DNA of 36,500 nt from an uncultured Candidatus Saccharibacteria bacterium (GTDB lineage: Bacteria > Patescibacteriota > Minisyncoccia > HO2-45-28). The stretch's first letter is position 1. The number at the start of each line of letters is the position of its first letter. Shown one piece after another: positions 1-36,500 of the stretch. The DNA lies in the NCBI GenBank assembly GCA_964412115.1, contig CAYPMM010000007.1, forward strand, positions 1 to 36,500, read 5' to 3'. Below the pieces are notes generated by a model. That model was given only the letters and a program-made list of their open reading frames with translations. It was not told where the DNA came from and did not search any database. The position numbers were made by a program, and so were the translations under genes.

Positions 1-2
1 AA

Positions 3-338
3 AAGAATGTGGACGCGTACATGAAGTCGGTCGGCATCACGCTGGATTATGTCGGCTGGGCGGACACGTTTGAATTCAGCAAGGAAGTGCAGGCGGCCAT
101 CAACCGGCGCTACGTTGCCGACAAAGACCAGGAAATCGCCGCCATACTCGCGCCGCACGCCGACACCATCCAGAAGCTCGCCGCAGCCGACGCCTTGAGG
201 TCGTTCGGCGAAAAGACCGACGGCAAGCTGCCGACGACCATTGTCGGCCTGCCGACGGAAATCGGCGCGCTCCTCAGCACTCTGTTGAGGTCCGGTCCGG
301 TTTCGACTCCGGCCGTACCAGTCATTCCCACGAAGTAA
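3..338 (+). CDS. C-terminal fragment of a protein entering from the left edge; weak SPFH/band-7-like C-terminal resemblance
   Basis: Frame is open to the window edge, with TAA at 336-338. Visibly GC-richer (roughly 60%) than the bulk of the window. A strong intrinsic terminator follows. Confidence 0.5.
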   Translation, partial: KNVDAYMKSVGITLDYVGWADTFEFSKEVQAAINRRYVADKDQEIAAILAPHADTIQKLAAADALRSFGEKTDGKLPTTIVGLPTEIGALLSTLLRSGPVSTPAVPVIPTK

Positions 339-364
339 TTCAACCAAATCCGGAAAATCCGGTG

Positions 365-392
365 CCGCGCGGGCTTGCCCGCGCGGTTTTTT
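365..392 (+). terminator. Rho-independent terminator
   Basis: CCGCGCGGG / CCCGCGCGG 9-bp stem, CTTG loop, then TTTTTT. Confidence 0.85.
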
Positions 393-416
393 AATTATTA
401 AAATTTTTACGACGAC

Positions 417-445
417 TTGCACAAAACCTTGATATATGCTAGGAT
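417..445 (+). promoter_or_regulatory. Putative rpsO promoter
   Basis: TTGCAC-N17-TAGGAT. The -10 ends 7 nt before the rpsO ATG and there is no SD. Confidence 0.5.
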
Positions 446-452
446 TTAAGCA

Positions 453-719
453 ATGTTGGCAACTAAGACCAAGCAGAAAGTAATAGAAAAATATAAGCTC
501 CACGAGAAGGACACCGGCTCTTCGGAGGTTCAAATCGCGCTTATAACCGAGGAGATCAAGCGCCTGACCACGCATTTGAAAGACCACCCCAAAGACACCC
601 ATTCGCGAAAGGGGCTTTTGAAGATGGTCTCAAAACGCAAGGCGCTTTTAAACTACCTTTCGGGCGAAGACGAAAAGCGCTATTCAAGCATTATCAAAAA
701 AGTGGGACTGAAGAAGTAA
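453..719 (+). CDS. rpsO: 30S ribosomal protein S15
   Basis: 88 aa with typical S15 sequence (GSSEVQIA..., HSRKGLLKMVSKRKALLNYL). Confidence 0.97.
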   Translation: MLATKTKQKVIEKYKLHEKDTGSSEVQIALITEEIKRLTTHLKDHPKDTHSRKGLLKMVSKRKALLNYLSGEDEKRYSSIIKKVGLKK

Positions 720-730
720 GGGAACACTTA

Positions 731-767
731 CCCCGTTAGATAGCGCGCAAGCGCCCATCTAACGGGG
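731..767 (+). terminator. Hairpin after rpsO, possible terminator
   Basis: CCCCGTTAGAT / ATCTAACGGGG 11-bp stem; the T-run is not immediately adjacent. Confidence 0.45.
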
Positions 768-816
768 TGCTCAAATTTTTATTCATTATCATTCATAAAA
801 ATCTAAAAAAATTGGC

Positions 817-1341
817 ATGACAATTGTAAAGCACCGCGAACAAAGAGTGGCGGTTTTAATCGATGTTCAAAACCTTTATCACTCCGCGCGCAACCTTTTC
901 GGAAAACGCGTCAACTTTAAAGAGGTTTTAAAGACCGCCGTGGCCGGACGTAAACTTGTCCGGGCCATAGGATATGTTATAAAAACGGAGTCCGGCGAGG
1001 AGTCGGCCTTCTTTGAGGCCCTGGCCAAAATAGGCATTGAGCCCAAATTCAAAGACCTGCAGATTTTTGCCGGAGGAATGAAAAAAGCCGACTGGGATGT
1101 CGGGCTGACCATTGACGCGGTCCGGCTCGGACACAGCGTTGACGCGCTTGTTTTGATCACCGGAGACGGCGATTTTGTACCCTTGGTTGAATACCTTAAG
1201 GGCATGCACGGCACACAGGTTGAGGTTATGGCTTTCGGGCGTTCGGCTTCGGGAAAATTGAAAGACGAGGCCGACGAGTTTCTTGATTTGGGCGAGGACC
1301 CGAAGTTTTTGTTAAACCTGCCCGCGAATTTAAAAAAATAA
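817..1341 (+). CDS. NYN-domain (LabA/DUF88-like) predicted RNase
   Basis: 174 aa. Has an N-terminal VAVLIDVQNLY motif and LITGDGDFVPLV, both typical of NYN/LabA proteins. Confidence 0.75.
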   Translation: MTIVKHREQRVAVLIDVQNLYHSARNLFGKRVNFKEVLKTAVAGRKLVRAIGYVIKTESGEESAFFEALAKIGIEPKFKDLQIFAGGMKKADWDVGLTIDAVRLGHSVDALVLITGDGDFVPLVEYLKGMHGTQVEVMAFGRSASGKLKDEADEFLDLGEDPKFLLNLPANLKK

Positions 1342-1356
1342 AAAATAAAACAATTC

Positions 1357-3465
1357 ATGAAAGTCAAAAAATACCAGACCGAAATAGCCGGGCGTCCGCT
1401 TGAAGTTGAGTTTTCCGATTTGGCCATGCACGCGAGCGGTTCGGTTTTGGTCAGATACGGCAAAACCGTTATTTTCGCCGCGGCCACCATATCCAAAGAA
1501 GCCAGAACCGGAATAGATTATTTTCCGCTCTCCGTAAATTACGAAGAAAAGTTCTACGCGGCAGGGCAAATTTTAGGCTCGCGTTTTATGAAAAGAGAAG
1601 GCAAGCCGTCCGACGAGGCAGTGCTCACCGGCCGTTTAATTGACCGGACGCTTCGTCCGCTTTTTTCAAATAAATTAAGAAACGAAGTGCAAATCGTAAT
1701 AATGCCCCTTTCAATTGACGGCCAAAACGATCCGGATGTTCCTTCAATAATCGCGGCCTCTTTGGCTTTGGCAACATCCGACATTCCATGGGCCGGACCG
1801 GTAAGCCCGTTAAGATTGGGGCTCGACGGCAAAAAAGTTATTTTCAATCCCACAAATGCCGAACGCGAAAACTCCCCGCTTGATTTTGTCGCCTGCGCCA
1901 AGGAAGGGAAAATAAACATGATTGAAGCCGGGGCCAAAGAAGTGGCCGAGGAAGACATAATGAGCGCACTCAAAGAGGCCATGTCCGAATTTGAAAAAAT
2001 AGAAAAATTCCAGAAAGAAATAATATCAAAAGAGGGCAAAGAGAAGCTTGAGATAAAACTGCCCGAGGAGCCGGAGAAACTGGCGGAGGCTTTTAATAAA
2101 AACATTAAGGGGCGGCTTGAAGACTATATTTATATTTCCGAAAAAGCCGTAAGGAACACAAGACTCGGCGAACTGAAAAAAGAATGGACCGACTGGACCA
2201 ATGAAAATTTCGGCGAAGACTCTTTGCTTTTTGCCGATGATATTTATGAAGAAGCCATTAACGACATCGTGCATAAAAATATTCTTGAGCGCGAAAAAAG
2301 GCCCGATACCCGCAAATTAAACGAGTTGAGGGACTTGTACGCTAAAGCCGGCGTGCTTGATCGGGTGCACGGTTCGGGAATTTTTTACCGCGGAGAAACG
2401 CATATTTTGTCTGTTGCCACCCTCGGCGCGCCGGGAGACGTCCAGCTTATTGAGGGGATGGAAATACAAACCAAAAAAAGATTCATGCACCACTACAATT
2501 TTCCTCCTTTTTCCACCGGAGAGACGGGCAGAATGGGCTCTCCCGGAAGGAGGGAAATCGGGCACGGGGCTTTGGCCGAGCGGGCGCTGGAAGCGGTGAT
2601 TCCGCCCAAAGAGATTTTCCCTTACACCATACGCCTGGTATCCGAAGCCATGTCCTCAAACGGCTCAACTTCAATGGGTTCGGTCTGCGCCTCAACCCTG
2701 GCGCTGATGGACGCGGGCGTTCCGATAAAAGAGCCGGTGGCTGGCATCGCCATGGGCCTGATGATGGAGAGCGACAAAAAATATAAAGTTTTAACCGACA
2801 TTCAGGGCCCCGAAGACCACCACGGCGACATGGATTTCAAAGCCGCGGGAACAAAGAACGGAATAAACGCGATTCAAATGGACGTAAAAGTTGAGGGCGT
2901 TACTTTAGAAATTTTGGACGAAACCTTGCGCGACGCCAAAGCGGCCAGAATAAAAATAATGGAAGTGATGCTCAAAGAAATCCCCCGCCCGCGCGCGGAT
3001 ATTTCGCCTAATGCCCCCAAAATCATAACCATAACCATAAATCCCGATAAGATAAGAGACGTGGTCGGTCCGGGAGGAAAGACCATAAATAAAATAATTG
3101 ACGAAACCGGAGCCGAAATAGACATTGAGCAGACCGGTGAAATTTTCATTACCGGACGCGACACCGAATCGGCCGAAAAAGCGGCTGAGGCCGTAAGAAG
3201 CATTACCCGTGAATATGAAGTCGGCGAAGAGTTTGTCGGGAAAGTAAGCCGGATATTTGAATTCGGGGCCATGGTTGAAATAGGGCCGAAACAGGATGGC
3301 CTGGTGCACATTTCGGAGCTTGCGCCCTATCGGGTAGGCAAGGTGCAGGATGTCGTAAACATAGGCGATGAAGTTCCGGTAAAAATAATAAGCATAGACG
3401 ACCTTGGCCGGGTCAACCTTTCGGTCAAACAGTCTTCTCAATACCGCGAAAAAAATAAAAAATAA
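1357..3465 (+). CDS. pnp: Polynucleotide phosphorylase
   Basis: 702 aa with two RNase PH domains ([14 protein letters not shown]), then KH and S1 domains at the C-terminus. Confidence 0.97.
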
Positions 3466-3467
3466 AA

Positions 3468-4334
3468 ATGGATGGTGAAAACCAAAATGTTCCGGAGAAA
3501 ACCGAACCCAAAAAGTCCGGCGTAAGAACCATGATTTCAGACGTTCAGGAATACGCGAGCGGAAAAAATTTTTCCTTAGGCGAGCTTACGGCCCGGCGCG
3601 GAAGCCGGACGAATGAGCGCCCGGCGGGATTTGGGTTGGAAAACATAAAGCCGTGGTTCTATCTTGCGTCCGCGATTTTGGTTTTGGCAATTATCGGCGC
3701 CGGAGCATATTTGATTAAAAGAACAGTTGACGCGCCGGCCGCACCCGCCCTTGAAGCTCCGGCTCCGCTTATAAATGCCGTACATGAAGAAACAATCGAA
3801 CTTGAAACCGCAGACGGCCGGGAAAAGTTTTTTGCGGAGTGGAAAAAACTTTTCGGGCTCCAGCTTCTCCCGCGCGAATTTCTTTATGTTAAAATTTTTG
3901 ACCGGAGCGGTTTGGAGTTTCTGCCGGCGCGCGCCTTTTTGAAACTTTCCGGCGCAAACCCGCCGCCAATTTTTACCGACGGCCTGGCCAGAAAATCCAC
4001 TGTCGGAATTATGGATACTTCGCGCGGAAACGAGCCGGTTTTTATTTTTGAAATAGCAAACCATTCATCGGTTTTTGCCGGACTTTTGCAATGGGAAGAA
4101 AAAATGCCCGATGATTTAAAAGAACTGCTTTCGCCCGATATCGCCCGTGACCGCGGAGAAAACGTTTTTCACGATTTGGTCGTGGCCAATAACGACGCCA
4201 GGTTTTTGCGAAACAAGTTCGGAGAATTTGTCTTGGGTTATTCAATTTTCAATCGCAGGTTTTTGATTGTGGGGCAGTCGCCTCAAGCGATTGAAGCCGT
4301 AATAAGGCAGATGACCGCTTTGCCTCCGCGCTAA
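3468..4334 (+). CDS. Hypothetical single-pass membrane protein
   Basis: 288 aa with one hydrophobic helix (WFYLASAILVLAIIGAGAYLI). Starts 2 nt after the pnp stop. Confidence 0.6.
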   Translation: MDGENQNVPEKTEPKKSGVRTMISDVQEYASGKNFSLGELTARRGSRTNERPAGFGLENIKPWFYLASAILVLAIIGAGAYLIKRTVDAPAAPALEAPAPLINAVHEETIELETADGREKFFAEWKKLFGLQLLPREFLYVKIFDRSGLEFLPARAFLKLSGANPPPIFTDGLARKSTVGIMDTSRGNEPVFIFEIANHSSVFAGLLQWEEKMPDDLKELLSPDIARDRGENVFHDLVVANNDARFLRNKFGEFVLGYSIFNRRFLIVGQSPQAIEAVIRQMTALPPR

Positions 4335-4434
4335 GGGAACACTCGCTCCGTTAGATGAAAATTATATACTATGCTAATATAAAAAATATAATGGTTTATA
4401 ATTTTTTATATTATTATTCATAAAAATTCGGCAC

Positions 4435-4794
4435 ATGGCTTTAGACCTAAATCATTTTAGAAAAAAACTTGATGAGGAGCGCATTCGGGTAGAAGGCGAA
4501 CTTAAGAGCATCGCCAAGATATCACCGGATAACCCAAAGGATTGGCAATCGGTCCCGCCAGACTCCGACGTACAGCCGGGGGAGGCAAGCGAGATGGCCG
4601 ACCGTTTTGAGGAAATGGGCAATCGGGCGGCGCGCGAAATTGAACTTGAAACCCGCCTGAACGAAATAAACGCCGCGATAGCCCGAATTGAAAAGGGAAC
4701 TTACGGCTATTGCTCCGCTGACCAAAAACCCATACCGGAGGCGCGTCTTGAAGCCAACCCCACCGCCGAAACCTGTATTGAGCACGCCAAATAA
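4435..4794 (+). CDS. DksA/TraR-family-like protein with degenerate zinc finger
   Basis: 119 aa with a coiled-coil N-terminal part and a C-terminal GTYGYC...ETC segment carrying only two Cys. Confidence 0.6.
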   Translation: MALDLNHFRKKLDEERIRVEGELKSIAKISPDNPKDWQSVPPDSDVQPGEASEMADRFEEMGNRAAREIELETRLNEINAAIARIEKGTYGYCSADQKPIPEARLEANPTAETCIEHAK

Positions 4795-4808
4795 ACCCAA
4801 AACTTCGT

Positions 4809-4862
4809 TTTGCGAGTCTGACTCGCAAACTACCCGAATTACCCAAACTAAGTTTGGGTAAT
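4809..4862. repeat. Two adjacent perfect odd palindromes (21 bp at 4809-4829, 25 bp at 4838-4862)
   Basis: TTTGCGAGTC-T-GACTCGCAAA and ATTACCCAAACT-A-AGTTTGGGTAAT. Neither is followed by a T-tract. Confidence 0.8.
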
Positions 4863-4906
4863 AGGGCCAAAAAACATTGAAAATAAATGGTTTTTCGTAC
4901 TTACTA

Positions 4907-4935
4907 TTGACAAGTGGCCGTTTTTTTGCTATAAT
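4907..4935 (+). promoter_or_regulatory. Consensus sigma70-type promoter
   Basis: TTGACA (4907-4912), 17-nt spacer ending in TGc, then TATAAT (4930-4935). Confidence 0.7.
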
Positions 4936-5004
4936 GGGAGCGTAAAGCTGGAAACAGCTTAAGTACACTAAAGCACAAAACCAACCAGGAAAGGGGGAAA
5001 TACA

Positions 5005-5175
5005 ATGACCGCAGATAGAGACCTCACCATACCCGTGTTTCTTATGGTCGGAGGGGCCGTGTCGGCCGCCGTCGCCGTGGTAATGGCCACGACAAGCGTG
5101 CTCGCCGGCATTTTCGTGGGGTGGGCAGTGGTTCTTCTGTGGGCCAGCGTGGTTAGCGCGCTGTACTACAAGTAA
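5005..5175 (+). CDS. 56-aa hydrophobic small protein with two predicted TM helices; below the ORF-track cutoff
   Basis: AAGGGGG lies 7 nt upstream of the ATG. Translation is MTADRDLTIPVFLMVGGAVSAAVAVVMATTSVLAGIFVGWAVVLLWASVVSALYYK. GC-rich, with its own promoter and terminator. Confidence 0.6.
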   Translation: MTADRDLTIPVFLMVGGAVSAAVAVVMATTSVLAGIFVGWAVVLLWASVVSALYYK

Positions 5176-5209
5176 GCCATCCCGCCATCGCGAAACGACC
5201 CCCGCTTCG

Positions 5210-5243
5210 CCGCCCAGTCCTTCGGGACCGGGCGGGTTTTTTT
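5210..5243 (+). terminator. Rho-independent terminator
   Basis: CCGCCCAGTCC / GGACCGGGCGG stem with one mismatch, TTCG loop, then a T7 run. Confidence 0.8.
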
Positions 5244-5280
5244 CCAAAAAATAAGGAGTGGAGCGACTATATTTTTTGAG

Positions 5281-5330
5281 AACCCCGTTTAAATTTTGCC
5301 GTAGCAAAATTTGTGCGGGGTTTTCCTTTT
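5281..5330 (+). other. Long two-tier hairpin upstream of comM
   Basis: AACCCCG...CGGGGTT encloses AAATTTTGC-CGTA-GCAAAATTT and is followed by a T-rich stretch. Confidence 0.5.
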
Positions 5331-5359
5331 TGGTCTAATAAGCTAGGATTTATCCTATC

Positions 5360-6877
5360 ATGTCCGTCAAACTCCATGCCGCGGAAGTTTTGGGCCTTTC
5401 GGGAGAAATAATTGACGTTGAAGTTGATTATTCAAAGGGGCTCCGCTCTTTTACCATTGTGGGGCTCGCCGACAAGGCGGTGGATGAAGCCAAAGAAAGA
5501 ATATCTTACGCCATAAAAAATATCGGGCTCAAGCCCCCGCATAAACAAAATCAAAAAGTCATAGTTTCCTTGGCGCCGGCCGATCTTAAAAAAGAAGGGT
5601 CGGCTTTTGATTTAGCAATCGCTTTGGGCTATATAATGGCGTCCAAACAGGCCGAATTTGATACTAAAGACAAGATATTTTTGGGAGAGCTTGCTTTAGA
5701 CGGAGCGCTGCGGCCAATCAAAGGGGTTTTGGCCCTTGCCAGAAAAGCGGTGTCTGCCGGATTTAAAGAAATTTACGTGCCTAAAGGAAACGGAAAAGAA
5801 GCGGCGATAATAGGAAATATTTCCGTACGCGAAGTTGAGGGACTGGAGCAAATACTCGGCCATCTTAGAAACGAATCTGTAATTGAGGCCCTGCCTAAAA
5901 CCGAAATGAACTGCGAGACGAGTACGGCGGACTACGACCTATCGGACATCCGCGGACAGGAAAACGCCAAAAGAGCTTTGATGATCGCGGCCTCCGGCGG
6001 CCACAACATTTTAATGTCCGGACCTCCGGGGACGGGAAAGACACTGCTTGCCAAAGCATTGCCGTCAATCTTGCCTCCGCTTTCATACGAAGAAGCGCTT
6101 GAAGTAACCACTATCCACAGCGTTGCCGGAACAATAGACGGACCGTTTGCCGAAGAGCGTCCTTTTCGCTCGCCCCACCACACCTCTTCATATGTCGCCA
6201 TGGTCGGCGGGGGCGTCTGGCCAAGACCCGGGGAGATAACTCTGGCCCACCGCGGAGTGCTTTTTGCCGATGAGTTTCCGGAATTTGAACGCCGGGTAAT
6301 TGAAGCACTGAGACAGCCGCTTGAAGACGGAGTCATAACCGTGGCTCGCGCCAAAGGAACGGTGAGGTTTCCGGCCAAATTCATGCTAGTTGCGGCTCAA
6401 AACCCGTGCCCATGCGGAAATCTTGGTTCAAAAAATAAAATGTGCCTTTGCAATCCGGCGTCTCTTTTTCGCTATCAAAGGAAGGTTTCGGGACCGATCG
6501 CCGACCGAATTGACCTTTGGATGGAAGTTTCCAATATTGACCACGAAGAATTGTCTCAAAAAAGCTCCGCTCCGACATCAGCCGAAATACGGCACAAAGT
6601 CATTGACGCCAGAGACAGGCAAAGCGCGCGGTTTAAGGGCTTTGGCATAATTTCAAACAGCGAAATCGGGGCGCGCGACATTGAAAAACTCGCCCCGCTG
6701 TCGGCTGATGCCAGAAACATTCTTAATATTTCAGCCAAACAGATGGACTTGTCGCCGCGGGCGTATCATAGGGTGATAAAAATAAGCCGGACCATAGCCG
6801 ACTTGGAAAACGAAGAGCAAATAAAACAGGGACACATTCTGGAGGCCCTGCAGTACAGACCGAAAAATAATTTTTAA
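5360..6877 (+). CDS. comM: Mg-chelatase-like ATPase, YifB/ComM family
   Basis: 505 aa with a Lon-like N-domain, Walker A GPPGTGKT and the ComM-typical CPCG motif. Confidence 0.9.
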   Translation: MSVKLHAAEVLGLSGEIIDVEVDYSKGLRSFTIVGLADKAVDEAKERISYAIKNIGLKPPHKQNQKVIVSLAPADLKKEGSAFDLAIALGYIMASKQAEFDTKDKIFLGELALDGALRPIKGVLALARKAVSAGFKEIYVPKGNGKEAAIIGNISVREVEGLEQILGHLRNESVIEALPKTEMNCETSTADYDLSDIRGQENAKRALMIAASGGHNILMSGPPGTGKTLLAKALPSILPPLSYEEALEVTTIHSVAGTIDGPFAEERPFRSPHHTSSYVAMVGGGVWPRPGEITLAHRGVLFADEFPEFERRVIEALRQPLEDGVITVARAKGTVRFPAKFMLVAAQNPCPCGNLGSKNKMCLCNPASLFRYQRKVSGPIADRIDLWMEVSNIDHEELSQKSSAPTSAEIRHKVIDARDRQSARFKGFGIISNSEIGARDIEKLAPLSADARNILNISAKQMDLSPRAYHRVIKISRTIADLENEEQIKQGHILEALQYRPKNNF

Positions 6878-6888
6878 ACGTTTTGGTT

Positions 6889-7953
6889 TTAAATAAACGG
6901 GTTTTGGGCTCCTCTGACTTCAAAATGCACATGGCATCCGGTAGAGTTGCCGGTGGCTCCTTCGTATCCGATTACCTGTCCCTGAACCACATTCCAGCCC
7001 GCCTGAACTATTAAGGAGCTCATGTGCGAATAAAGAGTCTGCGTGCCGTTGGCGTGATTTATGACCGCGTACAAGCCGTATCCGCCGTTCCAGCCGAAAG
7101 ACCTCGCGACAATCACCTGGCCTGATGCCGAAGCCATTATCGGAGCCCCGCAGTAGCTTGCCAGGTCAACGCCGTTATAGCCATGTAGGCCCTGTGTTTT
7201 TCTTCCTCCCAATATCGGACGCATATAATATCCGGCGTAACTCGGACCGGCGCCTCCGCGGTAAGGATTCCTGGAATAAATACCGCTTGAGACGATATAA
7301 GACTCACCGTTTGGAATTATGATTATCTGTCCGACGGCAAGGGTCCCCGAAAGAGGCAAATCGTTAAAACCTATTATTTCGTCCTCATCACCCTTAAATT
7401 GCCTGGCCACAGACTTAAGGGTGTCTCCTTTTTTCACTTCATATTGAACTCCGGAAATCGGGAGGATAACCAAGGTCTGGCCCGCGGTTATTAGGTCGTT
7501 TCGCTTAAGATTGTTCGCCCATGCGATCGTATTGATAGAAACACCGAACATTTTAGCAATACTTGAAAGGTTATCTTTTTCGCGGACTATATAAATTGAA
7601 ATCTGGTCGTGTTTTCGCGATTCAACCTCAATGTCGGCAATGCTTCCGAGCGGTCCCGATACGGCAAGCAGGGCGCTATTTTGAACTATCGTTATATCGC
7701 CGCCGCCGATTCCAGCCAGAGGGTCAATGTTGTTTGGCGCTTCAAGTAAAGGCATGTTCTGGGAGCTTAAAGCCGAAGCCGACTGCGTTTTGGCTTCAGC
7801 CGAAAAAATACTTTTCAAGACATCCAGAAAACCGGCTTCCGTTTCATTAAAATTCAGAAAAAATATGCTTAAAACTGCCAAAACCGTCAAGAGCAACCCC
7901 CGTCCTGAAGGGGTCAAAAAAGAGGTTTTAAAGCCTCGCTTTCCCGAGTTCAT
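6889..7953 (-). CDS. Secreted LysM-domain M23 metallopeptidase
   Basis: 354 aa with an N-terminal anchor, two LysM repeats and a C-terminal M23 domain (HVHFEVR). Confidence 0.9.
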   Translation of the reverse strand: MNSGKRGFKTSFLTPSGRGLLLTVLAVLSIFFLNFNETEAGFLDVLKSIFSAEAKTQSASALSSQNMPLLEAPNNIDPLAGIGGGDITIVQNSALLAVSGPLGSIADIEVESRKHDQISIYIVREKDNLSSIAKMFGVSINTIAWANNLKRNDLITAGQTLVILPISGVQYEVKKGDTLKSVARQFKGDEDEIIGFNDLPLSGTLAVGQIIIIPNGESYIVSSGIYSRNPYRGGAGPSYAGYYMRPILGGRKTQGLHGYNGVDLASYCGAPIMASASGQVIVARSFGWNGGYGLYAVINHANGTQTLYSHMSSLIVQAGWNVVQGQVIGYEGATGNSTGCHVHFEVRGAQNPFI

Positions 7954-8144
7954 CGGGTCGGCAAGGCGCTGTTTAGTGTCTAAAATAGGCTTAAATTAAG
8001 GGGAAAATCCGGAAAGTCGGCCTTTAACAACAAAACCGGTACATCTACCGGAATACCCTTAATCATACCGCCCGAAAACCAAAAAATCAATCGACGCAAA
8101 AAACTTATCCACAGGGCAGTAGAAATCCTATTTCCCAAAAATAC

Positions 8145-8173
8145 TTGACAAACGGATGGTTTGGTGATACAAT
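8145..8173 (+). promoter_or_regulatory. Consensus sigma70-type promoter
   Basis: TTGACA (8145-8150), 17-nt spacer ending in TGa, then TACAAT (8168-8173). Confidence 0.7.
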
Positions 8174-8248
8174 GGGAGAGAATAAAAGCAGTTTCCTTGA
8201 GTTCACAAGTTCGCCAACGCGTCGAAATCACATTCAGGAGGATTGGAC

Positions 8249-8419
8249 ATGTATGGGCAGACCGACGAAATACTCGAGGAACGCAGGGCGCGTAACGAGG
8301 CCGTTCAACTTCTGCTTACTGTAGCAGAGGGGAAGAAGACGGTTGCGGATGTGCGAAATTGGCTTGAGCAGAACTACCCGGAGTCATGTAGCACAAAGAC
8401 TGATACGAAGAGGTGGTAA
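8249..8419 (+). CDS. 56-aa hydrophilic small protein; below the ORF-track cutoff
   Basis: AGGAGG lies 7 nt upstream of the ATG. Translation is MYGQTDEILEERRARNEAVQLLLTVAEGKKTVADVRNWLEQNYPESCSTKTDTKRW. Has its own promoter and terminator. Confidence 0.55.
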   Translation: MYGQTDEILEERRARNEAVQLLLTVAEGKKTVADVRNWLEQNYPESCSTKTDTKRW

Positions 8420-8472
8420 ACTGGTTTGTCAGTCGGGCCGCCGGCACTAACCGGCGACAACAGAAAACAGTT

Positions 8473-8505
8473 CCCCCGGACCGGCAAGGTTCGGGGGATT
8501 TTTTT
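8473..8505 (+). terminator. Rho-independent terminator
   Basis: CCCCCGGACC / GGTTCGGGGG 10-bp stem, GGCAA loop, then A followed by T7. Confidence 0.85.
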
Positions 8506-8539
8506 GATTTGAAAACTTTAACAAGGTAATGTTTAAAAC

Positions 8540-10465
8540 ATGCAGGAAAATAAATTGCTTTCGGGGTTGAACGAAGCGCAAAAGGAGGCCGTTTTGCACA
8601 AAGACGGACCTCTTTTGATTGTGGCGGGCGCCGGTTCGGGCAAAACCCGGGTTTTGACCCACCGCGTCGCCCATTTGATCGCGGGCGGAGTACAGCCGGA
8701 AAAAATCCTTGCGGTCACATTCACCAACAAAGCCGCGGGCGAAATGAAAGAAAGAATCGCAAAACTCCTTCAGGTCCCACTCTCCCAAATTTTGCCGAAG
8801 AAAAATTTGGGAGGACCATGGATCGGCACCTTCCATTCTCTCGGCGCCTGGATTTTGAGGAATGATGCAAAAAGCGCCGGACTTGGCAAAAACTTCTCAA
8901 TAGCCGACGAGGAAGACAGTCTGTCGCTTATAAAAGAATCAATCAAAGAAGCCGGAGCCGACCCGAAACAATTCCAGCCGTTCAGGATAAAGAAAGTTAT
9001 TTCAAGAAAGAAGTGCGAGCTTATTTGCGCCGAAGACTTTTCGTCCGAGGCCCGAGACCCGTTTTCACGAACGCTCGCTCTTATCTGGCGGATTTATGAG
9101 AACAAATTAAAATCATCCGACTTCGCCGACTTTGACGACTTATTGATTAAAACAGAAAACCTTTTTTCGTCCCACCCCGAAATCCTTTCAAAATATCAGG
9201 ACATGTGGCAATACATAAACGTGGACGAATTCCAGGACACCGACAGCGTCCAATACAAAATCGCGAGCGTCCTTGCTTCCAAACACTCAAACATCTGCGT
9301 TGTCGGCGACGTGGACCAGTCAATTTACAGCTTTCGCGGAGCCGATTTCAGAAACATTTTGAATTTTGAAATGGGTTGGCCCGGCGCCAAAGTCATAACT
9401 CTTGAAGAAAATTACCGCTCAACCCCCCAAATTTTAGACGCGGCTAATGCCGTAATCGCCAAAAATAAGCTGCGCAAGCCCAAAAACCTTTTCACTAAAG
9501 CAGACAGCGGAGAAAAACTGGCGGTGTATGCCGCCGAAAACGAAAACGATGAAGCCGATTTTATCGCCTCTGAGGCGGCCGGTCTTATCAAAAAGGGAGT
9601 GAGGCCCGAACAAATAGCGGTGCTTTTCCGCACCAACGCCCAGTCCAGAGTCCTTGAAGAAAAATTCCTGGCCCGCGCCCTGCCTTATTACGTAGTCGGC
9701 GTCAAATTTTACGCCAGAAAAGAAGTAAAAGACGTTTTGGCCTATCTTAAATCAAGTCTCAACCCGTCGGACCTCTTAAGCAAAAAAAGGGTAATAAACC
9801 TGCCCGCGCGCGGCATAGGCAAGGCTCTAATGGTCAAATATTTGGCCGGAGCCGGATTGAAGCCGGCCGAGCGCGAAAAAATAGCGTCTTTTGAAGGACT
9901 GCTCGGCCGGATAAAGTCGTATGCCGAAAAAATGCCGGCATCGCGCGCGGTTATGTCGGCGATTAAAGAAAGCAAATACTTTGAAATGTTTGACTCCGGA
10001 ACGGAAGAGGGGGCGATGCGTCTGGCCAATGTCATGGAACTGGCCAGTCTTTCGGTGAAATTCGACCATATTAAACCTCCGGGCGGTCTGGTAAAAATGC
10101 TTGAGGAAGCAAGCCTTATGTCGGATCAGGATTCCATAAGCGGAGCTAAAAAAGGAGTACCGCTTACGACGGTGCATGCCGCCAAAGGGCTTGAATTTGA
10201 CCGCGTTTTTATCGCCGGACTTGAGGAAGGGCTTTTCCCTCATACCGCCATAGGAGGGGGAGACGAAAAGTTAAGACTTGAGGAAGAAAGAAGGCTTTTT
10301 TATGTCGCGCTTACGCGCGGACGCAAGAAAGTATATCTGTCGCTCGCGTTTTTCCGCACCATTTTCGGAGAGCGCCAAGTAAATATGCCCTCAAGATTTT
10401 TGGACGACATACCGCCCGAACTTCTGGAAAAAGCGGATGACGAAAAGACGATAGAACTTGCTTAG
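8540..10465 (+). CDS. pcrA: UvrD/PcrA/Rep-family SF1 DNA helicase
   Basis: 641 aa with Walker A AGAGSGKT, DEFQDT and other SF1 helicase motifs. Confidence 0.93.
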   Translation: MQENKLLSGLNEAQKEAVLHKDGPLLIVAGAGSGKTRVLTHRVAHLIAGGVQPEKILAVTFTNKAAGEMKERIAKLLQVPLSQILPKKNLGGPWIGTFHSLGAWILRNDAKSAGLGKNFSIADEEDSLSLIKESIKEAGADPKQFQPFRIKKVISRKKCELICAEDFSSEARDPFSRTLALIWRIYENKLKSSDFADFDDLLIKTENLFSSHPEILSKYQDMWQYINVDEFQDTDSVQYKIASVLASKHSNICVVGDVDQSIYSFRGADFRNILNFEMGWPGAKVITLEENYRSTPQILDAANAVIAKNKLRKPKNLFTKADSGEKLAVYAAENENDEADFIASEAAGLIKKGVRPEQIAVLFRTNAQSRVLEEKFLARALPYYVVGVKFYARKEVKDVLAYLKSSLNPSDLLSKKRVINLPARGIGKALMVKYLAGAGLKPAEREKIASFEGLLGRIKSYAEKMPASRAVMSAIKESKYFEMFDSGTEEGAMRLANVMELASLSVKFDHIKPPGGLVKMLEEASLMSDQDSISGAKKGVPLTTVHAAKGLEFDRVFIAGLEEGLFPHTAIGGGDEKLRLEEERRLFYVALTRGRKKVYLSLAFFRTIFGERQVNMPSRFLDDIPPELLEKADDEKTIELA

Positions 10466-10473
10466 TTAAAACT

Positions 10474-11277
10474 ATGACCAAACTTGGCCAGAATTTTCTA
10501 ATATCCAAACGCATCGCCGAAAAAATGGCCGATTCGGCCGAAACCGGCCCAAAAGACGTTGTTTTGGAAATAGGTCCGGGCAGAGGCATTTTAACCGGAG
10601 AGTTATTAAAACGCGCCAAAAAGGTGGTCGCGGTTGAAAAAGATGCCGCGCTTTTTGATTTTTTAAAGCAAAAATTCGCCGAAGAAATCCAAAAAAAACG
10701 GCTGGTTTTGATAAAAGATGATATCCGCGACTTCCTCAAAAATCCTGTTAAACATCCGATGTTTAACAAAGTGGTCGCCAACATCCCTTATTACCTTACC
10801 GGCCAGCTCCTGCGGCTCCTCCTGTCGCCAGTGTCGGATACCAGGTATCCGACAATAAAAGGATTGATTATTCTGATGCTTCAAAAAGAGGTAGCCCAAA
10901 GAATGGTGTCGGATACCCGGTATCCGACAAAAAGAAAGATGAGTCTTTTGGCTATTTCGGTCTGGGTGTGCGCTCGGCCAAAAATTGCTTTTTTGGTCAA
11001 AAAAGGCAATTTTTGGCCTCAACCGAAGGTAGATTCGGCGGTTGTTGTGTTCAAAAGACGGGAAAGGGACTTTTTCAAGGAGCACAAAATAAGCCAAAAG
11101 GCATTTTTTGACACGGTCAAGGCCGGCTTCGCCCACCCGCGCAAGGTCCTCAAAAACAACCTCGCTTTATCAGATATCGGATGTCTGATAAAGTGCGGGG
11201 TTGAAGAAAAAGCGAGAGCGGAAGATTTGTCGCTTGAAAACTGGGCCTGCTTGGTAAAATCATTATCAAAACTATAG
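10474..11277 (+). CDS. rsmA: 16S rRNA (adenine1518/1519-N6) dimethyltransferase
   Basis: 267 aa with SAM motif LEIGPGRGILT, NIPYY, MLQKEVAQRM and PKVDSAVV. Confidence 0.9.
   Translation: MTKLGQNFLISKRIAEKMADSAETGPKDVVLEIGPGRGILTGELLKRAKKVVAVEKDAALFDFLKQKFAEEIQKKRLVLIKDDIRDFLKNPVKHPMFNKVVANIPYYLTGQLLRLLLSPVSDTRYPTIKGLIILMLQKEVAQRMVSDTRYPTKRKMSLLAISVWVCARPKIAFLVKKGNFWPQPKVDSAVVVFKRRERDFFKEHKISQKAFFDTVKAGFAHPRKVLKNNLALSDIGCLIKCGVEEKARAEDLSLENWACLVKSLSKL
10832..10854. repeat. 23-bp perfect palindrome, copy 1, in-frame inside rsmA
   Basis: TGTCGGATACC-A-GGTATCCGACA, which encodes VSDTRYPT. Confidence 0.95.
10907..10929. repeat. 23-bp perfect palindrome, copy 2, in-frame inside rsmA
   Basis: TGTCGGATACC-C-GGTATCCGACA, 75 bp (25 codons) after copy 1, again encoding VSDTRYPT. 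Confidence 0.95.
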
Positions 11278-11625
11278 ACTGGTTCCAATCATTATGACCG
11301 TGTATTGAGTCGGATATGTTTTAGGACCGACAGTGCAAACACCGCCGGGGTTAGCCAGTCCCAAGGCCCATTTACCAGGTCTGTTTGGAGGACCATATGG
11401 GTAAGTAACCGCTGAATAGGGATAAAAATATAGTCCCGGACGCGGAGGACTGAGGGTAAATGCTATACCCCCGGAGCAAATATGGTCAATTTTGATTATA
11501 CGTCCGCCAAAAGGGATAGCCGCCGCATAGGCCAATGCCGGACCGTCATTACCAAAAATAGAAAATGGCGCCAGAATGGCCACAACAACCGCAAAACCAA
11601 GCGCGCCCGTAAAGAATTTCCTCAT
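11272..11625 (-). CDS. Small secreted Pro/Gly/Tyr-rich hypothetical protein
   Basis: Start moved to MRKFF, which begins a signal peptide, with TATAAT 6 nt upstream. The track ORF extends to 11688. Its stop abuts the rsmA stop. Confidence 0.55.
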   Translation of the reverse strand: MRKFFTGALGFAVVVAILAPFSIFGNDGPALAYAAAIPFGGRIIKIDHICSGGIAFTLSPPRPGLYFYPYSAVTYPYGPPNRPGKWALGLANPGGVCTVGPKTYPTQYTVIMIGTSL

Positions 11626-11689
11626 GCTTATATTATAGCAGTGGTTATCCACACTTGAAAACAAAACTAAATTAAAGGTAAAAAGCAAA

Positions 11690-11698
11690 TGCTATAAT
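11690..11698 (+). promoter_or_regulatory. Extended -10 (TGcTATAAT) ahead of the VirB4-type locus
   Basis: TGCTATAAT lies 14 nt upstream of the first ORF of the co-directional block. Confidence 0.4.
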
Positions 11699-11712
11699 TA
11701 TTGTAAGGCAAA

Positions 11713-12753
11713 TTGCCCCAGATTTTGGCATTTTTAGGAAACAAAAAAATAGTTTTTGCAACAATTCTTGCTTTGGTTCTCGGAGCGGGCGTGTTTTGGA
11801 TTTATTCCGCCAAAGGCGGACCAACCTTTGGTTGGCAAAAATCAGGCGGTAAAAAAATCGCTTCAAGCGAAAATCCGCTTGCGGTCTCAATACAAAAACA
11901 GCTGACCGACTCTCCCGACTCAGACGGCGACGGCTTAAAGGATTGGGAAGAACAGCTTTGGGGCACGGACCAGAATAGTCCCGACAGCGACGGCGACGGG
12001 ACGCCTGACGGAGAAGAGATAAAAATCGGACGGGACCCGCTCAAAGCGGGGTCAAATGACTATTTAAACCCTTCCTCTGCAAACAAGGAAGATAAAGCTC
12101 CGCCGGAGAAACTCAACCTCACTCAAAAAACAACACGCGATCTTTTTGTTTCATACATTCAGCAAAGGCAGTCGGGACTTGACCCGATATCGGCTTCGGA
12201 GGGGGTCATAAACGCAATTTTAAACGACAGCGGCGTTCCGGAGTTTGAAAATACCTTTTCTCAAAAAGACGTAAAAACGGACGCCTACGCCTCTTCCGAA
12301 GAAAAAAAGAACTACATCAACGAACTCGCGCGGATTACTAATGACGGCGGGGAAAAAATAAAAGCAAACGAGCTTAAAACTCTCGAGCGCGCCATAAATC
12401 TGGCTAATTCTTCGGATAGTTTTGAAAAATTCGGAGAGTTTGCGGACAACGCCGCGGTTTATAAAAAAATGGCCGCGGATATTTTAAAAATGTCCGTGCC
12501 GCAAAATTACGCCTCGGCTCATCTTCGGTATTTAAACGCGCTGAATAACCTTTCCGAAATAAACTTGGTTTTTTCCGTTTTTATGTCCGACCCCATACCC
12601 GGACTTTCGGCGGTCAAACAATATCTGACGGAGGCCGAAAATATAAAAAACTCGCTTTTGGTCTTGGGCGTATCGATACGCGCCGACCGATTGGTTTTCG
12701 GGCCCGAAGAATATGGATTCGCTTTTCTAAGTTTAGTAAATCAACTGCAATGA
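11713..12753 (+). CDS. Membrane-anchored protein with thrombospondin type-3-like Ca-binding repeats
   Basis: 346 aa with an N-terminal TM helix and DSDGDG...DSDGDGTPDGEE repeats. Uses a TTG start, so the start is uncertain. Confidence 0.55.
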   Translation: MPQILAFLGNKKIVFATILALVLGAGVFWIYSAKGGPTFGWQKSGGKKIASSENPLAVSIQKQLTDSPDSDGDGLKDWEEQLWGTDQNSPDSDGDGTPDGEEIKIGRDPLKAGSNDYLNPSSANKEDKAPPEKLNLTQKTTRDLFVSYIQQRQSGLDPISASEGVINAILNDSGVPEFENTFSQKDVKTDAYASSEEKKNYINELARITNDGGEKIKANELKTLERAINLANSSDSFEKFGEFADNAAVYKKMAADILKMSVPQNYASAHLRYLNALNNLSEINLVFSVFMSDPIPGLSAVKQYLTEAENIKNSLLVLGVSIRADRLVFGPEEYGFAFLSLVNQLQ

Positions 12754-14288
12754 GAATTTATTTACTCATCTTTATTTTTATCGCAATCTTATTTCCGTTT
12801 TATAACGCCGATGCTCAATTCGCCGCGAGGGGCCTTTCCGTGCCAACGCTTGATATCGGCCTAAATCCAAAAGAGTTTTCGCTGGACCTAATCACTAACG
12901 CCATCGGCGTATCCCTAATACGAACAATGTCCGACAATATCCAGAGCTGGATACGAAACGGTTTTGACGGAAAGCCTCTTTTTGTGACCGACTGGGAGGG
13001 ATTTTTGCAAAAGGCCGGAAACGAAGCGTTTGGTATTTTCGTAGACGACCTGATCGCGAAAGGCGCGCCCGATATCTGCAGTCCGTTCAGAGAGGATGTG
13101 GTATTGGGGCTCATTTCCATTTCTCGGCCTCCCAGAGCAAGATGCACGCTTGATGCGGTAATATCCAACGTTAATTCTCTTTATAACAATTTTGAAACTT
13201 ACGGCTGGACGGGATTTGCCGGAATCACGACGGCCAATGTTTCCAATAACGCTTTCGGTTCTTTCCTTCTAAAGCTCGACCAGGCCTCTTTGGCGGTCGC
13301 GAGAAAAACGTCCGGCCTTCAAAACGAAGCTCTTGCGTCCCGCGGATTTTTAAGCTGGAAAGAAGATTTTAACTGCGTAAGAGACGAGATCACCCAGGAA
13401 GACCGCTGCCAAACAAGAACCGTAACACCGGGAAGTTATATTGCCAACCAATTGGATTTACCCTCGCAATATTCGGCTATAAAAACGGCGGTGGCCGACG
13501 AGTTTAACGAACTCATTTCGGTGGTAGCGCAGGAGCTTTTACAAAACGCTTTGAGCGGTTCCCGGCCCGGAGGAGTTTTAAGAAGTTCGCCGCGGCCCTC
13601 GCCTGACTACTCAAGCGTCATTGAAAATCAAAGAGCATATTTGTCGTCGGTTTTAAGAACCGATCTCATTGCTCCTGAAACACAATATGTTGAGGCCAAA
13701 CAATTATCGGCAAGCGCCCTGCTTCGCTCAATTTCAGTTTTTCAAGAACTGGAAAGAGCGCAAAGTGCTTCACGAAGCTCCGAAATCGTCCAGAGTCGCG
13801 ACGCGTTTGACAGAATCCGTACTGAATTTAATCTCGCTGACATAAAACTTGCGCGATTTGAAAATATCTTGATAGATGTCCAGCGAATGACAACCATCGC
13901 GGAGATGAATAATCTCGCCCAACTGGTGGTGGGTCTCCAAAGAGATACGCGATCGCAGATAGAAATATTGGATGCCCAGGCGCAAAATGCGTCCTTCCAA
14001 AACGCCCTTGATGCGCTTATCGCGGAACTGCAAATATCTGGCCCTTCGCGTCAATTTCTGACACTTTCCGCCTTTCCAACTTTCATAACCTCCGGACGCT
14101 CGTCTCTTCTCTCATGGTCAAGCCTAAATGTTGCGAGTTGCGCCGCTTCGGGATCAGAGTGGAGCGGTTCAAGACCAGTTTCCGGCGACCAAAAAGTTTT
14201 TCCGATAAGAACTTCAAATTATCGGCTTGCCTGCTCCGGTCCAAGCGGCGCGTTATCGGCTACGACAACAATAACCGTTTCGCCTTAA
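12750..14288 (+). CDS. Secreted hypothetical protein with a C-terminal Ig-like segment
   Basis: 512 aa with a signal peptide. ATGA 4-nt overlap with the upstream gene. Confidence 0.6.
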   Translation: MRIYLLIFIFIAILFPFYNADAQFAARGLSVPTLDIGLNPKEFSLDLITNAIGVSLIRTMSDNIQSWIRNGFDGKPLFVTDWEGFLQKAGNEAFGIFVDDLIAKGAPDICSPFREDVVLGLISISRPPRARCTLDAVISNVNSLYNNFETYGWTGFAGITTANVSNNAFGSFLLKLDQASLAVARKTSGLQNEALASRGFLSWKEDFNCVRDEITQEDRCQTRTVTPGSYIANQLDLPSQYSAIKTAVADEFNELISVVAQELLQNALSGSRPGGVLRSSPRPSPDYSSVIENQRAYLSSVLRTDLIAPETQYVEAKQLSASALLRSISVFQELERAQSASRSSEIVQSRDAFDRIRTEFNLADIKLARFENILIDVQRMTTIAEMNNLAQLVVGLQRDTRSQIEILDAQAQNASFQNALDALIAELQISGPSRQFLTLSAFPTFITSGRSSLLSWSSLNVASCAASGSEWSGSRPVSGDQKVFPIRTSNYRLACSGPSGALSATTTITVSP

Positions 14289-14289
14289 A

Positions 14290-16143
14290 ATGGCCGCCTT
14301 AAATCACAAAATAATAAGCGCGTTTCTGCTGGTTTCAACACTCGCGCTCTTTTTGCCGCTGCATAACATTCTGGCGCAAGGCGCGCCGCCCACAGTCGAA
14401 GAGGGGGACGAAAATGTTTTTTTCGGGCAGCGGTTGCAACAGCAAACATCAGGAGAAGGACAGCCGACAACGCCGTCAGGACAAACATCTTCACAGCCGG
14501 TAGCCGCGAATGAATCCGTCGCCGCGGCCCTTCGGACAGCCGCTTGTCCGGTAATCAGCAACGTCGCATTTTACATTACCGCCTGCGGATTGCTTACCGC
14601 CGGCGGATGGGTGGTGTTTGTGGTTTTGATGGCAGTTTCGGCCTTCTTCGCTTTATTCGGCAATCTTTTTGACCTTGTAACGGCAGTCACTCTCAACCCG
14701 GCGACATACAGCGTGCCGGCCATATATCAGGGCTGGACGGTCGCCCGAGACACCGCGAATATGTTTTTCATATTCATACTCCTAACCATCGCCATCGCCA
14801 CAATTTTGCAGATAGAAACATACGGCGCTAAAAAACTTCTGCCAAAACTCATTGCTGCCGCGATTTTCATCAACTTTTCTTTTCTGCTCACGCAATACGT
14901 GGTTTTCGCCTCCAACATCATGACCGGATTTTTCCTGCCGGGCGCGGGAACCGCCAGGGGCCCAAGCGCGCAGCTGTCGGTCATGTTCCTTGCCGGCATC
15001 AATCCAAACGCGATGTACAAAAACACCCAATTCAATTTGGGCGCCATTGCCGATACGCAAAAAAAACTGGATGAGACCCGTTTGAGATTGTCTGAAAGTC
15101 TTGCGTTTCAAGACGAGAGTTCAACCGACGCGGAAATACTGGCGGCGCAGCAAGAGTTTGAGCGCGCAACCGCCGAAGAGACCCGGCTTTCGCAACAGTT
15201 AACCAATCAGCAAAAAGAACTGCCCAACACTCTGCTTCAGCTGATTGTGGCGATGCTTGGCGTAATCGCTTTCATATTGGTGGCAACTTTTGCTTTGGGA
15301 TTTGCCGGAATTTCTCTTTTAATCCGGGTGGTTGTTTTGTGGTTTTTGATGATTTTGTCTCCCATCGCTTTTCTCTTTTTTGTAATTCCGGGTCTTGGCG
15401 GACACGCTTCCAAGTGGTGGGGCGAACTTTTGAAACAATCGTTTTTCGCGCCGGCGTTTTTCTTCCTTTTCGGGCTTACGGTGAATATGATTTCCACCCC
15501 TCAAGCGCGGGCGCTTTTCGGAATCGGCGAAAATATCGCCCAGCAGGCAAACGCCGGCGCGTTCAACACCGCGCTCATAGTCAGTTTCACCTCGTTTGCC
15601 TACTACACTTTGCTTATAATAATGCTAATCGCAAGCGTCCTTGTGGCCAAAAGCATGGGCGGAGCTACGGCCCAGTGGGCCGAGAAAGGAGCGAAGTACG
15701 CCAGAGGCGCTGCTTTGGGATATGCAGGAAGAGTGGGCAGGAAATATGCGATAGAAGCAACGGGTGCTGTGGGCAAAGCCGTAACCAGCGGAGAAGGACG
15801 GGTGGCCCAAGTCTTGCGGCAAACTCCGTATGTCAACAAGATGTTCGGGGCCATGGAAGCCACACAGCGAAGAGAGGTTAAAAAATACGAAAAACAATAC
15901 GGTTCTTTCAGCACAGACGCTCTTAAAAACATTGAGTCGGCTCCGGGGCTTCGTGTTGCCAGCGAAAGAAACGCAATAAGAAATATAATAAACAAAAGAG
16001 ACGAAGACAGGCGAGATGATGAAATACTTAAAAACGGAGACGCGATAAGCAAAATGAGGGTGATGGACAAAAGGGCCAAAAAAAATAAAGCGGACGCGGA
16101 ACAGGCAAAGCGAGAAGCGGAAGAAAAAAATCCCAAAACTTAA
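14290..16143 (+). CDS. Polytopic TrbL/VirB6-like membrane protein
   Basis: 617 aa with a signal sequence, a Q/T/P-rich linker, at least 6 TM helices, a coiled-coil insertion and a K/R/E-rich tail. Confidence 0.65.
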   Translation: MAALNHKIISAFLLVSTLALFLPLHNILAQGAPPTVEEGDENVFFGQRLQQQTSGEGQPTTPSGQTSSQPVAANESVAAALRTAACPVISNVAFYITACGLLTAGGWVVFVVLMAVSAFFALFGNLFDLVTAVTLNPATYSVPAIYQGWTVARDTANMFFIFILLTIAIATILQIETYGAKKLLPKLIAAAIFINFSFLLTQYVVFASNIMTGFFLPGAGTARGPSAQLSVMFLAGINPNAMYKNTQFNLGAIADTQKKLDETRLRLSESLAFQDESSTDAEILAAQQEFERATAEETRLSQQLTNQQKELPNTLLQLIVAMLGVIAFILVATFALGFAGISLLIRVVVLWFLMILSPIAFLFFVIPGLGGHASKWWGELLKQSFFAPAFFFLFGLTVNMISTPQARALFGIGENIAQQANAGAFNTALIVSFTSFAYYTLLIIMLIASVLVAKSMGGATAQWAEKGAKYARGAALGYAGRVGRKYAIEATGAVGKAVTSGEGRVAQVLRQTPYVNKMFGAMEATQRREVKKYEKQYGSFSTDALKNIESAPGLRVASERNAIRNIINKRDEDRRDDEILKNGDAISKMRVMDKRAKKNKADAEQAKREAEEKNPKT

Positions 16144-16158
16144 AAATTAAATTAAAAT

Positions 16159-16731
16159 ATGCAGCCACTAACACCGGAACAATTATTCGCAAAGTACGAA
16201 AAAATACCAAAAGACTTGCAAGACGCCATATTAGACGCCGGAACTTCGGATATCATCGGCGCGATAACCAAAAAATACGGTCTGAACCTTGAGCAGGCCG
16301 GAAACCTTGCTGACGAGGTCGGGCTTTTGATGCTTGGCGAAACCAACCCGCGTGATTTTACGGCAAACTTAATCAAACGGCTCGAAACCGACCCCGAGAT
16401 GACAAAAAAAATAGCCCAGGAAATAAACGAGCAGATTTTTTCAAAAGTGCGCGAGTCGCTTAAAAAAATACACGGCGTAAGCGAAGAGGAAAAACAAGGG
16501 GCCGCGGGACCTCAGCCCGCAAAAACGGAAACCCCGGCACCGAAGCCGTCTTCGGGTTTAGGCGAGTCAAGACCCTCGCCATTTGAACAAAAATTGGAAG
16601 ACAAAGTTTTTCCGCCCAAGGCGGACCAGCCTTTGGCTGGTGTGCCCGCGCTTAAAAAAGAGGTGGAACAAGCGCAAAAAGAAAATCGTTATCCGTCTAG
16701 CGCGGACCCGTACCGCGAACCTCCAAAATAA
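16159..16731 (+). CDS. Hypothetical soluble protein with a Pro/Ala-rich C-terminal half
   Basis: 190 aa, in the operon, with no family recognised. Confidence 0.5.
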   Translation: MQPLTPEQLFAKYEKIPKDLQDAILDAGTSDIIGAITKKYGLNLEQAGNLADEVGLLMLGETNPRDFTANLIKRLETDPEMTKKIAQEINEQIFSKVRESLKKIHGVSEEEKQGAAGPQPAKTETPAPKPSSGLGESRPSPFEQKLEDKVFPPKADQPLAGVPALKKEVEQAQKENRYPSSADPYREPPK

Positions 16732-16733
16732 TT

Positions 16734-17138
16734 ATGCGCCAATTTTCAGTTCCGCAATTCATAGAAGTAGAAGACAAAATTTTCGGGCCGCTTACGCTCA
16801 AGCAGTTTATTTATCTGCTTGGAGGAGGGGCATCCGTATTTATAATTTATGTTTTCGGAGGGATGCTGGGCGTTATTTTTCTCGGCCTGCCGATTGCGGT
16901 TTTTGCGGCAGCGCTCGCTTTTTATAAAATAAACGGCCAGCCCTTTATAAACATAGCGGCAAGCGCCGTATCTCACTACAGCAAATCAAAACTTTACATT
17001 TGGAAAAGGGTTGAGACAAAAAAACAAGACATCCGTAAAATTCCGGCCCTTGAACAAAAACTGGTCCTGCCGAAAATCACCGAAAGCAAATTAAGAGACC
17101 TGTCCTGGTCTTTAGACGTAAAAGAAAAAATAAAATAA
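16734..17138 (+). CDS. PrgI-family (VirB3-like) membrane protein
   Basis: 134 aa. The N-terminus FSVPQFIEVEDKIFGPLTLKQFIYL followed by two TM helices is typical of PrgI/VirB3-like proteins. Confidence 0.65.
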   Translation: MRQFSVPQFIEVEDKIFGPLTLKQFIYLLGGGASVFIIYVFGGMLGVIFLGLPIAVFAAALAFYKINGQPFINIAASAVSHYSKSKLYIWKRVETKKQDIRKIPALEQKLVLPKITESKLRDLSWSLDVKEKIK

Positions 17139-17140
17139 GC

Positions 17141-17794
17141 ATGGCCAAAGCACAATCATCGCAAGAATTCGTTCCGATAAAAGAAATACGCGACGGGATA
17201 ATGATTACCGACGACGGAAATTTGCATATGGTTTTGATGGCCTCCTCCCTGAATTTCGCCCTTCGCTCCGGGGAAGAGCAGGAGGCAGTCACGGCCCAAT
17301 ACCAGAATTTTTTAAACTCGCTGGATTTTTCGGTCCAAATCATGATTCAGTCGCGCCGGCTTAATATTGACCCGTATCTTGAAACCTTGCGCCAGGCCGA
17401 AAAAGAGCAGACAAACGAGCTGATGAAAATTCAGACCCGCGAATACGTGGAATTCGTGCGCACTTTCGTCTCAACCACCAAAATCGTCACCAAAAGTTTT
17501 TACATTGTGGTTACATTTGTCCCGCCTTTTTTGGGGATAGGCAAAAAGGAGGGTTTCGGAGGATTTTTTAAAAAATTTTTCACCGGTGAAAAAAAAGAGG
17601 ACAAACAGATAATGGACGAAAAGTTTGAAGAATACCGGACACAGCTTTGGCAAAGGGCCGAAACGGTCTCGGGCGCCATCGCTTCAACCGGAGTCAGAAC
17701 CGCGCCTTTAAACACCGAGGAATTGGTCGAGCTTTTTTACGGGCTTTTCAATCCTGGGGAACTGGAACGCGGACACGCTCCGCAAGTTAGATAA
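17141..17794 (+). CDS. Hypothetical protein resembling the N-terminal non-ATPase region of VirB4/TrsE proteins
   Basis: 217 aa. The pattern FVPIKEIRDGIMITDDGNLHMVL...YQNFLNSL resembles VirB4 N-domains. The next gene starts 1 nt after its stop. Confidence 0.45.
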   Translation: MAKAQSSQEFVPIKEIRDGIMITDDGNLHMVLMASSLNFALRSGEEQEAVTAQYQNFLNSLDFSVQIMIQSRRLNIDPYLETLRQAEKEQTNELMKIQTREYVEFVRTFVSTTKIVTKSFYIVVTFVPPFLGIGKKEGFGGFFKKFFTGEKKEDKQIMDEKFEEYRTQLWQRAETVSGAIASTGVRTAPLNTEELVELFYGLFNPGELERGHAPQVR

Positions 17795-17795
17795 T

Positions 17796-19616
17796 ATGGC
17801 ATTAAAAGATTTATTCGGAAAAAAAGAGGAGAAGGCGGGCGATGAAATTATCGCCATAGAGCCATCGCAAATTTACGAGGCGGCGGTTTTGGAATTAAAA
17901 GACGTAATCGCGCCTTCAGCCCTTGAAGTAAATTCAAACTTCGTAAAAATCGGGGAAAAGACCGCCCGCACTCTTTTTGTTTTTTCATATCCGAGATTTC
18001 TGGCCATAAATTGGTTTTCACCAATCATAAATTTGGACAAGGTTTTTGATATATCGCTTTACGTCCACCCAATGGACACCGCCTCCGTTTTGAGACAACT
18101 GCAAAAAAAAGTGGCCGAGGTCCAGTCGCAGATACACATGCGCGAAGAAAAAGGGCTGGTCAGAGACCCGATGCTGGATGCAGCTCATCAAAATCTTGAG
18201 GAATTAAGAGATAAGCTCCAGCAGGCGCAGGAAAAATTATTTTCTTTTGGACTTTACATCACCATTTACGCCGACACTCTTGAAGAGCTGGACCGCGAGG
18301 AGTCGGAGATAAGGTCAATGCTTGAATCAAAACTGATTTACGCCAAACCGGCCTTGTTTCAGCAAAGCGACGGGCTGCTTACCGTGTTCCCTCTCGGATA
18401 TGACAAGATAGGCATAAACTCCAAGCTTAATTCTTCTCCAATTTCAAGCCTGTTTCCATTCGTATCGTTTGATTTAACCTCAAATAAAGGAATCCTTTAC
18501 GGAGTCAACCGGCACAACAACAGTCTGGTTCTTTTTGACCGCTTTAGTTTGGAAAATTATAACTCGGTAATTTTTGCCAAGTCCGGCGCCGGAAAAAGCT
18601 ACGCCACGAAATTGGAAGTGGTGCGTTCGCTTATGTTTGATACCGACGTTATAGTCATTGACCCCGAGCGCGAATACGAATACTTGGCCGAAGCGGTTGA
18701 CGGCCGGTATTTCAGCATTTCGCTTTCTTCCCCGCATCACATCAACCCGTTTGACCTGCCCAAACCCAGAGAAGATGAAGATCCGGCCGATGTTTTGCGT
18801 TCAAATATCATCAATCTGGTCGGGCTTTTCAGGATAATGCTCGGCGGGCTCACTCCCGAAGAAGACGCGGTGCTTGACCGGGCGATAACCGAAACCTACG
18901 CCTCGCGCGACATAACGCCCGATTCAGATTTTTCTTCCAAAATTCCGCCGATACTCTCCGACCTTGAATTGGTTTTGGCCAACATGGAGGGGGGCGAGGG
19001 ACTCGCGCAAAAAATGCGCAAATACACCCAGGGCACGTGGGCCGGATTCATAAACCAGCCGACCAATGTTGATATCAATAAAAAAATGGTCGTTTTTTCG
19101 GTAAGAGACATGGAAGACGAACTAAGGCCGGTCGCGATGTATTTGGTGGTCCACCACATTTGGAACGCGGTGCGCAAAACAATCAAAAAAAGAATTCTGG
19201 TCATTGACGAGGCCTGGTGGATTATGAAAGAAGAACAGGGCGCGTCATTTTTATTCAGCATAGCCAAGCGCGCGCGAAAATATTTCTTGGGGGTCGCGAC
19301 CATAACCCAGGATGTCGGCGATTTTCTGCGCTCGCCTTACGGCATACCAATAATTACCAACTCTTCAATTCAGATACTTTTGAAGCAGTCGCCGGCAACG
19401 ATTGACCTGGTGCAAAAAACCTTTAATCTCACCGACGAAGAAAAGTTTTTGATACTTGAATCCGACGTCGGCGAGGGACTGTTTTTCGCGGGGTTAAAAC
19501 ATGTCGCGATAAAAATAATAAGCTCGTATACCGAGGATCAGATAATAACTTCGGACCCGCATCAGCTGCTCGCGATTAAAAAAGCGAAGCAGGAAATTAA
19601 TCCCGAAAATAAATAA
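17796..19616 (+). CDS. virB4: VirB4/TrsE/PrgJ-type T4SS ATPase
   Basis: 606 aa with Walker A KSGAGKSY and Walker B RILVIDEAWW. Confidence 0.85.
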   Translation: MALKDLFGKKEEKAGDEIIAIEPSQIYEAAVLELKDVIAPSALEVNSNFVKIGEKTARTLFVFSYPRFLAINWFSPIINLDKVFDISLYVHPMDTASVLRQLQKKVAEVQSQIHMREEKGLVRDPMLDAAHQNLEELRDKLQQAQEKLFSFGLYITIYADTLEELDREESEIRSMLESKLIYAKPALFQQSDGLLTVFPLGYDKIGINSKLNSSPISSLFPFVSFDLTSNKGILYGVNRHNNSLVLFDRFSLENYNSVIFAKSGAGKSYATKLEVVRSLMFDTDVIVIDPEREYEYLAEAVDGRYFSISLSSPHHINPFDLPKPREDEDPADVLRSNIINLVGLFRIMLGGLTPEEDAVLDRAITETYASRDITPDSDFSSKIPPILSDLELVLANMEGGEGLAQKMRKYTQGTWAGFINQPTNVDINKKMVVFSVRDMEDELRPVAMYLVVHHIWNAVRKTIKKRILVIDEAWWIMKEEQGASFLFSIAKRARKYFLGVATITQDVGDFLRSPYGIPIITNSSIQILLKQSPATIDLVQKTFNLTDEEKFLILESDVGEGLFFAGLKHVAIKIISSYTEDQIITSDPHQLLAIKKAKQEINPENK

Positions 19617-19618
19617 AA

Positions 19619-19996
19619 ATGGCCGAACAAAATCAAATTGAAAACGAGCGCGCTTTAAATCTTTTGGAATCGCGGAAAAACGGCGGCTCCGCGGAAAAAA
19701 ACGCGCCCGCGGGCTCAAACGTGGGAAAGTCCGAATTCGGACTGATGGTTGGTTTTGCTTCGTTTTGCGATTTAATTAGCCAGATACCCGGAGTCGGCTT
19801 TATAATAGACGGTATGGCGTGGTTTACGATATTCGCGTGGACCCAGACCCGCGGACTGAAAAAACCTCAAATTTTTCATCTAAGCGGGGCGGGCGGATTC
19901 ATCCCTTTTTTGCCGGCCTATACCGGAATGGTGGTGTTTTTATATTTTTACAATGATAACCCCCAATTCAGGGCGTTTTTCGGAGGAGAAACATGA
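19619..19996 (+). CDS. Small membrane protein, hypothetical
   Basis: 125 aa with 2-3 hydrophobic segments, in the operon. Confidence 0.5.
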   Translation: MAEQNQIENERALNLLESRKNGGSAEKNAPAGSNVGKSEFGLMVGFASFCDLISQIPGVGFIIDGMAWFTIFAWTQTRGLKKPQIFHLSGAGGFIPFLPAYTGMVVFLYFYNDNPQFRAFFGGET

Positions 19997-20997
19997 AAAA
20001 TAAATTTTTATCAATAATAATTTTTCTGGCTTTTCTGGCGGTCTTGCCCGTTTCGGCGCAAGTTGATTTTGGTTTGGACGTGAATAACTTTTTCATTGAA
20101 CTGCGTCCAACCGACGCTCCGGGCCCGAATCAAAATATAACCGCGAGACTTTCAACAACTTCGTTTGATCTCAACGGGGCAAGAATAACCTGGACCCATA
20201 ACGGGAGAGTTTTGGCCCAAGGAACAGGGGTGAGAGAGTATAACTTCACGACCGGCCCTCTTGGCTCAAGAGAAAGACTTGCTGTTTCGGCGACAGACAC
20301 CAACGGATTGCGCCATGACACGGAATTGTCGTTTATCGTCTCCGACATTGCCATGCTGTGGCAAACCGACACTTCAATTCCTTATTGGTATAAAGGCAAG
20401 GCGCTGGCATCTCCAAAGTCGGCTGTGACCGTAAGCGCGTTTCCGGAGTTAATATCGGGCGGAAGAAAAATCCCCTCGTCGGGTTTGATTTTCCGATGGT
20501 CTTTAGATGATGATTTTAAACAATCGCAGTCGGGGACCGGAAAAGACACCTTCCGGTTCGGCGCCGGATTTTCTTCGGGTTTGGCGCATAGCGTAAGTCT
20601 TGAAGTTTCAAATATCGCAGGCGATATAACCGCCAAAAAATCGGTCGGTATAAATATTGGGGACCCAAAAGTTTTAATTTACGAATACGACCCGCTTTTG
20701 GGGACGAAAAACAATTCGGCTTTCGGCGGACAAAGAAGCGGTGTTATTTTTGCCGGGGAGGAAAAATCGTTCATGGCCCATCCGTTTTTCTTTTCGCGGC
20801 AAAACGGAGGAACGGAAAAACTTGAATACTTGTGGGGCGTTAACGGCCGCGACGCCGACCCCGGAGAGCCGTTTAATATATTGCGCCTGAAAACAACCTC
20901 GGACGCTCTGGGTCTGTCAACAATCGGGGTTCTTATAAAAAACACGGCGAACATATTACAAGAAGCAAGGCAAAGTTTTCAAATAGATGTTTTATAA
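19993..20997 (+). CDS. Secreted beta-rich hypothetical protein
   Basis: 334 aa with a signal peptide (AVLPVSAQ). 4-nt overlap with the upstream gene. Confidence 0.55.
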   Translation: MKNKFLSIIIFLAFLAVLPVSAQVDFGLDVNNFFIELRPTDAPGPNQNITARLSTTSFDLNGARITWTHNGRVLAQGTGVREYNFTTGPLGSRERLAVSATDTNGLRHDTELSFIVSDIAMLWQTDTSIPYWYKGKALASPKSAVTVSAFPELISGGRKIPSSGLIFRWSLDDDFKQSQSGTGKDTFRFGAGFSSGLAHSVSLEVSNIAGDITAKKSVGINIGDPKVLIYEYDPLLGTKNNSAFGGQRSGVIFAGEEKSFMAHPFFFSRQNGGTEKLEYLWGVNGRDADPGEPFNILRLKTTSDALGLSTIGVLIKNTANILQEARQSFQIDVL

Positions 20998-21790
20998 AAC
21001 ACTTTACACATTATTAATAATTGTAATAGCGTTCGTTTTTGTCGTCGGACCGGTTTTGGTCTTTGCCGAAACTAGCGCAACGATAGGCGGACAACAACAG
21101 GAAAAGCCGCCGGAAATACCCGCATGGACTACTGCCAAGGGCGGTTTTATAACATTCCTGCAGTGGCTTTTTCCGGTGATGATTGCCGCAGCGGCGGTTG
21201 TCGCCACCCTTTCTATTATATTTGCCGGTTTTCAGTGGATGGCCGGAGCCATCTCGCCTCCGCAGGTGGAAGCAGCCAAAAACCGTATATCGGCCGCCGT
21301 TTTGGGTCTAGCCGTCGCTCTCGGCTCGTGGTTAATTTTGAATACAATAAATCCTGTTTTCACCAACCCAACAGCGCCGGTTGGATTTACGCTCCAATGC
21401 CCCGGCGGAGTATGCCCGAGCTGGACGGATGTTTTGTTTGGAGCGCCTGGCACCGTAGATTTGACACCTAAACCGCTAGGCGACCTTGGGGGCTCCGCTC
21501 AGAAATTCGTTGGATCTCCGGGTGGACAAGAACAAACAAATGCCGCAAACAATTTTGAAAACGTCGTGTGTCCCGGCAGGGGGCAAGAGGCTGTTAAAAA
21601 TCCATCGGGATCAGGCGCTGTGTGTGTTGAACCAACAAATGGCAACACCAAACTAAGAGTAAAACAAATAAACTGCATCAACTCGTACCAGGCGATGGAG
21701 CTTAAAAAATTGGGAATAGTGCAGTCCGCCCCCGAACGGCTTCCTGCGGGATGCGAAAAAATATTAGATGAGTTTGTAGATATCCCATGA
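20987..21790 (+). CDS. TrbC/VirB2-like pilin with a long Cys-containing C-terminal extension
   Basis: 267 aa with a signal anchor plus a two-TM hairpin (..FAGFQWMAG..LGLAVALGSWLILNTINP), followed by about 130 aa containing 6 Cys. Confidence 0.55.
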   Translation: MFYKTLYTLLIIVIAFVFVVGPVLVFAETSATIGGQQQEKPPEIPAWTTAKGGFITFLQWLFPVMIAAAAVVATLSIIFAGFQWMAGAISPPQVEAAKNRISAAVLGLAVALGSWLILNTINPVFTNPTAPVGFTLQCPGGVCPSWTDVLFGAPGTVDLTPKPLGDLGGSAQKFVGSPGGQEQTNAANNFENVVCPGRGQEAVKNPSGSGAVCVEPTNGNTKLRVKQINCINSYQAMELKKLGIVQSAPERLPAGCEKILDEFVDIP

Positions 21791-22950
21791 ACAAACCACT
21801 TGCCATCGGACTTATAATCTTCTTCATACTCGTAATCGCCGGCGGGGCGGTTTGGCTTGCGGTAAGGCCGGAACAGGAAGTTGAAACAACGGAGCGCGGA
21901 GCGATTTTGAGATTTCCGTTCGGGCTATTCGGGGGCGGGGAGGAAGAGACGCCTACAATAACAACCCCGACAACGACGGAGCCAGAGGAAAAACCGGCTC
22001 TTTTGCTTCTTGACTCCGGACCGGTTGAAAGCTTTGCCATAACCAAAAACGGCGTAAGATACGTTTTAAAACAAGACGGTCACGTCTCCAACATCGGACC
22101 CAGAGGAGAGGAACAAACACGCGTATCTAACACCACCATCACCGGAATTTTTGATGCCGCATGGTCTTCAGATGCGTCAAAAACAATTCTCAAATATTTA
22201 GAAGGCGGAAACATAAGAACGGTATCGGCTGAATTCGTATCAACTTCAACCAGGGCGGTTGTCCTCCCGCAAAACATAATCTCATTTTCTTTCGCTCCAA
22301 ACCAAGACCGTATCGCTTATCTTATTCCGACATCGGCCGGCGCCCGGCTTATTACTGCAAATACCGACAACACGAAACAAACCGAGCTCGCAAATCTGCC
22401 GTTTAAAGATTTTGATATATTCTGGCCGGAAAACAACTTCACATATTTCTTAAGCCGTCCTTCCGGCTCGGCCGGGGGCTTCCTTTTTAAATACGGCATT
22501 TCAAGCGGAGCTCTGGACAAAATCCTGGACAATTTAGCCGGACTGCAAATAAAGTTTTCGCCCGACGGACAAAAACTTGTTTATTCGGCATTTGACGCCC
22601 AATTTCAGCAGTCTCGCCTGTTTATTTACGATATTAAATCAAAAGAGGCGTCTAATCTGCAAACACCCGGACTTGCCGGTAAATGCTCTTTTTCGGCAAG
22701 CGGAAAAAACAAAATTTATTGCGGGCTTGACCGCAATCCCGCGCCGGCCGTCTATCCTGACGACTGGATGCAAGGCTCCGTATCAACGAATGACCTGTTT
22801 TGGGAAATTGACCTTGTAACCGGCCGCAGAGAACAGCTAACCGACCGCGGATTTGATATAAAACAGACGGAGTTATCCGAAGACGGCCGATTTATTTATT
22901 TCTTAGAAAAAAATAACGGCTCTTTATGGAGCCTGAAAATTAGCGATTAG
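21787..22950 (+). CDS. Membrane-anchored TolB-like PD40 beta-propeller protein
   Basis: 387 aa with an N-terminal TM helix and PD40-like repeats (FSPDGQKLVYSA, LSEDGRFIYF). Confidence 0.6.
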   Translation: MNKPLAIGLIIFFILVIAGGAVWLAVRPEQEVETTERGAILRFPFGLFGGGEEETPTITTPTTTEPEEKPALLLLDSGPVESFAITKNGVRYVLKQDGHVSNIGPRGEEQTRVSNTTITGIFDAAWSSDASKTILKYLEGGNIRTVSAEFVSTSTRAVVLPQNIISFSFAPNQDRIAYLIPTSAGARLITANTDNTKQTELANLPFKDFDIFWPENNFTYFLSRPSGSAGGFLFKYGISSGALDKILDNLAGLQIKFSPDGQKLVYSAFDAQFQQSRLFIYDIKSKEASNLQTPGLAGKCSFSASGKNKIYCGLDRNPAPAVYPDDWMQGSVSTNDLFWEIDLVTGRREQLTDRGFDIKQTELSEDGRFIYFLEKNNGSLWSLKISD

Positions 22951-22965
22951 TTTTTCGGATTTGAT

Positions 22966-23430
22966 TTAAAGCGGCTTAATTACCACCCTTCTTTCCATGC
23001 CTTCGCCGGTGCTTTGGGTTGATATATCCGGATACTCGGTAAGAGTGGCATGCACTATCCTTCGTTCGTAAGAAGTCATCGGGCGCATTTCAACTTCTTT
23101 TTTAAAATAACGCACCCGCTGGGCCGACAAGCGAGCCAAATCTTTCAGCTCGTCCATTTTTTGTTTTTGATAATCGTTGACGTCAACGGAAAACATCAAA
23201 TCGCCGGATTCGGAAGAAAATTCCCGTTCGGCCATTTTGCGCACGATGTGATTGAGCGCCTTAAGCCTCTCCCCGTCTTCGCCGATTAAAATTCCGCCGT
23301 CTCTGGTGTGAATGGTGAAGAAAAGGTTTTCCGGATATTCAATAAAATCCACCGAGCCGGAACAGCCCATCCGGTCAATAATGTTTTGAATCAGGGTTTG
23401 GATTTTCTTTGTTGTTTCCTCCGAAATCAT
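22966..23430 (-). CDS. jag: Jag/KhpB-like KH + R3H RNA-binding protein
   Basis: Start placed at MISEETTK. The track ORF runs to 23478. KH-like ILIGEDGERLKALNHI and an R3H region at the C-terminus. Canonical position after yidC. Confidence 0.8.
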   Translation of the reverse strand: MISEETTKKIQTLIQNIIDRMGCSGSVDFIEYPENLFFTIHTRDGGILIGEDGERLKALNHIVRKMAEREFSSESGDLMFSVDVNDYQKQKMDELKDLARLSAQRVRYFKKEVEMRPMTSYERRIVHATLTEYPDISTQSTGEGMERRVVIKPL

Positions 23431-24151
23431 AAATATTTTTTGCTTTTCTGCGCACAGCCCATTCGTGCACAATAGCAAAAAGGTTGAGCGTTGTCCAATA
23501 TAGGGCCACCGCGGAGGGAAAACGGGTGGCGATAAAAAAAATGAAAATCGGCATGAAATAAGTCATCTGCCAGCCGAGCATTTTGCCGAAATCGGGCGCG
23601 TCTTTGGTGTGAGCCTGCTTTTGCGCGGCCTGCGGAATTTGGGCCAGTTTAATCTGCGCGAACTGCGACAGAGCCGCCAATGCCGCGAGAACAACGCTTC
23701 CCTGTCCGAGGTCAACTAACCCCAAAAACAAAGAGTTGGTGTGAGATGGGACCGAAATGAAGCCGTAGAGATACGACGGGTCAATTTGAACGCTCGCTCG
23801 AAAAACAAGATAGAGCGCTATCAAAATCGGGAGCTGAAAAAATAAAAGCAAAAAACCGGAAAACGGGTTTATGCCGTGGGCCTTGTAAAGTTCCATGGTG
23901 CGCCTGGCTTGTTCTTCGCGGTCTTTGAAATCGTTTTTTATTTTTTTAATTTCCGGCTCGATTTCTTTCATTTTATTCTGTGTTTTTATCGAGCGGTGGG
24001 TGAGCGGAAAAATCGCGAGTCTGACCGCAATCGTAAGAATTATGACCGCGAGCCCCAAGTCGTTTGACGGCAGGACGTCAGTCAAAAACGCCAGAGCGTT
24101 TAAAAGCGGCCGGTAAAAAATCTCGTTAAAAAGAAAAGAAAACCAGGACAT
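23375..24151 (-). CDS. yidC: Membrane protein insertase YidC/Oxa1, short form
   Basis: 258 aa with typical YidC core helices, in the rpmH-rnpA-yidC-jag order. Confidence 0.93.
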   Translation of the reverse strand: MSWFSFLFNEIFYRPLLNALAFLTDVLPSNDLGLAVIILTIAVRLAIFPLTHRSIKTQNKMKEIEPEIKKIKNDFKDREEQARRTMELYKAHGINPFSGFLLLFFQLPILIALYLVFRASVQIDPSYLYGFISVPSHTNSLFLGLVDLGQGSVVLAALAALSQFAQIKLAQIPQAAQKQAHTKDAPDFGKMLGWQMTYFMPIFIFFIATRFPSAVALYWTTLNLFAIVHEWAVRRKAKNIYDFGGNNKENPNPDSKHY

Positions 24152-24165
24152 TTTTATTTTATATT

Positions 24166-24507
24166 TTAATCGCGATTCGCGGTTTTAAACGCCTTCCTTA
24201 AGCCTTCTTCCAGTTCGGCAAAACCAAGACGGACCGCTTCCGGGCGCGTATAAACGACTATGTCAAAACATTCGTCGTAACCGGAAATAATTTTTTTTAT
24301 CGCTTCGCTTATTTGACGGCGCAGTTTATTTCTCGCCACCGCGCGTTTATCCGTTTTTTTAGAAACAATTACCGCCGTTTTACAAACCCCGGGCGCGGAT
24401 TTTTTAAGATATACGACAAAGCCATTGCCGGCAAATCTGTTTCCGCGGCTAACCACCGCGTTTATCGCCTCACCGGAACTCAGGCGATTTTTCCGCGCGA
24501 ATGCCAT
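24166..24507 (-). CDS. rnpA: RNase P protein component
   Basis: 113 aa, basic, with ARNKLRRQISEA, immediately downstream of rpmH. Confidence 0.85.
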   Translation of the reverse strand: MAFARKNRLSSGEAINAVVSRGNRFAGNGFVVYLKKSAPGVCKTAVIVSKKTDKRAVARNKLRRQISEAIKKIISGYDECFDIVVYTRPEAVRLGFAELEEGLRKAFKTANRD

Positions 24508-24509
24508 TA

Positions 24510-24647
24510 TCAGACTGTGAGCTTCTTCCGGCCTTTTCTCCTTCGGTTTTTTAAAACCCGCCGCCCTCCGGCGGACCTTGACCGTTTGAGAAATCCGTGG
24601 ACTCTTTTCCTTTTCCGTCGTTTTGGCTGATAGGTTCTTTTTGGCAT
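24510..24647 (-). CDS. rpmH: 50S ribosomal protein L34; below the ORF-track cutoff
   Basis: Manual translation gives [45 protein letters not shown]. The TGA stop lies 2 nt before the rnpA ATG. Confidence 0.93.
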
Positions 24648-24896
24648 GTTAAATTATAAATCTTTATGAATAATAAGGCTTAATTGCTATGGATTGCGCG
24701 CATGGCACGCAGCCTTCGCGCCAATTTATTAAAAAAAACAAAAAAAAAATACTTGAACAATATTCACAGCGCGTCCACAGCTTATTAACATTAGTATTAA
24801 GGTTTAGTAAAAATTACGGTGTTCGCAAACTGAAAGCATCGGGGATATAATATGACTATTGTTTTTAAAAAGTTTTCTTAAAATAAATTTAATTTC
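24648..24896. promoter_or_regulatory. rpmH-dnaA divergent spacer with degenerate DnaA boxes and A-tracts
   Basis: ATATTCACA (24760-24768), GCGTCCACA (24771-24779), A8CA10 tract, TATAAT at 24846-24851. Confidence 0.4.
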
Positions 24897-26258
24897 ATGA
24901 CCAACGAAGAGCTTTGGAGGGAAATCCTCGGTGAATTGGAATTGACGGTTTCAAAAGCCAATTTCGCGACATGGTTTCAAAATACTTTCATTGCCGACCA
25001 GTCAGAAGGAAAAATAACCGTAGGAACGCCCTCGGCTTTCGTCAAAGAATGGCTTGAAGATAAATATCAAAAAAATATCCTAAGATTCCTGCGTCTGCGC
25101 TCTCCCGAGGTGCGCTCGGTGGAATTTAGAATAGCGTCAAAAGAAGCTCCCCAGAACAAAAAAACGGCCGAAACCCGGCCGGCGGAGGAACAAATGGATT
25201 TCCGCGAAATATACACCGACCGCGAAACCAATCTCAATCCCCGCTATACCTTTGATAATTTTATTGTCGGCGTATTCAACGAACTGGCGCATGCTTCGGC
25301 TTTGTCGGTGATAAATAATCTCGGAACTCTCTATAATCCGCTTTTTATCTACGGCGGCGTTGGGCTGGGCAAAACCCACCTTATGCAGGCGATAGGGAAT
25401 AAAATAAAATCCGGCCGGCCGGACAAAAAAGTCTTCTATTTAAGCGCCGAGAGGTTCGCCAATGAGCTGGTGTCGGCCATCAGAAACAACGAAACCGGAT
25501 TTTTTAAAGATAAATACCGATCCTACGATGTTATGATCCTTGACGACATCCAATTCATATCAAGCCGCGGAGCATCCACTCAGGAAGAAATCTTCCACAC
25601 TTTCAACACGATGTATCAGGCAAACAAGCAGATAATATTTTCTTCAGACCGGCCGCCGAAATCAATTTCCAACATAGAAGACCGGCTTAGGTCGCGTTTT
25701 GAGGGCGGAATGATAGCCGACATAGCCGAGCCTGACTATGAAACACGGCTGGCAATACTTCAGTCAAAAGCTGCCGAAAAACAGGAATACCGTCCGTCTC
25801 TTGAGGTATTGGAACACATAGCCGCGAGCGTTCAGTCCAACATAAGAGAGCTTGAGGGTTCGCTTAATTCCATAATAGCGAGATCAAAAATCAGAAAACG
25901 GCCGTTGGGATTGCCGGAGGTTAAAGAAATACTAATTAAAAACGAGAAACCGAAAAAGACTTTAAGCGCCCAGCAGATAATAAGGAAAATCGCCCAGTTT
26001 TACGAGATACCCGAAAAAAATCTTTTTGAAAAAACAAGAAGAAAAGAGGTGGTCAAACCAAGGCAAATAGCGATGTATCTTTTGCGTGAAGACTTTAACG
26101 GTTCTTTTCCTTATATCGGCAAGAAGTTCGGGGGACGCGACCACACGACAGCTATACACGCTTACGCTAAAATAACCGGCGATTTAAAAAAGGACGACCG
26201 ATTAAAAGAGGAAATGAAAATAATCAGAAACCAATTATATGAAGAAGAAAAACAGTGA
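24897..26258 (+). CDS. dnaA: Chromosomal replication initiator DnaA
   Basis: 453 aa with AAA+ Walker A GGVGLGKTHL and a C-terminal DnaA-box binding domain. Confidence 0.97.
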   Translation: MTNEELWREILGELELTVSKANFATWFQNTFIADQSEGKITVGTPSAFVKEWLEDKYQKNILRFLRLRSPEVRSVEFRIASKEAPQNKKTAETRPAEEQMDFREIYTDRETNLNPRYTFDNFIVGVFNELAHASALSVINNLGTLYNPLFIYGGVGLGKTHLMQAIGNKIKSGRPDKKVFYLSAERFANELVSAIRNNETGFFKDKYRSYDVMILDDIQFISSRGASTQEEIFHTFNTMYQANKQIIFSSDRPPKSISNIEDRLRSRFEGGMIADIAEPDYETRLAILQSKAAEKQEYRPSLEVLEHIAASVQSNIRELEGSLNSIIARSKIRKRPLGLPEVKEILIKNEKPKKTLSAQQIIRKIAQFYEIPEKNLFEKTRRKEVVKPRQIAMYLLREDFNGSFPYIGKKFGGRDHTTAIHAYAKITGDLKKDDRLKEEMKIIRNQLYEEEKQ

Positions 26259-26470
26259 TTAACTTTCGGAAATCCTGTGAAAAAAACCGTTTATGATTAA
26301 ACCCGTTTGCGGCGAACAAAAATAATTAAGGTTTTTCTAACTTCTTATCCACAAAAAACCGGTAAATATTTTTAATAAAAACAGTTTAAAAATAGGGCTT
26401 AAAATGTTTTTTCCACCTATTCACACCGATAACTACTTCAACAATTTATTAAATTAAATAAAATTATTAT
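26259..26470. promoter_or_regulatory. Candidate oriC segment (dnaA-dnaN spacer)
   Basis: Perfect TTATCCACA at 26345-26353, CTATTCACA at 26417-26425, and a very AT-rich stretch around 26360-26470. Confidence 0.5.
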
Positions 26471-27586
26471 ATGGAGTTAGCCTGTGTTAAGAACCAAATC
26501 CAAAAAAGTTTTCAGCTGGCCGACAGATACACCAATCAAACGGATATAAATCCGGTTTTAAACGGGATATTTTTAAAAGCGGAAAAAAACAGCCTGCTTA
26601 TAAGGTCAACCGACCTGTACAGCGGTTTTGAAACAAAAATACCGGCGCAGGTAAAAAAAGAAGGAGAGTCGGTTGTTCCGGCAAAACCGATTATTTCGGT
26701 TTTATCTTCAATAAACGACGAAAAAATAAATCTGGAGTCAAAAGACGGGAGTTTGTATCTTACGACAAAAAATACCTCGACAAATTTAAAAACATACAGT
26801 CACGAGGACTTTCCAAAATTGCCTAAAATAAAAAACGGGCAAAAAATAATTTTTTTTTTTTTTTTACTTTTTAAAAATTTAAAAAATGTTTTTTTCGCCG
26901 CGGCATCATCGGACATAAAACCCGAAATATCGTCTATTTTATTTTCAGCTGGAAACGCGAAAAGCAAACCTGATGGCGGACTGAAAATAGCCGCGACCGA
27001 CTCCTTCCGCTTAGCCGAAAAATCTTTCGGAGCTAATTTTGAAAAAACAGGTTCTTTTCTTTTTCCGGCTAAATCCGCGGCCGGATTTATTAAAATTCTT
27101 GAGAATTTTGACGGCGAAGTCGAAGTCGGTTTTGACGAACATCATCTTTTTGCTTTCCACCCCTCTTTTTCGTATTTTACGAGGTTAATTGAGGGAAACT
27201 TTCCGGAGTATGAACAAATAATACCCTCGTCTTTTATAACCGAAGCCGCGGTTTCAAAAAAAGAACTTATTGAAAATCTTAAACTAGCCGGAGTATTTTC
27301 GGGGCGTCTTAAAGAAATAAAAATGCGCGTTCATCCGGGAGATAATTTGCTTGAAATAATGACCAGCGACGGCGAATTCGGCGAGAACAACAGCCAGATG
27401 CCGGCGCAAGTCACCGGTGAAAATCTGGAGATATCTTTTAACCAGAGATATCTGCTGGAGGGGCTTGAACAGGTAAGTTCGGACGGCGTTATCCTGCGCT
27501 TTTCGGGACCGAACCGTCCGCTTCTCATCCAAAACCCAAGGGACGTTTCTTATTTGTATCTGGTAATGCCGATGAAAAATTCGTAA
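26471..27586 (+). CDS. dnaN: DNA polymerase III beta sliding clamp
   Basis: 371 aa with three-domain clamp-like sequence and the conserved position after dnaA. Contains a T16 tract at 26850-26865. Confidence 0.92.
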   Translation: MELACVKNQIQKSFQLADRYTNQTDINPVLNGIFLKAEKNSLLIRSTDLYSGFETKIPAQVKKEGESVVPAKPIISVLSSINDEKINLESKDGSLYLTTKNTSTNLKTYSHEDFPKLPKIKNGQKIIFFFFLLFKNLKNVFFAAASSDIKPEISSILFSAGNAKSKPDGGLKIAATDSFRLAEKSFGANFEKTGSFLFPAKSAAGFIKILENFDGEVEVGFDEHHLFAFHPSFSYFTRLIEGNFPEYEQIIPSSFITEAAVSKKELIENLKLAGVFSGRLKEIKMRVHPGDNLLEIMTSDGEFGENNSQMPAQVTGENLEISFNQRYLLEGLEQVSSDGVILRFSGPNRPLLIQNPRDVSYLYLVMPMKNS

Positions 27587-27595
27587 TTTTTAGCG

Positions 27596-27868
27596 ATGTC
27601 TTTTAAACGGATTTTTGAGTTTTTAAATAAATTCGAAAACATAAAAAACCACGGCAATAACGTGGAAATGAAGGTAGCTGAATGGTGTTTAAAAAAAACC
27701 GGCCTGTCTTTAAAAGACATAAACGTGAAGGTCCGGCGTCCCAATATCATTATTTCAACCAAAAACGCTTCGGCTAAAACCGCTATTTTTACCGCGCAAA
27801 ATTCTCTTTTTGAAGAATTAAAAAACAAATTCGGCTCAAGCGCGCCGGATAAAATTATTTTTAAATAA
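27596..27868 (+). CDS. DUF721/DciA-like small protein
   Basis: 90 aa. Its position after dnaN and its C-terminal pattern (..IIISTKNASAKTAIF...LKNKFG...IIFK) resemble DUF721. Confidence 0.5.
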   Translation: MSFKRIFEFLNKFENIKNHGNNVEMKVAEWCLKKTGLSLKDINVKVRRPNIIISTKNASAKTAIFTAQNSLFEELKNKFGSSAPDKIIFK

Positions 27869-27869
27869 A

Positions 27870-30431
27870 TTATTTTAAGCCGATTTCTTTTTCCAAAGAA
27901 GAGCTGTTGCCGACCGCGTCGTAAATATTTACCACCAGTTTTTCCCGCACGTTAAGGTCTTTTATTTTCGACAGGTCAATTGAAAAGAAATACGGCGGAT
28001 TTTTAACCGATCCCAAAAATCTGTTTCCGAAAATAACATCCATCTGGCTTACGCCGAACCGGGCCGAGGCGGATACGGAAAACGGAATTAATCCCGAATA
28101 CGAAGTTTCATCCGGAGGCGGAACCAGAAAAGAAATTTTAGGCGCGTATTCCGGAAGATGAATATCGTCCAGTTTCAAAGGAATGTCTTTTTCATCCTCT
28201 TCCGGCATATTTTTGGATTGCGCCCAGAGCTTCACCGGATATTCCCACAAAGAAAATTGCGAGTCTGCCGACGGGTTGTCCGGAATCGGGCCGTCGGGGT
28301 TGTTTTTATCAAGCCAGTAAAGAATAGAGTGTATTTGAACCAAAGGTTTTTCTTCCCGGTATTGCTGGGGGGTGTAAATGGTCGCCAATTTTCCCGATAT
28401 TTTATCAACAGAGTAAGTCTTGCTTCCTCTCCATTCGCTTTTAAGGACCGCTTTTCGCGCCAAACTTGCCGAAGGTGGCGCGAATTCTTTTTTTTCAAGC
28501 GTTTTCGACGCCTCCTGGAAAAAGGCGTTCCAAAGGGGCGCGGCGATGAATCCGGCAACGCTTTTGACCATTTCCGAGTTGTCGTTGTTTCCGAACCACA
28601 CGCCCCAGGCCAGATTCGGCGTATAGCCGACGACCCAGGCGTCTCTTGAGTCGTTGGTTGTTCCTGTTTTTGCCGCCACGTCCCAGCCCGGAAAATAAAG
28701 AGGCGAACTCAAACCGAAACCCGGAGCCCTCGCGTCGTTATCCGAGAGGACGTCGTTTATAAGGCGCGCCGTTTGAGCGTCCAAGACCTCTTCGGGACCG
28801 GGACGGAATTCCTCAAGGACTCTTCCTTTTGAGTCTTCCACCCGAAGTACCGCGGTTAGAGGGTTTCTTACTCCTTCGTTTGCGAATACCGAGTAGGCCC
28901 CGACCATTTCAAGCAATTTAACTTCTCCTCCGCCCAAAACAAGCGACAGTCCGTAGCGGTCGGAGTCGGCAAGGGTGGTTATGCCCATAGACTTGGCGGT
29001 TTTCAATGAATCGCCGACTCCGGCAAGATACAAAGTTTTTACCGCCGGAATATTTATTGACTGCGCCAGCGCCTCGCGCAAAGTTATGGGTCCGCGAAAA
29101 ACGCCGTCATAATTTCTTGGATGGTAGCAGGAGTCTTTTTTTTCTTCGGATGATTTTTCTTCTTCCGCCAAAACTTTAGCCGCGTCCATGTCGCAGGAAG
29201 GGTTGAACTCGGTCGGAAGGTCAAAGACCGCGGTTTCCGGCGTGTAGCCCTTTTTAAAAGCGGTAGCGTAGACAAAAGGCTTGAAAGCCGAACCCGGCTG
29301 CCGGCCCAAAGCGTAAGCGGTTACGTTTACGTGCGGTTCAAATTTGCAGTTAAGCCCCGGAGCGCATCCTTCGGGCTCCGGGTCCGAAAACCAGTCTTTT
29401 GATCCGACCATCACCAGTATCTGGCCGTTTGACGGGTCGGTTGCGACCAGCCCCGCGTTATAAACGTCAAATTTTTCTTCCTCATCTTCAACGAATTTTT
29501 TTGTCAGCTCCTCGGCTTTCTGCTGTAAGTTCCAGTCAAGCGAGGTAATGACTTTAAGTCCGCCCGATTCCACGGCGTCTTCTCCGTATTTTTCGGTGAG
29601 ATAGTCCCGGACATAAAATATAAAATGAGGGGCTTTAAGAGTTTCGTTGCCTCTGGGGACAAATTCAACCGTTTCGGCCATGGCTGTATTCATCTCCTCT
29701 TCATTTATAAAATTCAAATCAAACATTCTTTTTAAGACCAGATTTTTTCTTTCGTCCAACTCTTTCTTGTGCGATCCGTAAGGAGAATAAAATGTCGGAG
29801 CATTGGGTAAAGAAACCAAATAAGCCGATTCGGCCAGCGTTACATCCTTTAATTTTTTACCAAAAAACGTTTCGGCGGCAGCCGCAATGCCGTAGGCCGA
29901 TGAACCGTAGGGTATTTCGTTTAGATAAAATCCCAAAATTTGGTCTTTTGCAAACACCCGCTCAACTTTAAGCGCCAGCACCAGCTCTTTCAGTTTGCGG
30001 CTGATTGTTTTTTCATCGGTCAAAAGAGCTTTTTTGACCAATTGCTGGGTTATGGTTGAACCCCCCTGCAGGGCTCCGCCGTAAACCGCGTTCACAAAAG
30101 CCGCGCGCGCGATTGCAAGCGGTCTTACGCCGCGGTGGTTATAAAAATTAGAGTCCTCCATCGCCACGGTCGCGTTTCTGACACTTGGCGGTATTTCGGC
30201 AAGGTCCACGACCGTCCTGCGGATGTCGTTATGTATGTCGTAGAGAAGAACGTTTTCGGAGCGGTCGTAGATTTTGGTTGATTGTATCACTTTGCGGGAG
30301 TCGAAAGATTCAAAGTCCGGTATATCAAGCGTGAGCGCCCAAACCGAAAACGCGCCGACAAGAAATACCAAAACAAGCCCGTATATCAAACGCCTTTTTG
30401 CCTTTTTTGAGAGTTTAGTTTCCCTTGCCAT
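27870..30431 (-). CDS. ponA: Class A penicillin-binding protein (GT51 transglycosylase + transpeptidase) with a C-terminal extension
   Basis: 853 aa with EDSNFYNHRGV, GGSTITQQL, SAFKPF (SxxK), SIN and KTGTT. Confidence 0.95.
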   Translation of the reverse strand: MARETKLSKKAKRRLIYGLVLVFLVGAFSVWALTLDIPDFESFDSRKVIQSTKIYDRSENVLLYDIHNDIRRTVVDLAEIPPSVRNATVAMEDSNFYNHRGVRPLAIARAAFVNAVYGGALQGGSTITQQLVKKALLTDEKTISRKLKELVLALKVERVFAKDQILGFYLNEIPYGSSAYGIAAAAETFFGKKLKDVTLAESAYLVSLPNAPTFYSPYGSHKKELDERKNLVLKRMFDLNFINEEEMNTAMAETVEFVPRGNETLKAPHFIFYVRDYLTEKYGEDAVESGGLKVITSLDWNLQQKAEELTKKFVEDEEEKFDVYNAGLVATDPSNGQILVMVGSKDWFSDPEPEGCAPGLNCKFEPHVNVTAYALGRQPGSAFKPFVYATAFKKGYTPETAVFDLPTEFNPSCDMDAAKVLAEEEKSSEEKKDSCYHPRNYDGVFRGPITLREALAQSINIPAVKTLYLAGVGDSLKTAKSMGITTLADSDRYGLSLVLGGGEVKLLEMVGAYSVFANEGVRNPLTAVLRVEDSKGRVLEEFRPGPEEVLDAQTARLINDVLSDNDARAPGFGLSSPLYFPGWDVAAKTGTTNDSRDAWVVGYTPNLAWGVWFGNNDNSEMVKSVAGFIAAPLWNAFFQEASKTLEKKEFAPPSASLARKAVLKSEWRGSKTYSVDKISGKLATIYTPQQYREEKPLVQIHSILYWLDKNNPDGPIPDNPSADSQFSLWEYPVKLWAQSKNMPEEDEKDIPLKLDDIHLPEYAPKISFLVPPPDETSYSGLIPFSVSASARFGVSQMDVIFGNRFLGSVKNPPYFFSIDLSKIKDLNVREKLVVNIYDAVGNSSSLEKEIGLK

Positions 30432-30518
30432 TTAGCGTTTATATTATCTTATTTTTGCGAGTTTTTCAACACCGGCCATATAAAACCCACCCAAATACCG
30501 ATATTTAACCAAAACAAA

Positions 30519-30544
30519 CGGCCAAATCAGTGATTTAGCTGTTT
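30519..30544 (+). repeat. Left copy of the 26-bp imperfect direct repeat
   Basis: CGGCCAAATCAGTGATTTAGCTGTTT, matching 33999-34024 at 23 of 26 positions. Confidence 0.85.
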
Positions 30545-30610
30545 GTTTAGTTTTCCCCATGTTGTAAAAACGGGTTAGATTTCCCGCTTTTTTAGAGTCA
30601 TAATTAAGTT

Positions 30611-31789
30611 ATGAAGAAGAAGCAGTTTGGCCAATTTTTTACTAGGGAAGCCGACCACATTTTTAGTGGATTAGAAAAATACATAAAGGGCAAAAAAGCA
30701 ACAGACCCATTTGCTGGTGCTGGCGACTTATTAAATTGGGCCAAGAAAAATGGTGCAAATAAAATCGTTGGCTATGATGTTGATCCAACGTACGCCAACT
30801 CTAAAAAAATAGTTTTGAATGATTCACTTTTGGCTCCAAAAAAATATTCTTTCGTGATTACGAATCCTCCGTACCTGAATATAAATAAAGCCGACAAGAT
30901 TACGAAAGAGCGTTATTTCAATAATTTTGAATATGAAGATTTATACCAGATTTCTTTGGCGTCAATCATGGATAGCGACGAGGGCATTGTTATTGTGCCC
31001 ATTAACTTCTTATCTGCTGAAAATTCAAGAAAAATACGAGACAGATTTTTCGGCAAGTTCAGAATAGTTGAAATGAATTATTTTAAAAACCAGGTCTTTT
31101 CGGACACGACCTATAATGTAATAGCGTTTTATTATAAGAAAAAAAGAAACACCCTTGACGATTCTTTTATTATTAACTGCCGTATTTTTCCCGACAGGCA
31201 GAAGATTAAAATAAAACTGGAACAGAAATTTCATTGGACCATTGGCGGAAACGATTTAATCCAAATTGAAAAACAAAGAAACACCCTGGGTATTCACAGA
31301 CTAGTTGAAAACGACTTAGAATCAGGGAGTTGTATTATAAAAGCCGCCCACAACCACATCAAAACCGTTAGGGAATATAGGGTTTCGGGCCCACTGCGCG
31401 ATTCCATTAAAGAGAACCTGATTTTGCTTAGGGCTATTGACAGCGGGACACCCGAGGGTAAAATCCGCCTCGAAAATATAAAAAAATACGGCGTTGACTG
31501 TTTGGTCAGCAAAGAAAGCTCCAGAAATATGATATATTTATTGTTTGAAAAGAGATTGTCCCTGGATGAGCAAGAAAAAATAATCGAGACTTTTAACGAG
31601 GAAATCGGCAAACTACGAAAAGATTATTTCTCGCTTTTTTTGACGAATTTCAGAGATAATGACAGAAAAAGGATTTCATTTGACTTTGTCTACAAATTTA
31701 TTAATTATTTGTATTTCAGTAAGATAAATTATGACGCAGAAAGGCAAATCAGCTTATTACCAATGAGACAATATGAACAAGTGGGTTAA
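30611..31789 (+). CDS. N6-adenine DNA methyltransferase (motif I before NPPY)
   Basis: 392 aa with DPFAGAGDL (FxGxG) and VITNPPY. Confidence 0.85.
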   Translation: MKKKQFGQFFTREADHIFSGLEKYIKGKKATDPFAGAGDLLNWAKKNGANKIVGYDVDPTYANSKKIVLNDSLLAPKKYSFVITNPPYLNINKADKITKERYFNNFEYEDLYQISLASIMDSDEGIVIVPINFLSAENSRKIRDRFFGKFRIVEMNYFKNQVFSDTTYNVIAFYYKKKRNTLDDSFIINCRIFPDRQKIKIKLEQKFHWTIGGNDLIQIEKQRNTLGIHRLVENDLESGSCIIKAAHNHIKTVREYRVSGPLRDSIKENLILLRAIDSGTPEGKIRLENIKKYGVDCLVSKESSRNMIYLLFEKRLSLDEQEKIIETFNEEIGKLRKDYFSLFLTNFRDNDRKRISFDFVYKFINYLYFSKINYDAERQISLLPMRQYEQVG

Positions 31790-32561
31790 AAAAAGTATTA
31801 AGCTGGCAAGTGGACGCGGCTATTTGGACAAACTTTCAAAAGTTTATCCGGTTTCGGTAAACGTTGCGCGCAAGTTAAGCGTTGCGGAACAAAAAAGGAT
31901 TAAGACCGCTTTTTCAAAAAGAGATGGCAAATTACTAATTACAACTTTGTTGGATTTTAAACGCTTTCCTGTGGACGACCCGTACATCGGTTTTTTGCGC
32001 AGAGATAAGTCGGCCATTGATCGCAATCCTAAAACCGTTAAACGTATAAGCAACCACTTATTTAAAATAGGGATTGAGGGAATTATAAGCGGAATTCAGC
32101 GGCCGAAATCTTCTTCCAGGCAATTTGGGCAATATTTTAGAAATTATCTCAATGGACTGGGATACCCGGTGCTTACCGACGCGAATTTTATAAAAGCGAA
32201 GGGCGTTGCGGTTTTAGCCGGTGGCGACGCTTCTCTTAAGAAATTCGCAAAAACACATCTGGGTTATCGCGAGAAAAAAGGGTTGGACCTGGTTTTTAAA
32301 AAGGGCGATAAATTTTTTATTGGCGAGGCAAAGTTTATAAGCGCAAGCGGCGGAACGCAGGACAAAAGTTTTCGTGAAACGATGGGGTTTATTAAAAATA
32401 GAAGTGCGGGGGCGCAACACATAGCAGTTCTTGACGGTGTAGTTTGGGCAGCTTCAAATAATGTGCGCGGCAAGAATCTCTATGACGATGTCCGGAAGCT
32501 CTCGGAGGGGAAACTGGTAATGAGCGCGTTATTGTTGAAAAAGTTTATTAAAAAGATCTAG
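31773..32561 (+). CDS. Probable type II restriction endonuclease (PD-(D/E)xK-like)
   Basis: 262 aa, overlapping the MTase gene by 17 nt. GLDLVF...FIGEAKF resembles a D...ExK catalytic motif. Confidence 0.5.
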   Translation: MNKWVKKSIKLASGRGYLDKLSKVYPVSVNVARKLSVAEQKRIKTAFSKRDGKLLITTLLDFKRFPVDDPYIGFLRRDKSAIDRNPKTVKRISNHLFKIGIEGIISGIQRPKSSSRQFGQYFRNYLNGLGYPVLTDANFIKAKGVAVLAGGDASLKKFAKTHLGYREKKGLDLVFKKGDKFFIGEAKFISASGGTQDKSFRETMGFIKNRSAGAQHIAVLDGVVWAASNNVRGKNLYDDVRKLSEGKLVMSALLLKKFIKKI

Positions 32562-32673
32562 CCTCGGATTTATCTAAAAACCGATCAAATCACCGATTGG
32601 CCTGTTTGTGTGCCCTCCACCCATTGTTTTTAATAGATTTTAGCGTTATTATTTTTTATAAATAGAATTACTT

Positions 32674-33165
32674 ATGATCGAGATTGCGTCCTATTTCACA
32701 AGTATTTTTATAGAACACCAGAGGTTGTTCTGGTCCTTTATTATTGGTGCCACCGGATCCGCCGCATATTTTACCGCTCTGTACTTTAAATTTGTCGGAT
32801 ACACCGATGCTCATCGCAATATTATAATTGAACCGTTCCGCAAGACCAATGATTACTTTTTCAATAGGATATCTGGGTGGAAGGTGCTCTGGTATTGTTG
32901 CGTTGGGGGCGCCATCTCTCTTATTTTTCAGATAAGCACTCCGCAATTGGTGGCTATACAGGGCTTTATACTGGGCGCGGCTTGGCCGAGCGTAGTTTCT
33001 CAATATTTATCAGGCAGAATGGGGAAACTATCAGACGAGGAGGCAGATGAAATAGGAATAAACGAGGTCCAAAGAGATTTGGGGGAACCTGCCAACAAAA
33101 ACAAGAAAACGGATTCAGAAACGATTACAAGATTAGAGAATATGCGAAAAAAAGATGATATTTAA
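32674..33165 (+). CDS. Hypothetical multi-pass membrane protein with a charged C-terminal tail
   Basis: 163 aa with 3-4 hydrophobic helices, AT-rich. Confidence 0.5.
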   Translation: MIEIASYFTSIFIEHQRLFWSFIIGATGSAAYFTALYFKFVGYTDAHRNIIIEPFRKTNDYFFNRISGWKVLWYCCVGGAISLIFQISTPQLVAIQGFILGAAWPSVVSQYLSGRMGKLSDEEADEIGINEVQRDLGEPANKNKKTDSETITRLENMRKKDDI

Positions 33166-33631
33166 AGAATTATTAAAAAAACCCGCAGCGTTGATATCAG
33201 AAAACAATATCGTAAAAGATATAGTTATTGATAACGATAATGCGAGTATAATACTTGACAGGCTCGGAGAAAAAAAAGAGGATTTCTCTGAATTTTTTAT
33301 GGTTTATCTGGACGAAGATGGTCGTGTCAAGGCGGTTATGGCGGAGAAAGACGTGAGTTCTCTTTTGATTATTGTTGAAAAACTGCTCAAAAATAAGAAG
33401 TTAGACACCGAAAAAATAAAAGATATGAAATTGACAGAGTCGTTTCCATTAGACAAAAGAATTTTTGTTAAACGCAGTGACGAATTATTAAAAGTATTAG
33501 AAGTTTTTAGAAATAAGGACATTTCTACAGATGTTGTTATTATTGTGGACGAGTCAGATGCATATGCGGGGAAAATTAGGAGAAAAAGTCTATTAAAAAA
33601 GATCGATTCTTTATTAAATCAAAACAAATAA
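33155..33631 (+). CDS. Hypothetical protein, CBS-pair-like
   Basis: 158 aa with two segments of CBS-like pattern (..FFMVYLDEDGRVKAVMAEKDV.. and ..DVVIIVDESDAYAGKIRRKSLL..). 11-nt overlap with the upstream gene. Confidence 0.4.
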   Translation: MIFKELLKKPAALISENNIVKDIVIDNDNASIILDRLGEKKEDFSEFFMVYLDEDGRVKAVMAEKDVSSLLIIVEKLLKNKKLDTEKIKDMKLTESFPLDKRIFVKRSDELLKVLEVFRNKDISTDVVIIVDESDAYAGKIRRKSLLKKIDSLLNQNK

Positions 33632-33677
33632 AACCCTCTTTCTTATTCTAAAAAAGAATATTATAAAAAACAAACCC

Positions 33678-34013
33678 ATGGATAACCTTTTAATTTTTAT
33701 TTTTGGCGCGATTGTCGGCGGGGTTGCGGTTTGGGTGTGGATGAAAAATGAAAAAGCAGAGTCGGAAGCAGAAAACAAAATTGGCGGAATTTTGGGGGTG
33801 AATGTCCGGAGGCAAAGCGAAAAGGAGCAAAATAAGGAAAAAATTTTGGGAATGTTCGCGGCGAAAAAGGATATAACAAACGACGATGTTGAAAATTCTC
33901 TTGGTGTCTCTGACGCCACGGCCACAAACTATTTAAATGAACTAGAACAGGAGGGCAAAATTGAACAAGTCGGCCAAACCGGCCGAGGCGTATTTTATCG
34001 GCCAAATCGCTGA
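33678..34013 (+). CDS. TM-anchored winged-helix DNA-binding protein
   Basis: 111 aa with an N-terminal TM helix and a C-terminal wHTH-like segment ITNDDVENSLGVSDATATNYLNELEQEGKIEQVG. Confidence 0.55.
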   Translation: MDNLLIFIFGAIVGGVAVWVWMKNEKAESEAENKIGGILGVNVRRQSEKEQNKEKILGMFAAKKDITNDDVENSLGVSDATATNYLNELEQEGKIEQVGQTGRGVFYRPNR

Positions 34014-34024
34014 TTTAGCCGTTT
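33999..34024 (+). repeat. Right copy of the 26-bp imperfect direct repeat
   Basis: CGGCCAAATCGCTGATTTAGCCGTTT. It overlaps the last codons and the stop of the wHTH gene. Confidence 0.85.
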
Positions 34025-34069
34025 TGGGAGTCTATCCACAGGCAGAAAATTTAATGCTATCCTTTAAAA

Positions 34070-35269
34070 ATGGCGGATTTTTTAAGTGATAAATTAAACG
34101 AAAAAATATCGCGGCTTTCGGAGGAAATAATAACCAAAGGCGAGCTTCTAAGCCGGCTGAAATCGGGCAAAAAACTGCGGATAAAATACGGGGTTGATGT
34201 TACCTCGCCCTTTTTGCATCTGGGGCACGCGGTTAATTTGTGGCTTATGCGCGCTTTTCAGGAAGAGGGACACAAGGTTGTTTTTCTTGTGGGCGACTTT
34301 ACGACCAAGATAGGCGATCCGACGGGAAGGGACGAGGCGCGTAAAAAAATTTCGGACGCCGACATAAAAAAAGGAGCGAAAGAATTCATAAAACAGGTTT
34401 CTAAAATTCTTTTGACCGGCAAGAAGGTTTTTGAAATACGCAAAAACTCCGAGTGGTATTCAAAAATGAGCGCGAAAGAACTCACCGAACTTTTGTCTCT
34501 TTTCACCAACGCCCAGCTGATTAAGCGCGACATGTTTCAGGAAAGAATAAAAAAAGACATTGAAATTTACGAGCACGAGCTGATATATCCCATTTTGCAG
34601 GGCTACGATTCGGTAATGCTCAAATCCGACCTGACGGTCATCGGTTCGGACCAGCTTTTTAACGAGATGAGAGGCAGGGACTTGCAGGAAAAATTCGGGC
34701 AAGAGCGGCAGGTCATTATTACCACCAAAATCACCCCGGGGATACGCGGAGGAGAAAAACAGTCAAAAAGTTTGGGGAATTACATCGGCCTTTCCGACTT
34801 CGCCCGCGAAAAGTTCGGCAAAATCATGAGCATGCCCGATGGCCTGATAGTTAAATATTTTGAGGTTTATAGCGACGTCGCGCTTTCTCGGATAAAAGAA
34901 ATTGAGCGAGGAATTTCTAAAAAAACATTAAACCCGAAAGATGCCAAAATGGAATTGGCCGAAGCCATAGTTTTAAAATACCACGGCAAAAAAGAAGCCG
35001 ATGAAGCCAAAAGTTTTTTTGTGAGCACTTTCCAGAGAAAAGAATTGCCTGAAGGAATCGGAGTTTTTACCGCCGAAAAAGGAAGTGCCGTAAAAAACAT
35101 TCTTGTCGCGTCCAAAATGGCTCCGTCCAATTCGGAAGCGGTCCGCCTTATTAAAGCCGGAGCCGTTGAATTTGACGGAGAACGTATTGGAGATATTCAC
35201 GAAAAAATATTAAAAGACGGGGTCTTGCGCGCGGGAAAAAAACGCTTTGTGAAAATTAAAATAAAATAA
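34070..35269 (+). CDS. tyrS: Tyrosyl-tRNA synthetase
   Basis: 399 aa with HIGH-type HLGH, KMSKS-type KQSKS and a C-terminal S4-like domain. Confidence 0.93.
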   Translation: MADFLSDKLNEKISRLSEEIITKGELLSRLKSGKKLRIKYGVDVTSPFLHLGHAVNLWLMRAFQEEGHKVVFLVGDFTTKIGDPTGRDEARKKISDADIKKGAKEFIKQVSKILLTGKKVFEIRKNSEWYSKMSAKELTELLSLFTNAQLIKRDMFQERIKKDIEIYEHELIYPILQGYDSVMLKSDLTVIGSDQLFNEMRGRDLQEKFGQERQVIITTKITPGIRGGEKQSKSLGNYIGLSDFAREKFGKIMSMPDGLIVKYFEVYSDVALSRIKEIERGISKKTLNPKDAKMELAEAIVLKYHGKKEADEAKSFFVSTFQRKELPEGIGVFTAEKGSAVKNILVASKMAPSNSEAVRLIKAGAVEFDGERIGDIHEKILKDGVLRAGKKRFVKIKIK

Positions 35270-35305
35270 CCAAAACCCGCCGAAGAGGCGGGTTTTGGTT
35301 ATTTT
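35263..35305. terminator. Bidirectional terminator hairpin
   Basis: 19-bp perfect stem AAAATAACCAAAACCCGCC / GGCGGGTTTTGGTTATTTT with a GAAGA loop, overlapping the tyrS stop. Confidence 0.85.
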
Positions 35306-35422
35306 CTATTCTTCTTCCGGTTCTTCCTCGTCGCCGGTCATCTCTTTGGGCATTTCCTCATCTGCTTCGTCTTCTTCCGTGTCTTCGGCGCGAAGATATG
35401 AATTATCGTCTTGGTAAAGCAT
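35306..35422 (-). CDS. Possible 38-aa highly acidic micro-ORF
   Basis: Translation MLYQDDNSYLRAEDTEEDEADEEMPKEMTGDEEEPEEE. The stop abuts the terminator stem. No SD and no homology recognised. Confidence 0.25.
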   Translation of the reverse strand: MLYQDDNSYLRAEDTEEDEADEEMPKEMTGDEEEPEEE

Positions 35423-35552
35423 GTTTATTTAGCTTCTTTATAAAAGCCTTACGACCGTCCCGCCGTTTTATCAAAAGGGCAGGGCTGGATTTATTTTTAT
35501 CAAGAGCGCCGTTGTTTGTAAAGTGGGCGCAAAGACGGGGTGTGGATAAACC

Positions 35553-36005
35553 CTACAACCTGCCCGAAGCGGTGAATGCTATGGCGATTGCGTCCAAAGC
35601 GTCGTCGTTTAAAGAATCATCCGTCTTAAAAAGGAGTTTTACCATTTTGGCCACCTGTTTTTTATCCGCTCGTCCGTATCCGCAGACGGCAAGTTTAATC
35701 TCGGGCGGGGTAAATTCGTATAAGAGCGCGTTTCCGGCAAGGTATAAAAGTATACCGCGGATTTCAGCTACGCGTGTGGCTGTTTTTTGATTCGTGTTTA
35801 TGAATAGTTTTTCCAGAGCCAAAACATCCGGTTGGTGGGCGTCCATGAGTTTCTTAAAGTGGCCGGCCGCAGACCGGAGCCGTTCTTCATACGGAGTTTC
35901 TTTTGACGTTTCAAAACACCCGGCTTCTATAAGTTTTCCCGAGTCCAAAACCGCGTACCCCATCCGGCCATATCCCGGGTCAATTCCGAGTATTTTTTTA
36001 CTCAT
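35553..36005 (-). CDS. ruvC: Holliday junction resolvase RuvC
   Basis: Start placed at MSKKILGIDPGYGRMGYAVL. The track ORF extends to 36050. C-terminal DALDAIAIA. Confidence 0.9.
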   Translation of the reverse strand: MSKKILGIDPGYGRMGYAVLDSGKLIEAGCFETSKETPYEERLRSAAGHFKKLMDAHQPDVLALEKLFINTNQKTATRVAEIRGILLYLAGNALLYEFTPPEIKLAVCGYGRADKKQVAKMVKLLFKTDDSLNDDALDAIAIAFTASGRL

Positions 36006-36043
36006 TATTTTATTTTGACACGTTGAGATCGCAAACGCATTAC

Positions 36044-36072
36044 TTGACAAAACAGATGACAGGATGTGTAAT
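36044..36072 (+). promoter_or_regulatory. Sigma70-type promoter for the right-edge gene
   Basis: TTGACA-N17-TGTAAT. Confidence 0.5.
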
Positions 36073-36247
36073 GCAACAATAGTTCTTAAAAGTTTTTACA
36101 GGCGGCCATAGCCAAAAGATCTCAAGATTTGAGGTTTTCTGGCTATGGCTGTCGTTGGGACGGCCAAAGCATGACGCCGCATTTCGCGGCCCTCTGCCTA
36201 ACAGGCGGAGGAAAAATTCCGGCTATCAGCCGGAAGGAGGAAATGTG

Positions 36248-36500
36248 ATGAAGTACGACGTGTATGTGGGCAAAGTCAGTGTCGAGGCGGTGTTCAACAG
36301 GTTGGGTGGCGAAGAGGGCGCCGAAAAACTTCTGCGGGGCGAGTTGGACCTTGTCGTCGTGGATCCGTTCCACGAAACGGGAGAGCTGACCATCCAGATT
36401 CCGGCTCTTCGGAGGCCCACTCTGGCAGAACTCCAGGCCAAGTACTCCTGGGTGCGCCAGCTTGAGCGGGACGATTCGCCGGAAGGGCTCGTGACGATTC
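36248..36500 (+). CDS. N-terminal fragment of an unknown protein running off the right edge; absent from the ORF track
   Basis: AGGAGG lies 7 nt upstream of the ATG. Translation MKYDVYVGKVSVEAVFNRLGGEEGAEKLLRGELDLVVVDPFHETGELTIQIPALRRPTLAELQAKYSWVRQLERDDSPEGLVTI... stays open to the edge. GC-rich. Confidence 0.6.
   Translation, partial: MKYDVYVGKVSVEAVFNRLGGEEGAEKLLRGELDLVVVDPFHETGELTIQIPALRRPTLAELQAKYSWVRQLERDDSPEGLVTI

Follow-up and report, generated by a model that had tools for sequence, protein, structure and literature searches.

Palindromic 23-nt units inside the rsmA gene of an uncultured Candidatus Saccharibacteria bacterium: probable intragenic relatives of REP elements

The rsmA gene of an uncultured Candidatus Saccharibacteria bacterium contains three perfect 23-nt palindromes (sites A, B and C) and two imperfect ones (sites D and E). 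We consider it probable that these intragenic palindromes are REP-like elements which belong to a RAYT-like system, are homogenised as DNA and are tolerated by the loops of the RsmA protein. The stretch of DNA analysed here over its full length of 36.5 kb (referred to below as "the window") had previously been inspected from the sequence alone, and the original prediction described two of the palindromes, our sites B and C. The description of this pair was confirmed: the two units differ only at the central base, encode the same octapeptide, and flank the MLQKEVAQRM segment; both are read in one frame, at a distance of 75 nt (25 codons) and with a gap of 52 nt between them. The pair is only part of the feature, since the third perfect palindrome (site A) and the imperfect sites D and E had been missed. 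All sites are listed in Table 1.

Table 1. Palindromic sites of the window, their host gene, and units found at Y1/HUH genes of related genomes
Feature	Position in the window	Strand	Sequence	Description
rsmA/ksgA host gene	10474-11277	+		267 aa, intact ORF; predicted 16S rRNA (adenine1518/1519-N6) dimethyltransferase
Site A unit	10746-10768	+	TGTTAAACATC-C-GATGTTTAACA	perfect 23-nt palindrome, translated (P)VKHPMFN(K)
Site B unit	10832-10854	+	TGTCGGATACC-A-GGTATCCGACA	translated VSDTRYPT
Site C unit	10907-10929	+	TGTCGGATACC-C-GGTATCCGACA	translated VSDTRYPT; in predicted KsgA loop12
Site E	10976-11018	+		43-nt near-perfect palindrome, 19-nt arms, 1 mismatch, 5-nt loop
Site D	11165-11193	+	CTTTATCAGATATC-G-GATGTCTGATAAAG	imperfect palindrome, 14-nt arms, 1 mismatch, translated ALSDIGCLIK
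L006 Y1-gene unit			TGTCAAACA-N5-TGTTTGACA	
L016 Y1-gene unit			TGTCAAAAGTC-S-GACTTTTGACA	
L017 Y1-gene unit			TGTCGAACAT-CGA-ATGTTCGACA	

Judging from its sequence, the host ORF is RsmA/KsgA: it matches the Pfam family PF00398 (RrnaAD) over residues 2-265 at 2.1e-46 (158.6 bits, cutoff 24) and B. subtilis KsgA (6ifs) at 5e-36, it can be aligned end-to-end with solved KsgA structures, and its translation contains both the SAM motif EIGPGRG and the catalytic NIPYY. The AlphaFold model of this protein has a mean pLDDT of 87. An independent assembly from another sample (L018) is 99.73% identical over 2972 nt, with both VSDTRYPT palindromes unchanged; the identity of the sequence in independent assemblies such as this one rules out an assembly artefact.

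Of the ten perfect palindromes of the window (arms of at least 9 and loops of at most 8), three fall in the 0.8 kb of rsmA. The B/C 23-mer has just two matches in the window, also at up to three mismatches, and none of 100 dinucleotide-shuffled sequences contained one. Folded as single-stranded DNA, individual 23-nt units give hairpins with 10-11-bp stems and energies from -6.9 kcal/mol (site A, z = -6.4) to -9.0 kcal/mol (site B), with z-scores between -4.8 and -6.4, while the longer site E reaches -17.6 kcal/mol. A CRISPR-like repeat was rejected because there are only two copies, which lie inside an ORF, and a DNA uptake sequence because the unit is far too rare.

In the AlphaFold model, site A corresponds to a coil at residues 91-99 (pLDDT ~72-74), and site B to a coil between the helix 110-116 and the strand 132-137 (10-residue pLDDT blocks of 78 and 67). 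Site C is likewise in a coil, with pLDDT below 50 at residues 149-152, and aligns to A163-K169 of B. subtilis KsgA, which places it, by sequence alignment, in the rRNA-contacting loop12. In B. subtilis KsgA, K169 and the nearby R161 touch the stem of h45, and K169 additionally contacts h27 (bioRxiv 10.1101/2021.09.15.460497). Mapping onto a structure, as proposed earlier, thus put the insertions B and C in coil regions of reduced pLDDT, according to the model and the KsgA alignment; the same location of all three sites A-C suggests that RsmA tolerates the units. The accompanying claim that both stretches are about 5-6 residues longer than in KsgA holds for the first site (+6 residues compared to B. 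subtilis) but not for the second (+3).

An alignment of 30 relatives revealed that the three loop sites are unrelated in sequence and length. The VSDTRYPT blocks are lineage-specific, as had been suspected: the peptide is absent from the orthologues aligned apart from one 99.7%-identical strain, so that distant orthologues do not encode the same residues with non-palindromic codons. Instead, close Patescibacteria relatives have other palindromes at the same loop positions of rsmA, and these are again paired within the gene. L006 possesses GCCAAGAGCT-T-AGCTCTTGGC twice (sites A and C), in L002 and L008 two sites hold GGTCAGAAC-(CGA/TCG)-GTTCTGACC as inverted doublets, and L005 carries CCGAAC-(TCG/CGA)-GTTCGG doublets at two rsmA sites and an extra copy at the contig end. 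The doublets of these three genomes (L002, L005 and L008) have spacers of 4-9 nt and arms of 18-24 nt, whereas the window units are single and 52 nt apart. Units from different sites of one genome are identical at 21-22 of 23 nt, whereas units of the window and of other genomes at the same site agree at only 8-11 of 23 nt, approximately as random sequences would, in genes that are 66-78% identical.

The peptides at sites A-C are correspondingly unrelated between genomes (VSDTRYPT, AKSLALG, GQNSVLT, VRIRTEFG), each of them being encoded by a palindrome, and one DNA unit can be read in differing frames at differing sites (e.g. VKHRMFD and SNTGCLT). Units are also inverted in place (see site D below), loop triplets are flipped between the sites of L002, and units are swapped via short recombination patches: the genes of P0006 and P0007 are 100% identical except for a replacement patch of ~100 nt at site C, where P0007 has lost the doublet. 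No units are present at sites A-C of L015, a syntenic relative of the window. All retrieved rsmA genes are intact ORFs.

The core of site D in the window is the exact reverse complement of the site D core in L002, and at the orthologous position L006 has a perfect palindrome, TGTCAAACACC-G-GGTGTTTGACA, of the same type as the units at its Y1 gene. We also asked, for 121 RsmA proteins, if codon choice can make each 7-residue stretch palindromic. This codon-potential test is noisy (background of 1.4% per position, with false peaks at conserved motifs), and the site D column, where 26 of the 121 homologues have palindrome-compatible peptides, is the only informative one. Site E encodes the conserved segment RPKIAFLVKKGNFWP without any change in length, and in L005 it is a perfect palindrome with 18-nt arms. 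Five of seven genomes show covariation at site E between the synonymous third base of a Pro codon and the codon for W or R (CCA with TGG, CCG with CGG).

A counterpart of these units was found at a conserved Y1/HUH transposase-like gene (~220 aa) of the related genomes L006, L016 and L017. The gene product matches PF01797 at 1.7e-11 and exhibits the HUH motif, with MPNHFHL and SAYIHLNP present. Its sole match in NCBIfam is NF047646 (REP-associated tyrosine transposase), at 36-40 bits against a cutoff of 80, and it resembles solved TnpA structures only marginally (E = 0.18). Each of the three genomes has three copies of its own TGTC...GACA variant (Table 1) at the same three positions, namely in the 5' flank, in-frame inside the gene, and in the 3' flank. 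The internal copy is conserved in 111 of 120 Y1 homologues and displays stem-like covariation of amino acids (96 and 71 compatible pairs, compared to shuffle maxima of 90 and 66). Site A of the window is of the canonical Y1-associated type, as are sites A and D of L014; it differs from the transposase-associated unit of L006, TGTCAAACATCCGATGTTTGACA, by a single compensatory pair (C4>T and G20>A).

The Y1 proteins share 50-65% identity across many CPR lineages, and each sequence cluster occurs mostly on 1-2 contigs; this distribution resembles that of a domesticated single-copy gene more than that of an active multi-copy IS. The genomic context of the gene differs among L006, L016 and L017. 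Pfam analysis of the upstream ORFs and tblastn searches with three Y1 proteins detected no Y1 gene in the window, the best tblastn matches being a weak one of 38 aa at 33260-33373 (E = 0.022) and one to the opposite strand of site A (E = 0.59). The peptide VGYxVSD, predicted to be the internal peptide of a Y1 protein cognate to the B/C variant, is present in 0 of the 120 best Y1 homologues, and among the Y1 loci examined the B/C variant was not seen beside a Y1 gene.

Nearly all units are 23 nt long and have TG...CA ends, and the terminal TGTC...GACA or TGGT...ACCA form part of the stem. A scan for TG...CA units with at most one stem mismatch, for which shuffled sequences give 0.01-0.04 hits per locus, was carried out on ~94 kb of rsmA-containing loci and identified 18 units in 7 non-redundant rsmA genes and 3 elsewhere, all three at the Y1 gene of L006; the neighbouring uvrD, comM and other genes in these loci contain none. 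The window itself contains 3 such units in 36.5 kb, all inside rsmA.

The full 23-mer, with G in the center, was also detected between convergent genes, with A and T runs around it, in two Hainich groundwater assemblies, which come from the same study as L015. In L012, L020 and L021 the copy of the 23-mer directly follows a stop codon and has an A-rich segment before it and a T-run after it; the L012 match comprises ~22 specified bases and is therefore not far above chance in a database of ~10^12 bases. The orthologue of L012, L019, is from the sample of the window-like strain L018 but has a different hairpin in the orthologous spacer, and L012 is linked to the window organism at the level of the clade only. 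Among GTDB representative genomes the 21-mer core had one match, in Amycolatopsis, which ends at 21 nt and which we attribute to chance (GC-rich genome, ~0.5 matches expected in 596 Gb). Viral contigs contained no match to the window 23-mer or to the canonical TGTCAAACAYCNGRTGTTTGACA.

We propose that the B/C palindromes represent one genome's variant of a family of stem-loop repeats, 23 nt in length, from a clade of ultra-small groundwater Patescibacteria. The architecture of the family is TGTC-N6-CNG-N6-GACA, or more broadly TG-N19-CA; its home in related genomes is the Y1/HUH transposase-like gene, and its members sit in-frame at up to five positions of rsmA. It may be as single-strand hairpins of DNA that the units are copied, exchanged or homogenised, with either the Y1 enzyme or hairpin-templated repair and gene conversion as the most likely agent. 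That copies persist in rsmA would be due to where they landed, namely in variable loops of coil where 6-9 additional codons are tolerated. Sites B and C, which are perfect and identical, are presumably the youngest, site A would represent the canonical variant, and site D may be an old and decaying copy of that type. The units are transcribed and translated, yielding VSDTRYPT twice; should they influence the expression of rsmA or the way loop12 recognises rRNA, this would be incidental or a later use.

Random insertion of such units leaves two observations unexplained, the concentration in rsmA next to empty neighbours such as uvrD and comM, and the matched pair around the catalytic core in many genomes, and both point to targeting or selection beyond the REP-like reading. 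A 23-nt unit alone cannot insert in-frame, and the copy number (3 units per 36.5 kb, in one gene) is tiny for a REP family.

The likeness to REP/REPIN-RAYT systems extends to short stem-loop repeats (20-40 nt there, 23 nt here) of genome-specific sequence, an apparently single-copy Y1/HUH gene flanked by repeats (in the relatives L006, L016 and L017), pairs of units in inverted orientation that form a longer hairpin together (in the relatives L002, L005 and L008), and a copy between convergent genes, beside their 3' ends. REPs inside ORFs have been documented, including two insertions in one ORF, and the terminal tag of REPs is a one-sided GTAG, or CGTC in a second superfamily (PMC3733652). 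In contrast, the units described here have symmetric ends, TGTC...GACA or TGGT...ACCA, within the stem. A genome with a REP family holds tens to hundreds of copies, dispersed and mostly outside genes, whereas our units are very few in the available DNA and concentrated in one gene; furthermore, the Y1 protein scores below the threshold of the RAYT model and is longer (~220 aa). Two other differences are the third, in-frame internal copy in the Y1 gene, a family-wide feature for which we found no description in the literature searched, and the host phylum Patescibacteria, from which no RAYT or REP was reported in that literature.

The original prediction named three possibilities: an in-frame insertion element analogous to Rickettsia palindromic elements (RPEs), a pair of operator sites for a dimeric protein, and an mRNA structure. 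The insertion element is the favoured reading, because of the lineage-specific blocks, the other palindromes in relatives, the units flanking the Y1 gene and the intergenic 23-mer, but it is not an RPE itself and is closer to REP/RAYT. With RPEs it shares in-frame palindromic repeats in genes for functional proteins of a reduced genome, translated as extra loop residues, and the occurrence of one unit or of a dimer, in some cases at two places of the same ORF. The window rsmA agrees with this pattern in its intact ORF, its catalytic motifs, the coil of reduced pLDDT and the extra residues relative to B. subtilis and to relatives. However, size, tag and phylum separate the units from the RPE families (RPE-1 is 100-150 bp long, RPE-4 and RPE-6 are CGTC-tagged), and RPEs are scattered over many genes with no associated transposase gene, while our units cluster in rsmA and the Y1 gene.

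Elements of the IS200/IS605 type are similar to the Y1 loci of the relatives in that a Y1 HUH gene is bracketed by similar hairpins near both ends, no target-site duplications surround the units, and the context of the Y1 gene varies by genome; they differ in that the Y1 gene here has the pattern of a domesticated gene, its TnpA-structure similarity is marginal, and hairpins also occur detached from it. Finally, the copy in L012, L020 and L021, between convergent genes and with its T-run, looks like a Rho-independent terminator, whereas the window copies are within an ORF and the coding strand 3' of B and C is A-rich (ATAAAAGG and AAAAGAAAG), with a weak minus-strand match at copy C.

A different explanation, which we regard as unlikely albeit worth serious attention, is that the palindromes are selected cis-acting RNA structures of the rsmA mRNA that control its translation or decay. 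They would act as local 10-bp hairpins or as a long-range duplex of ~23 bp between paired copies, either by inviting an RNase III-type cut or by letting RsmA, which recognises the 10-bp hairpin h45, regulate its own synthesis; translational autoregulation by their own products has been reported for ksgA and ermC. Folding of a 216-nt RNA segment gave -71.9 kcal/mol (z = -6.1), with a local hairpin at site A and a B-C duplex of ~23 bp, so the pairing of the two copies put forward in the original prediction is physically plausible; it leaves unexplained, however, the palindromy as such (long-range pairing needs no self-complementarity of each unit), the copies outside rsmA, at the Y1 gene and in the intergenic spacer, and the inversion in place or patch-wise replacement of units. 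Matched pairs or doublets recur in several rsmA genes despite full turnover of sequence, as a structural requirement would give, but the pair is missing in close relatives such as P0007 (doublet of site C) and L015 (nothing at A-C).

The covariation at site E pairs a synonymous with a non-synonymous change and keeps the pairing within a conserved protein, and the strong enrichment of rsmA compared to its neighbours would fit an RNA element too. On the other hand, the sense-strand stem mismatches (n = 14: 3 T-G, 5 C-A, 6 others) show no G-U bias, which would be a sign of selection at the RNA level, although with 14 mismatches only this test is not decisive; the loops (CAG, CCG, CGA, UCG, UUA) do not resemble GGAA of h45, and Rfam at gathering thresholds yielded no match over the whole window.

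A further reading, which we think quite unlikely, is that the units are more than tolerated passengers and that a domesticated Y1 enzyme works together with rsmA. By exchanging, inverting or excising 23-nt hairpin cassettes, the enzyme would reshape or switch the loops with which KsgA recognises rRNA (loop12 and the region beside loop14), or would alter KsgA expression. Such a pair would explain the near-restriction of the units to the Y1 gene and rsmA in the DNA available, the matched copies that flank the catalytic core, and the occupancy of site D across distant relatives; if true, it would mean that a ribosome-biogenesis checkpoint is tuned in ultra-small bacteria.

It is very doubtful that the units are duplex-DNA operators of a dimeric protein, maybe Y1, which co-evolves with them in each genome and regulates its own gene together with rsmA. 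Perfect symmetry, the fixed length of 23 bp, conserved TGT...ACA ends, a sequence that is genome-specific yet identical among copies inside each genome, and a copy 5' of the Y1 gene, the position expected for an autoregulatory operator, are all compatible with protein binding. Against it, several unit types occur in one gene (A versus B/C in the window, A/C versus D in L006), the units are deep in the coding sequence and away from promoters, the promoter scan of the window showed nothing associated with them, and no candidate regulator was found; in the GGTNAGAAC family, moreover, position 5 of the stem has a conserved mismatch, and this and the inverted doublets suit recognition of a hairpin better than of a duplex.

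Highly improbable, in our opinion, is that paired identical units serve as recombination substrates that make rsmA a switch or a loss-prone allele. Since each unit is its own reverse complement, recombination of B with C might either flip or, by an in-frame loss of 75 nt, remove the part of the gene that codes for the catalytic-core strand and the MLQKEV motif. The geometry is suitable, with two identical 23-bp units 52 nt apart around conserved core residues and pairs around the core in other genomes also; in addition, inversion in place and patch replacement have been observed, and related genomes encode a Y1 ssDNA nuclease-ligase. Nonetheless, neither a deletion nor an inversion was seen in any allele: the arrangement in the window is that of L018, the retrieved rsmA ORFs are all intact, and the difference between P0006 and P0007 is a replacement patch rather than a unit-to-unit deletion.

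That the symmetry is incidental, arising by chance or from selection on a peptide motif, has almost no probability and is effectively refuted for sites A-C by the shuffles, by unrelated peptides that are each encoded by a palindrome and by the reading of one unit in different frames, even though site E does encode conserved residues, with symmetry partly from K-I and N-F codons in an A+T-leaning genome, and conserved motifs can seem palindrome-compatible at the background of the codon-potential test.

Much is known from Proteobacteria about small palindromic repeats that are tied to Y1 transposase-like genes; in the literature searched we found none for Patescibacteria, in whose compact genomes such repeats appear to live inside genes. 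Here a 23-nt unit is read as protein in both a transposase-like gene and a conserved ribosome-biogenesis enzyme, where it occupies loops that decide which rRNA RsmA recognises. On the practical side, the units create spurious "insertions" in alignments of orthologues and break assemblies (the contig of L005 ends in one). The units turn over fully between close relatives and stay matched within each genome, and thus offer a natural system for studying the homogenisation of hairpin repeats and the tolerance of a core enzyme to insertions. Their strong concentration in rsmA poses a concrete, testable question.

The two copies of TGTCGGATACCNGGTATCCGACA lie in a full-length RsmA/KsgA gene (ORF 10474-11277; Pfam PF00398 2e-46, B. 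subtilis KsgA 5e-36), whose nearest database relatives are metagenomic proteins without a name, those that do have one coming from Patescibacteria, e.g. Niyogibacteria. They share one frame of this 267-codon ORF, 25 codons apart, and its translation confirmed that each is read as VSDTRYPT, one on either side of MLQKEVAQRM. No further match was detected anywhere in the window with up to 3 mismatches, and 0/100 dinucleotide-preserving shuffles yielded one, in agreement with the original prediction that the pair is beyond chance. The feature is real, since the palindromes are unchanged in L018, a locus from another sample and another assembler that is 99.73% identical to the window over 2972 nt. 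The list of two was nevertheless incomplete, as it missed a third perfect palindrome and two imperfect ones in the same gene (sites A, D and E in the table, the known copies being B and C). A scan for perfect palindromes with arms of at least 9 nt and loops of at most 8 nt identified ten in the window, three of them inside rsmA. The one in a uvrD/pcrA-like gene falls within a hypervariable loop of the gene product (four relatives compared), with no clear length gain, and it does not follow the 23-nt TG...CA format; another, across the stop of ORF 34070-35269, looks like a bidirectional terminator.

Palindromic features of the window and of related loci (Y1, Y1/HUH transposase-like gene of relatives)
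Feature	Position	Sequence or structure	Remarks
Window rsmA, site A	10746-10768	TGTTAAACATC-C-GATGTTTAACA, perfect, 23 nt, 11-nt arms	reads (P)VKHPMFN(K)
Window rsmA, site B	10832-10854	perfect, centre A	reads VSDTRYPT
Window rsmA, site C	10907-10929	perfect, centre C	reads VSDTRYPT
Window rsmA, site E	10976-11018	imperfect, 19-nt arms, 1 mismatch	encodes conserved RPKIAFLVKKGNFWP
Window rsmA, site D	11165-11193	imperfect, 14-nt arms, 1 mismatch	encodes ALSDIGCLIK
Window, uvrD/pcrA-like gene	8782-8813	perfect, 12-nt arms, CTCCCAAATTTT-N8-AAAATTTGGGAG	
Window, one spacer	4809-4829, 4838-4862, 5291-5312	three unrelated perfect palindromes	
Window, stop of ORF 34070-35269	35263-35305	perfect, 43 nt, 19-nt arms, AAAATAACCAAAACCCGCC-GAAGA-GGCGGGTTTTGGTTATTTT	
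L006 rsmA		GCCAAGAGCT-T-AGCTCTTGGC	sites A and C
L002, L008 rsmA		inverted doublets of GGTCAGAAC-(CGA/TCG)-GTTCTGACC	sites A and C; different palindrome at B
L005 rsmA		doublets of CCGAAC-(TCG/CGA)-GTTCGG	sites A and C; one additional copy at contig end
L005 contig end	1-27	CCGAGTTCGGATCCGAACTCGG	
L014 rsmA		TGTCAAACATCGAATGTTTGACA; TGGTAAGAGCCGGGCTCTTGCCA; TGTCAAACATTCAATGTTGGACA	sites A; C; D, respectively
L015 rsmA		perfect 29-nt palindrome	in C-terminal tail; none at A-C
L006 Y1 gene	4165-4833, minus		222 aa; ~5 kb upstream of rsmA
L006 Y1 gene with units	4141-4888	TGTCAAACA-N5-TGTTTGACA	product ~220 aa
L016 Y1 gene with units	9945-10686	TGTCAAAAGTC-S-GACTTTTGACA	product ~220 aa
L017 Y1 gene with units	9958-10664	TGTCGAACAT-CGA-ATGTTCGACA	product ~220 aa
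L012 spacer (also L020, L021)	1099-1132	ATGTCGGATAC (11-nt partial copy) directly 5' of full 23-mer	

Comparison with seven further rsmA genes revealed that each genome has its own rsmA palindromes, mostly a matched pair that occupies two of the sites A-C. Within one genome, units at different sites are identical at 21-22 of 23 nt, whereas the units of the window agree with those of other genomes at the same site in 8-11 of 23 nt, and whole rsmA genes are 66-78% identical between genomes. Thus, the units are matched within a genome and turn over completely between relatives. Nearly all of them are 23-mers with TG...CA ends. A census of this format that allowed up to one mismatch in the 10-bp stem, carried out on the rsmA loci of seven genomes (about 94 kb, on which the rsmA enrichment was measured), found 18 units in seven non-redundant rsmA genes and 3 in the other ~88 kb, all at the Y1 gene of L006, against a shuffle expectation of 0.01-0.04 per locus. 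The 33.7-kb contig of L005 ends within a palindrome of the type found in the L005 rsmA, which suggests that assemblies break at such repeats and that this genome has more copies elsewhere.

At the protein level, when the 30 closest RsmA proteins were aligned with that of the window, sites A, B and C proved hypervariable in length and sequence, with VSDTRYPT shared only by the 99%-identical P0001. The blocks are lineage-specific, and none of these 30 proteins gave the outcome that had been named as refuting, namely distant relatives that encode this peptide with codons which do not form a palindrome. With B. subtilis KsgA as the reference, the predicted gain of about 5-6 residues holds for site B (6) but not for site C (3). 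An AlphaFold model of the window RsmA (31-sequence alignment as input, mean pLDDT 87) places A, B and C in coil between secondary-structure elements, with reduced pLDDT (in 10-residue blocks, 67-78 at A and B and 69-72 at C; below 50 at residues 149-152), and D and E in ordered regions. By alignment, site C corresponds to loop12 (B. subtilis A163-K169), described as a specificity determinant of variable length, in which K169 touches both h27 and the h45 stem, the latter also being contacted by R161 nearby; site D comes after the RRK motif of loop14 (bioRxiv 10.1101/2021.09.15.460497). Judged from alignment and model, the units appear to sit in variable loops that have functional relevance even so. 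The peptides that they encode have nothing in common between genomes, a finding that speaks against a conserved function of the peptide. The 43-nt palindrome at site E, in the window and at the orthologous sites, lies inside the conserved protein sequence PKIAF...GNFWP; in five of seven genomes (compared: window, L002, L005, L006, L008, L014 and L015) the third base of the Pro codon, a synonymous position, changes together with the opposing W/R codon (CCA-TGG, CCG-CGG), so that a difference at a non-synonymous site appears to be shaped by the stem.

Changes at the DNA level were also found. The core of site D in the window (TTATCAGATATCGGATGTCTGATAA) is the exact reverse complement of that in L002 (TTATCAGACATCCGATATCTGATAA), i.e. 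an imperfect unit has been inverted in place, and in L002 the site C doublet is the reverse complement of the site A doublet, with both loop triplets flipped. The rsmA genes of L002 (75-926) and L013 (75-875), encoding P0006 and P0007, are 100% identical save for a ~100-nt patch at site C, where other sequence replaces the doublet and flanking synonymous differences are clustered, which indicates a short recombination tract. Next to the window rsmA, an ORF of 138 aa on the minus strand (11272-11688), for which Pfam gave no match, overlaps with rsmA at the stop codon of the latter, and a 115-aa gene is called at this place in L002 and L013. Further downstream (~16700-19650), ORFs 16734-17138, 17141-17794 and 17796-19616 are nearly equal in length and order to the PrgI, TraC-like and P-loop TraG/VirB4-like genes of the syntenic L005 and L015, which suggests that a type IV secretion or conjugation-like cluster is conserved here.

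In relatives, units of the same format are associated with the Y1 gene. Its product in L006 matches Pfam PF01797 (Y1_Tnp, 1.7e-11), has the HUH motif, MPNHFHL, and is weakly similar to ISDra2 TnpA; the sole NCBIfam match of the Y1 protein is the model of REP-associated tyrosine transposases (RAYT), at 36-40 bits and below the cutoff of 80. The L006 gene carries its unit directly 3', internally in frame and just 5', and this three-copy layout, with genome-specific stems, recurs at the same positions in two Y1 homologues of other genomes, in L016 (Niyogibacteria MAG) and in L017. All these units are 23 nt of the form TGTC...GACA, the internal one at codons ~56-63 and the 3' one overlapping the stop. 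Site D of the L006 rsmA is a perfect unit of the L006 Y1 type, sites A and D of L014 are of the same canonical type, and site A of the window differs from it by one compensatory pair only; B and C have the architecture of Y1 units (TGTC-N6-CNG-N6-GACA), from which they differ in the inner triplets. The Y1 proteins form a large family (50-65% identity across many CPR lineages, few contigs per sequence cluster). Translation of the internal hairpin gives V-[KQE]-[HS]-x-[MVT]-[FL]-D in 111 of 120 homologues, and its residues pair as a stem would impose (K-F, Q-L, E-F, H-M/V); compatible pairs number 96/111 and 71/111, the maxima of 1000 partner shuffles being 90 and 66. The window spacer with three palindromes lies between a DksA/TraR-type zinc-finger gene (4435-4794) and a comM-like gene (5360-6877), and is a synteny breakpoint, given that L006 has its Y1 gene and different upstream genes at this spot.

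Outside the window, a metagenome scan recovered the exact 23-mer at one locus, L012, found again as L020 and L021 in two assemblies of Hainich groundwater. At this locus, a 13-nt spacer separates TGTCGGATACC-G-GGTATCCGACA from the preceding stop codon of a gene for a 197-aa protein; TTTTTTATTTT follows, and a convergent msrB-like gene lies opposite, with its 3' end towards the unit. Such intergenic sites are the typical REP position (PMC3733652). The partial copy in the spacer looks like a footprint of slippage or partial unit duplication. With ~22 specified bases, the match is not far above chance in ~10^12 bases. We count in favour of the link that it spans the full 23-mer (a match in Amycolatopsis covers only 21 nt) and that the habitat is that of L015, the syntenic relative of the window. 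Against it stands that the orthologous spacer in L019, from the sample of the window-like strain L018, has another hairpin between the same flanks.

We consider it probable, with some reserve, that the pair represents intragenic REP-like units of a Patescibacteria RAYT-like system, which would be copied or homogenised as DNA and kept in permissive loops of RsmA. As single-stranded DNA, each unit is predicted to form a 10-bp hairpin (-6.9 to -9.0 kcal/mol). The Y1 enzyme, or hairpin-templated conversion, would copy the units, and the window genome would possess a Y1 gene of its own that carries the B/C variant; here as throughout, we infer what the units do. Passive insertion fails to account for the concentration in rsmA, so that other roles have to be weighed. 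A regulatory RNA is possible but rather unlikely. The predicted fold of 10730-10945 (-71.9 kcal/mol, z = -6.1) has, as originally suggested, an mRNA structure, with a local hairpin at site A and a B-C duplex of ~23 bp. Sense-strand stem mismatches show no G-U enrichment (3/14). Protein binding to the rsmA units is improbable, and a role of these units in recombination more improbable still. On the coding strand A-rich sequence follows the window units, which are therefore not terminators there.

The proposed analogy with Rickettsia palindromic elements is apt in that the units are intragenic repeats in RsmA loops, but they are not such elements themselves. Strictly, they do not belong to the classified REP superfamilies either, as window-type units lack the GTAG/CGTC tag and the Y1 protein of relatives is below the RAYT threshold. 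The literature searched contained no description of such units in Patescibacteria. Intragenic REPs, including two in one ORF, have been documented (PMC3733652), and the general phenomenon is therefore known; what is new is the host phylum, the unit format (23 nt, TG...CA), the in-frame copy conserved within the Y1 gene and the concentration in rsmA.

Follow-up and report, generated by a model that had tools for sequence, protein, structure and literature searches.

The closest known relatives of the locus considered here are the T4SSs of Patescibacteria, which have been reviewed (PMC12857230, PMC11665869). A Patescibacteria VirB4 clade nested in MPF_FATA was described by Quinonero-Coronel et al. 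(2025, PMC12102498), whose catalogue of it spans 2,407 assemblies. TrsD is the commonest VirB4 partner in that clade, PrgI/VirB3, VirB6 and VirB2-like genes are found close to virB4, relaxase is missing and T4CP genes are seldom near virB4; in Paceibacteria, the virB4 neighbourhood includes dnaA, dnaN, rnpA and ksgA. Wang et al. (2023, PMC10633639) found a homologous cluster to be essential for epibiotic growth in a Saccharibacterium, Southlakia epibionticum; pilins are present in it and, as those authors observed, a relaxase and a coupling protein are not.

Two further sets of systems are useful for comparison. The conjugative MPF_FATA systems of monoderm bacteria include TrsC/TrsD/TrsE of pGO1, PrgH/PrgI/PrgJ of pCF10 and CD1110 of CTn2. 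The H. pylori ComB system for DNA uptake, Bordetella Ptl and Brucella VirB have no coupling protein in the locus and were repurposed from conjugation; all three belong to the diderm MPF_T type and possess a VirB7/9/10 core.

Our analysis covered a 36.5-kb stretch of DNA (the window), in which an earlier note had singled out eleven co-directional ORFs at 11713-22950, separated by gaps of 1-15 nt or overlapping by 4-11 nt. The block is exactly as described: all of the ORFs are on the + strand, and the spacings at successive junctions are -4, +1, +15, +2, +2, +1, +2, -4, -11 and -4 nt. All of the operon genes are intact, and they are as follows:

g01, 11713..12753, + strand: 346-aa protein anchored in the membrane at its N terminus, with two TSP3 repeats of the calcium-binding type and a helical C-terminal part
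g02, 12750..14288, + strand: 512-aa secreted protein with a conserved, Cys-containing N-domain (~290 aa), a bundle of helices and, at the C terminus, a small beta domain that is variable
g03, 14290..16143, + strand: 617-aa VirB6/TrbL-like polytopic protein, extended type, that has a hydrophilic loop in the middle and ends in a charged tail
g04, 16159..16731, + strand: 190-aa soluble protein in which the N-terminal domain (~110 aa) and the C-terminal DPYRE peptide are conserved, with a Pro-rich linker between them
g05, 16734..17138, + strand: 134-aa PrgI/VirB3-like membrane protein
g06, 17141..17794, + strand: 217-aa TrsD-like protein, the VirB4 N-terminal domain as a separate gene
g07, 17796..19616, + strand: 606-aa VirB4 ATPase (motor domain); its Walker motifs are GAGKS (A) and VIDEAW (B)
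g08, 19619..19996, + strand: 125-aa small membrane protein with ~3 hydrophobic segments
g09, 19993..20997, + strand: 334-aa secreted or anchored protein with three beta-sandwich (Ig-like) repeats
g10, 20987..21790, + strand: 267-aa VirB2/T4SS-pilin-like protein with a leader, two hydrophobic helices and a Cys-rich C-terminal extension of ~145 aa
g11, 21787..22950, + strand: 387-aa protein with an N-terminal anchor (one TM segment) and a TolB-like (PD40) beta-propeller

Housekeeping, origin-proximal genes flank the block, as the note had also stated, with uvrD and ksgA upstream and jag, yidC, rnpA, dnaA and dnaN downstream. Pfam scans of the other gene-like ORFs of the window agree with its claim that relaxase, T4CP, VirB11, VirB9/10 and integrase are absent; four of the scanned ORFs match no Pfam family, so that a very divergent family member is possible there. 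For the coupling protein, the claim holds for the 36.5-kb contig only, because VirD4-like genes have been recorded in the majority of Patescibacteria genomes, generally at a great distance from virB4.

The block is the chromosomal, relaxase-free, origin-adjacent T4SS of ultrasmall Patescibacteria, which was described in 2023-2025 and is derived from MPF_FATA; its carrier here is one of the Paceibacteria, related to Ca. Niyogibacteria. The suggestion that it is an undescribed system fails because the published Patescibacteria clade (PMC12102498; see also PMC10633639) matches the window, with TrsD, PrgI/VirB3, VirB6 and VirB2-like partners in common, relaxase and T4CP not nearby in either case, and no substantive differences. 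The same 11 genes occur in the same order, between ksgA and jag-yidC-rnpA-dnaA-dnaN, in the Paceibacteria-type locus of Ca. Niyogibacteria CP066691.1, whose VirB4 is of the same lineage (90% identity). The locus is thus real and biologically important but already known. What we add is the gene order across 34 loci, the comparison of VirB4 and DnaA identity, the C-terminal extension of the pilin, and six components without a recognised T4SS role (g01, g02, g04, g08, g09 and g11). Counterparts of these six are left unnamed in PMC12102498, the text of which is silent on a propeller, on TolB and on any extension of the pilin.

The cluster of S. epibionticum ML1 (SEML1_0006-0019, PMC10633639) is also origin-proximal, shares the VirB4, TrsD-like, PrgI, VirB6 and PF18895 pilin families with the window, and like it contains neither relaxase nor coupling protein. 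It differs in having an array of six small pilins rather than a single one with a long C-terminal extension, a PrgI of 300 aa rather than 134 aa, and a triple lysozyme-like protein and an NTF2-like (VirB8-like) protein beside virB4, neither of which is seen in the window. A search of the supplement did not find the term "TolB" in the S. epibionticum annotation.

With MPF_FATA systems, the window locus shares a CD1110-family VirB4, a VirB4 N-domain encoded as its own gene (cf. TrsD of pGO1), a PrgI-type VirB3, a CD3337/EF1877-like VirB6 and the absence of an outer-membrane core. Unlike them, it is not mobile but fixed in the chromosome, lacks a relaxase, a T4CP, a VirB1-type hydrolase and a VirB8-like protein, and has a VirB2-like pilin, which the Gram-positive systems do not; VirB4 identity to these systems is just 29-36%. 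The likeness to ComB, Ptl and Brucella VirB would be functional only, sequence affinity being limited to VirB4.

Both motifs named in the earlier note, SGAGKS and ILVIDEAW, are present in g07, which scores 377 bits against the VirB4 CD1110 family (NCBIfam NF045971; cut-off 325) over positions 183-733 of 752 and is also matched by Pfam P-loop_TraG and AAA_10. Its closest solved structure is Thermoanaerobacter VirB4 (PDB 4AG5, E = 4.8e-39), compared with E = 3.5e-7 for diderm TrwK, and its best plasmid relatives are monoderm VirB4s of Streptomyces, Bacilli and Clostridia (29-36% identity). Among the 120 homologues listed, all named entries are from Patescibacteria, including Niyogibacteria (90%) and Giovannonibacteria (80%). 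The preceding gene, g06, matches positions 2-120 of the NCBIfam CD1110 VirB4 family, together with TrsD/TraD (NF041427) and VirB4_plasma; its orthologues contain Pfam TraC-like (PF26593), and it is present in 83 loci. Judged from these profiles, g06 and g07 constitute a split VirB4 motor, with the TrsD-like N-domain and the ATPase as separate proteins. Hence, of the seven ORFs that had been considered to lack a T4SS role, six keep that status, whereas the 217-aa g06 belongs to the TrsD family, a recognised MPF_FATA component.

The PrgI/VirB3 assignment of g05 is direct (Pfam PrgI, 41.9 bits, cut-off 27), and g05 lies directly upstream of g06 in 77 loci. The VirB6 and pilin assignments of g03 and g10 are supported via orthologues, the proteins of the window themselves being sub-threshold. 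For g03, which has ~8 hydrophobic segments, NCBIfam CD3337/EF1877 gives E = 2.6e-6, under the cut-off; 8 of 32 orthologues match Pfam TrbL (best E = 1.3e-7), and their profile matches TrwI/VirB6 of R388 weakly (E = 0.047). For g10, the score against Pfam T4SS_pilin is 18.9 bits, under the cut-off, and 39 of 41 orthologues match that family (best E = 5e-10). The C-terminal extension of the pilin is usually long, variable and Cys-rich; its median length is 176 aa, and 40 of 50 orthologues have at least 80 aa of it. The sub-threshold scores of these two proteins count against the explanation that we favour below. The small membrane protein g08, for which 38 orthologues were aligned, is unrelated to the pilin profile and has no PDB match; it is present in only 18 of the 34 loci that span both flanks and is an accessory, non-universal component.

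The TSP3 assignment of g01, the first operon gene, stands (TSP3_bac, 32.6 bits, cut-off 25), and matches of its profile in the PDB are confined to the TSP3 repeats; it has one hydrophobic segment, at the N terminus, and its TTG start is uncertain. The TolB-like propeller of g11 is likewise borne out by an orthologue profile that matches solved TolB (E = 3e-8) and designed propellers (E = 1e-9). In g09, which has an N-terminal hydrophobic segment, the consensus shows the motif W..NG or W...G three times over, and the profile weakly matches the Ig-like protein Hoc (E = 3.7e-4). For g02, which has a signal-like N-terminal segment and conserved motifs, there are no relatives in Pfam or PDB. Its AF2 model has a mean pLDDT of 67 (>90 at residues 288-430), and Foldseek retrieved nothing similar to it from PDB or BFVD; for g01, prediction without an alignment gave a pLDDT of 36. 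These four genes, g01, g02, g09 and g11, are present in 34 of 34 complete loci, the order of g10 and g11 being swapped in seven. Finally, g04 has no TM segment and no relatives in Pfam or PDB; its family comprises 3,987 cluster representatives. D183, Y185 and E187 are invariant, and DPYRE occurs in 51 orthologues; its sole other occurrences are in two short unassigned ORFs, each at the start of a contig, which are probably truncated g04. The protein may be a cytoplasmic adaptor.

Conservation of the block is extensive. In a species-level set of 34 loci, each including both flanks, the same gene order lies between ksgA and jag/yidC in every case, and all but one of the eleven genes are near-universal. 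A synteny comparison found the same gene order in more than 80 other loci, so the block is no chance run of ORFs. An 837-kb Niyogibacteria chromosome and Giovannonibacteria keep ksgA, g01-g11, jag/yidC, rnpA and dnaA. Identity across loci is 69-93% for VirB4, compared with 45-82% for DnaA and 44-69% for UvrD, which indicates that VirB4 is under strong constraint and better conserved than DnaA. The block is chromosomally fixed and appears to be vertically inherited near oriC, in keeping with the earlier note's view of a VirB4-based envelope apparatus of small-genome episymbionts that is no ICE.

We consider it very probable that the machine originated in monoderm (MPF_FATA) conjugation, lost relaxase-dependent DNA export, has been inherited vertically beside oriC, and forms a pilus or tube at the interface of episymbiont and host. 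Its most likely function is as such a VirB4-driven structure, conjugation not being its role. In characterised T4SSs, an inner-membrane platform extracts pilin from the membrane and then polymerises it. Here the platform is made up of the split VirB4 (g06 and g07), g05, g03 and the pilin g10. The variable extension of the pilin would be exposed on the filament surface. The structures that span the wall and contact the host would be built by g01, g02, g09 and g11, and soluble g04 would dock at the cytoplasmic face via its DPYRE tail; the roles of these five proteins are suggested by topology and conservation only. The pilus or tube would be needed for growth on the host, and would serve contact and uptake of host macromolecules more probably than export of cytoplasmic substrates, because coupling protein and relaxase are missing from the locus. 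Tubular structures, possibly T4SS pili, have been seen by cryo-EM at a parasite-host interface. Several points count against the pilus or tube reading. Within the Patescibacteria T4SSs, experimental evidence exists for that of S. epibionticum only, and the functional data all come from this one Saccharibacterium, whose cluster differs from the one in the window. Searches of the operon turned up neither a VirB8-like nor a VirB1-like gene. A coupling protein elsewhere in the genome, which the VirD4-like genes of most Patescibacteria make conceivable, would reopen export of cytoplasmic substrates.

A possible but less probable alternative is a nucleic-acid importer, like H. pylori ComB or archaeal Ced, that brings host DNA or RNA into a cell unable to make nucleotides. 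Import has been proposed in the 2025 survey (PMC12102498) and a PNAS perspective, and feeding on host RNA is reported in a 2026 preprint, which also finds VirB4 and PNPase each to be monophyletic in the phylum. In S. epibionticum, comEC is dispensable, yet nucleotides must be acquired, and the locus resembles ComB in having no T4CP or relaxase. However, the weak similarity of g07 to CedB (53.8 bits) is far under the 700-bit cut-off and represents generic VirB4/HerA similarity, and profile searches found no nuclease, DNA-binding or ComEC-like channel gene in the operon. This alternative also overlaps with the pilus or tube reading, differing only in fixing the cargo.

Slightly more doubtful is an effector translocator that exports proteins or other cytoplasmic cargo to subvert the host cell, either fed by a coupling protein encoded elsewhere or, like Brucella VirB, working without one. 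Wang et al. (PMC10633639) suggest that it "may instead export proteins", speculation on effector delivery is cited in the PNAS perspective, and g04, whose C-terminal peptide is conserved, might act as adaptor or as substrate. The VirD4-like genes located away from virB4 in most Patescibacteria genomes also favour this reading. Against this, Pfam scans found no T4CP on the contig, the t4cp homologue of S. epibionticum is non-essential although its T4SS is essential, and our analysis identified no candidate effectors.

An ordinary ICE or its decaying remnant, with relaxase, coupling protein and integrase beyond the window, is highly improbable: VirB4, TrsD, PrgI and VirB6 do descend from monoderm conjugation genes and the window is a single 36.5-kb contig, but this reading is effectively refuted by the same housekeeping neighbours in all 34 loci and in the 837-kb chromosome, intact genes, VirB4 conservation exceeding that of DnaA, a G+C content equal to that of the flanks, the absence of flanking att-like direct repeats, tRNA and integrase, and the report of relaxases in only 103 of 3,035 Patescibacteria genomes.

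Three further features lie upstream of the operon:

Intergenic region, 11626..11712, no strand: divergent region 5' of the operon, read directly from the sequence
o138, 11272..11688, - strand: small secreted Cys/Pro/Gly-rich protein, divergent from g01, with its start likely at 11625
LysM-LysM-M23 peptidoglycan peptidase, 6889..7953, - strand: matches Pfam Peptidase_M23 and LysM, 3.7 kb upstream

The intergenic region contains a perfect DnaA box, TTATCCACA, at 11645-11653 and an extended -10 element, TGCTATAAT, at 11690-11698, and may function as a promoter. Of 46 other species, 16 have a DnaA box with at most one mismatch in front of g01, compared with 3-15% for intra-operon genes. A possible operon associate is o138, which has no Pfam match and is found at the same position in 21 loci. 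The peptidase is an uncertain candidate for a VirB1 analogue encoded outside the operon. VirB1 homologues with M23/LysM that are associated with virB4 have been reported for Paceibacteria (PMC12102498), and the LysM-M23 peptidase gene also neighbours the Niyogibacteria and Giovannonibacteria loci.

This is a genuine, coherent locus of biological importance, and it is a member of the published T4SS of Patescibacteria, which is derived from MPF_FATA. The earlier note had read the anatomy of the block correctly, as domain and profile searches bear out; its further claim, that this is the best candidate for an undescribed system, is overtaken by two publications (PMC12102498; PMC10633639). Sequence comparisons establish a locus that is predicted to encode an inner-membrane module (VirB3, a split VirB4 and a VirB6-like protein) plus a VirB2-like pilin, fixed beside oriC. 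The novelty that is left beyond earlier work lies in conserved accessory proteins without a recognised T4SS role, an extended pilin and a possible DnaA box.

The operon and its surroundings are as follows, the neighbours being named from a Pfam scan that covered the remaining gene-like ORFs of the window.

Upstream side: ribosomal protein S15, NYN-domain protein, PNPase, DksA-like protein, ComM-like Mg-chelatase ATPase, LysM-M23 peptidase, UvrD/PcrA, KsgA
11645-11653: perfect DnaA box, TTATCCACA
11690-11698: extended -10 element, TGCTATAAT
11713-22950, + strand: operon of eleven ORFs, g01 to g11
16159-16731, + strand: g04, soluble protein
17796-19616, + strand: g07, VirB4 ATPase
20987-21790, + strand: g10, VirB2-like pilin
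24897-26258: DnaA
Downstream side: Jag, YidC, RnpA, DnaA, DnaN, class A PBP, type II restriction-modification pair, TyrRS, RuvC

The gene ksgA adjoins the operon upstream, and dnaA lies 1.9 kb downstream. Successive junctions from g01 to g11 measure -4, +1, +15, +2, +2, +1, +2, -4, -11 and -4 nt, in exact agreement with the eleven co-directional ORFs and junction ranges reported earlier. Domain searches of the operon and of the window's other gene-like ORFs, four of the latter having no Pfam match at all, found no relaxase, coupling protein (VirD4/TcpA), VirB11, VirB9/10 or integrase. The VirB7/VirB9/VirB10 outer-membrane core and VirB11 of the diderm MPF_T type likewise have no corresponding domain in the operon or the window. 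An Rfam scan of the window returned no RNA family, and a scan for consensus promoters and terminators gave nothing informative. As a separate observation, the ComM-like ATPase and a divergent LysM-M23 peptidase (5360-7953) precede uvrD, ksgA and the T4SS, an arrangement that Niyogibacteria and a number of further loci share, and the peptidase could be an analogue of VirB1.

The VirB4 motor is the best defined component. The g07 protein (606 aa) contains the motifs SGAGKS and ILVIDEAW that had been noted from the sequence, with Walker A and B intact. It scores 377 bits against NCBIfam NF045971 (CD1110-type VirB4; cut-off 325), covering positions 183-733 of 752, and among solved structures the Thermoanaerobacter VirB4 lies nearest to it (PDB 4AG5, E = 4.8e-39), whereas the diderm TrwK reaches just E = 3.5e-7. 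Its best homologues come from Ca. Niyogibacteria (90% identity) and Ca. Giovannonibacteria (80%). Because every named entry among the 120 matches listed (75-100% identity) is from Patescibacteria, and the closest relatives outside are VirB4s of monoderm plasmids or elements at 29-36% identity (Streptomyces, Bacilli and Clostridia, many annotated as CD1110 family), g07 very likely belongs within the monophyletic Patescibacteria VirB4 clade. The g06 protein (217 aa), encoded 1 nt upstream of g07, aligns to positions 2-120 of the CD1110 VirB4 model, that is, to the N-terminal part of the model matched by g07; VirB4 is therefore split over two genes, as it is in the TrsD/TrsE pair of pGO1. Against the TrsD/TraD model NF041427, g06 gives E = 8e-6, under the curated cut-off, and its orthologues match the TraC-like family PF26593 in Pfam.

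The remaining membrane parts are supported to different degrees. For g05, the Pfam PrgI model scores 41.9 bits (cut-off 27), so that both the VirB4 and the PrgI assignments of the earlier note are confirmed above threshold. Its VirB6 assignment draws support from the orthologues: g03 has about eight TM segments by hydropathy, but the window protein has no Pfam match and scores 26.5 bits in NCBIfam, far under the cut-off of 120, whereas 8 of 32 syntenic orthologues match TrbL in Pfam (best E = 1.3e-7). The pilin call fares similarly. The window's g10 scores 18.9 bits against the Pfam pilin model (PF18895/PF04956 type), below the cut-off of 26.6, while T4SS_pilin is matched by 39 of 41 orthologues (best E = 5e-10). 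Its topology, a leader followed by two hydrophobic helices, fits a VirB2-type pilin core, and a profile search retrieved no solved structure. The protein continues into a Cys-rich C-terminal extension, which in 40 of 50 orthologues reaches 80 aa or more (median 176 aa) and which varies in sequence among them. Single orthologues carry a Peptidase_M15 or YkuD domain; judged by length, these domains presumably lie within the extension.

Six further proteins complete the operon. For g01, the TSP3 repeats that had been recognised earlier score 32.6 bits in Pfam (cut-off 25), a PDB profile search matched these repeats alone, and an AF2 model made without an alignment was unusable (pLDDT 36). For g11, which itself has no Pfam match, the PD40/TolB call is upheld by a profile of 40 orthologues that retrieves TolB among solved structures at E = 3e-8. 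Hydropathy agrees with the earlier description of the other proteins. The N terminus of g02 is signal-like; its N-domain (~290 aa) is conserved, cysteines included, and its orthologues show variable Ig-like C-terminal domains. Homologues of g02 number 9 by a single-sequence word-index search and 36 by profile search. An AF2 model from a 37-sequence alignment (mean pLDDT 67) predicts residues 288-430 with confidence as a helical bundle. Neither Pfam (30 orthologues) nor a PDB profile search gave a match to g02, and Foldseek with the AF2 model returned no significant match from PDB or BFVD; the possibility that g02 is VirB5-like or a lytic transglycosylase draws no support from any of these searches. 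The g09 protein is built from three repeats in which W..NG or W...G recurs as a motif; its profile weakly matches the Ig-like protein Hoc. The soluble g04 has a conserved N-domain of ~110 aa. The uncharacterised family defined by this domain is very large, comprising 3,987 representatives after clustering at 50% identity, and some proteins have the domain duplicated or triplicated in tandem; no known fold emerged from a PDB profile search, and ten long family members contained no informative Pfam fusion. A conserved C-terminal DPYRE peptide is found in 51 g04 orthologues in the compared loci and elsewhere only in two short ORFs without assignment that lie where a contig starts, probably copies of g04 that are cut off there. 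Finally, the small membrane protein g08 has no PDB match and shows, by hhalign, no relation to the pilin profile.

Synteny points to a fixed system. The 837-kb Niyogibacteria chromosome CP066691.1 and contigs of Giovannonibacteria, reached via two close VirB4 homologues, hold the eleven genes in an order identical to that of the window, flanked by ksgA and by jag-yidC-rnpA-(rpmH)-dnaA-dnaN. A further 80 loci were obtained by scanning one genome per GTDB species, with gene order established by iterative profile searches on ORFs; their bin labels include Kaiser-, Nomura-, Zambryski-, Taylor-, Adler- and Terrybacteria. Thirty-four species-level loci span ksgA to jag or yidC and are taken here as complete. 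All 34 contain g01-g07, g09 and g11, while g10 is present in 32 and g08 in 18. The exact window order occurs in 15/34, eight more are identical but without g08, and g10 and g11 are swapped in seven; the insertion context is the same as in the window in every one. The operon is therefore fixed and inherited vertically, with a core of about ten genes. VirB4 is also the slowest-evolving protein of the neighbourhood, with 69-93% identity to the window across species (loci L001-L084). In the same loci, identities are 45-82% for DnaA, 44-69% for UvrD and 35-70% for YidC, and the accessory proteins of the operon diverge fast, down to 22-35%.

These features coincide with the published system. A survey that drew 2,425 VirB4 proteins from 2,407 Patescibacteria assemblies found them to form a monophyletic clade nested in MPF_FATA, most often partnered by TrsD and with PrgI/VirB3, VirB6 and VirB2-like pilins near virB4 (Quinonero-Coronel et al. 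2025; PMC12102498). Relaxases occurred in just 103 of 3,035 genomes, and the virB4 neighbours in Paceibacteria were dnaA, dnaN, rnpA, ksgA and rpmH. The window agrees with this Paceibacteria pattern in its partners, its missing relaxase and its origin-proximal neighbours. In Southlakia epibionticum, Tn-seq showed that the homologous SEML1_0006-0019 cluster, which has pilins and is without recognisable coupling and relaxase proteins, is essential (Wang et al. 2023; PMC10633639). That cluster differs in composition from the window operon: it has six small pilins together with a lysozyme-like and an NTF2-like protein. Few machines are known to be indispensable for the episymbiotic life of the Patescibacteria, a phylum that accounts for a large part of bacterial diversity, and this T4SS is among them. 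The window adds no new type of system; the comparison yields a concrete Paceibacteria parts list of ten near-universal genes and six operon components without a recognised T4SS role, including a VirB4 whose rate of evolution is lower than that of DnaA, a pilin whose variable extension is presumably displayed, and the soluble g04 with its conserved DPYRE tail. Such parts offer specific targets to structural modelling and, in the few members that can be cultivated, to genetics.

It is possible that expression of the operon is linked to replication. The DnaA box lies ~60 nt upstream of g01, beside the extended -10 element. Perfect DnaA-box 9-mers occur four times in the window (11645, 8105, 26345 and 35541), against ~0.3 expected from sequence length alone, and all four are apparently intergenic. 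When up to one mismatch is allowed, 16 of 46 other species have a DnaA box upstream of g01, compared with 3-15% for operon-internal genes and 63-89% for dnaA, dnaN and rnpA. DnaA may therefore control the T4SS operon. Next to these elements, at 11272-11688 on the - strand, is a small secreted Cys/Pro/Gly-rich protein, divergent from the operon, with no family match; its position is kept in 21 loci.

In T4SSs, VirB4, VirB3 and VirB6 form a platform that extracts and polymerises the pilin, and export of cytoplasmic substrates normally requires a coupling protein. The operon would produce a pilus or tube where the cell contacts its host, with the anchored or secreted g01, g02, g09 and g11 as its wall-spanning and contact part, the g10 extension on display at the surface and g04 docking on the cytoplasmic side. 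We infer that such a structure is somewhat more likely to take up host macromolecules than to export effectors, the rival reading. VirD4-like genes are common in the surveyed Patescibacteria, but they are seldom near virB4 (PMC12102498). Two reviews treat the role of the system as open (PMC12857230; PMC11665869). A further rival is dedicated import of nucleic acid; a 2026 preprint describes feeding on host RNA and, at a site where parasite and host meet, tubular structures that are possibly T4SS pili. The most elaborate version would be a distinct T4SS, in which the variable Cys-rich domain of g10 (in single orthologues a peptidoglycan-active enzyme) decorates the exterior of a VirB2-like filament; proteins specific to the lineage would anchor the filament to the envelope, namely the TSP3 protein g01, the novel helical secreted g02, the three-Ig-repeat g09 and the TolB-like propeller g11; the tube would be essential and import host nucleic acid; and the promoter DnaA box would couple its expression to the replication cycle. 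These accessory parts and features have not been described previously; a propeller, TolB and a pilin extension are all absent from the text of the 2025 survey. That all of these elements hold together we nevertheless regard as improbable.

The possibility that the block is the operon of an integrative conjugative element is effectively excluded, in keeping with the earlier reading: the flanks are fixed, there are no flanking direct repeats beyond chance around the operon and no tRNA genes in the window, G+C is flat across the operon and the same as in the flanks, and integrase, relaxase or T4CP domains were not found in the window.

Elsewhere in the window, a type II restriction-modification pair (30611-32561), consisting of an Eco57I-like methyltransferase and a Tsp45I-family endonuclease, sits in a low-GC stretch at 30.6-34 kb (35-42% G+C vs ~47% elsewhere). 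The pair lies beyond the PBP gene, outside the region covered by the fetched syntenic loci, and is probably a horizontally acquired islet. In addition, a perfect 21-nt palindrome, GTCGGATACC-N-GGTATCCGAC, for which none is expected by chance, is present in two copies 75 nt apart (10833-10853 and 10908-10928). Both copies are within the ksgA/rsmA ORF, where they encode the repeated peptide VSDTRYPT, and the pair may represent in-frame insertion of a small palindromic element.

Follow-up and report, generated by a model that had tools for sequence, protein, structure and literature searches.

A probable foreign restriction-modification islet with terminator-like hairpins between ponA and tyrS of a Patescibacterium

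REP and BIME palindromes can terminate or stabilise transcripts. Another class of repeated sequence with such a role is found in Neisseria and the Pasteurellaceae, where paired uptake signal sequences form the stems of many intrinsic terminators (Kingsford et al. 2007, PMC1852404). Defence genes are known to collect in hotspots, in which one intergenic position carries differing defence cargo by strain or is empty (Hochhauser et al. 2023, PMC10121019; Johnson et al. 2023, PMC10250203), and in E. coli this cargo resides mostly on recognisable mobile elements with integrases (PMC10121019; PMC10250203).

The window studied here is a single stretch of 36.5 kb of genomic DNA of a very small groundwater bacterium, for which the original prediction had described an AT-rich islet between ponA and tyrS, bounded by two 26-bp direct repeats attributed to att-type duplication. 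Comparison with relatives sets the limits of the inserted islet at 30471..34054 (3,584 bp, no strand assigned). By blastn, homology to the related loci L017 and L003 stops at 30470 and restarts at 34055, and in L017 just 4 nt separate the points that match these two positions. No target duplication was found at the islet edges in this boundary comparison. The repeats are where they had been reported, CGGCCAAATCAGTGATTTAGCTGTTT at 30519-30544 and CGGCCAAATCGCTGATTTAGCCGTTT at 33999-34024, identical at 23 of 26 positions and with five ORFs between them, for which two transcription units are suggested. They are not the bounds of the islet, given that its true edges, 30471 and 34054, are 48 and 30 bp further out. 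The palindromic nature of the repeats, a third degenerate copy and the true boundaries had been overlooked.

The islet occupies an intergenic site at which the ponA and tyrS promoters stand back to back, with dnaA-dnaN about 4 kb away. To the left, the variable region is limited by a conserved flank with the ponA promoter (30441..30469, minus strand; TTGAAA-17-TAATAT by a consensus scan), and 'tttttcaac' stands before the insert in each of the window, L003 and L019. The right limit is the conserved tyrS extended -10, TGCTATCCT (34055..34063, plus strand), which is kept in the window, L003, L004, L017, L019 and L109. The islet tail next to it (34034..34054, plus strand) would provide a new tyrS -35 (TCCACA at 34035-34040); this tail is common only to the filled sites L019, L109 and L110, and is absent from the empty sites.

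The distinct composition of the islet was confirmed, with a GC content of 38.0% versus 47.0% in the remainder of the window, and the windowed check that had been proposed gives the islet as the top tetranucleotide deviation (0.334, with typical values of 0.13-0.20). The shift is nonetheless uneven across genes: the methyltransferase gene (GC 0.355, z -3.1) and the gene for a 158-aa protein (GC 0.308, z -4.5) are strong outliers, the other three islet genes are merely -0.8 to -1.3 sd off the mean in GC, and tyrS has 43.6%. The GC content of the islet is in line with the 39% median of the contigs that bear the hairpin described below. In agreement with the prediction, no recombinase or transposase domain was found in the five islet ORFs with Pfam, PADLOC or NCBIfam, and the Pfam scan of other window ORFs of at least 100 aa gave no domain of either kind.

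All five genes are on the plus strand. The first unit would be transcribed from a putative promoter at 30575..30604 (plus strand; TTAGAT-18-CATAAT, from reading the sequence) and begins with a 392-aa N6-adenine DNA methyltransferase (30611..31789), which has an NPPY motif and matches the Eco57I-type methylase family (Pfam PF07669, E 5.5e-8) and PADLOC MTase_II. Its ORF is overlapped by that of a 262-aa Tsp45I-family type II restriction endonuclease (31773..32561; PF06300 over the full length with E 3.1e-64 in Pfam; REase_II with E 7.6e-54 in PADLOC). From domains and adjacency, the two are predicted to be a Tsp45I-family type II restriction-modification (R-M) pair. GTSAC, the sequence that a member of this family would recognise, is mildly avoided in the window, with 12 sites present versus 21 expected, a difference too small to be decisive.

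The second unit has a putative promoter at 32633..32662 (plus strand; ATAGAT-18-TATAAA), followed by a 163-aa membrane protein (TM163, 32674..33165) that has no match in Pfam, PADLOC or NCBIfam. Just three homologues of this protein were found among 5.8 billion proteins, each with a CBS-like gene next to it, and the pairing is kept in L111-L113. Its partner in the islet is the 158-aa CBS-pair-like protein (33155..33631), of weak similarity (Pfam CBS, E 7.5e-4; NCBIfam CbpB-like, E 1.5e-5, which is under the curated cut-off). The last gene (33678..34013) codes for a protein of 111 aa, which has a transmembrane helix at the N-terminus and a winged helix-turn-helix (wHTH) domain (Pfam HTH_24, E 1.7e-5; a family of 81 members). 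Its AlphaFold model (pLDDT 75) has a long N-terminal helix followed by the winged helix, and the top PDB matches of the model are ArsR/SmtB- and MarR-type repressors; the protein is predicted to be a membrane-anchored winged-helix regulator. As originally described, the right 26-mer runs over the final codons of this gene and its TGA. In relatives the stop codon lies inside the 5' arm of the hairpin, and in the window it has been shifted by a deletion of 11 nt, as seen by comparison with L019, L109 and L110.

Each 26-mer is a palindrome of the form A-tract / CGGCYAAATC-NNN-GATTTRGCCG / T-tract, and with three mismatches allowed the pattern occurs in two places only in the 36.5 kb, where shuffles expect 0.00. 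Copy 1 (30507..30553, no strand, as for all three copies) is a 47-nt palindrome in which the core, 30519-30541, holds the left 26-mer. Its 23-nt arms are 83% complementary, the pattern is matched on the minus strand as well, and the RNA folding energies are -16.2 kcal/mol (plus strand, z -5.1) and -18.9 kcal/mol (minus strand, z -5.3). It scores 58 bits (E 3e-11) with a covariance model of the hairpin family, and lies between two divergent gene starts, with no gene to terminate. Copy 3 (33987..34033, with the right 26-mer in its core at 33999-34021) scores 34 bits (E 4e-5); the plus strand carries one C.A mismatch, the minus strand folds (z -2.6), and the copy is homologous to a perfect 16-1-16 palindrome 3' of the wHTH gene of L019. 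Copy 2 (32576..32609), between the endonuclease stop codon and the next operon, is degenerate: it has 74% identity to copy 1, has lost the stable hairpin (z -0.4) and is undetected by the family model. The window has just three CAAATCNNNGATT sites, where 0.2 are expected, and copy 2 holds the third. Both copy 2 and copy 3 make weak RNA hairpins on the plus strand. When copy 2 with its downstream promoter is aligned to copy 1 with its own, 68 of 104 positions are identical and the score is 20, versus -12.6 +/- 5.3 for shuffled sequence, and the former is a diverged paralogue of the latter. The distance from hairpin to ATG is 69 nt for both, and is similar in many family members.

The central triplets of the islet copies differ (AGT, ACC and GCT). 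Two of the three mismatches between the 26-mers fall in the loop, where the copies have AGT and GCT, the two loops met most often in the family; for this reason the copies look like family variants that already existed, rather than products of divergence after a duplication. The outer arms of each hairpin are self-complementary and do not pair with those of the partner copy. The tyrS terminator (35251-35317) has the same A-tract/stem/T-tract design with another stem sequence, so that this is the usual terminator design in this genome. The family model found no further hairpin in the remaining 33 kb of the window.

The same hairpin was found in 85 metagenome stretches versus about 0.2 expected by our own estimate, and the family set holds 92 hairpins in about 65 distinct contexts, with the consensus AAAAAAACGGCTAAATC-NNN-GATTTAGCCGTTTTTTT. 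The 26-mer is, therefore, part of a common dispersed repeat, which the original prediction had named as an outcome that would speak against it; yet the repeat is linked to islet borders elsewhere. The family appears to be dispersed in Parcubacteria, at least in Candidatus Azambacteria-like genomes; the 21 kb around the Azambacteria origin region (L114) hold no copy, and Rfam gave no match for the hairpin. Of the 60 copies with both neighbours, 21 lie between convergent genes, 33 between tandem and 6 between divergent ones, and the hairpin stands at the 3' end of a gene or tRNA in 54 (~90%). Several copies are directly 3' of tRNA genes. Compensatory changes are present in the outer stem (AU in 55 and UA in 14 at pair 9-39), and stem covariation is above that of all 500 shuffles and all slid controls; copy 1 and the L019 copies fold strongly (z -4.2 to -5.7). 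The 20-nt invariance of the stem is partly a product of the search pattern used, and beyond that effect it implies sequence-specific recognition or recent copying. Across 415 kb of hairpin loci, 3 solo half-sites were found versus 86 complete palindromes, and a DNA uptake sequence, for which an abundant single-copy motif inside genes as well as between them is expected, was rejected.

In three relatives, all Candidatus Niyogibacteria, ponA and tyrS are adjacent and separated by a gap of 57-80 bp: L017 (TyrS 88% identical), L004 (82%) and L005 (74%). An empty site with a single repeat copy had been anticipated; these three sites are empty and contain no copy of the hairpin or repeat, either by reading of the sequence or with the family covariance model. 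The wHTH gene is absent from all four nearest relatives, and L003 carries another insert at the identical point. L019 has the same wHTH gene and two hairpins with other cargo (LexA, type I-like methyltransferase, HEPN, CHAP and HsdS). L109 and L110 carry an R-M, wHTH and hairpin unit upstream of tyrS, with the same wHTH-hairpin-tyrS joint as the window. In L110 an NYN fragment is fused into the wHTH gene. Relative to the window, these two loci have a TyrS of 51.5% identity over 200 aa, an endonuclease of 73% and a wHTH protein of 77%, and the nearer relatives (TyrS 82-88% identical) lack the islet. That islet proteins are 73-77% identical despite a TyrS identity of 51% argues for horizontal transfer into a hotspot. 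Of what was originally proposed, an insertion of foreign composition without its own recombinase is thus upheld by the empty sites in L017, L004 and L005, and the att-type duplication is not.

On balance, we consider it probable that this is a foreign defence islet in a hotspot, and that the hairpins are terminator or insulator elements brought in with the DNA. The segment 30471-34054 would have been acquired horizontally at a recurrently used ponA/tyrS position of a Candidatus Niyogibacteria (Parcubacteria/Patescibacteria) genome, with the Tsp45I-family methyltransferase and endonuclease as its first unit and the membrane and CBS-like pair, followed by the wHTH regulator, as its second. Judging from its form and location, the hairpin may mark the limits of transcription units, as a bidirectional intrinsic terminator or insulator. 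Of the three, copy 3 would end the wHTH operon, copy 2 would once have ended the R-M operon and now be decaying, and copy 1 would shield the ponA promoter, which is divergent, from the islet. The hairpins would have arrived in larger foreign blocks, namely a 107-nt module of hairpin and promoter and a block of ~410 nt with the wHTH gene and hairpin. DNA uptake and then homologous or illegitimate recombination could account for the acquisition, with selection passing only those joints that keep the ponA -35 and the tyrS -10, and the conserved hairpin and wHTH blocks may have been used as portable homology. The A-run, stem-loop and T-run of a terminator are present in the family consensus and in copy 1, weakened in copy 3, and without a stable fold in copy 2; a location at a 3' end applies to copies 2 and 3 of the window and not to copy 1. 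Some observations count against a terminator: copy 1 serves no gene end, copies 2 and 3 are weak on the plus strand, a pure terminator needs no sequence-invariant 20-nt stem, and a model in which every operon has one does not predict that second copies always bracket cassettes.

This last point bears on an unlikely but not negligible alternative, in which the hairpins would be recombination sites. A trans-encoded enzyme, or RecA acting on 35-47 bp of identity, would insert, excise or exchange accessory and defence cassettes at hairpins already resident; such cassettes would be bounded by the palindrome and would often have the wHTH gene as their last gene. The analogy is with integron attC/VCR cassettes or Xer-dependent dif modules. 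Second hairpins are rare in the 415 kb beyond the ascertained copy, and each brackets an accessory cassette, in the window and at five other loci: L019, with the cargo given above and the wHTH gene; L065/L042, with wHTH, LexA-methyltransferase and an REase-like gene; L051/L077, with a DUF4065-like pair and wHTH; L093, with two XRE-type HTH genes, an REase-like gene, a methyltransferase and a 308-aa protein; and L104/L062/L037, with a 475-aa surface protein. L026/L035 have tRNA-Gly, one hairpin and HU, and L104 has a pair of hairpins 1.9 kb apart and flanks 91-99.7% identical to L026, which makes one clean polymorphism; homologous deletion between the two copies explains it equally well, and the edge of the L104 insert is on one side ~115 nt away from its hairpin. 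The synteny break of L052 falls exactly within the hairpin, the ~410-nt block of hairpin and wHTH is found with 79-88% identity in at least five contexts, and the same islet type occupies the ponA-tyrS site in lineages whose TyrS identity is 51%. However, the empty ponA-tyrS sites have no hairpin, the window edges are 36-48 and 30 bp beyond the hairpins, the self-complementary private outer arms give no hybrid-site signature, and partner hairpins differ in loop and central bases. At most loci the hairpin is simply readable as the terminator of the adjacent gene, and no candidate recombinase was found.

It is quite improbable that the palindrome would be mainly an operator, bound by the wHTH protein as an ArsR/MarR-like dimeric regulator, with hairpin formation secondary. 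In size the perfect 10-3-10 inverted repeat fits an ArsR/SmtB or MarR operator, and these repressor families are also the matches of the wHTH model. In 309 kb of relatives, the Niyogibacteria-type loci, the family stem adjoins wHTH genes only, distant wHTH homologues (44-45% identity) have variant hairpins that keep AAACGGCT...AGCCGTTT, and many start codons have a hairpin 65-79 nt upstream, a fairly constant distance. Nonetheless, no promoter is in need of control at the 21 copies between convergent genes or at the several directly 3' of tRNAs, the majority of family copies have no wHTH gene nearby, and the A-tract/T-tract extension and outer-stem compensation better suit a folded strand. In the window ~45 nt separate the hairpin centre from the putative -35 downstream of it, too great a distance for a repressor.

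Very little weight is given to an ancestral origin of the islet, or at least of the wHTH gene with its hairpin, in which the apparently empty relatives would be later deletions without any transfer. The wHTH-hairpin-tyrS arrangement is indeed common to three lineages (window, L019 and L109/L110), the left cargo turns over with a constant right end, and L110 has the NYN-wHTH fusion; yet the 73-77% versus 51.5% identities, the lack of wHTH in all four nearest relatives and a composition unlike the host all speak against it. A site-specific integrative element with the 26-mers as attL and attR from attB duplication, for which two similar 26-mers around foreign AT-rich genes would speak, is exceedingly unlikely and was rejected, given that no integrase was found in the islet or the scanned window ORFs, the empty sites lack the sequence, the repeats lie inside offset edges, and the repeat is a palindrome without hybrid arms, with a third internal copy and ~65 unrelated contexts.

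With integron attC (Vibrio VCR) and dif modules, the favoured foreign islet shares recombinase-less cassettes between conserved imperfect palindromes and, at one locus (L026 versus L104), an empty site with one copy. An attC identity was rejected by the absence of the R''/L''/L'/R' layout, of GTTRRRY/RYYYAAC at the arms, of an integrase and of an Rfam match, and the islet units, unlike integron cassettes, have their own promoter-like regions and are scattered singly, not arrayed. A Xer/dif site was rejected given that there are no dif-core similarity and no hybrid arms, and that the central triplets differ. Uptake-sequence terminators resemble the hairpin in having a sequence-conserved inverted pair as stem and in being potential portable homology, whereas here solo half-sites are nearly absent (3 versus 86 paired), the copy number looks low, and nothing connects the hairpin with DNA uptake. 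Like REP/BIME, the hairpin is a short, dispersed, intergenic palindrome, imperfect to perfect and often 3' of genes; it differs in having no clustered arrays or conserved 5' tetranucleotide, no RAYT/Y1 transposase gene or terminal inverted repeats with target duplication were noticed in the loci compared, and it has the A-tract/T-tract extension and ties to accessory cassettes and to one wHTH gene. In contrast to the E. coli hotspots, the ponA-tyrS inserts are of 0.6-5.8 kb, have no mobility gene and belong to a reduced-genome Patescibacterium. From known R-M insertions the islet differs in the absence of a target duplication, long or short, and in that its repeats are a dispersed terminator-like palindrome within the insert rather than a duplicated target or IS-like termini. 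It shares with them a type II pair between conserved genes, relatives with an empty site, flanking direct or inverted repeats, the lack of a linked integrase, and allelic replacement by other R-M types, which is represented here by the type I-like system of L019.

The segment between ponA (27870-30431, minus strand) and tyrS (34070-35269) is a foreign restriction-modification (R-M) and defence islet, which occupies a hotspot with an essential promoter on either side. The original prediction of an insertion is therefore upheld, while its view of the two bracketing repeats as an att-type duplication is not, given that these repeats belong to a dispersed family of palindromes with terminator architecture. 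Loci anchored on TyrS place the organism as a Candidatus Niyogibacteria-like Parcubacterium. In three close relatives (Candidatus Niyogibacteria), the ponA-tyrS gap measures 57-80 bp (L017, L004, and L005, with TyrS 88%, 82%, and 74% identical, respectively). Homology determined by blastn stops at 30470 and restarts at 34055, with 4 nt between these points in L017, and therefore the insert comprises 30471-34054. It starts directly past the -35 of ponA (TTGAAA-17-TAATAT, minus strand) and ends directly ahead of the conserved extended -10 of tyrS (TGCTATCCT). Inspection by eye of 30471/34054 revealed neither a target duplication nor terminal inverted repeats.

The five genes expected between the repeats were found as five ORFs. 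These are an N6-adenine methyltransferase (MTase, 30611-31789) with an Eco57I-type domain and an NPPY motif, a full-length type II endonuclease (REase) of the Tsp45I family (31773-32561; PF06300, E 3e-64), a membrane protein of 163 aa without a family match (TM163, 32674-33165), a protein of 158 aa with weak CBS similarity (33155-33631), and a wHTH protein (33678-34013) with one transmembrane helix, a long helical linker, and a winged helix. Structure comparison of the wHTH model suggests ArsR/SmtB- and MarR-type repressors as its nearest solved relatives. The predicted lack of a recombinase agrees with domain searches of the islet ORFs and a scan of the window ORFs of at least 100 aa, which returned none. 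The GC content is as low as anticipated, 38.0% versus 47.0% in the remaining window, and the islet is the largest outlier of the window in tetranucleotide deviation, with most of the composition signal coming from the MTase (z -3.1) and the 158-aa gene (z -4.5). Given that the window carries rnpA-yidC-jag, dnaA, dnaN, and ruvC, the islet lies approximately 4 kb from the replication-origin region. The exact-protein look-up of the MTase found no record elsewhere, and the islet DNA has no match in phage and plasmid collections. The Tsp45I site GTSAC is mildly low in the window (12 observed versus 21 expected), which is too weak to serve as evidence for the specificity of the REase. Across the window GGTAC is strongly under-represented (1 versus 8.2 expected), as is GTTAC (5 versus 13 expected).

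TM163 has just three homologues among 5.8 billion proteins, each followed by a CBS-like gene similar to that of the islet. This very rare pair (32674-33631; L111, L112, and L113), conserved together, is adjoined by a small GIY-YIG gene in two of the three other contigs and may be an unrecognised defence or toxin module. No hairpins were found near the homologues in these contigs.

The ponA-tyrS site is reused by different inserts. At the same point, L003 (TyrS 85% identical) carries a different insert of 603 bp (L003 9383-9985), with one unannotatable 128-aa minus-strand ORF that has no Pfam match, and with neither hairpin nor wHTH gene. The insert in L019 measures 5.8 kb and encodes LexA, a type I-like MTase, HEPN, CHAP, and HsdS; it ends in the same wHTH gene (87% identical) and has a hairpin at both ends. 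Exact look-ups of TyrS and PonA matched only short Logan contigs. The contig with identical TyrS opens with a Nextera adapter (L001 1-19; AGATGTGTATAAGAGACAG) followed by the last 70 nt of the wHTH gene, and the one with identical PonA (L002) ends 24 nt upstream of ponA, so that both assemblies break at the islet edges. These breaks could reflect strain heterogeneity or trouble in assembling the hairpin.

The 26-mers at 30519-30544 and 33999-34024 are positioned as described and match at 23 of 26 positions; a degenerate pattern of up to three mismatches occurs in the window at these two places alone, matching copy 1 also on the opposite strand, with 0.00 expected from shuffles. They are not att duplicates. 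The repeat is absent from all the empty sites (L017, L004, and L005), it occurs in approximately 65 distinct metagenome contexts, and in the window its copies sit 48 and 30 bp inside the insert edges. For the sequence CTGAAAAAACAAAGTTTTC at the empty site of L004, considered as a scar of the hairpin, the -35 of tyrS (CTGAAA) plus spacer is a better explanation, and the scar is left unsupported. What had not been described is that a 47-nt palindrome (30507-30553; arms of 23 nt, 83% complementary) has copy 1 at its centre, and that the repeat finder detects a third, weaker copy at 32576-32609 (copy 2). There are three occurrences of the core CAAATCNNNGATT in the 36.5 kb versus 0.2 expected, all of them within the islet. 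Copy 1 folds strongly on both strands (z about -5), copy 3 (33987-34033) has one C.A mismatch on the coding strand and a clear fold on the other strand only, and copy 2 no longer folds. Copies 1 and 3 differ at three positions, two of which fall in the loop and give AGT and GCT, the two commonest loop types of the family (ACT/AGT 23 copies; AGC/GCT 47), and the private outer arms of each copy pair together and not with those of the partner copy. Such loop variants and self-pairing arms misfit a target duplication or a crossover within the palindrome.

Judged from the alignment, copy 2 is nonetheless a true relative of copy 1 despite its lost fold. The two operon heads share a unit of 107 nt, hairpin and promoter up to the ATG, with 68 of 104 positions alike and an alignment score of 20 versus -12.6 +/- 5.3 (maximum 14) in 2000 shuffles; all other gene-upstream regions score -1 or less. 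The distance from hairpin to start codon is 69 nt in both units and 65-79 nt in many family members. A remnant of a wHTH pseudogene upstream of copy 1 was considered and rejected, given that the match is just 7 nt (ACCGGCC).

A scan of the metagenome collection with CGGCYAAAWCNNYGATTTAGCYRTTT, for which we estimate about 0.2 chance matches, retrieved 85 stretches. Nearly all the matches are perfect palindromes consisting of an A-run, CGGCTAAATC, three variable bases, GATTTAGCCG, and a T-run, and flank clustering reduced 92 hairpins to the approximately 65 contexts. The outer stem shows compensatory changes (...AAATAAA/TTTATTT... in 14 copies versus ...AAAAAAA/TTTTTTT... in 55), with covariation above all 500 shuffles and all slid controls, and isolated half-sites are nearly absent. 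The adjacent proteins form 97 clusters, and include HU, EF-P, TypA, DprA, YebC, UDG, and RpiB-like proteins as well as R-M genes. Among the 60 copies with both neighbours within 350 nt, 21 lie between convergent, 33 between tandem, and 6 between divergent genes, which places 90% of them at a 3' end; several follow tRNA genes by 8-80 nt. The element is built like a bidirectional intrinsic terminator, and a terminator function is predicted for it. The terminator of tyrS in the window (35251-35317) has the same A-tract, stem, and T-tract design with another stem, and scores 17.9 bits with the family model. This inverted repeat with 31-nt arms (AAAATAACCAAAACCCGCC...GGCGGGTTTTGGTTATTTT) lies in the tyrS/ruvC convergent gap and overlaps the tyrS stop.

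The loci with hairpins have a median GC of 39%, similar to the islet, and at least one contig is from Candidatus Azambacteria (L086). In 309 kb of Niyogibacteria-type and other relatives, the covariance model of the family finds the element beside wHTH genes only (the window, L019, L109, and L110), with variant hairpins beside distant homologues in L105 and L108. The family hairpin is missing from an Azambacteria origin region of 21 kb, and the pattern has 0 matches in viral contigs. Neither the hairpin nor any other part of the window matches an Rfam family; in the related loci the sole match other than tRNA and rRNA is a DUF3800-IX RNA in a hairpin-bearing contig (L024 318-386; 50.9 bits, over the gathering score). 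In L025 (259-2713; also L031 and L040) one family hairpin lies within an rRNA operon, after a LAGLIDADG-type ORF interrupting or following the 16S gene and before tRNA-Ile/tRNA-Ala. Other dispersed palindromes are found beside hairpins in Azambacteria-like loci (L024, L037, L042, L043, L062, L065, L073, and L104), with one group of 45-60-nt hairpins having a CGATCG-containing loop (e.g., AAAATGCATGTTT...CCGATCGG...AAACATGCATTTT) and another being a module of approximately 100 nt (CACAAGATATTTATATTTGCTTTCGAGCGGGTTATGAGCCCG...). Judging by L062 and L026, the CGATCG element would insert beside the terminator hairpin.

The lineage of L109 and L110 points to horizontal transfer of the islet genes. 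Its TyrS is just 51.5% identical to that of the window over 200 aa, while the REase and wHTH protein are 73% and 77% identical; genes far closer than a housekeeping synthetase and missing from the nearest relatives constitute a standard signature of transfer. The window, L109, and L110 have in common the joint of wHTH gene, hairpin, 30 nt, and tyrS. In L109 the Tsp45I-type REase is directly upstream of the wHTH gene, and both the membrane and CBS-like pair and copy 2 are lacking, which means that this pair with its hairpin and promoter head is a secondary addition or a loss. In L110 (61-486) the 5' part of an NYN-domain gene runs on in frame into the 3' two-thirds of the wHTH gene, so that the membrane helix is lost; downstream the sequence is identical to L109. 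This fusion shows that, while the right end stays constant, the sequence to its left changes rapidly. The relatives' wHTH ORF stops at ...KNG-TAA within the 5' arm of the hairpin; the window, which has lost 11 nt in the alignment (GCAAAAAACGG), reads through to ...RPNR-TGA. The overlap of the right repeat with the end of the wHTH gene is real and is explained by this loss, which moved the stop codon.

In the explanation that we favour, the islet would have been gained by DNA uptake followed by homologous or illegitimate recombination, with selection leaving only joints that spare the -35 of ponA and the -10 of tyrS, and the islet tail providing a substitute -35 for tyrS (TCCACA, 34035-34040). 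ComM-like and RuvC functions are encoded in the window. The hairpins would have come within blocks, one being a hairpin and promoter module and the other the wHTH gene with its hairpin, and would terminate or insulate the two islet operons, also towards ponA.

That the hairpin is itself a substrate for recombination, by RecA acting on 35-47 bp of identity or by a hairpin-specific enzyme, is considered unlikely, although wherever a second hairpin was found a few kb or less from a first, the two bracket accessory DNA. This is seen in the window and L019, in L065/L042 (typA, then hairpin, wHTH, LexA-MTase, REase-like, and hairpin, then dprA), in L051/L077 (a DUF4065-like pair and wHTH), in L093 next to tRNA-Leu (two XRE-type HTH genes, REase-like, MTase, and a 308-aa protein), and in L104/L062/L037 (a 475-aa surface protein). 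Where L026/L035 have a single hairpin between tRNA-Gly and HU, L104 has two, 1.9 kb apart, and flanks 91-99.7% identical to L026, so that the filled locus is matched by an empty one holding a single copy; nonetheless, one edge of the L104 insert is 115 nt away from its hairpin. In L052 the homology changes from the UDG side to the wHTH side inside the hairpin, and a block of approximately 410 nt with hairpin and wHTH gene is 79-88% identical in at least five contexts. However, the empty ponA-tyrS sites have no hairpin, the insert boundaries in the window are offset from the hairpins, whose arms are not hybrid, and most copies have a simple terminator reading.

Less probable still is a dedicated cassette system without its own recombinase in Parcubacteria such as Azambacteria and Niyogibacteria. 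In such a system, the conserved palindrome (AAACGGCTAAATC-N3-GATTTAGCCGTTT) may mark cassette borders and double as terminator, and the membrane-anchored wHTH gene with its stop codon in the palindrome may be the conserved cassette end. A trans-acting hairpin-specific activity may shift accessory cassettes, among them R-M and toxin-antitoxin ones, from one resident hairpin to another and from lineage to lineage, with a few promoter-proximal hotspots as targets. This would be functionally comparable, although unrelated, to the attC cassettes of integrons.

Three observations lie apart from the islet. A large cluster at 11713-22950, upstream of jag-yidC-rnpA-dnaA, contains PrgI-like, TraC-like, and VirB4/TraG-P-loop genes and several big unannotated ORFs; given that it is syntenic in Azambacteria (L114 1-8198), it seems to be a conserved apparatus similar to type IV secretion or pili and not a mobile element. 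A second AT-rich, tetranucleotide-deviant stretch (26001-27868), probably the origin region, covers the dnaA-dnaN spacer, dnaN (GC 0.40), with an odd IIFFFFLLF run in its translation, and a 90-aa ORF (27596-27868; GC 0.34, z -3.5). Between two Azambacteria strains with ponA and ruvC/yebC 88% identical, the tyrS genes share no nucleotide homology (L086 2990-4308 versus L114 15018-16308), and L086 TyrS is just ~32% identical to that of Niyogibacteria; by this comparison, the synthetase gene itself has been replaced at this locus.

The genomes of Patescibacteria are tiny and contain few mobile elements that can be recognised, and these bacteria are thought to rely on the uptake of DNA. The islet itself, a selfish R-M system in an intergenic hotspot, is ordinary biology and illustrates the turnover of defence genes in this group. 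Its interest comes from an uncatalogued, sequence-conserved hairpin family, tightly linked to a membrane-anchored wHTH gene and recurring at the borders of accessory cassettes. With its conserved stem and no Rfam match, this family can be used in Parcubacteria metagenome-assembled genomes to flag accessory DNA and the borders of transcription units, the conserved ~410-nt block recurs at the edges of defence cassettes, and the rare module of membrane and CBS-like proteins travels with defence genes. If the hairpin were a recombination signal, it would add a new mechanism of gene cassettes to a major radiation that is uncultured.

With respect to known systems, attC sites are dismissed by the lack of GTTRRRY/RYYYAAC motifs, the shortness of the element, and the promoters of the cassettes, dif/Xer by the lack of a dif-like core and of hybrid arms, the variable central triplet, and the many copies, and an uptake sequence by the near absence of solo half-sites. 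The hairpin is similar to the USS/DUS pairs found in terminators (PMC1852404), although the family has almost no solo sites, and to REP elements, although it has no arrays and no known transposase was noticed in the loci. The islet differs from the core-gene defence hotspots (PMC10121019, PMC10250203), which it fits, in having no carrier element. In the scheme of Furuta et al. (PMC2853133) it also corresponds to an R-M "mobile unit flanked by repeats" and to "allelic substitution", although it has no target duplication.
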